A stretch of 62,527 nt of DNA, the filler included, from Sphacelaria rigidula (lineage: Eukaryota), in NCBI GenBank assembly GCA_964200075.2. It is 5 parts of 5 records of this genome, joined end to end, with 100 filler letters (N's around TTAATTAATTAA, not from the genome) between each part and the next. Parts side by side here need not be neighbours in the genome. Positions count along the whole stretch, not along the records: positions 37,579 to 50,003 come from CAXNAA020003788.1; 4 more parts are not named here. The stretch is one strand, 5' to 3'. The position numbers and the translations under genes were made by a program. The notes under the pieces were generated by a model. The model was not told where the DNA came from. It ran no database searches and worked only from the letters and a program-made list of their open reading frames with translations. Each line of letters begins with the position of its first letter. Within the stretch, counting starts at the first letter, position 1. Positions 1 to 62,527 of the stretch are shown piece after piece.

Positions 1-1
1 C

Positions 2-301
2 GGTGGCCGCCCACTTTTGCGTCTTGCGCTTGTAGGCGCGCACGCGAACCTGCTCACCCGGCTTTATGATGCAGCCTGCGCATCGATAAAGGTTACTCCG
101 GCTGCCTGTAACTCTCAAGTCGGCAATCATAGTGCGCACCTGTGACAGCATGACGCGTTCCAACGCCGTCCTTAACTTGGTCACGTCAGGAAACGAGTCG
201 TCCTTCTTGAGGAGTCGGGGTTGAAACGCGGAGCAGCCCGCGCCGGCGCCGCCTCGTGGCACAATGCGCTTGAGCCATGCGACGACATTGGCGCGTCGGT
301 C
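2..301 (-). pseudogene. Putative Mutator/MuDR transposase N-terminal DNA-binding region (runs off the contig start)
   Basis: Stop-free frame after a TGA at 302-304 reads ...LLKKDDSFPDVTKLRTALERVMLSQ...SRSNLYRCAGCIIKPGEQVRVRAYKRKTQKWAAT. This resembles the MuDR-family pattern L..G..F.....L+.A+...C...+R+.A......W. It is absent from the ORF track because it has no in-window stop. No ATG start upstream in frame. Confidence 0.35.
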
Positions 302-1731
302 TCACAGCGTCGGGTATTCCGAGTTGTGGTCGGGAGGGTGCGTGTTTCGCGATCAGAGGAAGACAGGTGATTGTACAGTCTACGGCGTTGGATTCAGGCG
401 TTCTTGCTCCAATCCTGAATCCGGTCGGTGTCCATCCCCGTTTCCGAGCGGCAAATTGCAGATCCGGCAACGGTCTGATGTTGTCTCCGCATGATGCCGT
501 TCGGGTTGGTGTGTCGGCAAGATGTTCACCCGTGTTCGTTGGATCTTCGTGAGGTCCGGTTCACAAGAGACCTGTATTCATCGTTGGATCTTCCGGGTCT
601 TCGGGCCAACCAACAGGGGGGCTACACTCTTCTGGTCGTTGGGTTTCGGCCTTTTTTGACGGGGAGTAGTTTTACCGGAAATGTTTATGGTTGAGACTGC
701 TCGACGTAACTGGTGCTGAGACGGCGGTACGGTCACACACTTCACAAAAAAGGGTCACCACTTGACAGAAAAGGGACAACAGTAGAACAAAAAAGGGTAG
801 ATATAAATTTGCAGCAGAGGGCAGGGTGTACCCTCCTGTTTTGCTTACAAAAAAGGGTACTTTCACAGGCTCTCATTTTCGGCGCAGTAGTTCAGCCTAG
901 TAACACTTGTGAAAGTGAAAAAAAATGGTCGGGTATGCTGCACAGACACCTTGGGCGTGGGGCTGGGGCGCTGGAACGTGTTTTCGAGGTGTTCAGCCAG
1001 CGTGCAGCGCCGCGCCTCAAAGCGAAAAATGCGCTACCCTTTTTTGCTCCAGAAGCACAAGGGTGTACCCCCTTCTTGTATGTTGCCCTTTTTTTGGCCT
1101 CCAGCAGTGCTCCCGTGGGGCTCCCTCACCAGCCGGGGATGTTTTCCCAATTCATGGGCGAAGTCGATTAACTGGGAAAATGCCGATTAACTGGCCGCTG
1201 GCGTGACCAGTTCAAAATTAATTGACCAGAGCCGCCAGTTCACAGCCCCATTGACTCTTAGCATGGGGTGTTTATGTTGAAGTTCGTTCATGCCCTCATG
1301 GAAGAGGAGGCTAGGCTTGAGTACTTTTATTTTTTCATATCCAAGAGCCGTAGTGTTGGGAGAGAATCGTCGAAAAAGTTATTCGGCTGGAATGGCGTTT
1401 TTTTTGTGTCAATCAGGGTGTGTTTTCTTGTCGTCGCCAGTTTTTGCCGACGTTTTATTCCGGGGGGGAGCGCATTATTTGCGTTGAAAAGTCGCTCAAC
1501 AGCGTGTAACTGCAGCACAGTTTGCCCGTGTAGTCTTGTTTATTTGTTGTATATATGTGTTTTTTGTTTCGTCGGGATACGTCAAGGTAAGCCGTTCGTC
1601 CCATTGTACAGCCGATTATGTGCTTCCGCGCAAAGAAAGTGCAGATATTCGCGAAAATTGAAATATACAGTATTTGGTTTCAAATGATTGATTTGTGCGA
1701 AACAATTGAATGTTTTCGCTCTATTTTTCTC

Positions 1732-1762
<31 letters not shown>

Positions 1763-4400
1763 GTATAGTTGGTGTTTAGACTCGACATGTGTGTATTTTC
1801 TCCGTGTTGTTAACTTCCAGTTTGAAAAAAGACTGCTTTGCCCGGCATTGGTGCAGCATCTCGTCTTGTGCTGTACTATTTTTCGGCGAATAAGAAGAGC
1901 ACAGAGCAAACTATGCACGAACTGTATCGTATAGTACTGTATGTATGTACTCTATACGTTTAGAGCGCTGGTTTCCCATTTCTATACGGTTGCCCTTTAC
2001 TCCATGCGTCTTCGCTGCGCTTCGTTTCTTCTTTTTTTATTGTGTGTGTGGGGGGTGGGTGGGGGGGGGGGGGCAGAATTTGCTTTGGGACGGACAGCAT
2101 CGAGCTATGGAGGAGCAAGCTGCACGCCTTGGTGTAGATCCTGACGCGCGAAGGTGAACATGTGAAAATAAACTTTACGCAGGATAGATGAAGCGTGACT
2201 CGCCTGAAATCATGGGACGATATGATTTGTAACAACCATTGTTTCATCGAGATTGCCTTGGTCAGTTGATTGATTCTCGCCACGTCAAGTGATCTGCGAA
2301 GCTACTTTGCTGGAAGCAGAGCCGAATCATTGATTCCTGTGATATTCAATCTCCCTCCCCTCTCCGTGTTTTTTTATCCGTCATACTGTAAACCCCTATC
2401 TTGTCGGGACGAAACCGTGGTCTCAAGGGATGATTCATGGTTAACATATCTCTCCCCCGGTACTGGACTGACATTTTGTTACCGACGGTCAGATTTTCTT
2501 CGCTACTCATATCCTCACGCTTCCCAACGACGGGAACCTATTCTGCTGAAAACGCGCATATAGTGTGTATATTTGGTGGGATTTGAACCCGCCATCGCTC
2601 GGCCTAAGTGACTACTGTTTTGGTGTACGAGTACAAGTTGCGACACCCCAACGCTGGATCATTGATTTTATTTTTTCATTGAAGGAAGGAGGAAACCAGA
2701 CCCAATTCTTTCCCCGCAAGCGGGTTCGTGTGCCGATGACCCCGAGGCTCGGCTAGACCGCCTCACGGCAGTCATGTGGGGTAGGCGCCTCGAGCCTTCG
2801 GAAAGCTTTGCTCAAGGCAAGTGTGGGGATCAATCTCGCTGAAATCCGCGGACAACTTGGCGCAGTGCACGCGCCGCCCTGCTGTCATGACCTTCGGCCC
2901 TTGGAATTATGGCGGATCGTGTACACTAGGAACAAGGAACTAGCCAGACAAAACCGAATCGTGACTCGTATCATACGTGAAAACGGTCCCAGCTGAGTCA
3001 AGTGGATTGGCCACAGGCGACGAAAGATTTCTGAAGCGGTTGAGGCCTGGCCCAAGCTGTCACCCCGTATCGGCCTGCCCCACTGACTAGACGCATGAAC
3101 GCGGGGGTAGGGGTGGTGATGTCGAGACCGCGTTCCCGACGTTCCGAGCGTTCCGTGACCTCGCTCCATCGAATAATATCCACGAGGATTCTTCCCGTAG
3201 CTTTTGCTAGCCCACCTGATCCCAACCAGAGACCACTCTCGATCCTTGGTAGCCTGTATGTGCCCCACGCCACCTTATATCCACAAGCGCAGAGTGAGTA
3301 ACCTGAGCACAAGCATGAAGCTCACCGTACAGTAGCCAGTACTTGGTCGGAGGACAGTTTTTTCTGTCGGCGATGCCGTCAGTTGATTCTAGTCGCGGTG
3401 CGTGGACGCACCCGTCACACACACAGCAGAAATGGGGTTTCGTTGTGACAAGAAAACAAGAAAAAGGCTGCACGGACTCCAGGGCGGAAAACAGGCCAGT
3501 CGACGGCAGGGTGACGAATGCCTCTCTCTCAGTCGAGCGATCCACGATCCTTCGCTATCCAGTGATAAGAACAGCAGCAGCGTCAAGACACAGCGATATC
3601 TGATAGACGTGGCGACTCACCCAGGAGCTTGACGCCATAGAAGATGCCAGGCAAGCAGGCGTTGACCGTCGAAGACAAGGATCTCAATCCTCCGTGGGCA
3701 GTTGACAGCGGCAAGCAAAAAGCTTTTGTCGCAGAAAATTCCGATTGCCCCTGCGTGTGGCTTGCGGAGGGCTTCCATCTCTAATTCCTCCCTGACAGTC
3801 GATCTCTACTTGTCTGCTGTGTTCTATGGCACCCAGCTCCCTGGTTTCACTTGCCTCCCTGATTGAATGTCCCGTGTCTTGCCGCTGCCGTTACTACTAT
3901 CGAAAAACAAGCGCTCTTCGACCGCCTGGCTGGGGGAGGCTCGTCATCCGGCCGTCAGCTTGCACAATCTCCTTACTGAAGTTTGTGTAGATATGTTATC
4001 GTTCTGTTGTTGATGGCGAAACTCCTTCCCTATCGTGTGTGTGTGTGTGACGGGTGTGTCCACACACCGTAAATGAAGACACGCGCCAAAATCAATACGC
4101 CGGCGACGCCAAATGGGACAGAACTAGCGTCTCACGTCAGACCAGCTACTGTACTGTTAGGGTCATGTTCGTGTTGCCGATGTACTGTCGTGCGAGGCAC
4201 ACACAAGCCACTCAGGATCGCGAGCGGCCCCTTGCGGAGGCGACCGATGCGTGTTGTTTGCAATCCCCCCCCTCCCCCAGACTGCGAGATTTAGCCCGCA
4301 AGTATAGATGAAGTGACGGTAATGGCATAGGCAGTCGTTCGCATATGCATCTCACGCACACCAAATTTGACGGTTGTTGCTGTTGTCACGATGCCGTCAG

Positions 4401-4569
4401 AGCTATCGAGGCCTACAACAAGAAGGACGTGATGCTGTACGATAGAGCCGTCAGGGAGTTCAAACGACGATGTCGCTACTTCGACATCCAAGTGCCCGAC
4501 AATCCCTTCCTGCTGGAGTCGGACACGGTCACAGACGGCGCCGACGTTCCCAAGGACCCGTTAACCTGA
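4401..4569 (+). CDS. Terminal exon of a sulfotransferase-like protein (Gal-3-O-sulfotransferase/Sulfotransfer_2-like C-terminus)
   Basis: Acceptor gccgtcag|A at 4400/4401, then AIEAYNKKDVMLYDRAVREFKRR...DPLT*. The I..N..D..LY..A...F..R pattern is typical of the C-terminal helix of these sulfotransferases. Upstream exons were not identified. Confidence 0.55.
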
Positions 4570-4891
4570 GCGTGATGCCACGAGCAAGAGTTGTGTGTCA
4601 ATCCATGGGGCCGGGGCAAGCCAACGACCGTGTGTGCGTAATATTCCGCTTACCGTGCCCTTCTAGGGCGCTTGATGGTTTTGTACTGTTTTTATCGCGT
4701 GCTGCTGGATGCTTTGCGTCGGATCGACCGATTGGTAAATGGACGGAAGAGAAACGGGTGGGTGATTGCATTTTTCTTGTTGATTTGATTTTCCCTGTGA
4801 AATAAGCCATGTGATCGGTGGGGAAGACTTGTCGAAAAAAGCAGGTGGGATAAGATATAGCCCGTTTGCAGGAATTGACAGTTTTTGTCAT

Positions 4892-4965
4892 TTGGTTAAT
4901 TGATTGATTGATTGTCGCACTTTTACTGACCCTCAGAAATCCAGCCGTGGTCACATGATAGACAG
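4892..4965 (-). repeat. 3' end of a non-LTR retroelement with a (CAAT)n tail; related copies at about 60250-60360 and 61615-61692
   Basis: Shared (GATT)n-GTCGCAC...ACTGACC...GGTCACATGATAGAC sequence occurs in unrelated contigs. Confidence 0.55.
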
Positions 4966-5076
4966 TAGCACTGGTTTACTGTAGGTATCCGGAAAACTCA
5001 GTATTTACAGCAGTCGGTACTCTGGGTACCTTGATATATTCAGTATTTTTGACAGTCCAAAACCCCAGGCACCATG

Positions 5077-5128
5077 CGGTACTCGGTACTCGGTACTCGG
5101 TACTCGGTACTCGGTACTCGGTACTCGG
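5077..5128. repeat. 7-bp tandem repeat (CGGTACT)x7
   Basis: Directly visible. Confidence 0.95.
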
Positions 5129-5739
5129 CACTGCAAGTAATGGTCCCATGGGATCCAGGGTAACTAGGGTACGGTGTCTTACCCTCAGCGCCTATAGTGC
5201 TTCCTGGTGGAGTCATTGTAGGAAACGTTGAGGGGTTAGGGTTGTAGTTAGGTTCGCGACAGTTGTGCGAACAGGCAGGGCCGGCCGTACGGAAGTTTGA
5301 CAAGCACGTGTTTTTGCGCCGTGTGTGTATGTATGTATATTTGCAGCCCTGGATGCCGTGAAAGACGCGAGTATGACCCAACGTAGCTAGTGCTTTCGCC
5401 TCGGTCTTTGAGAGAACGGAATTCATAGAGAGATGTCATTTCTCGAGAGATCGCGATAGTTACAGTAACCCAAGTTTTGGCGGCATGACCGCAAGCATCT
5501 TCGTGAGCGGCATGGTCGCTGCTGCTTTCGACACATTCGACGGTATACCTCTCATCAGACGGGCGTGCTATGCTCCGTCATCGATGGCAATGTCGGCGAT
5601 TGCGGAGAGAGCTGCCAACTCGCCTCCACTTTCCTGGGAAAACGAAATACCGGGTGAACAAAAATATAGTACATTAGCCAGTCCTCTCCCCAAGACAGTC
5701 ATGGGGCGATGAGCATATGGGTCGGTCGGTCGTTCCGGC

Positions 5740-6210
5740 CGGAGTGCTTGTTGTCATATGGTAAAATAGCCTTGTTTTGTGTGTTTTAGTCTAGTAGAGG
5801 CATGCAGTGCGGGTACAGGTTGGGGTCGGAACGTGTGATGCTCGTTGATTGCGGCGTGAAACATGTTGGAAATGCTCGTATTGCGAGGAAGTCGAGTGGA
5901 TTTACCGCCATCCAGCGATCCACCGTTTTGGCAAGAACAGGTGGGATAGCGAACGGCATCGGGTAGCTTGTTTGTTTTAACCATAGGACAACTGGATAGA
6001 ACCATCTGGTTTGGTGCCGGGCGAATTGTACTGGAATCGTTTTCGACCGTTGTAGATCGAGAGCCAATATAGTCTGCGTTTGCTCTTCCCTCTTGTGTGC
6101 GCTTTCTCTTGGGAAAGCTGATGAGGGCCAAATGCCCTCGTGTCGAGGTATGGTCGTAGCTAAGCTGACAGCCAAATTCAAACCATGCAGTTGTCCTCCT
6201 CAGTCGAGTG
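5740..6210 (-). pseudogene. Possible decayed tyrosine recombinase/integrase
   Basis: Across frameshifts the order is GRANADY ... DGSIQLSYG*NK ... IPPVLAKTVDRWMAVNPLDFL ... SISNMFHAAINEH ... RLKHT ... PYD. This loosely fits the R-K-HxxR-H-Y layout. Confidence 0.25.
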
Positions 6211-8070
6211 TGCTGGAGCGAATTGGTGCGTGCTAGCGATGCTTTTGGTAGCATCGCGTGGGAAACCGTTGGAAGGCGTGTTTGGTAGCGGGGGCGTGTT
6301 GTCGGAGCGCCAGCGGTCGTGTTGTTCATGTACTCTTGGTTCTGAAATGTTTAACGTTGGATGTCATCTGTTGATTTTCAGTGTGTGGTCGTGTCATGCC
6401 TTCTGGCCGTCTCGTCGATGTCGTGAATGGGTGTGGTGTTGTTGCTTGATTGGTGTCGTGATCCATGGGCTCTCACTTCGCCTTTTGTTGGGTTTGGTTA
6501 TACAGAGAGAAGCCCAACAAGGAGCTTTTGTCCCTGCATGCATCGTGCCTCGTGATGAGTGCGTCGGACGACGCGTTGGATCTATGCCGTAAATTCCAGG
6601 TTTTCCGTCATGGCATGAGATGTCGAACTTGTGCAAATGGCAACGAAGAGTAGATGCGAACAGACGCGGGTTGACTTCCATTTTTGGTCGTGTCAGCCAC
6701 GAGTAGCGCAAAAATCAATGAGCCGTCGTGTAGTCTCTGCTTATACCAAGCGGAAGAGATGGAGCCGATGGAGCTTCTGATTCTCAGCCGGCGCTTCAGC
6801 ACACACCCCTCTTGGCGCCAGAGGAGTTGTGAGTACTTGGATTAGAATGCAGTAGTACTGGTTGTCATGCATTGCTTCAGGGACGAGGTAGGTTGACGGC
6901 ACTGGAAGAGGCCACGTTCTGCTATTTCCCGCACTTCGCTACACGCTACTCCCGCACCCTGGCTACTGCGGTGTGCGGTCTACTATGGGCAGGTGGTGCT
7001 GCAGACTCCCTTGGACTATCTCCGGACAACTGTGGTGTATTGATCGCCACCATGTTGCTGGCGGCAGGGTCGTTCCGTCATAACAGCCGAAGCACGCTTG
7101 ACCAGTGCGCGGTTATCAGACCGTTCCCGACACTCACATCTTTGTTGACGTCCGCTGAATCGACCGCCTTAATCTCATATGCAAGTAGCACAGGACGGTT
7201 CCTGTACGTGCAATGGCGCTCCTCTGCGCTGCGTTGACCAAATTATGTTCCAACTTCATTTCCTATGAATCTGTTTTGTAGCAGGTATTGATCGATTTCT
7301 TTGGTAATGCTTTGTGCACAAGTTTCACGTGGGAAATAAGGGAAAATGTTCCTACCTTACTTACGACCATCCATACGAGCAGGGTGAATGCGTCGCCACG
7401 CAAGCGAAAGGCAAGCTGTACAGGGTTACGATCGAGCGATTTTGTTCATTGATTCTAATTGAAGTTTGTTTCAGGGTGAGACTGGCACAAATATTTTCCG
7501 AGTTTAAAATTCTTCGGGGGCCCTTTATCTCATTCGAAACACGTGTTACGGCGGATATCGACTGTATGTGTAGTAGGCGTTTTGCAGTACGTGTGGCAAG
7601 TGCAGTAGGTCTTATTCCATTCGCATGTTGGTGTTGTATTCCAATCGGGCGTCCTTGACCGGAGCCCACTGCCCACACAACTTCCAGCACCCAGCAACTC
7701 TCGTTTAGTTACCTAGCTAAGACTAATTAATAACAGAGCTATCAGCCACCACGTGGGGACATATCGCTTGCAAGTAAGTCAAGAGCACCTCTTCTGCACG
7801 TGAAAGTGAGCCCCTGCTTGGCCTTGCGATGCAGTGCTTATCGGACTCGATGGTCTGTTACTCACGAGCTCAAGGGTCATTTCTCTCGGCTGCGATTGTT
7901 CAATGTGGCCAGCCGCTGACCTCGTGTCACCCCAGGCCGGGCGTGTGCTTTGAGAGTGACGCCAGTATCACCTCGTGATCGGACCACGATACACGACTTG
8001 TGAAATATGTGCGAGTACCCAAGGATTACTATTCCAACGTGCTAGGGATACCCTGAGTGGATCTGTAAAC

Positions 8071-8419
8071 AACACGGGATCTTACAAATTGGGGATGGAT
8101 CATTTATTGGGGATGAGAAACCCGGAGAATGAAAGCCTTCGTATCCACATCAATTCTTCAGAAAATGGTTCTATTTCTTCACGTACTGATAGCTATTGGC
8201 AACTGCTACACGCTACAGAAATTTAGTTTTCAATCACTGAAATGTTGGGTTCCTGGGGGAAAAACCAATTTCTGACAGTGTGTAGCAGTTGTCAATAGCT
8301 ATCAGTAGGTGAAAAATGAAACCATATTTCGAAGATGTCGTATGGATACGAAGGTTATAATCCTCCGGGTTTCTCATCCCCAATAAATGATCCATCCCCA
8401 ATTTGTAAGATCCCGTGTT
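8071..8419. mobile_element. Foldback MITE, AACACGGGAT family
   Basis: TIR AACACGGGATCTTACAAATTGGGGATGGATC... and its reverse complement, with arms of about 150 bp. TSD AAAC at 8067-8070 and 8420-8423. It is inserted in a copy of the GAGTG family; an uninterrupted host sequence is visible near 37790-37830. Confidence 0.9.
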
Positions 8420-11244
8420 AAACGGGGATGTCGTGACCCATATTCTTGTGTTACGGATCGCAGCGTGGCGTGATGGAGATAGTACGATGATGGGCCGTCG
8501 GTTTCAAAACGACACTATGCCCGGAGGGCTGATTGCGGGAACTAGCTAGTACCGTGGTCAGGGGTGAAGGCGGTGTAATCCGTCAAAAGACGGCATACAT
8601 AAACATGCCTCTTTACATCTGGTTGGATTCGGTTCTTTACAAGAACCGATCCAGCTGGCACCCTGGGATTCACTCTCTTTTGAATGCTGAGGTAAATCCC
8701 ACCAAGTGGAAAAAAAAATCGAATCGACCTGACGCGGTGATCAAGATATCGTGACGTTCGTCGTGTATCGTTCTGCATTGGACTTTCCCACGTGCTGTGA
8801 GCTTGCATTTGTTTCAGGCATAACGGTGAGACTGTAACGAGGTTGGTTCAGGCAACGAGCAGATAGATGCAAGAAGATCGGCATGATAGTAAAACAAACT
8901 TTGTGCACGAATGGAATGGTGAAATGTGTAACCCTACAGTAAAAGTAAGTCATATCATGCATGAGCTAGCGAGACATCGTAACTTGCATGATTGAAATGC
9001 TTTTGTTGTTCGCTCTAGTACTCGGCTTGTACAGCAGAGACATGCATGTGGACGACCACTATGGTCAACACTATTCTGTTTGTATCGTGGTACTTCCAAC
9101 CGGGACTATTGTGTCACACTATATCATTTATCTGTGGGTTTTTCAGGAAGGTACCATGCTGCAGGAGGAGGAGATGTTTAGCAACGGCTCAAGGATTCGA
9201 GTTTCTTTATATGCTTTGAAATATTAAACAAGAATACATCATGCAGACGACAAAGGCTACCAGATACAATTTTGGAAAGAGCTTCAAGATGAGTCAGCTG
9301 TCCAAGCGGGAGGTTGAATTTTGAGTGCGTACACGTAAAATGAATGGAGAACATAAAGCACCGCCACATACGTAAGTAAAAGGGCTCATACCCATACAGC
9401 TAACAATATAATGGCGGGCCGTTTGAGTTAAAATCCAGACCCGTCCGAAAAACGACGTCTGTTTTTCTCCTCGAGGTCGTGGACCAAAAGTAAAACCGAG
9501 GCGTTACCCGGGGATGTAAAAGTAAATCAACTGGTCAGCAGGCGATCGCGTATACACTTCAAGTCGCTGCCTGCTGGGTTTATCCGGCGCCACTGAAGAT
9601 GTGTGTCTACAGAGTGAAAATGACGATCATTGTTTACCGCTGGGCTTCATGTGTCTATCTATGTTACGGTAAAACAGCATGTGAAGGAAAATTTCGCGTG
9701 TAATTAGTCACCTGCGTAGGTACATAAAAATTAGGTCAGGCACGATACTGCTACATGCTGACATCGTCTCCACACCAAGCTATGAAACAGCTGTAGTCTT
9801 GCTGTGTACAACGCACAGGTGTGGTGGTACACCATCCGTTTGCAGTGAGGTAAAAAAACATGGAGGCTTGTATATCGTGCAGCGGATATTGGAGGTGCGC
9901 ACCCTCCTGAAAAAGTCAACTAATCAAGTTGCCCTGCACCTCACAAAGGCCCGTTCACCGATGAAAGATTTTTAGATGAAGATTTTAGATACCAACGACC
10001 TATATCTTTCGATGCACGAGGTCCTTTCACAACATAAAATGATGTTTCCAGGCGAAGACAAGACACCCGTTCGGACTACCATGCTACAGCTGTGAATGGT
10101 CGTCATCGCTGTGATGAGAGGTAGCTAATGCATGTCTGCAACCACGGGAAACCCCACACAAGCAGTCGTGCCGAGAGCATTGTTGTACGATGTACAAAGA
10201 AACTATCCGTATACATATATTTTTAGTATAATTACGGATGATCTGACCATTGGATTGACCGCCAGCGCTCGAGTTCATGGGTTGAAGAACTTGGCAACGT
10301 GATCAACCAACCTGGTGCTGCCATGACAGTTGTAACCCATGGAGGAAAATATCGTGACGATTAAGGTTCATGGCATTCGTGCTACCCGCTTGTATTCAGT
10401 TCACGGTTATTGGATACCGTGAGATGGCACTTGGCGCATGCTATCGGGAGGGTTAGATTCAAGTTTATGAGCCGTCACTAGTGTGAAACGTCAGGCTGAC
10501 TATGATGCCTAACGCAGCGTGCCGGTGCTATCTCGGATGTATCAATTCTCAGACGGCGATAGAGTGAGGAACATGGAGCCGTGATGGGTGTATTCACAAT
10601 TCAAGCGACTTCTGATGTGGGCTGTGGTGTAGAGTGTAATGAACACCGATCTAAGTGCATTGCGCACCAGGCTACAGCTGTGGTTGCACCTTTTGAGACT
10701 CGCGCTTATCTCGCTTTGAGTAATCCAGACTGATACTTTTTCTAGAAAGAGCCGTGGAACTTTTTCTGGAAAGAGCTGGATTTATTAACGATTGTTGATT
10801 CGACAAGATCAAGGAAAGATTTTGAGAATCTTCATTCCGCTACACCGGACGTGGAACCTACCACGCAACAGCGGCTGTGCGCTCAGTTATTGCCAGGTGA
10901 TGCAGATGCAAAGGGCAATATTATGTGGTCCTCAGCCATCGTGTTACCGTTACGATAGTCTACCGATGAGACAAGCAACCCTGTGATTGCTAAACGCGGG
11001 GATCACGACATATGGGCAGTCAATTTTTCTAAAACAGGGTCGTGACATTAAAGTATACCTTCTACAGGCGACCGGTTGATTGGGTTGTGACTGCGCTTAC
11101 AAGGAGGGCGGTATATAATGACTGTATTGACTGTTCACAGCCCAGTACGAGAATATCGCTGAACTCCTTGACTCTGTATTCAATCTAGTAATGCACATGT
11201 AGTGTGCTTTTCAAGGAAGAACAAAAAGGATCCACACGTAGGAC

Positions 11245-11820
11245 AGCTCATGAGCTAGCTCATCTACGGGTGGTAGCTCACTTGTAGTCAAACATGTACA
11301 TGTGAGCTACGTCCAATAGCTCAACACAAGGCGAACGTGCGCTGATGAGCTACGAGTTGGTAGCTCACCCAGGAAAACATGTGTAGCTAATGCAGCTCTC
11401 ATAGCTCACCCAGGGCTAATATGAGCTGGTGAGCTACGGGTTGGTAGCTCACCCAGGGCAAACATGCGTAGCTCATGCAGCTCTCATAGCTCATCCAGGA
11501 CGAGTTTGAGCTGATGAGCTACGGGTTGGTAGCTCACCTATCGCAAACGTGCGTAGCTCATACAGGTCCCATAGCTCATCCAGGGCGAATATGAGCTGAT
11601 GAGCTACGGGATGGTAGCTCACCCAGGGCAAACATGTGTAGCTCATGTAGCTCTCACAGCTCACCTAGGGAAAATATATGCGGATGAGCTACGCTCGATA
11701 GCTCACCCGAGGCAAACATGTGTAGCTCACGCAGCTGTTGTAGCTCACCCGGGGGGAAAACATGAGCGGATGAGCTACGCGCGGTAGCTCACCCCAGGGA
11801 CACATGGTCGTGGCTCACTC
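11245..11820. repeat. 85-bp tandem satellite (about 6.5 units) rich in TGAGCTAC/GTAGCTCA hairpins
   Basis: GAGCTACG recurs at 11347, 11431, 11516, 11601, 11686 and 11772. Each unit has two related halves of about 42 bp. Confidence 0.9.
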
Positions 11821-12263
11821 ACGTCATCTGCCTAGCTCGCCGCTGGCAAACACCGTGTCGCTTATGATGCAACATTCTTGTTGGAACGGATGGTGCTACA
11901 TATCACTAGGATGTGATGTTTGACCTCACATTTCGCGATAGAAAGAGAAGAAGCCAACACATCCTCGTTCGCTTGGTCGGATGGTAAAAAACAGTATTAA
12001 TATTCAGTGTCTACAATAATCGTCTGACTCATTTCTTTTGATCGGTTGGCCGCGAGGGTTCGAGTCCATCTGGTTATGCATACGTTTTTCAAGTGAAATT
12101 GGGGCCGATTCAACAGATTACTTATGCTCGCTGTCAAGAGGTTAGCCCTTTGACCGCGAGGGTTGGCGGTTTGATAAATCGGCATAATTCATTTGTTTTT
12201 TCGGGGGTGAATGACGCCGATTCAGAGACCTCCTTATTTGTTCTTTGCGACAACGTTTGACAG

Positions 12264-12428
12264 ATCTTGAACGGCTACTAACAACGGCTACCATGAACGG
12301 GAAACCCACCACCGCTGCGGCCACATCCACCACAGACACTCGCGCCCCCGCAGCTACTGCTGCCACTTCTGCGACCACTGCGCCCACAGCCGCCCCTGCG
12401 CCGGCTCATACCACCGCCGCTCCGCCGG
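12264..12428 (+). CDS. Possible exon encoding an Ala/Thr/Pro-rich segment (truncated by contig end)
   Basis: Acceptor-like ttctttgcgacaacgtttgacag|, then open frame LERLLTTATMNGKPTTAAATSTT... Confidence 0.3.
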
Positions 12429-12528
12429 NNNNNNNNNNNNNNNNNNNNNNNNNNNNNNNNNNNNNNNNNNNNTTAATTAATTAANNNNNNNNNNNNNNNN
12501 NNNNNNNNNNNNNNNNNNNNNNNNNNNN
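12429..12528. other. Artificial contig linker N44-TTAATTAATTAA-N44
   Basis: 100-bp spacer with stops in all six frames. Confidence 0.98.
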
Positions 12529-12873
12529 ATAATTACGTACACCTCTTTCGAGCGGAAATCCTCGACCTCGATCTCTCCAAAATGCGACGACTTTGAGCTC
12601 GACGGCTCTATCAAGTATCCCGGAAGAAACAAAATCACATGATTCTAACGGCACTACTTCTTCAATCGACGACTCCAGCCCCGCACATTCTAGATCCCCC
12701 TTCGATGGTGATCCCTGTCAACCAAAGACGATCATTTACGAAAGCGCCAACGGCCGTGCCACACCTGGAAATAATTAACGTTCATCCCCTTCTCTGGTGA
12801 GATCTCTGACCCACCGGCGGATCACCCGCCGTGCGTTTTTGCTGTCAGCCCCGCTGATCCTGACCAGTTTACC

Positions 12874-15800
12874 TTGCCGGAACACGGTCCAGATCTTGTC
12901 GGCGGTAAAGTGTCTGTAGATCCGGCCACTTTCACTACTCGCGTTGCGACCCATGCCCGTCCAAACGCTATCACGCCTACAAAATGCGTATCCTTGTTGG
13001 ATAGCGGCAGCCCGCAAACATTTATTCGAGAATCAACATGGAAACACATGAAACAGACTGGCGCTGCTACTGCAGCTTGCGAAACCACCACCAAACCTCG
13101 AGTGTGGCGCGGTTTCGGTGATTCTGCCGCACCGCTGACGACACGTAAATCCGTACGCCTAAGTGTGCAATTCTTTCACAACACCACTCGATCTGCCAGC
13201 CTGGCAGTCTGAGCATACATTGTCCCCGACAGCACAATGCATCACGCCATATTATTGGGCAGAGATAGCTATATGCGGTTTAATGAACGCACCTACCGCA
13301 CGCTTCCGCCATTAACGCGACATTTCACGCCGCGTGGAGAATTCAACCTCGAGCACTTCGGTACTCTCCACGACGCCCTGGCTTATCAGAAGAGTCCTCA
13401 AGCAACCGGAGCTGCTTACCACCTACGATATAACGGTAGCGTTGGTATTACACTCTCCGACGACCGCCAACTTCTTGAAGTTGCACTAGTTCGCCGAAAT
13501 GGCATGCCAGCACTTACGGGCCATTATCTTACCGAAATGTTACCCCGTATTGGCGCACCAGCCGACACAGAACATTTTGTGTCGGCGGGACAACAACTCC
13601 TCCCTCTTACGGGCCATGCTAACTTGGAACCCGGCGATGTTTTAGGAATCGCCGCTGCTCCCCTAATGCACATCCCACTCGAGACGTGCGTCACAGAGCG
13701 TGCCGCGCCAAACACCACATCTCCGGCGGAGTCAGTCCATTGTGTCGATGAACCCTATTTCGATCTCGCCTCTGCGACTCCACCCCAGGTCCACACCGTG
13801 GATCCTGTCCAGTCAAATTCCGATCCCCCTACTGAAGTGCTTCAACGCTTATCACCAGATTCTCGGAATAGTTTCTTGCACATGTGGAACCAACTGCCGC
13901 CACACATGCGCGACATCAATTTTGACCTTCATGGGCCCGGTTAGGAACCGGCAGTCATCCAAGAACTCAGTGATGTCCTGCTACAGTATCAAGATCGATT
14001 TCCCCCATCCAAGATGGATCTTGGGCATTGCAAAACACTGCCCTTTGAGGTTACCCTCTAACCCGGTGTCTCGCCGATTTCTTCTCGGTCATACCGTACC
14101 AACCCAATCCTTACCAAGAAAGTTGACACCATCTTGAATGCGTATTTGGGAGCGGGACTAATACAGCATTCCTCCTCTCCTTGGGCCTCGCCCCTTGTGG
14201 TCGTCCCCAACAAGGATGCAAACATACGCATAACCGTGAATTATCAACGGTTGAATCGCGTCACTGTAGTCGATAAACTTCCAATTCCCCGCATTGATGA
14301 AGTCTTTGACTCCTTGGGCGAAGGAAAAATATTCAGCACCTTCGACCTCGCTTCTGGGTTTTTTCAGAATGCTATACACCCTAACACAGTCCCACTAACG
14401 GTTTTTTGTACCTCGTCCGGACTTTTTGAGTGGCTTTGAATGGCACAAGGCGCCGCCACTGCACGGGATGCTTTCAACGCTTAATGCAACGCGTCACCGA
14501 GGCCTCCAGCACATCATCGTATACTTGGATGACGCTATCGCTTTCGGTGCCTCACCTATTGCACATATACGCACTCTAGGAGAATTTCTCTCTCGCCTAC
14601 GCACGCACGATTTGAAACTGTCTCCATCCAAAGCTCGCCTTGGCGCGACTGACTTGGAATTTTTGGGGCATTCCATTTCGCCAGCAGGCCTGCATCCGGA
14701 TACAAACAAAGTCAAGGCAATGATTGATTTGCCGATGCTAACGAACATTTCTCAACTTCGCTCATTGTTGGGCGGGCTACCCTATTACCGCATATGTTTG
14801 CCGAATTTATCTAAACGGATTTGCCCCCCTTACTGAGCTACTCAAGAAAGGAGCCGTGTTTTCTTTCATAACCGAAATGGAGCATATCACCCGCCAACTA
14901 CTCAAGACGCTTAACGAAAAGCCCGTACTTTGTTTTCCTGATTGGGAGGCAGTACAAGATGGCTCCCGCCTTTTGCAACTCCACACTGACGCCAGAACAA
15001 ATGGATTTGGAGGATTTTTGGATCAACCTCAGGTTGATGGCTCTGTTCGACCCATCCTTTATATCAGCCGCGCTACCCTGCCCAACGAGGCCAATTGGAT
15101 CCCGCTAGAACTGGAAGGCGGAGTAATCACTTGGGCCATTAAGCGCCTTCGGCAATATCTGTTTCACGTGCCCTTCGAAATCTATACGGATCACGGGGCA
15201 CTTGAACAACTCGCCAAGGTTGGCGAACACAACCCTCGTGTACAACGATGGTTGGAGTTTTCTAACAGCACACCAGTATACTATTAAGCATCGTCCAGGC
15301 AAAATCAACGGGAACACGGATCTTCTTTCCTGCCTACCTCTGCCGCCTACGACCGCAGACCCCAGCCCGGCTTGCCGTTTAACGGAACCCGATGAACCCG
15401 GAATGTTCGCGATCAGACGTTTCTCAACGCCCGTTGACGCCCTCGACCTCCAGTGCCCGGAAACCGGTATGCATATGGGAGGACCTCGCCCTCTACCATA
15501 TGACGCCGTATTGGGTGAGTTAAAGTCCACTACCTCCGATTTTTTCGATCTTCGCACTTTCGGTACTCGCGTGAAACTCTTCGAGGAGACATCCCCAGTC
15601 ACACACCTTATCTCCGACAACACGCGCTCCCGGTCTGCCGCCCGCACCACACCGAGTGCCTCGCCGCCACCGACAACACTTCCAACCTCTATGAGCCACC
15701 CAGCACAAGTTCTACGGACCAATACGCAACTCTCCGCGAAAACTTCTGCACCGTGCGCCACGCGCCGCGGACAATCTTCGTCGCGCACTGATACAATTCC

Positions 15801-18426
15801 GCCACCAATGTCGGCGCCGCAAACATATTCTGCCCCCGAGTACAGAACTGACGACTCGTCTCCTGCTCCCGGAACAGATATTGACGTCGGCATTTCTGCC
15901 CCGTCGCCTATTCCCCCGCCGCTTGCCCTACCATGTTTGGTCGGCTCGCCAGCGGAAGGTTAACTACGCGAGTTTCGTGCCAGCTTCTCCCACCGCGATT
16001 GGGCTCGCGAACAATATGCAGAACCGCTATGTCGCGCAGCCATCCGGTACTTACAAGTTGACTGTCCAGTCCCTTTTCCATCCACACTTCTGGCCCCGGT
16101 TGGGACACTACCACCACCAGTTATTCATGATGTATACGAGCTCGTGCGAAAAAGCACCCTTTTTACTACGGATGAAGGCGTGCAACTACTCGTACGTCGG
16201 CCCACGCCCTTGACAGGCGCAATTGCCGCCTCAACTACGGGACGCACCGCACGACTACTCAATGACGAACCAACGCGCACATATTTACCCTTATTAATGC
16301 GCCCCTGGGTTATGAAAGGCTGCCACACAGATTTGTCATGTCACCTTGGCGTCACCCGCACCCTCGCGCTCTTGTAACGCTTCTACTGGTGGGTTGGCAT
16401 GGAAATTTCAACCTGCTTCTGGATTCGGCGATGCTTTGAATGCCAAGCCCGAAAAACTTCACGACAGACAGTACGCTGGCCCGTCATCTCTATGGGACTC
16501 CCCGACGAGCCCGGCCACCTTGTGTCCTTTGCCTACTTTGGCCCTCTCCCGACCACAGGTCGCAGCAACACCTACATCTTACTCCTCACTGACTGCTTTA
16601 GCCGCCACGCATCCATGTACGCGGTAACCGCCGCAGATTTCACTGCCGCCGGAACGGCCGACATACTGGTCCACGATTACATTAAGCACTATGGTTGCCC
16701 AAAGCGACTACTTTCAGACAATGGTCAGCAATTTCGCTCAGACCTCTCTGATGAGCTTTACAAGCTCCTGGACATCCGCAAAATTGCCACGAGCGCCTAC
16801 CACCCGAACGGTAACGGTGGTACCGAAAGAGTTAATCACACCATGACCCAGATGCTCTCTATGGTTGTCAATGACCGCCAAAATAACTGGGACCTACATT
16901 TCTCGCACATCATGTTGTCCTACAACAACTCGGTTAATGCCGCCACAGGCCTTCTTCCGAACGAACTCCATCTTGAACGCTACCCTCGGCTGCCTATCAC
17001 CGTGTTTGAGCGACACACGTTTGACGGCCACCAAGGATTGGATCAGGATCAGCTATCCTATCACGAGCTAGTGCACGCGCGACAACGCAAAGCGTTCACC
17101 CTCGTGCGCGAACAACACACTATCAACGCCTCGCGCCTAGAGAGATCTAACACTGCTCTCTACAACCTCATGCACAAACGCCCTAACTGGAAAGTTGGTG
17201 ATTGGGTGACTGCTGCCGAGATAGCCCCCCCCTAAACTGGCCAAAAACGTGCACGGAGGCGATGATCATAATTGACGTTCACGCTGGTTTCGTGCTTCAC
17301 GATGCGACTGATTTGGGCGTTGTAGCTGATTTCAGACTGCTACACTCCTCTCATGTGGGCGAAATTGCTGCAAACGAGCCCAATAGTGGGATCGCAGCCG
17401 GTTCGTTGGATGATGCCGGTGCACTTTGGGGGGGGGGGCTATCTCGGCATTAGTCGGGTTTGGATCTACAATAGTTTATCGACCATCCGCCAAGGCACCA
17501 GCAAAGCAGCCAACGGAACAATTTTGAAGACAAAATTGTCCCTCAATTGGACAGGACCATTCAAGATCCTGACAGTCGGACCATCGTCATCATCACCGGA
17601 TGAAAAACTCGTTGGTGACAAACTGCTCTATCTCGACTTGCCTCGCGACTTCCAGGGCAAAGACACCAAGCCCCGCGTCTCCGTGCACAGATGCAAACCC
17701 TGCACAAACCCGCATGATGCAAGCGACATGCCCAAGTACCTGCCTGCCGGACTCATACAGTATGTTCTTAACAGCTACTCGACCAAATCCCCGCCCTACC
17801 ACGTTACAACCGACGATGTGACGGAACAGCCCCTTCGGTTGGCTGTGTCCTCCATTTCCGGCCACCAGATAACCCGTGGTCGAGGAGGCAAGATCGCTGT
17901 CATGTATAAGACACACTGGCACGGTCTTCGGAGGGCGTCTTGGGAACGCGAATCCGACCTGCAATTGCACCGTCGTGCAATCCTCCTTTACTGGACGCAA
18001 TCTCAACATCAGCATCTTGCTCACAACAAGAAATATCGTAACATGCGCCGTGGCGCAGCAGCCCGCGAAGTTCACCGCAATCAGGGACTACGCTTTGTCG
18101 CCGATGGTTACGAACTTGTACCCTCCAAGACTTGTAAGACGAAGTTCTTCGCGAACCAGCGACTCCTGCCCAAGGGCAGCTTCCTTGGGTTCAAAGGCAG
18201 CGACAACCTCTGGTGGTTGGGTCAGACCCACTCCGCTAACCTGGTTTCGGCCGCCACATACATCGTGCGCTTCATCGATGACCCTGGACCCATACAGCTC
18301 AAGCTTCGGCCAGCGCTATATACCACCAGCCCATCTGCACCACGCGGATCCTGGTGTCTCCAGCGACTTCGCCGCGGTCTCCAGCGCAACATCGACCACA
18401 CCCACGACGTCCACGCCTCGCTTTGA
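12874..18426 (+). mobile_element. Degenerate Ty3/Gypsy (chromovirus-like) LTR retrotransposon pol: protease-RT-RNase H-integrase-chromodomain
   Basis: Protease LLDSGS (GAT at 13000). RT SPWASP, FDLASGF and YLDD (14522). RNase H LHTDA...ELE...YTDH. Integrase CH..CHLG...CFEC and core SDNG...YHPNGNGGTER. WTGPFKI, then chromodomain VSSISGHQ...MYKTHWHG...SWERESDL. Gypsy domain order. Multiple stops (13210, 13942, 14059, 14437, 16375) and frameshifts. No LTR pair can be confirmed because the contig is cut at the 5' side. Confidence 0.95.
17208..17455. mobile_element. MITE (GAC...GATAGCCCCCC type) inserted in the Gypsy integrase
   Basis: TIR GACTGCTGCCGAGATAGCCCCCCC / GGGGGGGCTATCTCGGCATTAGTC. TSD GGGT at 17204-17207 and 17456-17459. 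Removing it restores the in-frame GDWVWIYN. Confidence 0.93.
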
Positions 18427-18682
18427 ACCACGCTTCTTTGTCGCGACTGTTGCCCCACCCCTATTTTTTTTTTCCGTCAGCAATGTCTGCCCTCCCTTCT
18501 CCACCAGGATCCCCTTCTACGCCACCACAACAGCGCGACCTACATCGGACGACGATCAAGAACTACTGAGACGACCGCTACCTACGACTACTGGAGCTAT
18601 AGTATCCCCTTCATCTGGCGCTCGATCTCGTTGGATCACCGATTTTCAGATTTCCGCTCTCGCAGTTTTCAGCACTTGTAGG

Positions 18683-18845
18683 TTCCCCCAGGTTGAAGCT
18701 CTGCTCCCTGTTGTACCTTTGGATTCTCCCAGGTTGAAGCTCTACTCCCTGTTGCACCTTTGGATTTCCCCAGGTTGAAGCTCTGCTCCCTGTTGACCTT
18801 TGGCTTCCCCAGGTCAGAGCGCTGCTCCCTGTTGTACCTCCATGT
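18683..18845. repeat. About 41-bp tandem repeat x4 in the Gypsy 3' region
   Basis: CCAGGTTGAAGCTCTGCTCCCTGTTGTACCTTTGG-like units at 18688, 18729, 18770 and 18809. Confidence 0.9.
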
Positions 18846-18915
18846 TTTCCCCCGTTAACTTTTGCTAGGATGCCGAAGCACTTTGTGCTTCTTCGTTGAT
18901 CGCTAGCACGCCGAA

Positions 18916-19172
18916 GAGTGATGCTGCGATAGGGTCTGCACTTTTTGGGCCAAAACCGGCCTGATTCAGGGGTTCCTAAAATTAGGAACTGCACAAGAAT
19001 ATGGATCAGGATATCCCCGTTTGCAAATTCATTCGGGATATCCCTAGCAAATTGAAAGAAAACCCTGGCGTACTCTCACCTATTTCGAAAATCGTGTGTT
19101 GGATGAGATAAAGGGTTCCTGACGATTCTACTCTCAGGCCGTAAAAGTGCTGACCCTATCGCAGCATCACTC
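18916..19172. mobile_element. MITE with GAG...CTC termini (Sola-like ends)
   Basis: TIR GAGTGATGCTGCGATAGGGTC.GCACTTTT. TSD CGAA at 18912-18915 and 19173-19176. Diverged relatives at about 7990-8450, 37700-37905, 38172-38432 and 40190-40325. Confidence 0.88.
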
Positions 19173-19907
19173 CGAAGCAGTTTGTTCTCCCGCGTTTCGG
19201 AGCAGTTTTTTTTCTGCTCCTTGAAGTAGTCTATGCTTCCCTTCGTTTGAGGTGTGGGAGAGGGTACAGGATTGTTGGTACGGGAATGTTAGGTACGAGA
19301 GTGTTCCTTGAGGTATGCCTTATTAGCCGCTCATGACTTCACGAGTAAAGAAAAATCTTAGTTTCCGCTGCTTTGAGGATAAATCCTCGCAGCTGTAATA
19401 AAGGTTCGTCTGGGTGGGTTAGTGTCATGAAGGGTATATTAGCCTGTTGTCATGCCGCTTCAGACCCGTTGTCGAGTCTGGCTAGTTGCTTCCTTGAGTT
19501 TCGGAAGCCAAGATTGCAGGTCTGTTCAGAGTTGGTCGGGTACGAACATAAGCTTGTATATTGGTAAGAAATGGCGAGACAGATCGGCTGAAACGGATAT
19601 AGCTCGCTCACCCTTCGCACTACCAACTGCTCCTCTACTGCTTTCCAGCAAAGGAAGTCTAACCATCGGTGAGACACGTATTGGACTGGTTTGGATTGAT
19701 TGAGTGGGTACTGGAGTTAGAATCAAGATAATCAAGGAGAAGTGAAGAACCTATTTGCGTGAAACCTCGTCTGATATTTGGATGCTGAGCAGGTCACACG
19801 GTATCTCCAAGTTGTAGCAGCCTGACGGTTGTACACTTACCTGCCAAGCTTGTGCCTTGGGTTGCAAGCTGTGTCCTCGCATTATACTACCGCTTGCTCC
19901 TCATTAC

Positions 19908-20215
19908 ACAAGATTGGCCGCTGAACAAAACTTCGTGTGCGAAAATCCGTGCTTGCCGACCCCCGCCAGTTTGCCCAATATTCTGTGGAGACCGCCGTAG
20001 ATTTTGTTGCACACGGATTTTTCTTCAGCGGCCGCTCTCGAAATCTTGAAGCCAAGCGAATCTGAAAAGTGGGCTAGGCTCCTCTCTTCAGGGTGATGCA
20101 AAGTGTCTAAGAAGTGTGTTGGCGATGTTCCCTGTTTGGGGGTCAAAAAGTGGCTCAAACGCCATAAAAGTGAACAATCCGTGGGCCAAAAACCTGTGTG
20201 CCATAACATCCGGCC
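19908..20215. mobile_element. Partial/rearranged Harbinger-like MITE (same family as 51182-51509)
   Basis: Shares ...AAAGTGAACAA.CCGTGGGCCAAAAA...CCATAACATCCGGCC, followed by TAA. Confidence 0.7.
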
Positions 20216-21448
20216 TAAGCAAGAACATCTGGTGAGCTTTCCGATGTCTTTTGAGCAGCTATCGTCTCCTGCGGTATGCGAAATCGATGTTTCGCTATCA
20301 GATGATGGGACAAAGAATGCCAGACCTGCCGCAAATCCTAAATCGAACACTGTTACGGTCATTTTCATATCGATGGGTTATCCCTTGATCGATCGATTTC
20401 TCACGGCTGATGATATCAGCCCACAGTGCGAACCTCGCGACACTTGATGTATCTCTGTATGGGCAAGATGATGTTTAACCTCTCTTACATATTTTACTGA
20501 TCTCAGAACAAGGTCTCCTCGGAAACGGGATTCAATGTCGTGGTGAGGTTGGACCTGCTTTTGGAATTTCGCCATTTTCGTGTAAATATTCGGAACAACG
20601 AACACACTTTTGGCTAGTCGTATGAAAACAGAAGGTTCTGAAAAATGGGTTCACCTGGGGTCAAATCTAAACATAGGGTTGAGGCCTTCTGCAGAAAAGT
20701 CAAATTTCCTCCCGAACAATTTTGCGAAACGAAAGCATGCGCGGATCTTTTGCTTGTGTTGCAGTTAAGCAGGTTTGGCTATAGGTGTACCCAATGAACG
20801 CGGTGTACATGTGTGTCGATGACGATACCACTGGAGGATCAACGGCGGAAATCAAGCTCCTCGTTTGTATGTCCTCGTTCGGCGATTCCCAATCGCTGGA
20901 GAGATTGGTATAATGTTTCCAGCACATACCTCATTTGCCATCGTCGGCACAAGAACGGCAGGCGCTTTGCTGTACAGGCCTCGAAAGAAGATCCGGATGC
21001 CCAGCGTTGTCACATATCTTGGCTAATATGTAGTCGCCTCTTGGCTGTGGCGCTGACCAATGCGGATATCGATTCATCTCTGCCTCTTTTTTGGACAGAA
21101 CGTGCCTCTGTGCGCTTTAGAACTCGTCGTCGAAATGCAGGGTGATATTCACGTCACCGCTACTGTTCTCTCACACACCCGTACGAGCACGAACGGTTGC
21201 GTCGAGATCCAATCGCATGTTAGGGGGGGGGGGGATGTCATTATTGTCATCGTTGGTATTGCTCGACGTTTGGCACAAAGACAAGAGTCTTGCACATCCC
21301 AGTTGGGGGTTTTCAGGGAGATCAAACACTCATGGGGATCTTCGTGGCATGCGGAGTGAAAAAAGATATATCTAACAGCGACTTAGCTCTTGCTAGCGTG
21401 ACCCATAGGGGGGCTGACATACCCTAATCTATGAACTTATCTGATGTA

Positions 21449-21700
21449 GACACTTTCTACGATAGCCCCCCTAGGAAAAGTGCCTGGTTTGGGGAGGTGA
21501 AATTTTCACGTAAATCGATGTGGAAAAAGCCGAGCACAACGAGCAGCTGGGAATTCCCACGCTGGGGTTCGTTCTCGCCGATGTCGCCCATGCGAGGTGC
21601 TTCATGCAGCCTGAACTCGAATATCAGGCGCTGTATGTCCATTTTTTTCGTGACGCTTTTGAACTGGTTTTTTTTTGGGGGGGGTATTGTAGGAAGTGTC
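21449..21700. mobile_element. MITE, GACACTTTCTACGATAGCCCCCC family
   Basis: TIRs GACACTTTCTACGATAGCCCCCC / GGGGGGTATTGTAGGAAGTGTC. TSD TGTA. Homologous to 27543-27786. Confidence 0.88.
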
Positions 21701-22069
21701 TGTACAATCGGTCGCGTGCGCAGGGGTGTGTATATTTCTGTCTAGAATTCGACTTTGGGGAGGACATTACAAGCTGATCCGTTTTACGGTTCCAACAGGA
21801 ACAAAAATGTTCGATTATCACCCACTTGCCGCTTCATTTGTGCCCCCGCCATCAAGCGCTGACCAGAAATACCTTGCCTGAGATACGTTGTTTGGCTAGT
21901 AGGCTTCAAGCAGCGTAGACGGCAGTAACTCCAAGAATCCCGGACAATTCGTTGTCGCACTGACTGCCTGAAGCAATTCGATGCTTAAGATTGTACCAGT
22001 ACAAAAAACTCTGATATTTCAATTCCACCACACAGGAAGGGCGAGCCTACGTCTGTGACCACGGGTTCG

Positions 22070-22120
22070 CGAGATCAGGCCAATGTGCGGAAATAAGAAT
22101 AATAAAAAATAAAGAATAAA
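22070..22120 (+). repeat. Retroelement 3' end with an (AAT)n-type tail; second copy at 37597-37680
   Basis: TCTGTGACC.CGGGTTCG.GAGATC...AATGT.CGGA followed by an AAT-rich tail in both copies. Confidence 0.55.
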
Positions 22121-23165
22121 AATGGCTGTCGACAGCTGAGAACGTGCCCTCTCTCCGGCTCCCGCCAGGTGCAAGAAAAAACGATGCCGCAGTTTTTATT
22201 GCGAGCTCTACGGAGCATTGCTGAGCACAGTACACTAGAGAGTTTTCTTCGAATAAAATTCCGCATTTTTCAAGCTGTAGAGAGGTTTTTCAGGAACCAC
22301 TTTCAATTCCGAACATGTATGGATGCATTTCATTTAGGTTCTATACTAATCGCTTCATGCGAGTTCCAGAGATTGGTAAAACTATGGCGCTGTGTTTTGC
22401 GTAACGTTTTGGCATTGCGATGCGTTTTGTTTGATACCTTTTCCCTGTCTCCATGTCCCAGTGGGCTCAGCCGCTCTTCATTTGTGGAACCAATATCGTT
22501 TTCACTTCACTAACTCGGCATTATGCAATATTGAAAGAACACCTCGCTTCAGATTGATGGTATATGGAACGGTAAGCACGTCATCGCTTACCACTGAACA
22601 CAGTGTACCTCTATGGGTGAGGCTGGCGCACCTCGAGCGGATTGCGATCCTGCACGCATGTCGCATCGTCTCAAATGTGCTTCCTATCTTACTCTCTCTG
22701 TATTGCTGCTGCAGTTACTGCTGCTACTCCCACGCCATGCGTTGTGTTCCGTTTTTCATGGAGTGGCTGGGTGCAAAGGTTTTGCCTCCTTTTTAAAAAA
22801 TGTAACCAGCATCATTTCATCGGGTGCTGACCTGTTTTGTGCGTGTGCTGTGCGCACTTCTCACACAAAGGATCGTTTCTTTCATAGAATTTGAATACAG
22901 ATTTGTGCAAGGTCACAAACAACGTGTTTAGTCGATGAGCATCTACGGCCTATTCAAGCCATGACACGTGCCATCTCGTAACTCACGTGACTGTCACCGT
23001 ACATCATGTATCTTGACTACCGATCCTTTGAGCGTGGCGGCGTGAGTCACCGAACCCTTCTTTTCACATCTATATGTACACCATGGGAAATGAGCCATTA
23101 TCGCCAAAAAAACGAGAAGAAAGGGTGTATGGGTTAACGGACGATTCTGATCCTATCAGGTGTAA

Positions 23166-23521
23166 AACACGGGATTTTACAAATTGGGGATGGATCTTTC
23201 ATTGGGGATGAAAACCCGGAGAATTAAAATCTTTGTATTCACACTAAATCTTCGAAGTATGCTTCCATTTCTTCACTTGCTGGTAGCTATTGACAACTAC
23301 TACACGCCATACAAATTTGGATTTCGATAACCGAAATGTTGGGTCCTAGGTGAAAAACCAATTTTGGCGTCGATCCGGACACCTAAAATCCCCCAAATAG
23401 CGACCAGCAAGTGAAGAGATAGAAGCATACTTCGAAGATTTGGTGTGGATACAAAGATTTTAATTCTCCGGGTTTTCATTACCAATAAAAGATCCATCCC
23501 CAATTCGTAAAATCCCGTGTT
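23166..23521. mobile_element. Foldback MITE, AACACGGGAT family (copy 2)
   Basis: Same TIR as 8071-8419. TSD GTAA at 23162-23165 and 23522-23525. Confidence 0.9.
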
Positions 23522-23649
23522 GTAACCGTAACAGAACGATATTTCCTCCCGACAGTCTCACAGGGAAATCAGACATTCGAAACCCATCCTCAGCAAGCAC
23601 GTGCCACTGCCTCCCCACTCAAGGACCCCACCCTACTGCACGCACTCCA

Positions 23650-24795
23650 TTAGACAAGGCGCCCTCTATCATCGAGCCGGACATCAGACCAAGGCGCAAC
23701 AATGACGCTATCTTCAAGCACTCCGCATGCCATCTTCCTTCCGTCACTACTACTGGTGCAGCGATGCGGCGTGGCTGCAGCCCGAGGAACGCGGTCCTCC
23801 ACTTGCTCCCTGACAAACGCCAGTCCGACGGTGATCATCTCCACAAGCGCCGCCAGAACCAAGCAGACGTGAGCTGCCACAATAACTCCCGCGAAGATTT
23901 CCTGGCTATGGCTAGACTCCGCAGATACGTCAACCTTCAACAGCAGGGCAACGTACATGCTGACGAAGACGACCGCATGCCCCGCGCGGGATATCCATGC
24001 GTCCCATCTGGACGCGTAGGGAGCCAGGCCCTCGGCGATGACGTTGAAGCCAAACGCGAATATCAGTGTTATGGCGATCTGCGCAGCGGTGTTGGGGAAA
24101 ATGAATACCACGACTCCGGTCAGACACACCCTTCGCCCACATTCGATCACCTCGTAGTAGTACCGCTCAGCCTTGTACGGTTTCCACAGGTCTGAAATCG
24201 GTCGTACCCGGGGATCGTCATCTCGGCTGCGGAATGAAAACCCGTCGTTGCTTTTACCCGCAAGCACGCGCCGGTTGGCATACAGGAGCGTGGCGAAAAA
24301 TACCGGGATGCCCACAGGGTACACCATGATCATGACCGCCGCGTAGATTTTCATGGCAGTGTGTTCGTCGGATGTGCATACGACTTGGTAGTCCGCACGG
24401 AGGTATGATGTCCCATCATCGAGAAAATCACAGGCGAACGTGCTGAAGATCACAGAAGAGACCGAGGAATACACCAGAAAGAGCACCAGCAGCAGTGCGG
24501 ACACGTGCCGATGCTTGACGATTTGAAGCGCTGTTTCCTTTGCACTAGGTGCTGCATTTGCATTCGTGTTACCGGCACTACCGGCATTACGCCATTTCGC
24601 GATGGTGTAGGTTATTCCCAGGGCCCCCACGACTGCAATCGGTGCAATCGTTGACGTGAGCAGGTGGTCGTGGAAGTCGAAGTCAAAGAAGCATCCCACC
24701 GGCACGATCGACCCCAGGTCAAACGACAGCAACTCTACACCGTCTAGGAATCGCTGGTACACTCTCGGATAGGTCACGCTCGTCACGGAGGTAAA
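23650..24795 (-). CDS. Terminal exon of a multi-pass (7TM-like) membrane protein of the brown-algal 'polymorphic outer membrane protein/adhesin-like' family
   Basis: Acceptor ggaaacag|TTT, then FTSVTSVTYPRVYQRFLD...YLRADYQVVC...VYPVGIP...LWKPYK..YYYEVIECGRRVCLTGVVVFIFP.TAAQ. Several hydrophobic helices and an intact frame to the stop. Upstream exons lie beyond the contig end. Confidence 0.8.
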   Translation of the reverse strand, partial: FTSVTSVTYPRVYQRFLDGVELLSFDLGSIVPVGCFFDFDFHDHLLTSTIAPIAVVGALGITYTIAKWRNAGSAGNTNANAAPSAKETALQIVKHRHVSALLLVLFLVYSSVSSVIFSTFACDFLDDGTSYLRADYQVVCTSDEHTAMKIYAAVMIMVYPVGIPVFFATLLYANRRVLAGKSNDGFSFRSRDDDPRVRPISDLWKPYKAERYYYEVIECGRRVCLTGVVVFIFPNTAAQIAITLIFAFGFNVIAEGLAPYASRWDAWISRAGHAVVFVSMYVALLLKVDVSAESSHSQEIFAGVIVAAHVCLVLAALVEMITVGLAFVREQVEDRVPRAAATPHRCTSSSDGRKMACGVLEDSVIVAPWSDVRLDDRGRLV

Positions 24796-24953
24796 CTGTT
24801 TCCAAAAGGCAGTAAGTGGATGTGCGGTCACAGGATGGGGGGGACAACGGAGGATGAGGAGGAGGGGGGGGGGGGGGGGGGGGGAAAGGGAGGGGGGGGG
24901 GAAACAATTCCGCGCTTCTCCCTAGCGGTCGGGGGGTGAGAATATTGGCGGGG

Positions 24954-25053
24954 NNNNNNNNNNNNNNNNNNNNNNNNNNNNNNNNNNNNNNNNNNNNTTA
25001 ATTAATTAANNNNNNNNNNNNNNNNNNNNNNNNNNNNNNNNNNNNNNNNNNNN
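24954..25053. other. Artificial contig linker
   Basis: N44-TTAATTAATTAA-N44. Confidence 0.98.
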
Positions 25054-25120
25054 GGCTCTGTGGTCTGCAGTCACGCGCTGCTTGCGGGTGCTGTTGTAGG
25101 AGTGGTGTGTGGTGGCTGGG

Positions 25121-25240
25121 CGGGCGTACTCATTTGTTGCTTACCTTAGTTGGTCGACCATTGACCACGCATCACTTTCGAGGCGGAGCACCGTTCCTAC
25201 TCCTAATAGAGACACCTCCAACATTCTGGCGCTCATTACT
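25121..25240 (+). repeat. Interspersed repeat; other copies at 27141-27207 and 50185-50305
   Basis: GGGCGTACTCATTTGTTGCTT.CCTTAGT...GAGCACCGTT.CTACTCCTAAT is shared. Confidence 0.8.
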
Positions 25241-26280
25241 TGTGGGGGGGGGGTGGACGTCCGGTGCATAACTTGGTCGAAGTCGGTTTCATAGCAAGTG
25301 GTGCGGAAACAGAACTCTACTATTGGAGCGATGTCGTTGCCCCCTTACTTCCTACAGCGTGCGTTTATATGCGCAGTGGGCACGCTCGTCACAAGATATG
25401 AAAGATACGGACGGTATTGCATGTCGAGAGTGATATACACCACTAAGATTACTATGCCGAAAGGACTGTGAAAGAGATGAAGAGTTGGGGCACATGTCTA
25501 TCTATCTCTATCTCTGTCTCTATCTCTATCTATCTCTCTTTATAAATAGCAATACCGGCATACCTCGAACATGGTGATACATGGGAAGGAGGTACCAATA
25601 CCTGTTTTAAAAGGTGGACTGGAGTCTTATGTAAAGGCGGATGGAGGATACTTGCGGAGTGAGTGAGGAGATCGGGTTTTCCATGGTCTCCGACAGTAGC
25701 CGAACATTATTTACTGTATTTCTTAGAACAATATATCGGGTTGAAAACACATCGGGTCAAAAATACACTGGGTTTAAACGGAATACAACGCAAAAGCTCA
25801 ACTCCTGGCTCGTACAGCGTTGCAAGCCAATCTCGGAGGGTCATCCCATAGGCCGCATGCTTCGGATGTCTTGAATTACCCGTGTATTCCAATCTGCCAT
25901 ATGAACCCTTCGAAGAGCGACAAATATCAAGAAAAATACTCAGGCGTCAGTGAGCGAGCGCTCCGTTTGTGTCGCCACACACTTGCCAAATTTCGAACAA
26001 AACGCTTTTTCTCAAATCCTGAACTGAAAGCACGAGGTTCTGTGATCCAAACGTTTGCTCTCATCATCACGTGATTTGTTCTCACTTCCTCGACCAATTA
26101 ACTCTCGCCGCAAAACATGTCCGCAAAACGAGCAGCATTTCCACTGCATGTTCCCATTCCGCAAGTCTCCAAAAATTAGGTGCTCATTCCCGGAATTCAA
26201 AATACGAGCCCGTGTGGTTCTAGCTAGCTCCTCAGTACCAAAGGCAAGTCGATACCCAGAAAACGCCTGTGTTTCTTTAC

Positions 26281-26643
26281 CTGTACGTCCCCAGTTCCTC
26301 AATGTCAAAGCTCAGTTCTGATTCGTGGTTCGTCTTTTCCCCCTCCGTCGTTTCTTCAGCGGTGGCAACAAGAGGACGGTAATCTACAGCAAATACTCCT
26401 TCCAGGTTACCCGCCATCTCTCCGACGCGAACCAGGCGCACATGCGGAGAAGTGCAGCGCCACCACCCGCCTCCTCCTCCTGAGTGGTTCAACGATTTGG
26501 AGACGGGGGGGGGGGGGGGGGGGGGGTGGGGGTTACACGCCTTAGCTTGTGGCGGGNNNNNNNNNNCCCCGGCGGAAAAACGGGCCCACGGCGGGGAGGG
26601 GACCCCCCCCCCCCCCCCCCCCCCCCTGGGGGGGTTAAAAGGT

Positions 26644-26674
<31 letters not shown>

Positions 26675-28447
26675 GTAGTGGTTACATGCCTTAGCTGTTC
26701 GACGGACGGTCACGTGTCCTCAATAAGGAGCATTCGGCACAGAACAGGGGCAGTGCAATTATGATTATGCATGCCGCAGTCAACGGACCGTTGACTTCGT
26801 ATCCCTACGAAGCCGGGGCGGAGCACGCCGGGTTTTCGCCGAACCAGGGTCGCAATCACCAAGAGCGGAGCGCGGTGATGTGTTCGGCAAGTCGCACGAG
26901 GGGTGACCTGCATCCGGCTATGATTATTCGACCCGAAGCGTACTGATTATCTTACATATGGATGACAGCCTACAATGAGCTGCTTCGTTTTCTGGTATCG
27001 CCCCTTCCAGAGACAACCACGAGTTACAAAATGCCTCATGAGTATCTCCCCATTTCACCAGCGCGTATTAGGACCACCCTCTTTTCATCTAACTCAACAA
27101 CAACTCATGGTTACCGCGCAAGACGGGAGGGTGGGAGAGAGGGGGGCGTACTCATTTGTTGCTTGCCTTAGTCGTTTGACTATTGACCACGCATCCCTTT
27201 CGAGACGNNNNGGGGGGCGGTGGGGGGGGGGGGGGGGGGGGGGGGGGGGAAGCGTGTTCGTATTGCACACGCCTCACTATTACGCAGCGACGCGAACGTT
27301 CTAGCCATTTGGTGTTGGTTTGGTCCGGTCATTCCTATGAAAGGTATCGACCCTGCTTAGAATTATGTTGCTTTCTTGACCTTCCTTGCAGGTTCTTCCT
27401 GTGTTCCCGTGCCCTACATCGTCTACACGTTTGTCTGTGTGTGGGGTATTCCTATATAAGCTTTCGGCCCGAATACAAGGTCCCAATCCCTGTTCGTTCT
27501 GGTTGCGCTACCTATAAATAGTACACCCCCCTTTGCACATTGGACGTTTTCTACGATAGCCCCCCCCCAAAGTGCCTGATGTGAGGAGGAAAAACCTTCA
27601 TGTAAATTGAAATAGAAAAGGCCGAGCACAACGAGCAGCTGGGAATTCCTACGCTTGGATTCGTTCTCGCCGATGTCGCCCATATGAGGCGCTTCATGCA
27701 GCCTGAACCGGAACATCAGGCGCTGTACAACCATTTTTTTCGTGACACTTTTGGGCTGGTTTGGGGGGGGTATCATAGAAAGTGTCATTGGTAGTGGCTC
27801 TCTCCTAAACTTCCTAGCGATACTTCCTGCTGGCGTTGTGCAGGGCTACCTCGACTGTACACCCATCTCTTTATCGTTGATCGGACGCTGTAGTATGCAG
27901 GCACTTGCAATACATCGGTCGAGTACGAAGCCCCCATTTTTTGTTGGTTTTGTGTAGGGTTACCCACTGTATCCCCCCCCCACACACATTATTTTTGATC
28001 GACTTTTTTACGGCATCAACACTGTCTATGGTCCCCATATAATGCCCCGTTCTCGATTGGCATTGTGTGAGGCTACCTACATTATGTTTTGTACCCTCCT
28101 CTGTGCTCCGTTTGGTCGATCGGCTCACCTGCCAATGCTGCCTCCCCTCCTACATTGTTGTTGTTGTTGGTGGTGGTGGTGGTGGGGTTGTCGGTGGGGG
28201 TTGTCGGGAAAGTGATGGGCTCATTCGGTCCGAGGGGGTTCGCTACTGTGATGAGGCGGCGAGTCACGCTGCGCACTGAACCCTCGAATTCCAGAGTTTC
28301 CTGGTTTGTTGAAGAGCACGGAAGTGCGTCCGAAAATACGCAAGTACGGCACGCAAGTACATATGTGCGCGAATACGCACGGGCGTTCTAATTGCGCGCA
28401 CATGGGTGAGTGGTATTCTGTACAAAATGAGCTGGTCTTCTTGTGTT

Positions 28448-28497
<50 letters not shown>

Positions 28498-29090
28498 ATA
28501 ATGATGATGATTATTGCCATTGTCATCACGAAGATTGTGTTGCGCGACGTTCGGTGGGGATGCTGCAGGGGGTTTGAGACGGAGAGTTACCTTTTGGTGC
28601 TGTACAACTGAGATACGGCGTTTGGGTGCTGCTCAGAATACAACACGGGATTGTACAAATTGCGAATGGTTTTGGTTTTGAGGATGGGCCTTGGGAACCT
28701 TCATGAGCATCGATATACTGTCGAAAAAAGCCAAATGCACTCTCCGGCCGTGAGGTGTGGCCTTGATCATCCTCAAGATAAAAGTCACCCGCAATTCGTA
28801 AAGTGCCGTACCAACAGGGAAACTCTGAATAACCGGAACGACATTTTTGCGTGCGAATGAACGGAGGTCGAAATAGTTCGGAATAAACACGGGAGTTTAG
28901 GAATTGGGGGTGGCTTCGTTTTCGAGGACGAGCGAGGTACCGCATCACGGCCGAAGTGTGCATCTGCGTTTTTATCTCGACAATATTTCGATGCTCATGA
29001 AATTTCCCAAGGCTCATCTTGATACAAAATCCATCCGCAATTTATCACATCCCGTGCTATATGCTGTCAGCAGCATACACAACTGAAAAT

Positions 29091-29154
<64 letters not shown>

Positions 29155-32100
29155 TGTTGAAGCTGACCGCAGAAGCGGGCGCAACCTACCATATCACGTG
29201 GACAGCATGACGTCAAGTGGACAACTAGAAGGCTACCCGCAAGCACCTGCTGTGAAGTCCCAACCCCTGCACATTTGGATCGGCGCGGAATAATGGGCTA
29301 AACGTTACTCTACAACTGCGGTTCTCATTATGTGATGTATACCGACGGAAATATCGTTGACGATACGTGACAAATATTTCCAAATTATTCGTTATTTTTC
29401 GTCTCGGCTCGGGTACTACTCATCTGTTTCCTGTGGAATCGATCGGTCCGTATTTTCTACAAATCGCCGCACCCCGGTGGTCGAATATTTTTTTTGTTTT
29501 TCCCAGAAGACAGACAGGAACCCTTGCCGTGTATTTCGCCAACTCGAGTTTGGCATAGCGCCTTTGACCGCCGGGGCGCTTCCGCCCCGCTTCCGGGCAT
29601 TCTCGGGATCTACCCTCAAGCACACTTCCCCGCGTTATCAGGGTGTGTCCTCAAGTAAACCCGTCATGATTGCTGGTACGCTGTACGGGTGGCCACCAAG
29701 GCAGGGCATACTCTCTCCCTGCCCAGGTAGACTCGGAGCATCACCGAGTGAACCTTTCCTCCGCTACCTCGGCTCGGCTCTGTACACCAGTCACCCTGCC
29801 CACTTGGGTTTCGGTGCTCGGTGGCCTAATCGGTATATCGAAGCTACAGCAGTCTGGGCATCTCTACTCGTTTCGAATCTCGACAACATCATATTTTCCC
29901 CTGGCCCTCATGGTCCGAAAACGAGAGAATGATATCTTGCGTATTTACACGGATAAAGGTGGACGGGGTGCGCGAGTGCTGATAGGAGGCGTGCATGATC
30001 CATAGCCCGATGTTCGGCGGCAGAATTCAAGCCAGGTGCTAGGGAAGAGATGGATTGAAGCCTTGAGACGATGGGCTCGTCCAGAGGAACGAGGGCATCG
30101 CAGCTATGACAACAGAGATACTCTCATGCTAAAGCAAAATTAAAGATCGGGCTGGCAACCACACCGCAAAAAAAAAACGGAATTCGGTAAAGACAAAGAT
30201 GTGTTTCGTGCGGTGGCGATTAAGGACAACTGTCCGCTGCGGTGACTTCCACATCCTCCGCATACCATAGGATATTTTATTCAGGGCAAAGCCGCGGCAT
30301 TTGGCTGTCATACCGCGACGACAACTGAAGCCGCAGCAGACCCGTGAAGACTGCCTATCTAGAAAGTCCCGCAAAATAATATAATCGAAGAGTAAATCCT
30401 TCAGAGACCACGGTCTACGGACCGCTAGAAACATTTATCCGAGGGTGGTCGTTAGCAGATATGGTCGAACTCATGGGTAGTGGCCAAGCGGTAACATGGT
30501 CGGAAATGCACGTCTCCTGATTTCAGTTTGCGGTGGCCGTCACGATCACGGGGACATTCATCGCTTGTCCAGTACGTGTTTCGGACGAATCACTCGACTT
30601 CAGCTAAAAACAAACTGAACACCCCCCCTCTCCCTACTCAGATCCGTGGCGAGGTAAGCCAGAATTCAGACGGAAGACGAAAAGTCAAACAAGGAAGGCC
30701 TCGCTCCACTCCACACACGTTTTGCGCGTAAGGGCTGTCTGACGAATGCAACAGCTGACGTATGGCTGCCATCAGTTACCACGTCTCACATCTAACGCTA
30801 CTATGCTTCATTGCTGTAGAAGGGTAGCTGCCTTGCGTTGCCCACGCAAGAGCAGCAGCAGCAGCAGTAGCAGCAGCAGCACTGATTGGATGTTAGTGGG
30901 CTTCACTGTATAACCGGTCGCCCCGGTGGCTCAGTTGGTAACCTCGTAACCTTCTGACGGTTGAGTAGTGGGGTTCGATTCCCGTAGCGATCTGAGATCT
31001 TTTCTCACACCATGCCCAACAGTGGAAAGCGACTATATCGTGTGTACACAAAATTCGAGTTAACGGTCGACGAGGGAAAAGTACTGCTGAGCCCCTTTCG
31101 CGATAAAAAATATAGGCAAGCACCGCAGAAGGAAGGTGGGGTATTAAAAGTAGATAAAGAAGAAAAAGCTCCTGTGTTGACCTTCCTCCTGTGTGATCCC
31201 GGCTGATGCGCCCACACATACCGAAACGTGTAGACTGGCGCCCAGAATAAATGGGACGACAACACACTACACTGTGCAGAATTTGCATCTAGTACAAGAG
31301 GTACCGTGCTGCCCAGTGGGTTGAACATATGCACGAGAGTTTCGCATTTGGTTTTTCCGCCAGGGGTTTGCCACGCACATGGTGGCTCTAGTACCGCAGC
31401 AGGATGGTGATGGGCAGTGCATCCGAACAAATGTTTAGTATAAGGATAGCTGTACCCTATGTTTCGCTGATTATATGATGACAGGTCATCATTTGTTCAA
31501 ATACATCGTACTGTACGGCAGGTGATGTGTTGTGCAGCGCGCGGACTTGAAGGGGTAGTGCGGGAAGGTGTCACGGCCCCCTGATAAGTCGGAAACAAGA
31601 AGTGAAGAACAAGAGTTGAAACAACCTGGCTTGATGCACGGCTGTCTGTGCCTTTCGTTGCTGAAGGGCAGAATAAGACCTGATGTAGTCGATACCGTGA
31701 AATGACCTGCAAAATTCTGGTAGTATTAACTTTACGGAGAATACGTCTTCACCCGGAGGACCCCGCCTTGAATTGCGGCGTACTTTGAAAGTACCTGAAT
31801 TCCCGGCGCGGTCGCTGTCAGTGTCAACTCGTGAAAGAGATACTCGTCCGTTTTGTCGTTTGTGAAGTAGACCGTCGCCGACAGGGTGCCTTCGATAAAC
31901 GCCAGAAATCGTAACGCGAATTCTTTCGTCGCAAGCGCCGGAACCTGCTTGCATTACGCCGCGAGCGGTCCGTGTGTGTCATGACTGTATGCTCCCGATT
32001 CAATACGGGTGCAACATATTTATATAGAGCACGCGCCAGGCATTATTCGTTTGCGGTATACATAGTACTGTTGTTTCATATTTGACGCGCCGTACTTCGT

Positions 32101-35100
32101 TTGCAAGTTGCACAGATTTTCAATATATTCTATTTCAAGCCGTCCTGTAGTGTGGCACAACGCCCTGTTATGTGAGTCGTTGATGTTAACGTGATAACCC
32201 TGGACGGAAACCCTACTCCTATGTTTCGCATCATCTCACCTCAATTGTCTTTGCGCCCGATAGCGTTGTCGATGGCCGTGCGCCGTTTCCGAGCACCACC
32301 TTCATCGTAAATCTTTGCGAGGGAGGAAGAGGCAAGGAACGCGGAAATCGACTAAATATGACGGCACTACGGACCAACGACTATAAGTCATCTGTTTACC
32401 ACGAGCACAGGATGCAAAGTATGCCTGCTGTCACGAACGCTACTTTTCAATGGCAGCATATCCCACGTTAATCACTCCCGAAGACACCCGGTAGTGATTG
32501 CCCGGAAATATGTTTTTTGGACTTCCGTCTAGTACTATTGCAGACCTCGCGCCAAATCTATTTTGTTTTCTGCAGACCTTTGAGGGCGCCTCAGCCAGTT
32601 GGACACCGGCACCGTAAACGCGAGGGCAGTCTTTGCGGGGGTTTCCAATTCCACTGTAGATGCAGCCTGCGCCATTCCACAATAGCAGGGACGGAGGTTT
32701 CAAAAGAATAGTCGCATGTGCCTACTCACTCGAGGATCAAATCATGACACTCTAGCTTGATAAGTGGAGCCTTCCTGACGCCACCGTGGGGTCGTTCAAC
32801 GGTAGGGGGTAGAAGGTGGGGGGTGGGGAGGCGGGATCAGCGCACTGCTACGTGAACCTAACTGCTCCACTCGCGGTGTCCTCGTTGCGGCTCAAACAAC
32901 CGAGGGTTTCTGGCGGTGCTGTGGTGGCGATAATCCCACTATCCCCCATCGCTGATCAATTTACCTCCGGATCTGCCGCCACCCCCTCCAGTCGGTAGAG
33001 CACCGCACCGCCGTCTGGAAGCGCGAAGAACAGCGATCCTGATAGTCGAAACGGTTTCCCGTCCTCCCCCACGTGAGGCATGTTTTCTCCGTTCTCTCCG
33101 TTCGCTTCTCTGTCCACTTGTGGGCTCGAGGCAGCAGGAGCGGGAGACGTTGATGTCATTGCGAGTGGTGTAAACTCGACCGTGTAGTCAGCCTTGCCCT
33201 TTGCGGGAACCTACGGGCCCGGTAGGGAAGCAGTGGTTGCGGTCGGTTGTGGCAGAGGGGGCGGAGGTGTATTCATGATCTTGCATGGTCATCAGACCAT
33301 GGACCTCACATCCCTACAAAACCGAAATGGTGCACGTCGGGTGTTCGCCGGACCAGGCTCGCACTCAATCACCAATCGCGAAGCGCTGTGATATGTTCGA
33401 CGAGTCGCATGAAGGGTGACCTGCATCCAGCTGTGATCGTTCAGCCCGAAGCCTACTGATCATCTTGCATATGGACGACAGTCTGTGATGAGTTGCTTCA
33501 TTTTCTGGCCTCGCCACTTCCAGGAACAGCCACGGGTTACACACGGCATCATGGGTAGCTCGCCATTTAAACTCTACGTAGTACGATAATCGCCTTTGCC
33601 CCCGGAGTTTGGGTTTTCCCACCTCGTACATTATGGTCTAGCTCGGCCACCATCATGGTGACCGCAGAAACAACGCAAGCGAAAAAAAACGTTGACCTGG
33701 TTGCCCAGCTTTCGCAGTGAGTGGCGTGTTTCACGGCGTCGTTGCTAACCGACGCAAACCGGCGCGTGGAGGGGGGGGAGGGAGGCAGACGGGGAAATGA
33801 AAACTGCAGTCAGATTTTGACACGTGATCTACCTTATCCAAGACTGGGTGGGCATGTTGATCATAAATGACAAAAAAATGACGTAATAAACTGGGGGCGA
33901 ACCCGTTCGTGAGATTCCTAACCCATCAATCAATCAGATCATAAGAAGCAATAGCTGAGTCATGGTGGAAATTATGAATCATCGAACAAATGAGCCCGTT
34001 TGATCCGTCACCTGCAGCTGCCCGGCTCCGTTCCAGTGCTCCCCCTTAAGCACCGGGGAAATGAACCAATTCTTGTCGGTGGGGTTCTCGATGGTTACCG
34101 ATTCCGTAGCGGTAACTCTCGCACGAGACGTGAAGGAAAGTAGATGCACACAGTCGGCCGGTTGCGGTACACAAGACCCTGTGAGGGTAAGCGCCAACGG
34201 CGTGTGTCCCTGTAGAGGGGTGACATCGTCGTGGAACTAAAATAAGCAAGAATGTTTCAGTGATGGAGAAGGACGGGGATGTCATTGGTGCGCCGTGGGT
34301 GTTCGATATTTCGAGGCCACTCTGCGGCGTCCTCACATCGATGTACAGGGCAACACCGTTTTCTGAATGCTACACAGTACGGTGACGACATTGGTATGCA
34401 ACAGATCCAAGGATAATCGAGCGCGGGGTGGAGGCTGGCACATACGTTCGTCCACGGTCCACCGGAGTGAGAACAATCGCCAACAACGACTGCCTTGTGT
34501 TCAAAAAAGGGCTAGTGCTATAAAACGATTGTATTCAACGTACTTCACCTCGATCAGGCACATGACCCCCTCCTGCCTGATGTCGTCATCAACGCCCACT
34601 GGCGTAAAGACCACGTCTATTGCCGTTTCCGTGAGCGGGGCCACCATGCCTTCGAGCGGGGATACGGTAAAGTGCCGGCTGAACGTAGCCTCATTCCACC
34701 TGTAAAGACCAATCAGTGCATTTGCGCAGCCACAACATCATCGGAATGTGTTGTCGTCCCGTCTATTCTGGACGCCGGTCTACACCTTTCGGTACATGCG
34801 GGCGCACCAGCCGTGGTCACATACTTCCTCTGTCCCATAAGTCTGGTCGGTTATGTTTATACGAGCCCTTAACGGTGTCCGCTTTGATTTTCGATTTTTT
34901 ATTGCATTCGTTGGCGTTTTTTTAGTTAAAAATACCATTCTTTCTACAACGTGGGTGCTCAACGCGTGCAGTCTCACGATCGAGAAAAAGTACGTCGGTC
35001 AAAAAAAGGTAATTTTTCGCTCTTTTCCCCAGTAAGCATGGGGGATCCGGGAACACGAAAAATCGCGAAAAACCGTGAAAAAACCGTGAAAATCGCAAAA

Positions 35101-37243
35101 GAACCATTGATTTTTTATATCTCCGTGACGTTAACCTACGCACGCCCCATCAAACACACGTTCAGCATGTAATCGCTAGTGTTTGATGTAAAAACGTCCA
35201 AAATTGGTCAATATTGGGGTATACATGGACCAAAAATGGGCCAAAAAATCGGCGTATTTTGATGTCATTTTGGTATAGACCACTAATGTTATATTTATTT
35301 ATTATTTTTGCATCAGCTTCGTTGGCGCTTCATCTTTCCTACGAACCCAACAATGGGATCATCGAAAGAGTTTGAATGCGCGAACGATTAAAAGCCCATA
35401 ACCGACCAGACTTATGGGACAGAGGAAGTAGGAGCAAGTCCAACACAGGAGTTGTTTGTTCGTTTGTTTGTTGCAGTTCTCCATCTTCCTCCTGTGGTGC
35501 TTGCCTTTTATCTTTTATCGCGAGAGGGGTGCAGCACTCTCTTTCCCTCGTCGACCATTAGGTCGAATTTGTGTACCCACGACATAGTCGCTCTCCACTG
35601 TTGGGGCATTGTGTGAGAAAACATCCCGGGTCGCTCCAAGATTTGAACCCACGACCCAACCGTCAGAGGGTTTCGAGGTTACCAACTGAGTCACCGGGGC
35701 GACCGGAGTGTAACCAGCTTTGTTGCGTGCAAACTCACGGTGGCCCAAATAGCGGTACTCAACATTCAGAAAATGCGACCGAATAAACCTTTTCTCTGCC
35801 CGGGCACGTCGAAACCAAGGCGTGTTCCCTCGGAGTGAGGCGTCGTGCAGGAAAATAGCAACATTGACAAGGTGTTTATACACAAGCATTCCCGAAAATT
35901 ACGGTAATCGGGAAGCAAAAAACAGCCATGAAAGTCATCAGGCCAGTTGCCCTTGAATCAAAAGAGTTATCCCAGATCACAGCACTGAAAAATATGGGGG
36001 GGGGGGAAAAACGTGTGGATTCAACGTGGGTGTCCGCGAGTCATGCGCGCAACAGCCATGCATTTGCACGGTCACGGCATCTATCAGAAAATCGAAATGA
36101 AGCATGGCTTCCCACTCGCAGCAGCATCCGAGACAGTAGCGACCAGTAAAACCTTTTTCCAGACCAAGCATCGTCTCATAGCACGGCCTGTATTCACGCC
36201 CAAAACGCCCCACCTCCCCAGCTTGGGTGGATGCTAGCTGAAACCCCTGGAGGTGCCTCGAAGTCCCTAAGCTTTATCAGCTTCCTGTGTACCTGTACGT
36301 ACCTAAACCTTGCGGGCAGGTCCCCTCTGTTCTCGAGCGACAAGCGCTGGGTGCGTTGACTGCCCGCGCAAACGGTTCCGAAAGGAAGTGTGTCTACCCC
36401 AAGAGCCACATCCATGCCAGTGCTTTGGCCGGAAATAGATAGCATGGGGCGTGACTCAGAGGTAGCCCCGGCCCGCACATAGAGGGTTTCCGTAAACGCA
36501 GGCATTCTTGCCTCGGGGTAGAAGTACACCTGCTCATGTGTCACATGCGTGTTTAGTGCGCAGGGATTGGGCGACACTGGAGATAAAAAGGTCGAACCAC
36601 CTACCAGGTGTGCACATACTCCGGATATCAAAATATTTTGTCTCAAGTAAGCGCTCGACCAAACTATGAGCACTCAGCTGCTGATACTTTCGCAGAATTC
36701 GTGTGCTTGCACTAGCGCTGACGTGTAATCCTTCCTGTAATAACACAATGTATAACCATCGATATTGGTATCCGTGGAGCACAGTGGATGAAATCCTTGC
36801 GGTAGTCAAGAAGTGAACACCGAATCTTCTAGCAGCATGTCTTTTGTTTTTATCGGGATTCGAGATATCTGGACCCGTCCTTTAGATGCGAGATAGATCT
36901 GGGGCAGTGAGCGGAATCAAATAACTCCAGCCGACGAGATACCGCCTGTCCAGATTGTTTCTTGCAGATCGACAAATCGTCTCAAAGGGAACCACTAACG
37001 CTTAGGAAACTGCACCAGGGGTACCCCGGGAAAAGAACTACTAGGTGTTTATCAAGGTGGAAAGTGTTTCCGAGAAGGTTGTCAACGGTTTACCTCAATC
37101 ATCGTGCTCTCTCGCGATCCCAGCACGGTAGGAATGGCGGGGGAAAAGGTCACCCCTTTCCCTGCCAGTCGTCCAACGCTGAGATCTTCCATGTCCATCA
37201 GTTCGAACTCGATCGACCGTTTCGATCGATTCATGACTTTCAC
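26281..37243 (-). CDS. HYDIN: Hydin (axonemal central-pair protein), C-terminal ASH/Ig-like region; partial, 10 exons
   Basis: GT-AG, phase-consistent exons: 37243-37094, 36529-36303, 34699-34549, 34209-34012, 33210-32965, 32666-32578, 32312-32240, 31944-31795, 28300-28129, 26479-26281. Motifs LPFGTVC...LENRGDLPARFRW, VSPLEG, LTLTGSC, FFALPDG..LY.LEG, VSNWLRRPQRF, FTND.T.EYLF and ITVANPL match the Hydin C-terminus. Confidence 0.88.
26750..27055 (+). repeat. Intronic interspersed repeat (about 300 bp); copies at 33267-33570 (+) and 55070-55190 (-, partial)
   Basis: Shared ATCCCTAC.AA...GGGTGACCTGCATCC.GCT.TGAT..T...CCCGAAGC.TACTGAT.ATCTT.CATATGGA. Confidence 0.8.
27543..27786. mobile_element. 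MITE, GAC...GATAGCCCCCC family (copy 2), in a Hydin intron
   Basis: TSD ATTG at 27539-27542 and 27787-27790. Internal homology to 21449-21700. Confidence 0.88.
28642..29058. mobile_element. Foldback MITE related to the AACACGGGAT family
   Basis: Ends AACACGGGATTGTACAAATTGCG / CGCAATTTATCACATCCCGTGCT, long imperfect arms, TSD ATAC/ATAT (one mismatch). Confidence 0.75.
29093..29152. repeat. (CA)n microsatellite
   Basis: Directly visible. Other SSRs: (GCT)n about 28450-28495, (TG)n about 54040-54094, (GATT)n about 60255-60300. Confidence 0.95.
30913..31266 (+). mobile_element. tRNA-derived SINE (family A)
   Basis: Box A TGGCTCAGTTGG, box B GGTTCGATTCC, anticodon-like arm AACC-TTCTGAC-GGTT, then a body of about 280 bp shared with 34745-35706 and 54095-54460. 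Confidence 0.8.
34745..35706 (-). mobile_element. tRNA-derived SINE (family A), interrupted by a MITE
   Basis: Reverse-complement homology to 30913-31266 on both sides of 34824-35428. Confidence 0.8.
34824..35428. mobile_element. Tc1/mariner (Stowaway-like) MITE
   Basis: Perfect 32-bp TIR CTTCCTCTGTCCCATAAGTCTGGTCGGTTATG. TA TSD at 34822-34823 and 35429-35430. Confidence 0.9.
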
Positions 37244-37407
37244 CTACAATTTGTAACAGATAAACAGCAGCATGAGTGGACGTCGAGTACAGTACGTATC
37301 ATGATCTGCATTCCCGACAACGGTGACACATATGTTAGTTCGAGTACCGTTCTCGGAGTGGTCGAAAGGGCGACTTGGAATCTTAGCACCACCACGTGGT
37401 GCATTTG

Positions 37408-37450
<43 letters not shown>

Positions 37451-37478
37451 ACCCCACACCCACAAACGACAAAAACTA

Positions 37479-37578
37479 NNNNNNNNNNNNNNNNNNNNNN
37501 NNNNNNNNNNNNNNNNNNNNNNTTAATTAATTAANNNNNNNNNNNNNNNNNNNNNNNNNNNNNNNNNNNNNNNNNNNN
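37479..37578. other. Artificial contig linker
   Basis: N44-TTAATTAATTAA-N44. Confidence 0.98.
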
Positions 37579-37635
37579 TGGTATGCTCCTCACACTCTGT
37601 GACCGCGGGTTCGAGAGATCGAGCTAATGTTACGG

Positions 37636-37675
<40 letters not shown>

Positions 37676-39627
37676 TAATGAGATAAGGACGTGCGTGTTG
37701 GGGGCCCTTTATCTCATCCGAAACACGACTTCTGAAATATGTGAGAGCACGCCAGGATTTACCTCTCCAATCTGCTAGGGATACCCCGAATGGATTTGCA
37801 AACGGGGATGCCCTGACCCATATTCTCGTGTATCTAGAACCGTTAGGAGCCCTGAACCAGACACGAATTCGCGCAAAAACTGCACCCCTACCGTAGCATC
37901 GTTCGTACGTCAAATTCGCTTATTCACCTGTGTCCTCACTGTTATCAACGACGACACTCGGATGCTTGACATGCTCGGAAAAACGGTATTCGAATTCGAA
38001 TCCTCCACTCCGCTTCCTACAAAGCCAGTCAAACCACCTTGACGCTATAGCCTCGCGACACTCTCTCAACTCCAGAACAAGTGTATCGACAAACACAGAG
38101 CAGATATGACCGACAGTTCAATACAACGCTTCAGGTAGTGGTTCGCCGGAGCGCTATTATGGCACACATCTGAGTGGTGCTACGGTAGGGGAGCACAAAA
38201 ATAGTAGGAGGAGGGTCCAATTGTCGGGAACCCTCCATCTCATCCGAAAGCAACATATGAAATGTTCGAGCATGCGACAATCGGCATCTCCAATAGGTTA
38301 GAAGGATGCCCAGATTGAACTTGAAAACGTGAAGTCCTGGCCGATGTTCTTGTGCAGCTCCTAACTTGAGGCACTCCTGTATAAGGAAGATCTGGGCCCT
38401 AATGTGAAGCCGCTACCGTAGCAGCATGGCTCGTCATCTCGAGCACAAGAAAAATTGTATTCTCTGCGATTTAGCACATGCGGCATGCCGAACTCGCTGT
38501 TTTCGTTGCTCAAAGTTTCCCCGTCAAGCTTAACCACAATGTGTGGCGAAATGAAGGATGGGATCAGAGTGAGGATCTCAATTGTGTATATGGTCGCGAA
38601 CATTTCTGGTGGGTCTAAAGGACTGTTGTCGTGCTAGGTTATAGTCAATCACGTCTGCACGTGGCGTAGCTAGTATGCAGTGTACATGACAGCAGCAAGC
38701 TGATTGCTACAGGCTCGAAGCTAGCAGATAAACAGAGCAGAAAGCAGAGGACAGACCCTAGATTCAGCTATTTATGTCTATTGTTAAGTTGATGATGCTC
38801 ATAGATTGTGGTGGCTGGTGCAAAACCCGGTAATTCCGCAATCCGATTTGTGTATATATCCCCAAAGTGTCGCTGTTCCCGCACATACAGCCTGGAGCCT
38901 ATTTTCAGCACTGCTCCGGTATAAGTCCACGGGGACGATGAAATAGGCGTGGTGCCACGATAGGGGTGCACAAGTAAGTTTTGAAATTAGATGGATTAGG
39001 CGCCCCGTATCTCGTCCAAAATTGACCTATTAAGTTTGTGAGAGTAAACCAGGGGCGGGGGTTCCGAGCCAAAGCAAGATTTTGTTCTGCAGGGGGCGGT
39101 CGGTTTTATAACATCCGCTCCTCAACCTCTGGATTTGTTTGCATGATCTGATGCCTTTGAGATCATGTTTTTTCAAAGGTCGGGGGAAATACCAGCATGC
39201 GGTGCCCGGGTTCAACGCGTTTTGTATCTGCCGGTGGGCAAACTTCAGGGAAACGCAACATGCGGGGATAGACACAAAATCCCCGCTTTGCGAAAGTGCT
39301 CAGATTGACCGGAAAATTTCAGTGTGTGGGATTTGGACGGTGAGGATCACGAATCTGGTGTCAGGGTTTTCGAACTTGACAATGGGGCGGAGTTATAGTG
39401 TGCGTGCACTCGCCGGCCTGGTCGGACGGTTCAGCCCCGGCACCATTCTTGATGTGTGCTCTCCGGAACCCAATTTTTGTCACACGAATATCCTGAGTGG
39501 CTCTACTCCGACCGAGCGGAGTCGATTGCCGCTGACAAGAGGAGGCCAAATGTTCAGAAAATACAGCGAGAAAACAAAGTCCACCCAAACCGATATTTGT
39601 TTGGTTCTATTTTGCTACCACCTCTAA

Positions 39628-40093
39628 GGCTACTTCTTATGTATCCAACAATAAATCTTGTTGAAAAGTGCATTTTTGACCCTTCGTCATTGTTTTTCGC
39701 CCGAAAAGGGGGCCAGGGGGATGTTGAAACCTCGGAATGACTTGCTGTGCTCGTTGAGACCGTTCCAGAGCGCCGTCGCGTTTTCCGTAGGTCACGGTTT
39801 GTTTTTGACCAAACTTGCATTTTCAATAACAAACGGTCAAGTTATCAGAAAACAGGGGGGAAAATGCCATTTTTTTATAACTTGACCGTTCGTGTTTGAA
39901 AATACAAGTTTGGACAAAAACTAAACTATGACGTGCGGGAAACGCTAAGGTGCTCTGGAACGGTCTCGACGAGCACAGCAAGTCAGTCCAAGATGTCAAC
40001 ATCCCCCTGGCCCTCTTTTCAGGGGGAAAACGATGAAGAAGGGTCATAACTGCACTTTCCAACAAGATTTTTTTCGATACATGAGAAGTAGCC
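39628..40093. mobile_element. Foldback MITE, PIF/Harbinger-like
   Basis: Imperfect inverted arms of about 220 bp starting GGCTACTTCT.ATGTATC, flanked by TAA/TGA. Confidence 0.8.
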
Positions 40094-40817
40094 TGAACGT
40101 CGTTTCAGAGGGAGCAAAAAAAAACAGTCTTGTTTTTCTTCTGGGGTCACACGAACAATCTTGCTTCTCTCCCCATCACGATCACTATTGCAATGTGGTG
40201 GAGATATCCCGAATGGATTTGCAAACGAGGGTATCCTGACCCATATTCTTGGGCATCTAGAATGATAGGAGCCCATTAACCGGACGAGATTCCGCGCAAA
40301 AAGTAACCCCCACTATAGCATTGATCATGGCTATATTGTTCGTACATAAATGTGAAACACCACTGCTCGTACGTACGCTGTGGATCGGGATACACATGCA
40401 GGTGGGAGATGAACGACGGTGACAAGTCGAAGGCCAATCTCTGTCCCCGTGCCTTCATCGTACTGCTCTAGACTTGCACCTCGAAAATCGTACTGCATCC
40501 AGAGACAGCTGGACATAATTGCTTCACAAGTTGTACGTCGAAAGCACTGTCACGGTTCATTCGATGGCCGACTTCCACAGTGCATCTAGCAATAAACATG
40601 GCGAATACACCTGTCGAAAACAAGGGTCCACGACACCCTGCTGGAACATGGCATCGGGGTATCAGGATCCCACAGCCTAACGAGCTCTCTCGCATCGAGA
40701 GGGCAAACCAATCCGTACCAGCCACTTTCCGTTTTGATGGGACGGGTCGTGCAAGCTGACGTCCAGCATACTCCCCGCGTAAGTAAACAATATCACTACA
40801 AGGAACAGTATAATCCA

Positions 40818-42725
40818 TCATCTGTCAGACGCCTCTCCTAGCTCCAACTTCACGCTTGAACTCTCCAACGTCTCGACTGATTCCACACCAACAAACCCGC
40901 CAAGAGACCCACATGCAACCGCCGGCGAACCGTACAGGCGTCCCGCACTCACATGAAAACTGCTGCCGCTGGAGCTACTCTTACCACCTTCACTGCTGCA
41001 ACCCCTTAAAGGGGCAGTATGCTCACTACACCCTCCCCTTCCAGCGCCACTGTGTGTAGGAGAAGGAGCTGCCACCTCTACCTTCATTTCTGTTCCTACC
41101 CTTTGCACGGACGCCACACGATCAGCCCTTGAGGGTAGCTGGCCCGAAAGCAACAGTGGTAGTATACGACTACGCGTGGCAACAGGAGCCACACTACGTC
41201 GAGCATCAATAACGTTGCCTGTAGAGGAACTCGAGCATGGTGCGCGCTTGCGTTTTGTTCTTCGCACGCAAGCAACGCTTCCTCCACCACCCTCGATTGT
41301 GTTACCGGTGAAGGTGACCTCCCGAGTGCTCACGTCTTCCATGCCGTGCACTGTCGCTGCTTCATGCGCAGTGGGATGCTGTCGGCACAACAGTGCCTCA
41401 TCGAGGTGGTCGTTATTGAGAATATCCAATTTCGAACGCCCTTTTTTGCTCGACGTTAAGCTCATCACATCCACCATTCCCGCCCCGGCATGCTGAGAGC
41501 AGAACTCCGCCTTCTTGCTTCCCGCTACACCACGCGACGCCCCTTTGGAGCAGCCCTCGTCGCCGCATTTCTTCTTCACCACATCCACCATTCCCGCCCT
41601 GGCATGCTTGGAGCAGCGGTCCCTCTGCTTGCTTCCCGCTACACCACATGATGGATACTTGGGGCAGCCCTCGTCACTACATTTCTTTGACACAACATCC
41701 ACCATTCCCGCCCTCGCATGCTTAGAGCAGAACTCCGCCTTCTTGCTTCTCGCTACACCAAACGATGGACGATTGAGGCATCCCTCCTCGATGCACCTCT
41801 TCTTCGTCACATTCACCATTCCCGCCTCGGCATGCTGAGAGCAGAACTCCGCCTTCTTGCTTTTCGCTACACCAAACGATGGACGATTGAGGCATCCCTC
41901 CTCGCCGCACCTCTTCTTCGTCACATTCACCATTCCCGCCTCGGCATGCTGAGAGCAGAACTCCGCCTTCTTGCTCCCTGCTACACCATACGACGGCAGT
42001 TTGGAGCAGGCCTTGTCGCCGCACCTCTTCTTCATCACATTCACCATTCCCGCCTTGGCATGCGGAGAGCAGAACTCCGCCTTCTTGCTTCCTGCTACAC
42101 CATACGACGGCGCCCTGTAGCAGCCCTTGCCGCCGCATCTCTTCTTTACCACATTCACCATTCCCGCCCTGACATGCTGAGAGCAGAACTCCGCCTTCTT
42201 GCTTCCCGCTACACCATACGACGGCCCTTTGGAGCAGCTCTCGTCGCCGCATCTCTTCTTTACATCCACCATTCCCGCCTTGGCATGCTTCATGCAGAAG
42301 TCCCTCTGCTTGCTTCCCGCCACACCATACGACGGCGCCCTGGAGCAGCCCTCGTAGCCGCATTTCTTTGACACAACATCCACCATTCCCACCTTGGCAT
42401 GCTCGAAGCAGAACTCCGCCTTCTTGCTTCCCTCTATACCATACGACGGCATTTTGGAGCAGCTCTCGTCGCCGCATCTCTTTGATTTCACGTTTACCAT
42501 CCCCGCCCTCGCATGCTTGGAGCAGAAGTCCCTCTGCTTGCTTCCCGCTACACCATATGATGGATACTTGGGACAGCCCTCGTCACCACATTTCTTCCCC
42601 ATCACATTCACCATTCCCGACCTGGCATGCTTGGAGCAGAACTCCGCCTTGTAGCCCGGTACACCACACGATGGCCGCTTCGAGCAGCCCTCGTTGATGC
42701 ACTCCCTTTTTATCACGCTGGCCAT
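40818..42725 (-). CDS. EsV-1-7 cysteine-rich repeat protein (11 tandem C-x4-C-x16-C-x2-H repeats of about 38 aa, plus a Ser/Gly-rich tail)
   Basis: Intact frame (ORF 40818-42863); first ATG at 42725 (MASVIKREC). Repeat consensus KKCGDEGCxxxPSYGVAGSKKAEFCSQHAKAGMVNV (114-bp DNA unit). Acceptor-like sites upstream mean a 5' exon is possible. Confidence 0.9.
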   Translation of the reverse strand: MASVIKRECINEGCSKRPSCGVPGYKAEFCSKHARSGMVNVMGKKCGDEGCPKYPSYGVAGSKQRDFCSKHARAGMVNVKSKRCGDESCSKMPSYGIEGSKKAEFCFEHAKVGMVDVVSKKCGYEGCSRAPSYGVAGSKQRDFCMKHAKAGMVDVKKRCGDESCSKGPSYGVAGSKKAEFCSQHVRAGMVNVVKKRCGGKGCYRAPSYGVAGSKKAEFCSPHAKAGMVNVMKKRCGDKACSKLPSYGVAGSKKAEFCSQHAEAGMVNVTKKRCGEEGCLNRPSFGVAKSKKAEFCSQHAEAGMVNVTKKRCIEEGCLNRPSFGVARSKKAEFCSKHARAGMVDVVSKKCSDEGCPKYPSCGVAGSKQRDRCSKHARAGMVDVVKKKCGDEGCSKGASRGVAGSKKAEFCSQHAGAGMVDVMSLTSSKKGRSKLDILNNDHLDEALLCRQHPTAHEAATVHGMEDVSTREVTFTGNTIEGGGGSVACVRRTKRKRAPCSSSSTGNVIDARRSVAPVATRSRILPLLLSGQLPSRADRVASVQRVGTEMKVEVAAPSPTHSGAGRGGCSEHTAPLRGCSSEGGKSSSSGSSFHVSAGRLYGSPAVACGSLGGFVGVESVETLESSSVKLELGEASDR

Positions 42726-43860
42726 CAGCTCTGTCGCGTGGTGTTTCTGATGAGAAAAAACATTTCGCGGCAGCACAAGTGGTAAAACACCCGAGGGGTT
42801 TGCTGTCAGCTGCAGGAGAAAGCGAGTTGAAAAAAAAACGATCTCGTTGCACACCAACGGCAAGAACAGGAGCCACCTGCACTCACCGAAATGACACTTT
42901 ACATCAACTGATCGCCACTACTACGACTCTAGTGTCCAAGGTAATTCAAGCGAATGGAACTTCCTCACCAATACGGCAGTATGAATCTGAGGTATGTATA
43001 GAATTGAAAGGATACAAGAGGGAAATGAAAGCAGACTAGCTTGAGCGCATAATACCAAGTCGTGACTCACCGGACATGATACATGCCGTTTTACACAATT
43101 TAGGGCTTGCAGATCATCTGTAACCGTTTTGGGAAGTTGCTCTACACTGGCAGAACACTTGACAACGTTGGACGAGAGCATATATAGCAACAAAGTTAGG
43201 GGGAATCGTCCTGACCTCGAAGATGCCTGACCACGTTCCGACCTACTGGCCTGGTTTGATCCTGTTCTAGTTCACTGCTACAAAATGTAAATAAAAGAGG
43301 GATGTCTCTTGTTCGCAACAGCGGTGCAGGCGACTGTCGAAAGCAAATTATGTCAACTTTGATACCGAACTTGGTATGTGCAAACGCGCGAAAAAGTGTA
43401 CATATATGTCGAATCGCTATACACGCGCACATATGCTCCCATGATCTGTTTTGTCATATCGGGCACCGTCGGAACCAACTGTAATGTTTTGTTCTACTTT
43501 CCACTTCAACCGCAGGTGAGTTCATATGTCGGGTTACCTGATGTTTGATTTAGTCACTTCCACGTCATAAATTTCGGCTCGTATCGGGTCTACATGGTGT
43601 TCATGGTGGTACATGCTTGTTGTCGCCAGAGTCAGAGTGTCATGTCAGGAAAGCGCCGGAAGCTGGGCGGGCCGCGAAACTTTCGGGAGATAAAACAAGG
43701 CTTCTAGTACGGTGCATTGCACATTTGTTGGATGAGTATATCACGACTCCACGCGATTCGTGCAAACATTCTAGACGACGCCAACATGACGATAATCGTC
43801 GCCGTGAAGATCCTTCCCTTTGTAGTCCTTGTCGACACCGGCAGACGCCTGACAACTTCA

Positions 43861-44480
43861 ACAAGTGGGGGATGGATGTTTTTAGGGGGATGGACAAGGT
43901 CAAAAGTTGGAACGGAAAGTGCAAAACGTTCGTTTGGAAATATTGTTTGTTCGCTTGTCGGATCGTCGCCCGAGGTTTCGGAGGGCGTTTAGCGGCGCGA
44001 GCCAATGCCGGGCCGCGGAGCAGTCACCATCGTGGGTGTTGACTGTACGATATGAAGAGCCTGAGGCCACGTCGAGGTAGTCCATTAAAAGTGTTTGTGG
44101 GAGGACATCGTATGTACTTGCGATCCGATCGGATCGTACAAATGCTAAATGTCCGTTGCATCCGTGTAACAATTGCTTTCAATGGTGAATGAAGACTATT
44201 TTCTAGAATCATTGTTTTTGAGGGTAACTCACCGTTGGATCTGCTTGGGATGTTGTGGGGCCCATGAGAACTACTGGAGGTTATGAAATCACGTATGTAC
44301 ATAAAAACAACATGAAATTAGACCACGTTCGATGTTCGGACTAATTGAAACCAAACGTGCAACTACTGATCCGCGTACAGTACATGGCGGTCCGTACGGA
44401 TACCCCGAAATAGTTTTCACAATTTTCGGTCCAACTTCTGACCTTGTCTATCCCAAAAACAAACTCAATCCCCCACTTGA
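43861..44480. mobile_element. Degenerate TIR element (about 75-bp inverted arms)
   Basis: CAAGTGGGGGATGGATG...GACAAGGTCAAAAGTTGGAACGGAAA versus its reverse complement at 44403-44480. TSD unresolved. Confidence 0.6.
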
Positions 44481-47400
44481 AAAATCCCGTCTTCAAGGGT
44501 GAAACATTCGAAACGCACGGATTTTTTACCAAACGTTAGGAAAACGTCTTCTACACTACCAGAATATCACCGTTGTTGGACAATGGACATACCTTTCAGC
44601 CTGATGGGTGTCATCCTGCCTTTGTCAAACACACATCCTAACCCTAACCCTAACCCTAAGCTCCCAGGAGGTACCGAATCACTTCGCCTTTCTCAGAATT
44701 TTTGAAATTGCTGTGCTTTGTCTTGTACCGCACTCCCAGCAGTAGGCATGATGTCTCATCACACGATGGGAAGGCTTTCATCCGGAGCCTCAAAAAGAGG
44801 GTGGTGATTTCGAGCTACTTCTGATGGGGTAGGAGAACCTTGTTTAGAGGGAAATATGAAAAAGACCGGCTCTCGTCCCGTTCTGCAAGAACGCGGAGGA
44901 ACCACAAGAAAAACAGTTCACGAAAACTCATCCTGGACCCGATCCAGACCGCATGTTGTCCTTACTTTGCTTATATTTGCGATCAGAGTGAGTACATGTT
45001 TACCGTAGGGTTAGGCAACCAGGGGCTGATCACGAGTCATCCCTGCCACTTTTGAATATTTTTGTCTTCTTCCATTATCTGGTTATATACAAAAGTTTCA
45101 TCCGATATCCCACGTTGCCTACATGACCTCCTTTGGAACATATAGTACAAACCTTGCTGATATCACGAATTCCCTCACCTTGCCTAAATTCGCGATCAGA
45201 GGAAAATATGTTTCTACCTGCATCAAACGCATGATCTCTATAATGGACACGCATTTCGCGTATGCCGCGAAAGTGAGTGCTACATAAACGGGTATGCTAC
45301 GTTAGTTGGGCCCGAATTTCTGAAGAAAACATATGTGGTACATATGTGCGGCACATACGCTCTCAAGTGAGGAGATGTTTTGTCTTCTGTTATGCCTAAC
45401 GCGTGGAGTACTGTGGTGGTGCTCGTTCGAGGTCAACTGTAAATGTTTGGTGCAAGTTGACGAAGAAAGTGTCTAAGCGGATGGGAAAACCCGCACTTTC
45501 TTCACTGTTACTGTGACATCTGGTTCTATTCCATATTTCTGTGAGATGTCGCACTTGTCTTCTGCATCATCTTAGTCAAACGAGCATCCCATTAGCCTTC
45601 AAAGACCCTTCACGTGTGCGCCAAGCATGCCATACGCAAAGGTGGACATGGAATCGACCAGCAGTGCGCCTGCGCACGCTTGTCAACGGTATGGTCCTCC
45701 CGTGAAAAAATCGCAAATCCGGACTCGTGGTCAAGCAAAACACAACAGTCCAACCTCCATTTCGTTCATATGTGCTCCGGAGCAGCTGTGTCTGTAAGGC
45801 CAAAAAATGCTCACTAGCAACACGACCGGCAAACGGTGTTTCAGGGCCTTAATAGAATGGGGGAACGGTGGTACGCATACTCTCGGAACAACAGGTAGCG
45901 TGCACTTTAAACGGTACTTCGATCAAACACGGTCATTTGCATAGACGCTTGCCGACGCTTTTCTGCGTGTGCTAACCTGTGTACTGTGCTGCTCCATCGC
46001 CAACAACACAACGCTCTGTTTAGTCTGGGCACATCCACTTGAGCGAATTTTGAGTTTGCTCCGTGAGACATTGAGATGCATTGAAAAAATGAATCCATGT
46101 GGCGCGCATGACAAGCTCTCACGTGACCATCCCTCAGCCGGGCACAGGCCTTGGGTAGCCATCTGTGAACCGGACGGCAAAAGTGAAGATTCCACGGGAC
46201 CATCGTTGCACCACTCTAGGAACGTAAACGCGTTAGAGAGAGAGATACGCATGAAATGCTGGCAATCGGAGAACCTGTCCATCACATTTTCGTTTTTGCC
46301 ATGTGCCTGGCAATGGCACATACAGTAAACAAGGTTTGAGTGTGGAAACCTCAAACCCTCATGTGTGATGTGCCCCCATCACGAAGGCCGGGTCAATGCA
46401 CCACTACAATCACATGTACCGTGTACGTCCTTCGCGTGCCGATAAAGCACAGCATGCTTCCAAACGTCTGGAAATATATGTCCAGTCCTACTTGGTGTCT
46501 ATCGATGACTGCGTTCAAGAACCACGGCTGCATGGCGACTGCGTGCGGTTAGACGGGAGACCAACGAAGCCCACATAGCACAGCAGTGACGACAGTCCAG
46601 AGAAGAGGGGGTTGGGGAATTGACCCCCCCCCAATGAGGGGTGTCGTTGTGTCATGCAGTGCTTGTCTTGATACATCTGGTACGCTTGTACGTATGGCTG
46701 TCCCTCGAGCGGCCGAAAGATGGAACGTTGCTTAGTTCTTTGGTTGGCGGTATTTGGGGCCTTGAGTCTCGCCCGTAGTCGGACCCTGTGTTTATATCTA
46801 CTTCGCGTCGCGCGTCGAGTTGGAAAGCCGCGCGCCACCCCCTGAAGTCCGAATGGACACCTGCGGCCCGGATCGTCTGAGGTTAGCCATATGTAATCTC
46901 TTCATTCTCTATTATTAATCCCTGCTCTTTGCTTGTATCGCGTTTTGTGAGTTTTAACCTGGGTCTATTTTGATTTTTTGTTTTTTTTGCTAGCCCGTGA
47001 CCACGGAAGGCGTCCGCATCAGATGCCGAGTACGAATGTATCGCGCGGATGTCGGAGCGGTTTTTATTGTGAAGACAACAACAATCCGAGTCTGGGGTGG
47101 GTGGAGTGCCGGTGGGTGAGTACGCTCCCGAACACATGCTAAATACAACGCGCGCTTCCAAGTGCGCATTTATCACTACAACTATCACTGTCAAACAGAG
47201 AGCACAGCGAAACCTGTCGGTGGCGACTCGCTTGCACCATGTGAACAGGAGATCATTACAAACCCACATTGAAGAAAAAAACATGTTATTGGTGGTTGGC
47301 CAGGACTGGTGAATTTGAACAGCCGTACAGGCCAGGTCAAGGTCAACACGCCAATTTCACTCATTAGCAGATCCCTGTGGCAGCTCTCATCGAAAAATTG

Positions 47401-47563
47401 CATACATGGCATCATACTGCCCATGGACAAATGAATAAAGTGACATAGCCGGAGTTTTGTTCAAGGCCGTAGCGGTGGCGCTAGGGGGCGGAAATGTGCC
47501 TCGACCAATCAGCGGTATCCAAATTGCTTTCAAATCAAATATATGACTTTCTAACGCGCCCTC

Positions 47564-47760
47564 GCGCCCTTGTGGCGCAATGTTCCGACTGTGACCGCTA
47601 GAGTGGAGATACCATGGGTTCGATTCCCGATGCATCGGGTCTTTTCTCCCATGTATCTGATTTCCGCCGTCGAAAGCGTGGGTACGTGAGTAAGCAAAAA
47701 GCAGTTGACGGAGTTGATTTGACGTCAGTTGACGCGGTGCGGGAGTGCTGAACCAATCCG
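47564..47760 (+). mobile_element. tRNA-related SINE (family B); related head at 49900-49975 and a diverged minus copy at about 2440-2600
   Basis: Box A TGGCGCAATG/TGGTGTAATGG, box B GGTTCGATTCCCGATGC, and a shared downstream body. Confidence 0.55.
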
Positions 47761-48458
47761 CGAGTCCACAATGCAAGGCGTGTACGAGGAAGAAATGGGT
47801 TGATCTCTTGAAGCCACAGGCTCATTCCAAGCAAGGGGCGCGGGGGGAGGGGTTCGGTGTGCGACATGTAACACAACTACTACATAAATGAAACCCAATT
47901 TGTATTAACTCTTCGCGTGCTTAAGTTCGTAGCATCCACCATCAGCTTCGAAATCTACCGGGAAAAAAACACGTTCGGAAACAGTTACTATCGGATCGAA
48001 TACCCAAACCCGTCGAATCCCTGTGACGTGGGTTTATAGCGTCGTCGGATTTCTACTGATGAGACGCCTGCGGATGCTTTCGCTGACATGTGTCGAAAGA
48101 ATGCTCTGATTACCCTCAAACTTAGCAGTTCGTTGGGTATTGATGCCCCACAAGGGAAAGAAAGAGATTGTCGACAAACTTTCGAAGTTGCTCCGCTCTT
48201 ACTGGCTTCTGTGAGTTCAGGTGTCGAGACACCCGAAAGCCGGCATAGAATGCCTCCAAGCAAGAACAATATGTACTCGTCCGGGGCTAGTCAAATTACT
48301 CATTGTACAAGTTCGTTTCGAAACTCGATAAACTGACTATAGGCTCCCCTTTTCACGTCGAAAAAGTCATTATATGCTCAAATTAATCAAGCTAGGGAGA
48401 CGTATCGGGCGTGGGACACTTCAGCAAACATTTCCCCAAATATTCACACAGGGGTTTA

Positions 48459-48701
48459 GACTAGGACTTTGAAAATCGCACACATGTACTTCACGTCACC
48501 ACGACTTTCTCACGACGAACTTCTCCGATTTTTGTATTTGCCTGTTATCGGGGGTCCCAGAACGTCACGCGATCGCCCCACATCCCCCATAATCCTAGGA
48601 CCCCCGGAAACCGGCGAAGTGAAGGAGATCGAAAAACCCCATCGACGGAAAGCTACGTGGTGATTCGAGGTCCACATGTACGAATTTTCAGAATCCAAGT
48701 C
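48459..48701. mobile_element. Palindromic MITE flanked by TA
   Basis: GACTAGGACTTTGAAAATCG.ACACATG / CATGTACGAATTTTCAGAATCCAAGTC, with arms extending nearly to the centre. Confidence 0.7.
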
Positions 48702-50003
48702 TAGACCGTGCGGGAAGTTTTCACACGTGGGGCGAGTCATTACTCGTCGAAACGAGTGCACTCTTTGATGTTTAAAAAACACAACGAGCACGACTCAAGT
48801 GCTCGCCCTATTGCTGTTTCCCACAACGAGCAATGACTCGAGTGCTCGAGGGCCTGTAAAACGGTCAACGAGCAGCCTAACGAATGCGAGTGCCACGATT
48901 CATACTCGTGCTCGTCCGATGTGTGGAAGGTCTGAGGATGGGTGCAGCTGCGATGGTTCCCGTGAACCAATTTTTTTCTAGAAACGAGTTGTTTGGCCAA
49001 AACGGGTGAACGTCAACGACTGTATAACTGTGTGATCTTGTGGCCTATACCCTCAAGAGCGACACTACGAAGAGTATTCATTTCAGGCCGACATGATTAA
49101 TGGCACCAACCGGTACTTTTCAGAAACATTGCGGCTTGAGGATACTGATCCGAAACAAGGATTGTTGTTGTGACACGTGGGGCAGTGTTCCGAGCCCATG
49201 AGATCCATACAAGGTCGAACGCATTGGACCGTAGTATATGCCATCTCTTTTTTCCGAACAAGAAGGCAAAAATCAATATACTCATGAGACTGTCGTTGTT
49301 CATCCACCATGTGGAGTGACGAGCCACCACACATAACCCGTATCAAACAAATACTTTCCTCAACGGCTTTTCATCGCAGACGTGACCATCTGTGGATTCT
49401 CCTATTAACCCCTTTGGGACCGGGCCTCCAGATCGACCAGTGAGGCTGGTTAGGAATGACGTGTTTGGCGTCTGCATGAAACAGTGCCTTCATGTTGCTC
49501 AAAATCCACGTATGTAACCGCAGGGTTGGGAGGAACACCGAAAGGTTCATCAAATCTATTTTCAGATGCAGATACAAACTGTAGTTCGGGTGGGGTGCGC
49601 ATTAGGTAATGTACATCTGATGTAACAAGCAGTATGGGTCGTCGTAGAGCTTTCAACAGGATGCGGCAACCGGCGGGCCGCCCGCCATTTGTGGCTTTGG
49701 AAAATATTATTATCGTCCCCATCACCTTGCCACACAGCCCTTTGTGGTCGGGGTGGGCCGCGATTTCCCTCTTTCTTGAAAGCGGCAAATTCTCTTGGAA
49801 GGCTGTTGGTGTTGCGGCGCATATACGTGCAGTACAGTACAGTGCGGTACGCCTCTCCGATTGCAGCAGTAGCTGCCGCTGCATACTACCGTACACGTTC
49901 GCGCCCCGGTGGTGTAATGGTCCGACGGTCGCCATTAGGGTGGAGAGAACGGGGGTTCGATTCCCGATGCGTTGACGTTTTTTCTTCGTAATGCATGATT
50001 TCC

Positions 50004-50103
50004 NNNNNNNNNNNNNNNNNNNNNNNNNNNNNNNNNNNNNNNNNNNNTTAATTAATTAANNNNNNNNNNNNNNNNNNNNNNNNNNNNNNNNNNNNNNNNN
50101 NNN
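50004..50103. other. Artificial contig linker
   Basis: N44-TTAATTAATTAA-N44. Confidence 0.98.
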
Positions 50104-51181
50104 CGTTGTGACAAGGCTATTGCCCTCGCATCCCCATAACGTCGGACCGGTGCACCCCGTACCAGGCTCACACGACGGGGGAAGGGGGGGGCGTACTCAT
50201 TTGTTGCTTGCCTTAGTCGTTTGACCATCGATCACGCATCCCTTTCGAGACGGAGCACCGTTGCTACTCCTAATGGAGACACGTTCAACAGTCAGGCGCA
50301 CATTAGGTTTCTTTCATAAGTTACACAAAACCCGTTTTACATATCTTGCCCCCGTCCTGTTTCGCCGTCTAAACGGTGCACGCCGGACCAGGCTCACAGG
50401 GGGGAGGGGGGGGGGGGTACACCTATGCTCTTCTATGCCAAAGGCAGAAGACCATCGATCACGCCCTACAAAGTCGGGACGAGGGGGAAAAAGGGAGGCA
50501 AGATTGTTTCAAATAGTGATTTTCCGGCATCTCCTCTGTTTCATATTCGGGGGACGGGAATGAGACAAGGTGATCAACTACATTTCACACGGGCGCGTGG
50601 GACATTGTGCCAAAAGGATCTCTGGCGGACCTGTCATTTTTCCTCACTAGCGAGAGTATCCGACAGATGGGGTTCCTGACCTGCACCTAATATAGTTTTC
50701 ATTTCTCACATTAGCCATTTTTCAGATATCTCGCGCCGATGGTCACAAAGCCATTGCACAGTGAGACAGAATACAAGGAAAACACGGACAATACGCTCAC
50801 GAGCAGGAAATACGACGCAGTGCAGGACAGGACTCCACACACACGTGAGCGGAAACAGAAAATGCACAGAAATGTACGAACGGCTCGAAATAACTAAAAT
50901 ATGGGTAAAAGTAGTAGGCTACATCGTACCTGCGCCATAGGAGGCAAGACAAAAAAAAAAGCCAAAATGAGAAAAATGGATAGGGCGGCATACCGAGCAA
51001 GTCAGGACAGGGCAAGGTAAGGCACGGTAAGACGGCGCGACAAGGGCCAAAGTAAGGCTCCCTGGTACTGCCCTAGCTTTTGTAATGCACTCCAGTACCC
51101 AGCGGATGATGACGAATAATCCCAGGAGCATGTCGGATAGGGAATACCCGATATTGTGGAATTTTGGAAAGTCGCAAATCA

Positions 51182-51509
51182 GGCCGGATGTTAGGGCAAA
51201 CAGATTTTTGGCCCACGGGTTGTTCACTTTAGGGATGTTTGACCTACCTTTTGATCCCCAAGCCAAGAAGAACGCCAACACACGTCTTCGACACTTCGCA
51301 TCACCCCACGGAGAGGAACCTAGTCTGCTTTTCAGATTCGCTTGGCTCTGAGGTTCGAGATTGACCGCTGAACAAAAATTTGTGCGCAAAAATCTGTGCT
51401 TGCCGACGTGTGTTGGCGGGTTTTCTGGCTTGCGGGTCAAAAGGTGGGTCAAACATCCCGAAAGTGAACAACCCGTGGGCCAAAAATCTGTTTGCCATAA
51501 TATCCGGCC
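51182..51509. mobile_element. PIF/Harbinger (Tourist-like) MITE nested in an older TIR element (about 51135-51620)
   Basis: TIR GGCCGGAT.TTA.GGCAAACAGATTTTTGGCCCACGGGTTGTTCACTTT, about 110 bp. 3-bp TSD TCA. Outer degenerate inverted repeat CCCGATATTGTGGAATTTTGGAAAG / CTTTCAAAATACCAAAATATCGGG. Confidence 0.88.
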
Positions 51510-51657
51510 TCACGTGCATGAGCTGTAGAGAGGGGAACAGCAGCACGGGTCTCGCTGCTGCTGCGATCATTGAAGGTATCTCCACCTTTCAAAATACCAA
51601 AATATCGGGGATACCCCACCTACCTGACCTGCCCGCGGAAAACTCATACCCACGTAC

Positions 51658-54044
51658 CTTGTGGGGGAGGCGAACGGGGTACCCCGATCGGGCGACGCGA
51701 ACGGCCTCGAGCACACCTCCGTACCGCAGCTGCTCCATGACGCGTACCCGGTTCACCTCGTCAGGCTCTGCGCTATCGTTGGGCTTGATGCACCGGATGT
51801 AGTGCGGCCGTGTGTCCCTGTGTTGAGGCGTTACACAACAAGAGCAAAAACGTTCAAAGAAAGGAGATAATCCAAAAATGGATGCAAAGACTCAACGAGC
51901 CCGATCGAAATGACGCAAAAGCACCCGATCTCATTTATTTGACTGCAGAAGAAGTAAGCAGCTCACAACGTGAGACACACACACACAACGTCCACAGTAA
52001 ACATAGCGATGTCTGTGTATTTCAGGGGCCAAATTCCAACATCTGGAACATGTCAAGACTGAACAAAACACACGCATGTACTTTACTCTCTAGCGCCGAT
52101 GCGCCAGCAGGTCGCTTCCCCCCCCTTGATGGTCTCATGACTATGGCAAGCATGATCATGAGTACACCCCCAAGGGATTCGGAATCGTTGTTTGCGCAGG
52201 AGAAAAAAAGCCTAATTGTAAAACAAAGGGGGTTCGGGCTCGCTGGGCCATTGCCACGCACATAGCTCGTGTCCTCTCGTGGTCATGTCTACACACCACA
52301 CCACACCGCCAGCAGTTGCTGTCTCGCAGTCGCGTACGCACGCATCTCCATTTCGTAAAGCATCAACGGCAACGTTAGCGAGATACGACGAAGGCGTAGA
52401 GGGGGTAGCCATACTGCTCCCTAAAAAGCGTTGCAAAATCGCAAGATACTTTGGACCACAACATGTGGGCTCACCGAATCATCTCCATGAGGTGGTGGAG
52501 TTGCTCCTTGAACTGCGTGCCGACGGTCGGCTTCAACCCGGCGATGCCGGCGGGGGTTGCCTCCTTCTTAGGAGCCGGCTTCTTCCCCTTGGTTTTCACC
52601 TTCTTGCCTGACGGAAACGAGTTACGGTACATATCCAAGTCCCCAGTTGGAACCCTCTAACCGAAAACACACATACGTACATTCATCATATTGGAGCAAA
52701 CGGCTTTGCTCAAGACAGAGCCGTCACGATCATCAACATCGGCGTCACCGTATGAGCACCTCTTGCCAGACGCATTTGCCCAGCCTGGGCATCCATAAAC
52801 TGCCCCCCCCTCTCCCCCCTCCATCATAGTCTTCGTTTTTCCCCGCCCTCAGGACGATTCGATTGTCTTTAGGAATCAACCCATCTCTTCCCTACGCATT
52901 TTTTTCGAAAATATTCTACATGGGGGGGGGGGGGGTATTTGCCTTGAAAATAAAGACCAACGACCCAACTTTCCAGTAGTCTCGAGTCTTTGTCGTTATA
53001 AAAAATGAAGCTCCGGTGCTCCGGTGCTTGTTGAAGAGGATCTTCCAAAATCCCTTGACCGCGAAACTTCGGGATCTTTCACTACAGGACCACCCATGTA
53101 GAGAAAAACCGAGTCACCTTGCCTAAAATACAACAGTACCACACGGAGACAAACCGGTGAGAGCCCCATGTGTCACCCCATGATGACACACATGAACTAA
53201 AAATAACACACTCACCCCCGGTGGGAGAGAACAAGTTGACGACGAATGCGTTGGAGCTGCTGGCGAATAGCTCGTCCGACTCCTTAGGAAGCTCGTCCTT
53301 GTTCTTATCGCAGAACGTTTGCACGTGGTACTCCACCTATGCCAGGGGTCACGCAGTCAAAAATAACCCACAAAACCCGTCAAATTCACGTACGTCCTCA
53401 CAAAATATGACTATACATCCACTACTTCACGGGTCGGACGAATAAATCATTTAGCGTGATTGCTTGGTACCGTACGCATCAATTCTTGGGCTTTGTATTG
53501 AGCGTGGCAACCCATGTACGCGCAGTCTAGGCACGCGGAATGGCGCAAAAGTTGCGTGGGAACCTTTTTCACCACCGGTCGACTTTCTTCTCTCCTTCGA
53601 GTAATCAGGCCTGAAAAATCGTGCATTTGGTGATTCGAACCGGCGATGATTCGTCCAAGCCGTGCACTACTTGACCTTGATAGTCATCTCCAAGTGAAAA
53701 TGATGCCAACTCCACGGTTGATTCACACTCCCTGGGACGGTCAGGGGTGTAAGGAGTGACGCGATTTCCCACCTGCCCAGCGTAGTGCTTGACGGCGAAG
53801 CAGAGCTTGACCTTGAGCGGCTTGTCGGCGAAGAAGCGGTCGCTATTCTCGTGCTCCTTGTACAGGCGGCTGGCGTAGTTCTCGTCCGTCCCTCGGATGC
53901 CCATGCGACACTCATCGTCGAGCATGGTCAGCAGCCCTTTCTGCTTGCCCTCGATGAGGTCCAGACAGTCCTTTTGAAGGAAACAAATCAAACCAGAAGG
54001 AGAAAACAGTGAAAAAAAGCGCACCTGTATGTGTATTGTATGTG

Positions 54045-54096
<52 letters not shown>

Positions 54097-57000
54097 CTTC
54101 CAGTATCACTTCTGGACGCCAGTCTACTCCTTTCGAAATGTGTGGGCCCATCCGGGGGTTTTGTCGCGACAAACAGTTTGGCAAGCACCGCAAGGAGGTC
54201 AACACAGGAGTTCTCTTTTAAAAACTTATCAACCTTCCTTCTGCGGTGATTGTCATACTTTTATCGCGAGAAGGGATGAGCGTTCCCTATCCCTCGTTAA
54301 CATTGACGTCGAATTCGTGTACCGACGACATTGTCGCTCACCACTGTTGGACATCATATGAGAAAAAAAAACATATCATGTGACTGCACCGAGATTCGAA
54401 CCCACGTTCCTACCTGCAGAAGGCTTCGATGCTACCAACCATGCTACCGGGGGGACCGGTGTGCCTGTCGACATAATAGAACCAACTCCACCACCAAAGC
54501 AAAAAAGCACCCATCACCACCGCTATAGCACAAAGAGACGGGAAGAAAAACTAAAGCAAAACGAGACACCACACACGAGAACCAAATGTGCATCTTGTTG
54601 TCCGGGAACTCCACGAAGGAATATTGGAAGAAAAAAAAACTGATAAGAGATGAAAGAAACTCCAAGGACAGAGCCAGAACCAGAACCAAAAACAATAACC
54701 TAAGCTACACTTGGTACTTCGGAAACTCCACGAGGGACATTTGAGAGAAGAAAGGAATAAAGGATGGAAAACGAACAACGTATGACAAGATGGAATGAAA
54801 ATTCTCAAACCAGAACCAGAACCAGAACCAAAACGTAAACTGCACCTGGTTGTCCGGAAACTCCACGAAGGACCATTGGATCCCCTCCTTCGTGTACTCC
54901 TTCTGCTCCATCTTGAACACGAACTGGTTAAATTGCTGCTGCAGAGTTTCGTTCGTGTAGTTGATGCACAGCTGTTCAAAGCTGCCAGTCAAAACGCACG
55001 AACCACACACAGCAACGACCAAAACACAAATACGGCGCAATAACGAATGGTGAGGAAAATAAAACCCCAAATACACATGAACCCCCCGTCCCTCCTTCCA
55101 AGTCCGGCCCGGCGAACAACCGGCATGCTCCATCGTGGCTTTGTAGGGATGCGAGGTCGACTGTCTCATGACTACGGCATGCAAGATCTCGAGTCGCCCT
55201 CGCCCCCAGGTGAAATCACCCCGTACTTGTTACATAACGTATACGAAAAGCTGCTTGAGGCTACAAGTCACACACACAAGACACGGCGATAACAAAAAAA
55301 AAGGAGACACCCGAAAACTTTCCCCTCCCTGTTCTTGTCTTTAGCACATCGGACAACTCAACTAATAGAACTCGTTTCCGTATAAAACTCAGCTACTGAG
55401 TTATACGGTATACCTCAGTGGGACCCATTTCCCCTGGCTAAGCTGTACTGTATAGGTCAGCGGTACCATTTCCCCGGCAGAGTTACATCATATAACTCAG
55501 CGGTACTCTTTCCACTACATGTCTTGTATCACGCAACTGTATAGACCATCTTCGACTTGTTGGGAGGCGGGACCCAATATAGAACAAGCAAAAACAAAAG
55601 ATGAAAGATCTGGAACACGTCACTCCGAGAAAACGCATACAGCACGTATAATAAATACGATAGACCGTGTGGCAAGAGCCGATGGTGAGAGTATACCTGT
55701 TATGCTCGAAGCACTCGAATCCAAAAATGTCCAGCACGCCGATGGAGGCCTTTACCTCCTTCCTTTCGCAGCGGATGTGAGTGTTGATCGTGGCCACCAG
55801 CCAGTTGAACAGCTGCCCGTAGAAAGCTTTGGCAAGCGCGTCTCGAGCATCGTACGCCTGCCACAAAACGTAACGTCGGAACACGCACAAATAACTGTCG
55901 ACAATAACACGTGCTGAAAATTAAAAAAGAAAAAAAAAATACGACACCGGAAACGTTCTCGCGTGGAAAAGGGAAAATACAGACAAGTAGCCAACAATTC
56001 TCGTACAAAACCACGTGCAATAATCCATCTTCATTGACTGCCGCATATCAAGTGTTCCTCCAGGGATCCAGCCGTGGTACAGCCACATGACAAACATACA
56101 CCTACACAAAAAAGACGACGAGGAGATACGAACACAACGGGTATAATTCGCAGTGTAGGTGTCCCTTTTGTCGTGAATATAAACAGCACTCGTGGACTAG
56201 TACGGTCTAAAGCAAGGCAGTGGGTGCGTAGGTTGCATAGGAGTTCTTATTGCCGACGAGATGGATAACCCCAAAAGCAACTAATTGTTGGCTCGGCAAC
56301 GCACCAACGAAAAATAACCCCACCATATCTAGGCTTCACGGCAGCCCTTCTCGCTATGACTATTATTTCTCCTCGTATTATATCTTCTTCTGCCACGACC
56401 TTGCGATCAGGGGCGCTATATTTTTGGAAAGGGCCAGCGTAAGAAACCAAAACAACGACAACCAACGAGTATCTGACGACAGCACAATGTAAGAAAAACC
56501 AAACCATGCACACAGGACACACGTCATCACCGACACAAACACGAACCTGGTGGTCCTTGAGCTTGATGGTCGTCTTCTCTCTCCGAGGACCGACTTCGAT
56601 AGTCTTACTCGTTAACGCACGCAACAGCCCGTCCTTGGGAAGGTAACACAACCGGCACACGCGCTCCATGCACTCTCTAAGAAAGGCGTCGCAAAAAATC
56701 AAACAACCAAACAAGGAAACAGTCGGCAAACAATCACGACAAATGACACACACGTTGTCACGTCAACGGCATGATAAAAACCATGTTCCAGCGTACGCAC
56801 AAAGGATGTCCAATACGACGTTTCACGTAGACCCTGCAGAATCTCCGATATTGATGAAAGGCGATCTCCTTTGCCCATTTTCCTCATCATCCGGGAATGG
56901 GCTCATACCTTTCATGCTGAAAAAAAAAAACGTTTAAGAGGGGGAGGAAGCCATTTTAAACATATGATTTGTCTTTCTCCGCACATGTTGACGTTGTGTT

Positions 57001-60000
57001 GGGTTCGTGTTTCATCCCATTTGTTTTGGGCGCCCACACCTTCCAGCGTGTGAGAGCGCACCAGCAGGTCGCACTGAAGTAAGGCCACAATCACTTCATG
57101 TTTTCTCCTCTACACCTTCCTTCCTCGGTGCTTGCCAAAACCTCGATTTTCAAATCACGAGAAGGGCTGGTCGTCCCTCCTTCATTCCTTGCCTGTGCTT
57201 TGTTCTGGTCCTTTCCCTCCCCCTGTTTCCCCATTTCATTTTAATTGCTGTTCTTACTCTACTCTACTTGTCTGTTCCACCCTTTTCTGTCTTTCTTCAC
57301 TTTTTTTCGGCGAGGGTTAACACTTTTGTATCGTCTCGGGTACGTCTGTCCTGTAACGACGGCTAGATCCCTGGGGGAAGACATTCAAGTGTGACGATTA
57401 AATCGATTTTCCTTGTCTAAAGTTAAGTCGAAATGAGCATCTTCCACTGCCGGGCACTTTGTGAGAATAGAGACAAACAATTTGTGACACCAGGGGGCAG
57501 GGGGAAAAAATGAAGAACAAGAATAATATAAAACCGAAGACAGCGCCCAAATAAACTTGAAAAAATCACTTTTGTTTCCATATATTGAAGATATAACGCG
57601 GAAATATTTTCGTTTCACAGTATCTCCATTGTTCAAAAGCGAATGCGCAGCCCCGCGGTCCATCGTTCCGGCTATGACCCGCTCCCAACGGAATAGATTT
57701 GTTTAATCGTCTTCATTCAGGCGTTCACGTTGCTCATCTCATGGTTTTGAAAAATCACAACATAACATCACCGTTAAAAAATGACAGAAACGTAGTGGTA
57801 CACAATTGGAAAAGTAACCATCGTCAGTCGACTTCCGATCTTTATTCAATACACTGTATATGATTTCACTATCAAACTTTCATGATTTTCACGAGGCCAA
57901 ATTTGACTATATTAAATAAAAATGGCACAAGATCCACTCACACGACGTCCTCATCCTCCGATAAAACCGCTGCCTCGTCGTCCGCGTTTGATTCGAACTC
58001 CAGCTCGCCCAGGTGGATCAGACCGGCGATGATGTCAAAGATCGCTTGTACATTATCGGCATCAAATCCCATCGTCTGCAGCCAACGGAGACAGAACATT
58101 CACAACGGAACAAAAGTGAGGCTAAACACGAATGACAAAACGATTCCTACCAATTCACATCATGCCTGCTAGCGGACACTCTTCTCTCTCACTACTGTTG
58201 TTCTTGTTTTAGTTTTCTTCGCATCAAAACCCATTCCGCTCTCGGGGCAGTGCCTTCTACAATCCGAACATGTCCCATCTGATGCGCACGCCTTCCGTGA
58301 CGTCACAGGCTAAAAAATAAAAAAAAAAATCAAGCCCAGAAGATGGATGAATCCTTCATCAACCGTTGTTCATTTGGGGGTCATTGAGTAAAATTTTCGG
58401 TCATGAGCAACGCGATAGTCTTTGAATGTGCATCGAGACCTGGGACACGATACGCATCAGCCGCAACAAATGTTCTCACCGATAAGGCGTTTTTGGTTTT
58501 TTCGAATTCGTCCTCGTCCTCCACCTGCCTTAGCTCAAAGCAATCCCCCTGGTTGACGAAGTGATATTCCTCAGGTCCTGCCCACACCAAACGTACACAC
58601 AAGCAACAGGGAAAACAGCTGAGACGCTTACGACAACAGTAAATGATCCGGATCTTTACTACGGGAGCACATGGGCGCAAATGGACAAGAAGGAAGCACG
58701 ATTGTCGAGATTGACATACATGGACCGAGCGGAGAATGACAACTTTGAAAGTAGCGAGTGCACCAGTACACTGTACCCATGTCATTTTCTGAAAGAAAAA
58801 AAAAAAAACTCTAAACTTGGCAATAGGAAACACATACAAACACAATTACTTTGCCTCTGTCTTCTCCGACAGTAACCAAACCAACTATTTTTTTTCAATG
58901 ACACGAACACACCGAGAAACAAGTCCCGTCTACCCGTTTGACCGCGAGCAATGCTCCAAATTTTGGACCGGCATTGTTTCCACTCCTTCTTCACGTGAAA
59001 GTGACGTTGATTCGCAAATGGTCCCCACCGCTCGCAAGCAAAGGGTGACCCTTCTGGGACCGGATTCCCAGAAACATGTTTTTTTTTGCACGCAGGGACT
59101 TTTTTTAATCAGCGTCACTTTTACTCGAAAACGACTGAACATGATGCCGATTCGCAAAAAAGCCCTTGCGGTCCCAAAAGGGTAAAGCTATAGTGCAGAG
59201 GCCGGTACTTTCTATTTGTTTTCTTGACTTTGTCGCGTTTTTTTTTGTTCGCTCGTTTCGATTTTTCAATCCACTCCCTGTGTTTGTTTCAAATTTTCCG
59301 CTCTCCTCACTCCTCTCCAGCCAGTGTTTCAGTCCCGTGTTTCATCTCGGGTGCGTCCGTCTATCACGTATCCTTGGCTGGATCCCTGGGGAATCAGGCA
59401 ATATGCTACACCCAATCAATCGGATCTATCTCTCAAAAGAAGTAACATACACGCCTCCTTACCCTCCAGCTCCCATCGCTCCTTCTCCTCCTCGCTGCCC
59501 CCTTTACACATCTGGTAAAACACGTGAAAGTTTCGTTCGTTCTCCGACTGCGTTGGGATACGCACCTGGCATCGTGAGGGGGGAGACAGAGAAACAGGAC
59601 ACCAAAAGACGAGAACAACGACTTTCAAGCCATCGAAGCGCACACCTGAGCATTCACGGTTCGAAAGAATCATCGCTGGTTCAAATAACCAAATCCACGA
59701 TATTTCAGGTCTGATTGCTCGAAACAGAGAGAAGAGTTGACTACTTGTCGAAAGGGTCTCCACACAATTTTTGCGCCATTGCACGTGCTTGGGCTGCGCG
59801 TGCCCGAGTTGCAACGCTGAAAACAGAGCCGAAAGATTGATTCATACGGTACGACTCAATTACACTGAAATCAAGTACTTTTCAGACGAATCATTGATTT
59901 GTCCGATTCGTGTAAGCTTTGCATACGCGGACAGCTCACCAGCTACCAAAAAATATTGAATTGAAGAGAACTCTCAGATTGATTTGTTGTACGAAAAAAA

Positions 60001-60254
60001 GAAGCACGTGACAGCAGTATCTGGGCAGACAAAGCGCTACCTTTGCGCTACTCCACGTGCTTGGCGTCCAGAGCTGTCGGGGAGCTAATAATACGGAGAG
60101 AAAAATTGACACATGAGCTAGGTCATAATCCAGATCAGTACTTTAACAAGAAGTAATATTGAGGGAGCTCACGAGCTGTCAGGCGTGTGAAACTTTGAGA
60201 ATAAAAACATACGTGATTCGGTGCATCAATTGATTAGATTACAATCGTTGATTA

Positions 60255-60297
<43 letters not shown>

Positions 60298-62210
60298 TAT
60301 TGATCAATTGATTATCGCACATGAACTGATTGATTCTCGGAGGACCCAGTGGTGGTCATCATCCACAAGATGGGCGCGCACCCAAGCAAGGCAAACAAAA
60401 CTAACAAAACTTGACAAAACAAAAACAAGAGAAAAAAAAAGCAAAAGCAAACACATAACACCGACACCAAACGAGAAGAAGAAAGAAAAAGGAAAGAGGG
60501 ACGTGTGGCTAGGGGGAAACGGGTATCACAAGGCCAAATCCCACCCCCAATTTCTCATCCCACACAAACAATATAGATCAACATCAACATGATGCCGGGA
60601 CAGCCCCCCTCCGCCCCCCTCCTCCCTGAACTAGCCCCGCAACCGTCACGGAGAAAATCACCGTACAGCACATGATGGTTGGTCTCAGACTCGATGAAGC
60701 CCCTCATATGAACGACATCGGCAAAAAAGATCCAAAGCCGGGAGGTCCTTGCTCCACGGTGTGCTCGGCTTTCGACATTTCGATTTACATGTAGATCTTG
60801 CCTCCGACTAGCCCCGTTTCTGCTGGGGGCTACCGCGACATCACTCACATAAACATCCTTGCCCACGACATACCAACCACTTCCTGCGTCATGATTTCCT
60901 TTTTTTTCCCCCGTACAAGCGAAGCCCCATAGGCATACAATACGCGCCGTAGTGCGTCCCCCTTTTTGACAGCTGTATAATCTCTTGTCCAGGGCGTGGA
61001 TAATAACACCATCGCAAGACACACCACGACCTACCTTTTCGAGGAGATAGGTCTCGATGCTGGCACCCAGCAGGTTCCCTCGCTTGTCGAACATGAGCTC
61101 GATGAATTTACCGAACCTGTCCAAAGATAAAAAAATACATGACGATATAGCAAAGGATGAGGACACGAGTAGAGCAAGTATGCGGTTGAAGTTTGTTCTT
61201 GGTTATTGAAAATATATGAAGTTCGACCATTGAATCCACATACATTCACGACAAGATCGTACAGGGGTCTCCATACCTCATCAACACAACCTTTTTTATA
61301 GATTAAAAATGGTGGAAACGAAACAATGCTGTGAAGACATCGTCCGGATCATAACCAATCATGTCATGAATGAATGGGCATATCGTATAATGGTTGTCGA
61401 ACACCAAAACGTGGAAAGAGAATAATCCATTTTATTCTACATCAACAGATGAATAAGAAAAAGTCATCATCTTCATATTAGACAGAACAACAAATGTTCC
61501 AAGGTGCTAGCCCAACAAACACAATCGAAAGCGCAACGTTGTAACTCATGTTTCAAGGGTACCGCGAACTGATCCAGAGTCTCAATTTCGCCGCCACGGA
61601 ACCCCTCGAATTCTGAATTGATTGATCGATTGATTGATTGTCGCACATTCACTGACCACCCAGGGATTCAGGCGAGGTCACATGATAGACGTACCCGAGA
61701 TGAACCTCAAGACGAAAATACCCGCTCTAGGAAAGTGAAGAAAAGAGAAGCGTGAGGCAGACGCAGAAACATGAAACTGAGAAAAAAAATGACCAATGAC
61801 CTCTACAAACAATGCTTCAAGCAGAAAACGTCTTCAACAACAGCACACGCCGCCGTACCCAATCGAAAAGGAAAAAAAATCCGTGCGGACAGATTGCGGC
61901 TTTTTTCGAGCGCACTATTTTGGGCATGATAAATGGGCCACGCAAAGACGGGAGACGGAGCTCACCGGGAAGAGTTGTCGTTACGAATTGTCCTCGCGTT
62001 ACCGAAGGCCTCGAGGATAGGATTGCTCTGCAGCACCCTATCCATGATGGATCCCTTCTCGAGCTCCACCCCGTCGTCCCCGTTCCCCACCGTCGTTAGA
62101 TACTTCATGACGAACTTGGTGCTCTCTGTCTTTCCCGCACCGCTCTCCCCTGAGATCAAGACAGACTGATTTACCGGACCCATCCCCGCCGACTTTCCTG
62201 CGTGAATACC
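51658..62210 (-). CDS. Myosin heavy chain motor domain (stramenopile type, possibly Myo29-like); partial, 12 exons
   Basis: GT-AG, phase-consistent exons: 62210-61966, 61116-61035, 59565-59463, 58577-58480, 58075-57942, 56676-56547, 55857-55697, 54981-54846, 53970-53773, 53336-53216, 52607-52475, 51817-51658. P-loop GESGAGKT, switch I NDNSSRFGK, switch [40 protein letters not shown]. The class assignment is tentative. Confidence 0.95.
53420..53670. repeat. Intronic repeat; inverted copy at about 59650-59915
   Basis: AATCAGGCCTGAAAAATCGTGCATTTGGTGATTCGAACCGGCGATGATTC matches the reverse complement of 59667-59717. Similarity extends over about 250 bp. Confidence 0.75.
54095..54460 (-). mobile_element. 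tRNA-derived SINE (family A, diverged) ending in a (CA)n tail; partial relative at about 56995-57135
   Basis: Head ACCGGTCCCCCCGGTAGCATGGTTGGTAGCATCG...GGGTTCGAATCTC; body shared with 30913-31266. Confidence 0.75.
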
Positions 62211-62417
62211 CTGTCTCAATGTAACCCACACCCACACCCACACGGAAAGAACGAACGATACCAGAAGACGGAGGAGATGCGTCAATACAAAACCAGGACA
62301 GAAAAACAGCACAAGATGTGAATATCATAGTCCAGTATACGATACGCTTCAGCGGATCATAATCCAGTGTGGAGTGGTGCCGCGACAGCCCTCCTCCCAA
62401 AATAATGGGAAGGACCA

Positions 62418-62450
<33 letters not shown>

Positions 62451-62452
62451 CA

Positions 62453-62492
<40 letters not shown>

Positions 62493-62527
62493 GGTGGGTG
62501 GCGGCGGGTGCGCCAAAAAAAAAAAAA

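What the first reader, a model, noticed from the sequence alone, without database searches (positions are those of the whole stretch)
41465..42712. EsV-1-7 array with a hypervariable triplet per repeat: candidate modular recognition code
Seen: 11 repeats share a near-invariant scaffold (C-x4-C-xxx-PS[YF]GV...C-x2-H-..GMV[ND]V). The three residues after the second Cys vary: SKR, PKY, SKM, SRA, SKG, YRA, SKL, LNR, LNR, PKY, SKG. The third position is the most variable. The repeats are basic and the tail has an NLS-like RRTKRKR. Known: EsV-1-7 C3H repeats occur in the phaeovirus EsV-1 and in the Ectocarpus developmental regulator IMMEDIATE UPRIGHT. I know of no established ligand. TALE, PPR and C2H2 arrays encode specificity in a few variable residues on a fixed scaffold. 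Inference: a potentially programmable zinc-dependent DNA/RNA-binding repeat system.
Basis: partly seen in the sequence, partly recalled or inferred. Interest (0 to 1): 0.8.

Follow-up and report, generated by a model that had tools for sequence, protein, structure and literature searches.

The report
EsV-1-7 zinc-finger array, one variable residue
This is an intact brown-alga gene for a basic protein made of 11 tandem EsV-1-7 cysteine-rich repeats, a known but biochemically unexplained family, and one residue per repeat behaves statistically like a module-specific contact residue, which gives a concrete handle for finding what these proteins bind.

Summary
An intronless ORF on the minus strand (40818-42725, 635 aa) carries 11 tandem 36-38-aa EsV-1-7 repeats (Pfam PF19114, E 2.5e-162), with all 44 Cys/His ligand positions intact. 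The triplets are exactly as listed. The array is strongly basic (net +43), and RRTKRKR lies in a tail shared only with two Sphacelaria rigidula proteins.

The "hypervariable triplet" reduces to one special residue, the third after Cys2 (HMM column 11). The middle residue is conserved (K/T) and the first is an ordinary variable site.

- Column 11 is the most diverse position between repeats of one protein (0.80 against at most 0.63 for ten other variable columns, 103 arrays).
- It differs about twice as often between near-identical sibling repeats (0.64 against 0.30).
- It almost never holds Asp or Glu (6 of 722).
- In six ortholog groups it changed less than other variable columns (2 of 36 against 72 of 347).
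- A replicate set keeps the direction, but with a weaker margin.
- Unnamed metagenome clusters show no ortholog conservation.

This is the pattern expected of a module-specific contact residue. The ligand is unknown: no solved structure matches, and DNA or RNA binding and programmability are untested. The gene is a new member of a known family. The recognition-code idea is partly supported and now testable.

The parts
40818..42725 (-). Complete single-exon coding sequence, 635 aa plus stop (P0001). Start MASVIKRE and end ...GEASDR both match the annotated ends of the Sphacelaria rigidula homologue P0002.
41460..42707 (-). Array of 11 tandem EsV-1-7 repeats: r1 42600-42707, r2 42483-42596, r3 42369-42482, r4 42258-42368, r5 42144-42257, r6 42030-42143, r7 41916-42029, r8 41802-41915, r9 41688-41801, r10 41574-41687, r11 41460-41573. 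Each has C-x4-C-x15/16-C-x2-H.
42675..42677 (-). r1 column-11 codon CGG (R), the hypervariable residue Cys2+3
42564..42566 (-). r2 column-11 codon TAT (Y)
42450..42452 (-). r3 column-11 codon ATG (M)
42336..42338 (-). r4 column-11 codon GCG (A)
42225..42227 (-). r5 column-11 codon GGG (G)
42111..42113 (-). r6 column-11 codon GCG (A)
41997..41999 (-). r7 column-11 codon CTG (L)
41883..41885 (-). r8 column-11 codon CGT (R)
41769..41771 (-). r9 column-11 codon CGT (R)
41655..41657 (-). r10 column-11 codon TAT (Y)
41541..41543 (-). r11 column-11 codon GGG (G)
40821..41459 (-). C-terminal non-repeat tail (aa 423-635). No Pfam family for aa 425-635. 64-67% identical to the tails of only two proteins, P0002 and P0004 (Sphacelaria rigidula).
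41244..41264 (-). Basic patch RRTKRKR (aa 488-494), NLS-like. TKRKRAPC is conserved in P0002 and P0004.

Best explanation
What it is. A host nuclear, intronless gene of a brown alga whose closest named relatives are Sphacelaria rigidula proteins. It encodes a 635-aa, strongly basic protein. The protein has 11 beads-on-a-string EsV-1-7 modules of 36-38 aa, each with a Cys3His ligand set, followed by a lineage-specific tail that carries a conserved KRKR patch.

Shown. Family membership. Intact ligand sets in all 11 repeats. A regular 38-aa period. Confident per-module fold predictions with two short strands (YGV and MVN) and a short turn at C-x2-H. One residue per module, the third after Cys2, is the position where modules of one protein differ most, yet it is not a free-running neutral site.

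Inferred. Each module binds one metal ion, probably zinc. The segment after the Cys-x4-Cys knuckle exposes the Cys2+3 side chain as a ligand contact. New modules arise by tandem duplication and then diverge at that residue. The array reads an extended ligand module by module. The most likely ligand is a polyanion such as DNA or RNA in the nucleus, given the net charge of +43, the KRKR patch, the preference for R, Q, H and K, and the near-absence of D and E at that residue. The ligand itself is not shown.
For: Family and integrity.
- PF19114 E 2.5e-162 with 11 stretches.
- The four ligand columns are invariant in 11 of 11 repeats.
- Pairwise pN/pS is 0.191/0.285 over the array.
- The start and stop agree with P0002.
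- AF2 pLDDT is about 90 over repeats 1-8 and 85.1 for a two-repeat piece.
- The period is 38 aa in 554 of 890 neighbouring repeat pairs, and 37-39 aa in 759 of 890.

Column 11 between repeats of one protein.
- Mean pairwise difference is 0.80 against 0.53-0.63 for ten other highly variable columns, in 103 proteins with at least 5 repeats.
- The bootstrap margin is 0.156 (CI 0.105-0.205). Column 11 exceeds the mean of the other variable columns in 89 of 103 proteins and is top or tied top in 35 of 103.
- The result holds in named brown-algal arrays (39 of 42) and in the others (93 of 111).
- Among sibling repeats at least 90% identical at 23 scaffold columns (148 pairs, 50 proteins), column 11 differs in 0.64 against 0.30. 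The bootstrap margin over the next column is 0.22 (CI 0.11-0.32).
- In a non-overlapping set of 92 proteins, sibling pairs (n=43) give 0.63 against 0.26.

Column 11 is not neutral.
- Residues are R 167, Q 159, I 58, H 57... E 6, D 0 of 722, and D 1, E 3 of 461.
- It is the column least coupled to the others: mutual-information z of 2-7, against up to 25 for other pairs.
- In six ortholog groups at 75% identity or more it changed in 2 of 36 repeats, against 72 of 347 for other variable columns (Fisher P 0.026). For example, the string V-Y-R-I-L-Q-H-R is kept at 8 of 8 positions between two Ectocarpus species.
- It differs in 1 of 61 aligned repeat pairs in protein pairs at 75% identity or more.

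In this window's array.
- Column 11 pN is 0.766 against an array-wide pS of 0.285.
- Parsimony counts 9.5-11 non-synonymous changes where 3.0-3.1 are expected at the synonymous rate (P 0.0012-0.0004, Bonferroni 0.046-0.015).

Charge and context.
- Net charge +43, pI 9.47.
- The surroundings are host-like: retrotransposon remnants and a multi-exon myosin gene, with no giant-virus hallmark in 57 ORFs.
Against: - No ligand, metal or localisation was measured.
- No solved structure matches significantly: Foldseek best E 1.9 and 0.45, VIA best Z 3.0. The weak rows are mostly protein-binding fingers (RING, B-box, PHD, LIM).
- In the replicate set column 11 is still top (0.78), but its margin over columns 31 (0.72) and 9 (0.71) is not significant (0.041, CI -0.023 to 0.101).
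- In unnamed metagenome clusters column 11 changes as fast as other variable columns or faster: 15 of 56 against 106 of 552 (P 0.22). Over all 20 clusters the rate ratio is 1.10 (CI 0.72-1.70).
- The ortholog-group test rests on only six groups.
- The repeat tree is poorly supported. The tree-free lower bound for column 11 is 6 non-synonymous changes (P 0.094).
- About a quarter of column-11 residues are hydrophobic (I, Y, V, L, F, W, M), and this array uses G, A, M and L. That is unlike a classical base-reading alphabet.
- Column-11 strings share 0-1 of 7 positions between P0001 and its 68%-identical relative P0002.
- Linker columns 37 and 38 are also hot.
Confidence: 0.5

Rival explanations
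1. The modules are protein- or peptide-binding zinc fingers of the treble-clef kind (as in RING, B-box, PHD and LIM). The Cys2+3 residue then tunes protein partners, for example in host-virus conflict or in developmental complexes, and not nucleic acid.
For: The only structural resemblances, all weak, are to RING domains (Z 3.0-2.0), a B-box, PHD, LIM, the nsp13 zinc-binding domain and ArfGAP fingers. The family is shared with giant viruses (Atlas clusters that are 93-100% Nucleocytoviricota). It is hugely expanded in brown algae (passages of 10.1101/2024.02.19.579948). Column 11 turns over quickly in unnamed metagenome clusters (15 of 56). About a quarter of column-11 residues are hydrophobic.
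Against: The array carries a net charge of +43, and D and E are nearly excluded at column 11. That would suit an acidic protein surface, but it is more typical of polyanion binding. One diverging residue per 38 aa gives a thin protein interface. No structural match reaches significance.
Confidence: 0.25
2. Column 11 is simply the least constrained surface position of a structural metal-binding repeat. The variation is drift after tandem duplication and there is no modular recognition.
For: Family-wide entropy at column 11 (3.51 bits) ties with columns 4, 9, 27 and 30 (3.42-3.52). The replicate margin is not significant. The tree-free bound gives P 0.094. Linker positions are similarly hot. This array uses unremarkable G, A, M and L. 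Related repeats share the codon (r2/r10 TAT, r8/r9 CGT, r5/r11 GGG), as simple inheritance would give.
Against: A free site should be the fastest between orthologs too. Instead its rate ratio to other variable columns is 1.10 (CI 0.72-1.70), against an implied 3.2 between sibling repeats. In six ortholog groups it changed in 2 of 36 repeats against 72 of 347 (P 0.026). Its composition is far from neutral: R+Q is 45%, and D+E is 6 of 722.
Confidence: 0.17
3. The array is a decaying or non-functional tandem repeat, for example an unexpressed recent duplicate or a relic of a viral insertion.
For: The gene is intronless in an intron-rich neighbourhood (myosin exons). pN/pS of 0.62-0.71 between repeats is relaxed. 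The protein was not among the listed database hits.
Against: The frame is open for 635 aa, with all 44 ligand residues intact. Start, stop and tail are conserved with two paralogues. No viral hallmark genes were found in 57 flanking ORFs. Contigs of two runs of one study, guessed to be RNA, hold the unique tail (40845-41510) without differences. That is only a weak hint.
Confidence: 0.03
4. The repeats bind a metal other than zinc, for example copper through Cys/His/Met, and act in metal handling and not in recognition.
For: A profile of the 11 repeats hits only the plastocyanin copper loop, which has the same C-x2-H-x4-M spacing (E 0.27-1.4). The Met is kept in 688 of 722 repeats.
Against: The E-values are at chance level. 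The Cys3His set with C-x4-C and C-x2-H is a standard structural zinc site (established knowledge). The module-specific variable residue and the basic charge are not explained by metal handling.
Confidence: 0.03

Closest known systems
EsV-1-7 cysteine-rich repeat family (Pfam PF19114 / IPR043822), including EsV-1 gene 7 and Ectocarpus IMMEDIATE UPRIGHT (IMM)
   Same: Same repeat: 526.8 bits, 11 stretches. Same C-x4-C-x16-C-x2-H spacing, tandem arrays and no other Pfam domain. The closest hits are brown-algal EsV-1-7 proteins.
   Different: It is not an IMM orthologue. IMM is defined by a unique N-terminal domain ahead of five repeats (methods passage of 10.1101/2024.02.19.579948). Here repeat 1 starts at aa 7. 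With 11 repeats it is at the long end of the sample: 2 of 193 proteins have 11 by regex.
Sphacelaria rigidula proteins P0002 (484 aa, 7 repeats) and P0004 (420 aa, 5 repeats)
   Same: 68% and 66% identity. They share the C-terminal tail, including TKRKRAPC and the last residues. They are the only 2 proteins found with this tail.
   Different: Repeat number is 11 against 7 and 5. Column-11 strings are RYMAGALRRYG against WKRHWAR and RKKGM, with 0-1 of 7 positions shared in the BLAST registers.
Modular repeat readers: TALE (repeat-variable diresidue), PPR, PUF (analogy only, recalled knowledge)
   Same: Fixed-length tandem modules. One position varies between modules almost independently of the rest of the module and is kept between orthologues.
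   Different: There is no homology: Pfam finds none of these families. The module is a metal-bound mini-domain, not a helical repeat. Many other columns also vary. The alphabet at the variable residue is broad (19 residue types). No nucleotide-per-module relation is known.
Tandem C2H2 zinc-finger arrays such as KRAB-ZNFs (analogy only, recalled knowledge)
   Same: Basic tandem metal-finger arrays in large, clustered, fast-expanding gene families, with diversification concentrated at a few positions per finger.
   Different: The ligand set and spacing differ (Cys3His, 38-aa unit). There is no C2H2 Pfam hit and no significant fold match.
SBP-domain first zinc site (Cys3His) and Pfam Zf_WRKY19 (PF24906)
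   Same: SBP domains have a Cys3His first finger (PMC5768680 passages). I recall its spacing as C-x4-C-x16-C-x2-H, the same as here. There is a weak Pfam hit of one window repeat to SBP profile positions 1-35 (E 0.1). Zf_WRKY19 co-hits occur in 3 homologues.
   Different: The SBP hit is far below the cut-off (13.3 against 27 bits). No SBP structure appears in the fold-search rows shown. The Zf_WRKY19 matches cover only profile positions 1-13 of 24.

Membership tests
EsV-1-7 repeat family (PF19114) | Match to the Pfam model above its gathering score | tested here: met
   526.8 bits against a cut-off of 25, E 2.5e-162, 11 stretches
EsV-1-7 repeat family (PF19114) | Cys-x4-Cys ... Cys-x2-His ligand pattern in every repeat | tested here: met
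   C3, C8, C25 and H28 are invariant in 11 of 11 repeats. The C2-C3 spacing is 16 in 10 repeats and 15 in r1.
EsV-1-7 repeat family (PF19114) | Tandem arrangement with a period of about 38 aa | tested here: met
   TRF period 114 nt x 10.9 copies. Family-wide, 37-39 aa in 759 of 890 neighbouring pairs.
EsV-1-7 repeat family (PF19114) | Metal (zinc) binding by the repeat | not testable with these tools
   Inferred from the invariant ligands only. No coordinates or metal were available from the models.
IMMEDIATE UPRIGHT orthologue | IMM-specific N-terminal domain ahead of five repeats (definition taken from 10.1101/2024.02.19.579948 methods passage) | tested here: not met
   Repeat 1 begins at aa 7 and there are 11 repeats. 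No IMM sequence was compared directly.
Gene of an integrated giant-virus (NCLDV) insert | Flanking viral hallmark genes | tested here: not met
   57 ORFs of the window were scanned against Pfam. The only hits were RVT_1, RT_RNaseH, rve (retrotransposon) and Myosin_head exons. Only ORFs of about 125 aa or more were scanned, 57 of the 101 listed at 110 aa or more.
TALE/PPR/PUF-type modular code (works-like, not homology) | Fixed-length modules with a small set of module-specific residues on a conserved scaffold | tested here: inconclusive
   Column 11 stands out. However, ten other columns are also highly variable, and the replicate margin is not significant.
TALE/PPR/PUF-type modular code (works-like, not homology) | One module reads one nucleotide, and specificity can be reprogrammed by swapping the residue | not testable with these tools
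   No tool here models nucleic acid. Experiments are needed.
TALE/PPR/PUF/C2H2 families (homology) | Match to the family profiles | tested here: not met
   Pfam scan of P0001 at E up to 0.01 lists only PF19114 and two spurious low hits.
SBP domain | Match to PF03110 above its cut-off, and both zinc sites | tested here: not met
   13.3 bits against a cut-off of 27, E 0.1, covering only profile positions 1-35 of 75.
Any solved zinc-finger fold | Significant structural match of the predicted module | tested here: inconclusive
   Foldseek found 0 hits at E up to 1e-3 with either model. VIA wide found 9 chains with Z of 2 or more, the best at 3.0.

The most novel reading that the evidence does not exclude
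EsV-1-7 arrays are a previously unrecognised class of modular metal-finger readers of DNA or RNA. In this reading the residue three positions after Cys2 sets the specificity of each 38-aa module. The explosive, clustered expansion of the family in brown algae and giant viruses is then a KRAB-ZNF-like diversification of target specificities, for example against transposons or integrated viruses, or for developmental targets such as those of IMM. If so, the array would be reprogrammable by swapping that residue.
Probability: 0.13. Interest if true: 0.85.

Novelty: new member of a known kind. Interest (0 to 1): 0.5.

Why it matters
EsV-1-7 proteins form the largest orthogroup across brown-algal genomes. 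The family includes the developmental regulator IMM (passages of 10.64898/2026.04.27.720984). It counts 2018 proteins in 31 genomes (passages of 10.1101/2024.02.19.579948). Here it covers 4588 clusters at 50% identity. Even so, the papers I could read describe it as of unknown function.

A single position per module that is diverse between modules, compositionally biased and conserved between brown-algal orthologues turns "what do these repeats bind?" into a designed experiment: mutate or swap that residue and read out binding. If the ligand is nucleic acid, this would be a new modular recognition scaffold. If it is protein, it would point to the interface used by a family shared between giant viruses and their hosts.

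Tried and rejected
- Whole-genome search: no genome is held for this window.
- Macaisne et al. 2017, the paper that defines the family, is not held by DOI or PubMed id. Whether it already shows a per-position logo or notes this residue is unknown to me. Supplementary tables of the Phaeoexplorer paper, such as Table S17, were not seen.
- The term 'EsV-1-7' occurs in 11 held papers. I read passages of four, and none discusses per-position variability. A search on WRKY19 zinc fingers gave nothing useful.
- Fold searches found no significant match. These were Foldseek pdb with the 424-aa and 84-aa models, and VIA wide with the 84-aa model.
- A profile search of PDB sequences gave only chance-level plastocyanin rows.
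- ESM Atlas could not read the window protein. With the stored homologue P0020 it returned only EsV-1-7 clusters.
- Expression: no RNA holder is listed on record. Contigs of runs guessed to be RNA cover the gene, but the guess is unverified. Parts without cover and the many joints inside the array (repeat and paralogue artefacts) were not used.
- Close orthologues of this gene: none were found. The best hit is 68% identical, and the tail search found only two proteins.
- The first ortholog-cluster count may include register shifts between sibling repeats. I repeated it with equal-length members only.
Solvent exposure and the 'one face' test could therefore not be done.
- Complex prediction was not used, because no protein partner is claimed.
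Full report
**What is there**

The finding lies in one open reading frame on the minus strand, 40818..42725, 635 aa from the ATG. Pfam assigns it to EsV_1_7_cys (PF19114) with 526.8 bits, against a cut-off of 25, in 11 stretches. Tandem Repeats Finder reports a 114-nt unit x 10.9 copies at 41462-42694, 81% matches. A repeat HMM run over all six frames finds exactly these 11 units (41460-42707) and nothing else in the 62.5-kb window.

The four ligand columns (C3, C8, C25, H28) are intact in 11 of 11 repeats. The array is strongly basic (81 K+R, 38 D+E, pI 9.47). RRTKRKR sits at aa 488-494.

**Context and relatives**

- The window is ordinary eukaryotic nuclear DNA. It holds retrotransposon remnants (RVT_1, RT_RNaseH, rve at 14.4-17.2 kb) and a multi-exon myosin gene (53.6-61.2 kb, minus strand). 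No giant-virus hallmark appears among 57 ORFs scanned.
- The closest proteins are from Sphacelaria rigidula: P0002 (68% identical, 7 repeats) and P0004 (66%, 5 repeats). They share the start, the stop and the whole 211-aa tail, including TKRKRAPC. A search with the tail alone finds only these two.
- The family is large: 4588 clusters at 50% identity match the repeat profile at E up to 1e-3. Atlas clusters show it in Nucleocytoviricota and green algae as well.
- In the papers I could read (passages only), the family is the largest brown-algal orthogroup and has 2018 members in 31 genomes. It carries no other Pfam domain, contains IMM, and is described as of unknown function or as a possible new zinc finger.

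**Is the triplet hypervariable?**

Within this array the third triplet position (HMM column 11) has the highest entropy, 2.48 bits. The middle position has only 1.31 bits. Columns 30, 27 and 5 are close behind at 2.12, 2.0 and 1.87.

Family-wide I used 722 near-full repeats from 121 proteins; 158 of 880 partial repeats were dropped. There, column 11 (3.51 bits) ties with columns 4, 9, 27 and 30 (3.42-3.52), and the middle position is K/T (2.24 bits). By plain entropy, then, the triplet is not unique.

**What does single out column 11**

1. Between repeats of one protein it is the most diverse column.
   - The mean pairwise difference is 0.80, against 0.53-0.63 for ten other highly variable columns and 0.69 for a linker column (103 proteins with at least 5 repeats).
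   - The bootstrap margin is 0.156 (CI 0.105-0.205). It exceeds the mean of the others in 89 of 103 proteins.
   - The result holds in named brown-algal arrays (39 of 42) and in the rest (93 of 111).
2. Among sibling repeats that are at least 90% identical at 23 scaffold columns (148 pairs from 50 proteins), it differs in 0.64. Column 9 differs in 0.41 and the other variable columns pooled in 0.30 (by identity bin).
3. It varies almost independently of the rest of the repeat. Mutual-information z is 2-7, against up to 25 for other column pairs. It is only weakly coupled to column 9 (z 3.4), so the triplet is not a co-varying unit.
4. Its composition is far from neutral: R 167, Q 159, I 58, H 57, Y 38, K 34 ... 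E 6, D 0 of 722.
5. Between orthologues it is not fast.
   - In six groups at 75% identity or more (an isoform pair excluded) it changed in 2 of 36 repeats, against 72 of 347 for the other variable columns (Fisher P 0.026). Column 9 changed in 8 of 36.
   - In protein pairs at 75% identity or more it differs in 1 of 61 aligned repeats. The figures rise to 28 of 57 at 60-75% identity and 116 of 171 at 50-60%.

**Results that weaken this**

- In 92 non-overlapping proteins (461 repeats, 73 arrays) column 11 is again top (0.78). Its margin over columns 31 and 9 is not significant (0.041, CI -0.023 to 0.101). The sibling-pair contrast does replicate (0.63 against 0.26, n=43), and so does the D/E avoidance (4 of 461).
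- In 20 clusters at 90% identity the column-11 rate equals that of other variable columns (23 of 138 against 200 of 1323; ratio 1.10, CI 0.72-1.70).
- With equal-length members only, unnamed metagenome clusters give 15 of 56 against 106 of 552 (P 0.22). Ectocarpus clusters give 0 of 12 against 6 of 117.
- Ortholog conservation is therefore seen in brown-algal groups and not in the unnamed clusters, and it rests on few groups.

**Codon-level test in the window**

Pairwise pS over the array is 0.285 and pN is 0.191. Column 11 has pN 0.766, column 9 has 0.476 and column 10 has 0.251.

On repeat trees built with or without the triplet codons, parsimony gives 9.5-11 non-synonymous changes at column 11. 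At the array's synonymous rate 3.0-3.1 are expected (P 0.0012-0.0004; Bonferroni 0.046-0.015). Linker column 38 is second.

The trees are weakly supported. The tree-free minimum is 6 non-synonymous changes (P 0.094). Related repeats share the codon (r2/r10, r8/r9, r5/r11).

**Structure**

- AF2 with 114 homologues gives pLDDT of about 90 for repeats 1-8. The last three repeats score low, probably because the alignment covers them poorly.
- A two-repeat piece gives pLDDT 85.1 and pTM 0.55. Each repeat has strands at YGV and MVN and a bridge at the conserved Phe.
- No solved structure matches significantly. The weak rows are assorted zinc modules.

**Reading**

The gene is a new, intact member of a known family. 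One residue per module, Cys2+3, behaves like a module-specific determinant, and the ligand is unknown. I consider a modular binder of an extended polyanion the most likely mechanism. A protein-binding array and a merely unconstrained site are the main rivals.

Noticed in passing
window 41460-42707, repeat columns 25-33 (FCSxHAxAGMV): The only PDB sequence rows for the repeat profile are plastocyanin copper loops with the same C-x2-H-x4-M spacing (E 0.27-1.4, chance level). The Met is kept in 688 of 722 repeats, which is unusually strict for a core residue. The metal identity is untested.
   Followed up: partly
window 14399-17235 (+): Remnants of an LTR retrotransposon: RVT_1 (14399-14836), RT_RNaseH (14742-15287) and rve integrase (16378-17235), in separate frames.
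   Followed up: partly
window 53605-61202 (-): Four ORF pieces match successive parts of the Myosin_head domain. This is a multi-exon myosin gene, and it contrasts with the intronless EsV-1-7 gene.
   Followed up: no
window 12429-12528, 24954-25053, 37479-37578, 50004-50103 (also 26557-26566, 27208-27211): Pairs of 44-N runs recur about every 12,525 bases. They look like masked or withheld stretches, not assembly gaps.
   Followed up: no
window 41718-42371 (+) and 41722-42477 (-, other frame): Long ORFs of 217 and 251 aa overlap the array in other frames. They are themselves repetitive and are most simply a by-product of the repeat. They were not tested further.
   Followed up: no
homologues P0017, P0019, P0044; window 42252-42590: Three homologues also pass or approach the Pfam Zf_WRKY19 (PF24906) cut-off over the Cys-x4-Cys knuckle. 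One window repeat gives a weak SBP-domain hit (E 0.1) over the SBP first zinc site. This is a possible distant link between these Cys3His fingers. It is unproven.
   Followed up: partly
repeat linker columns 37-38 (e.g. window 42483-42488): The two linker residues after GMV(N/D)V are the other hot spot. Column 38 has 10 non-synonymous changes against 3.6-3.7 expected in this array. Column 37 differs in 0.53 of sibling pairs.
   Followed up: partly
P0001 / P0002 / P0004: The three tail-sharing proteins have 11, 7 and 5 repeats and unrelated column-11 strings. The array evolves by gain and loss of units within this lineage-specific subfamily.
   Followed up: partly
unnamed clusters P0109, P0104, P0121 and others: In metagenome-derived clusters at 90% identity, column 11 changes at 15 of 56 sites. 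In Ectocarpus clusters it changes at 0 of 12. Turnover of this residue may differ between lineages, possibly between viral and algal ones. The origin of these clusters is unknown.
   Followed up: partly
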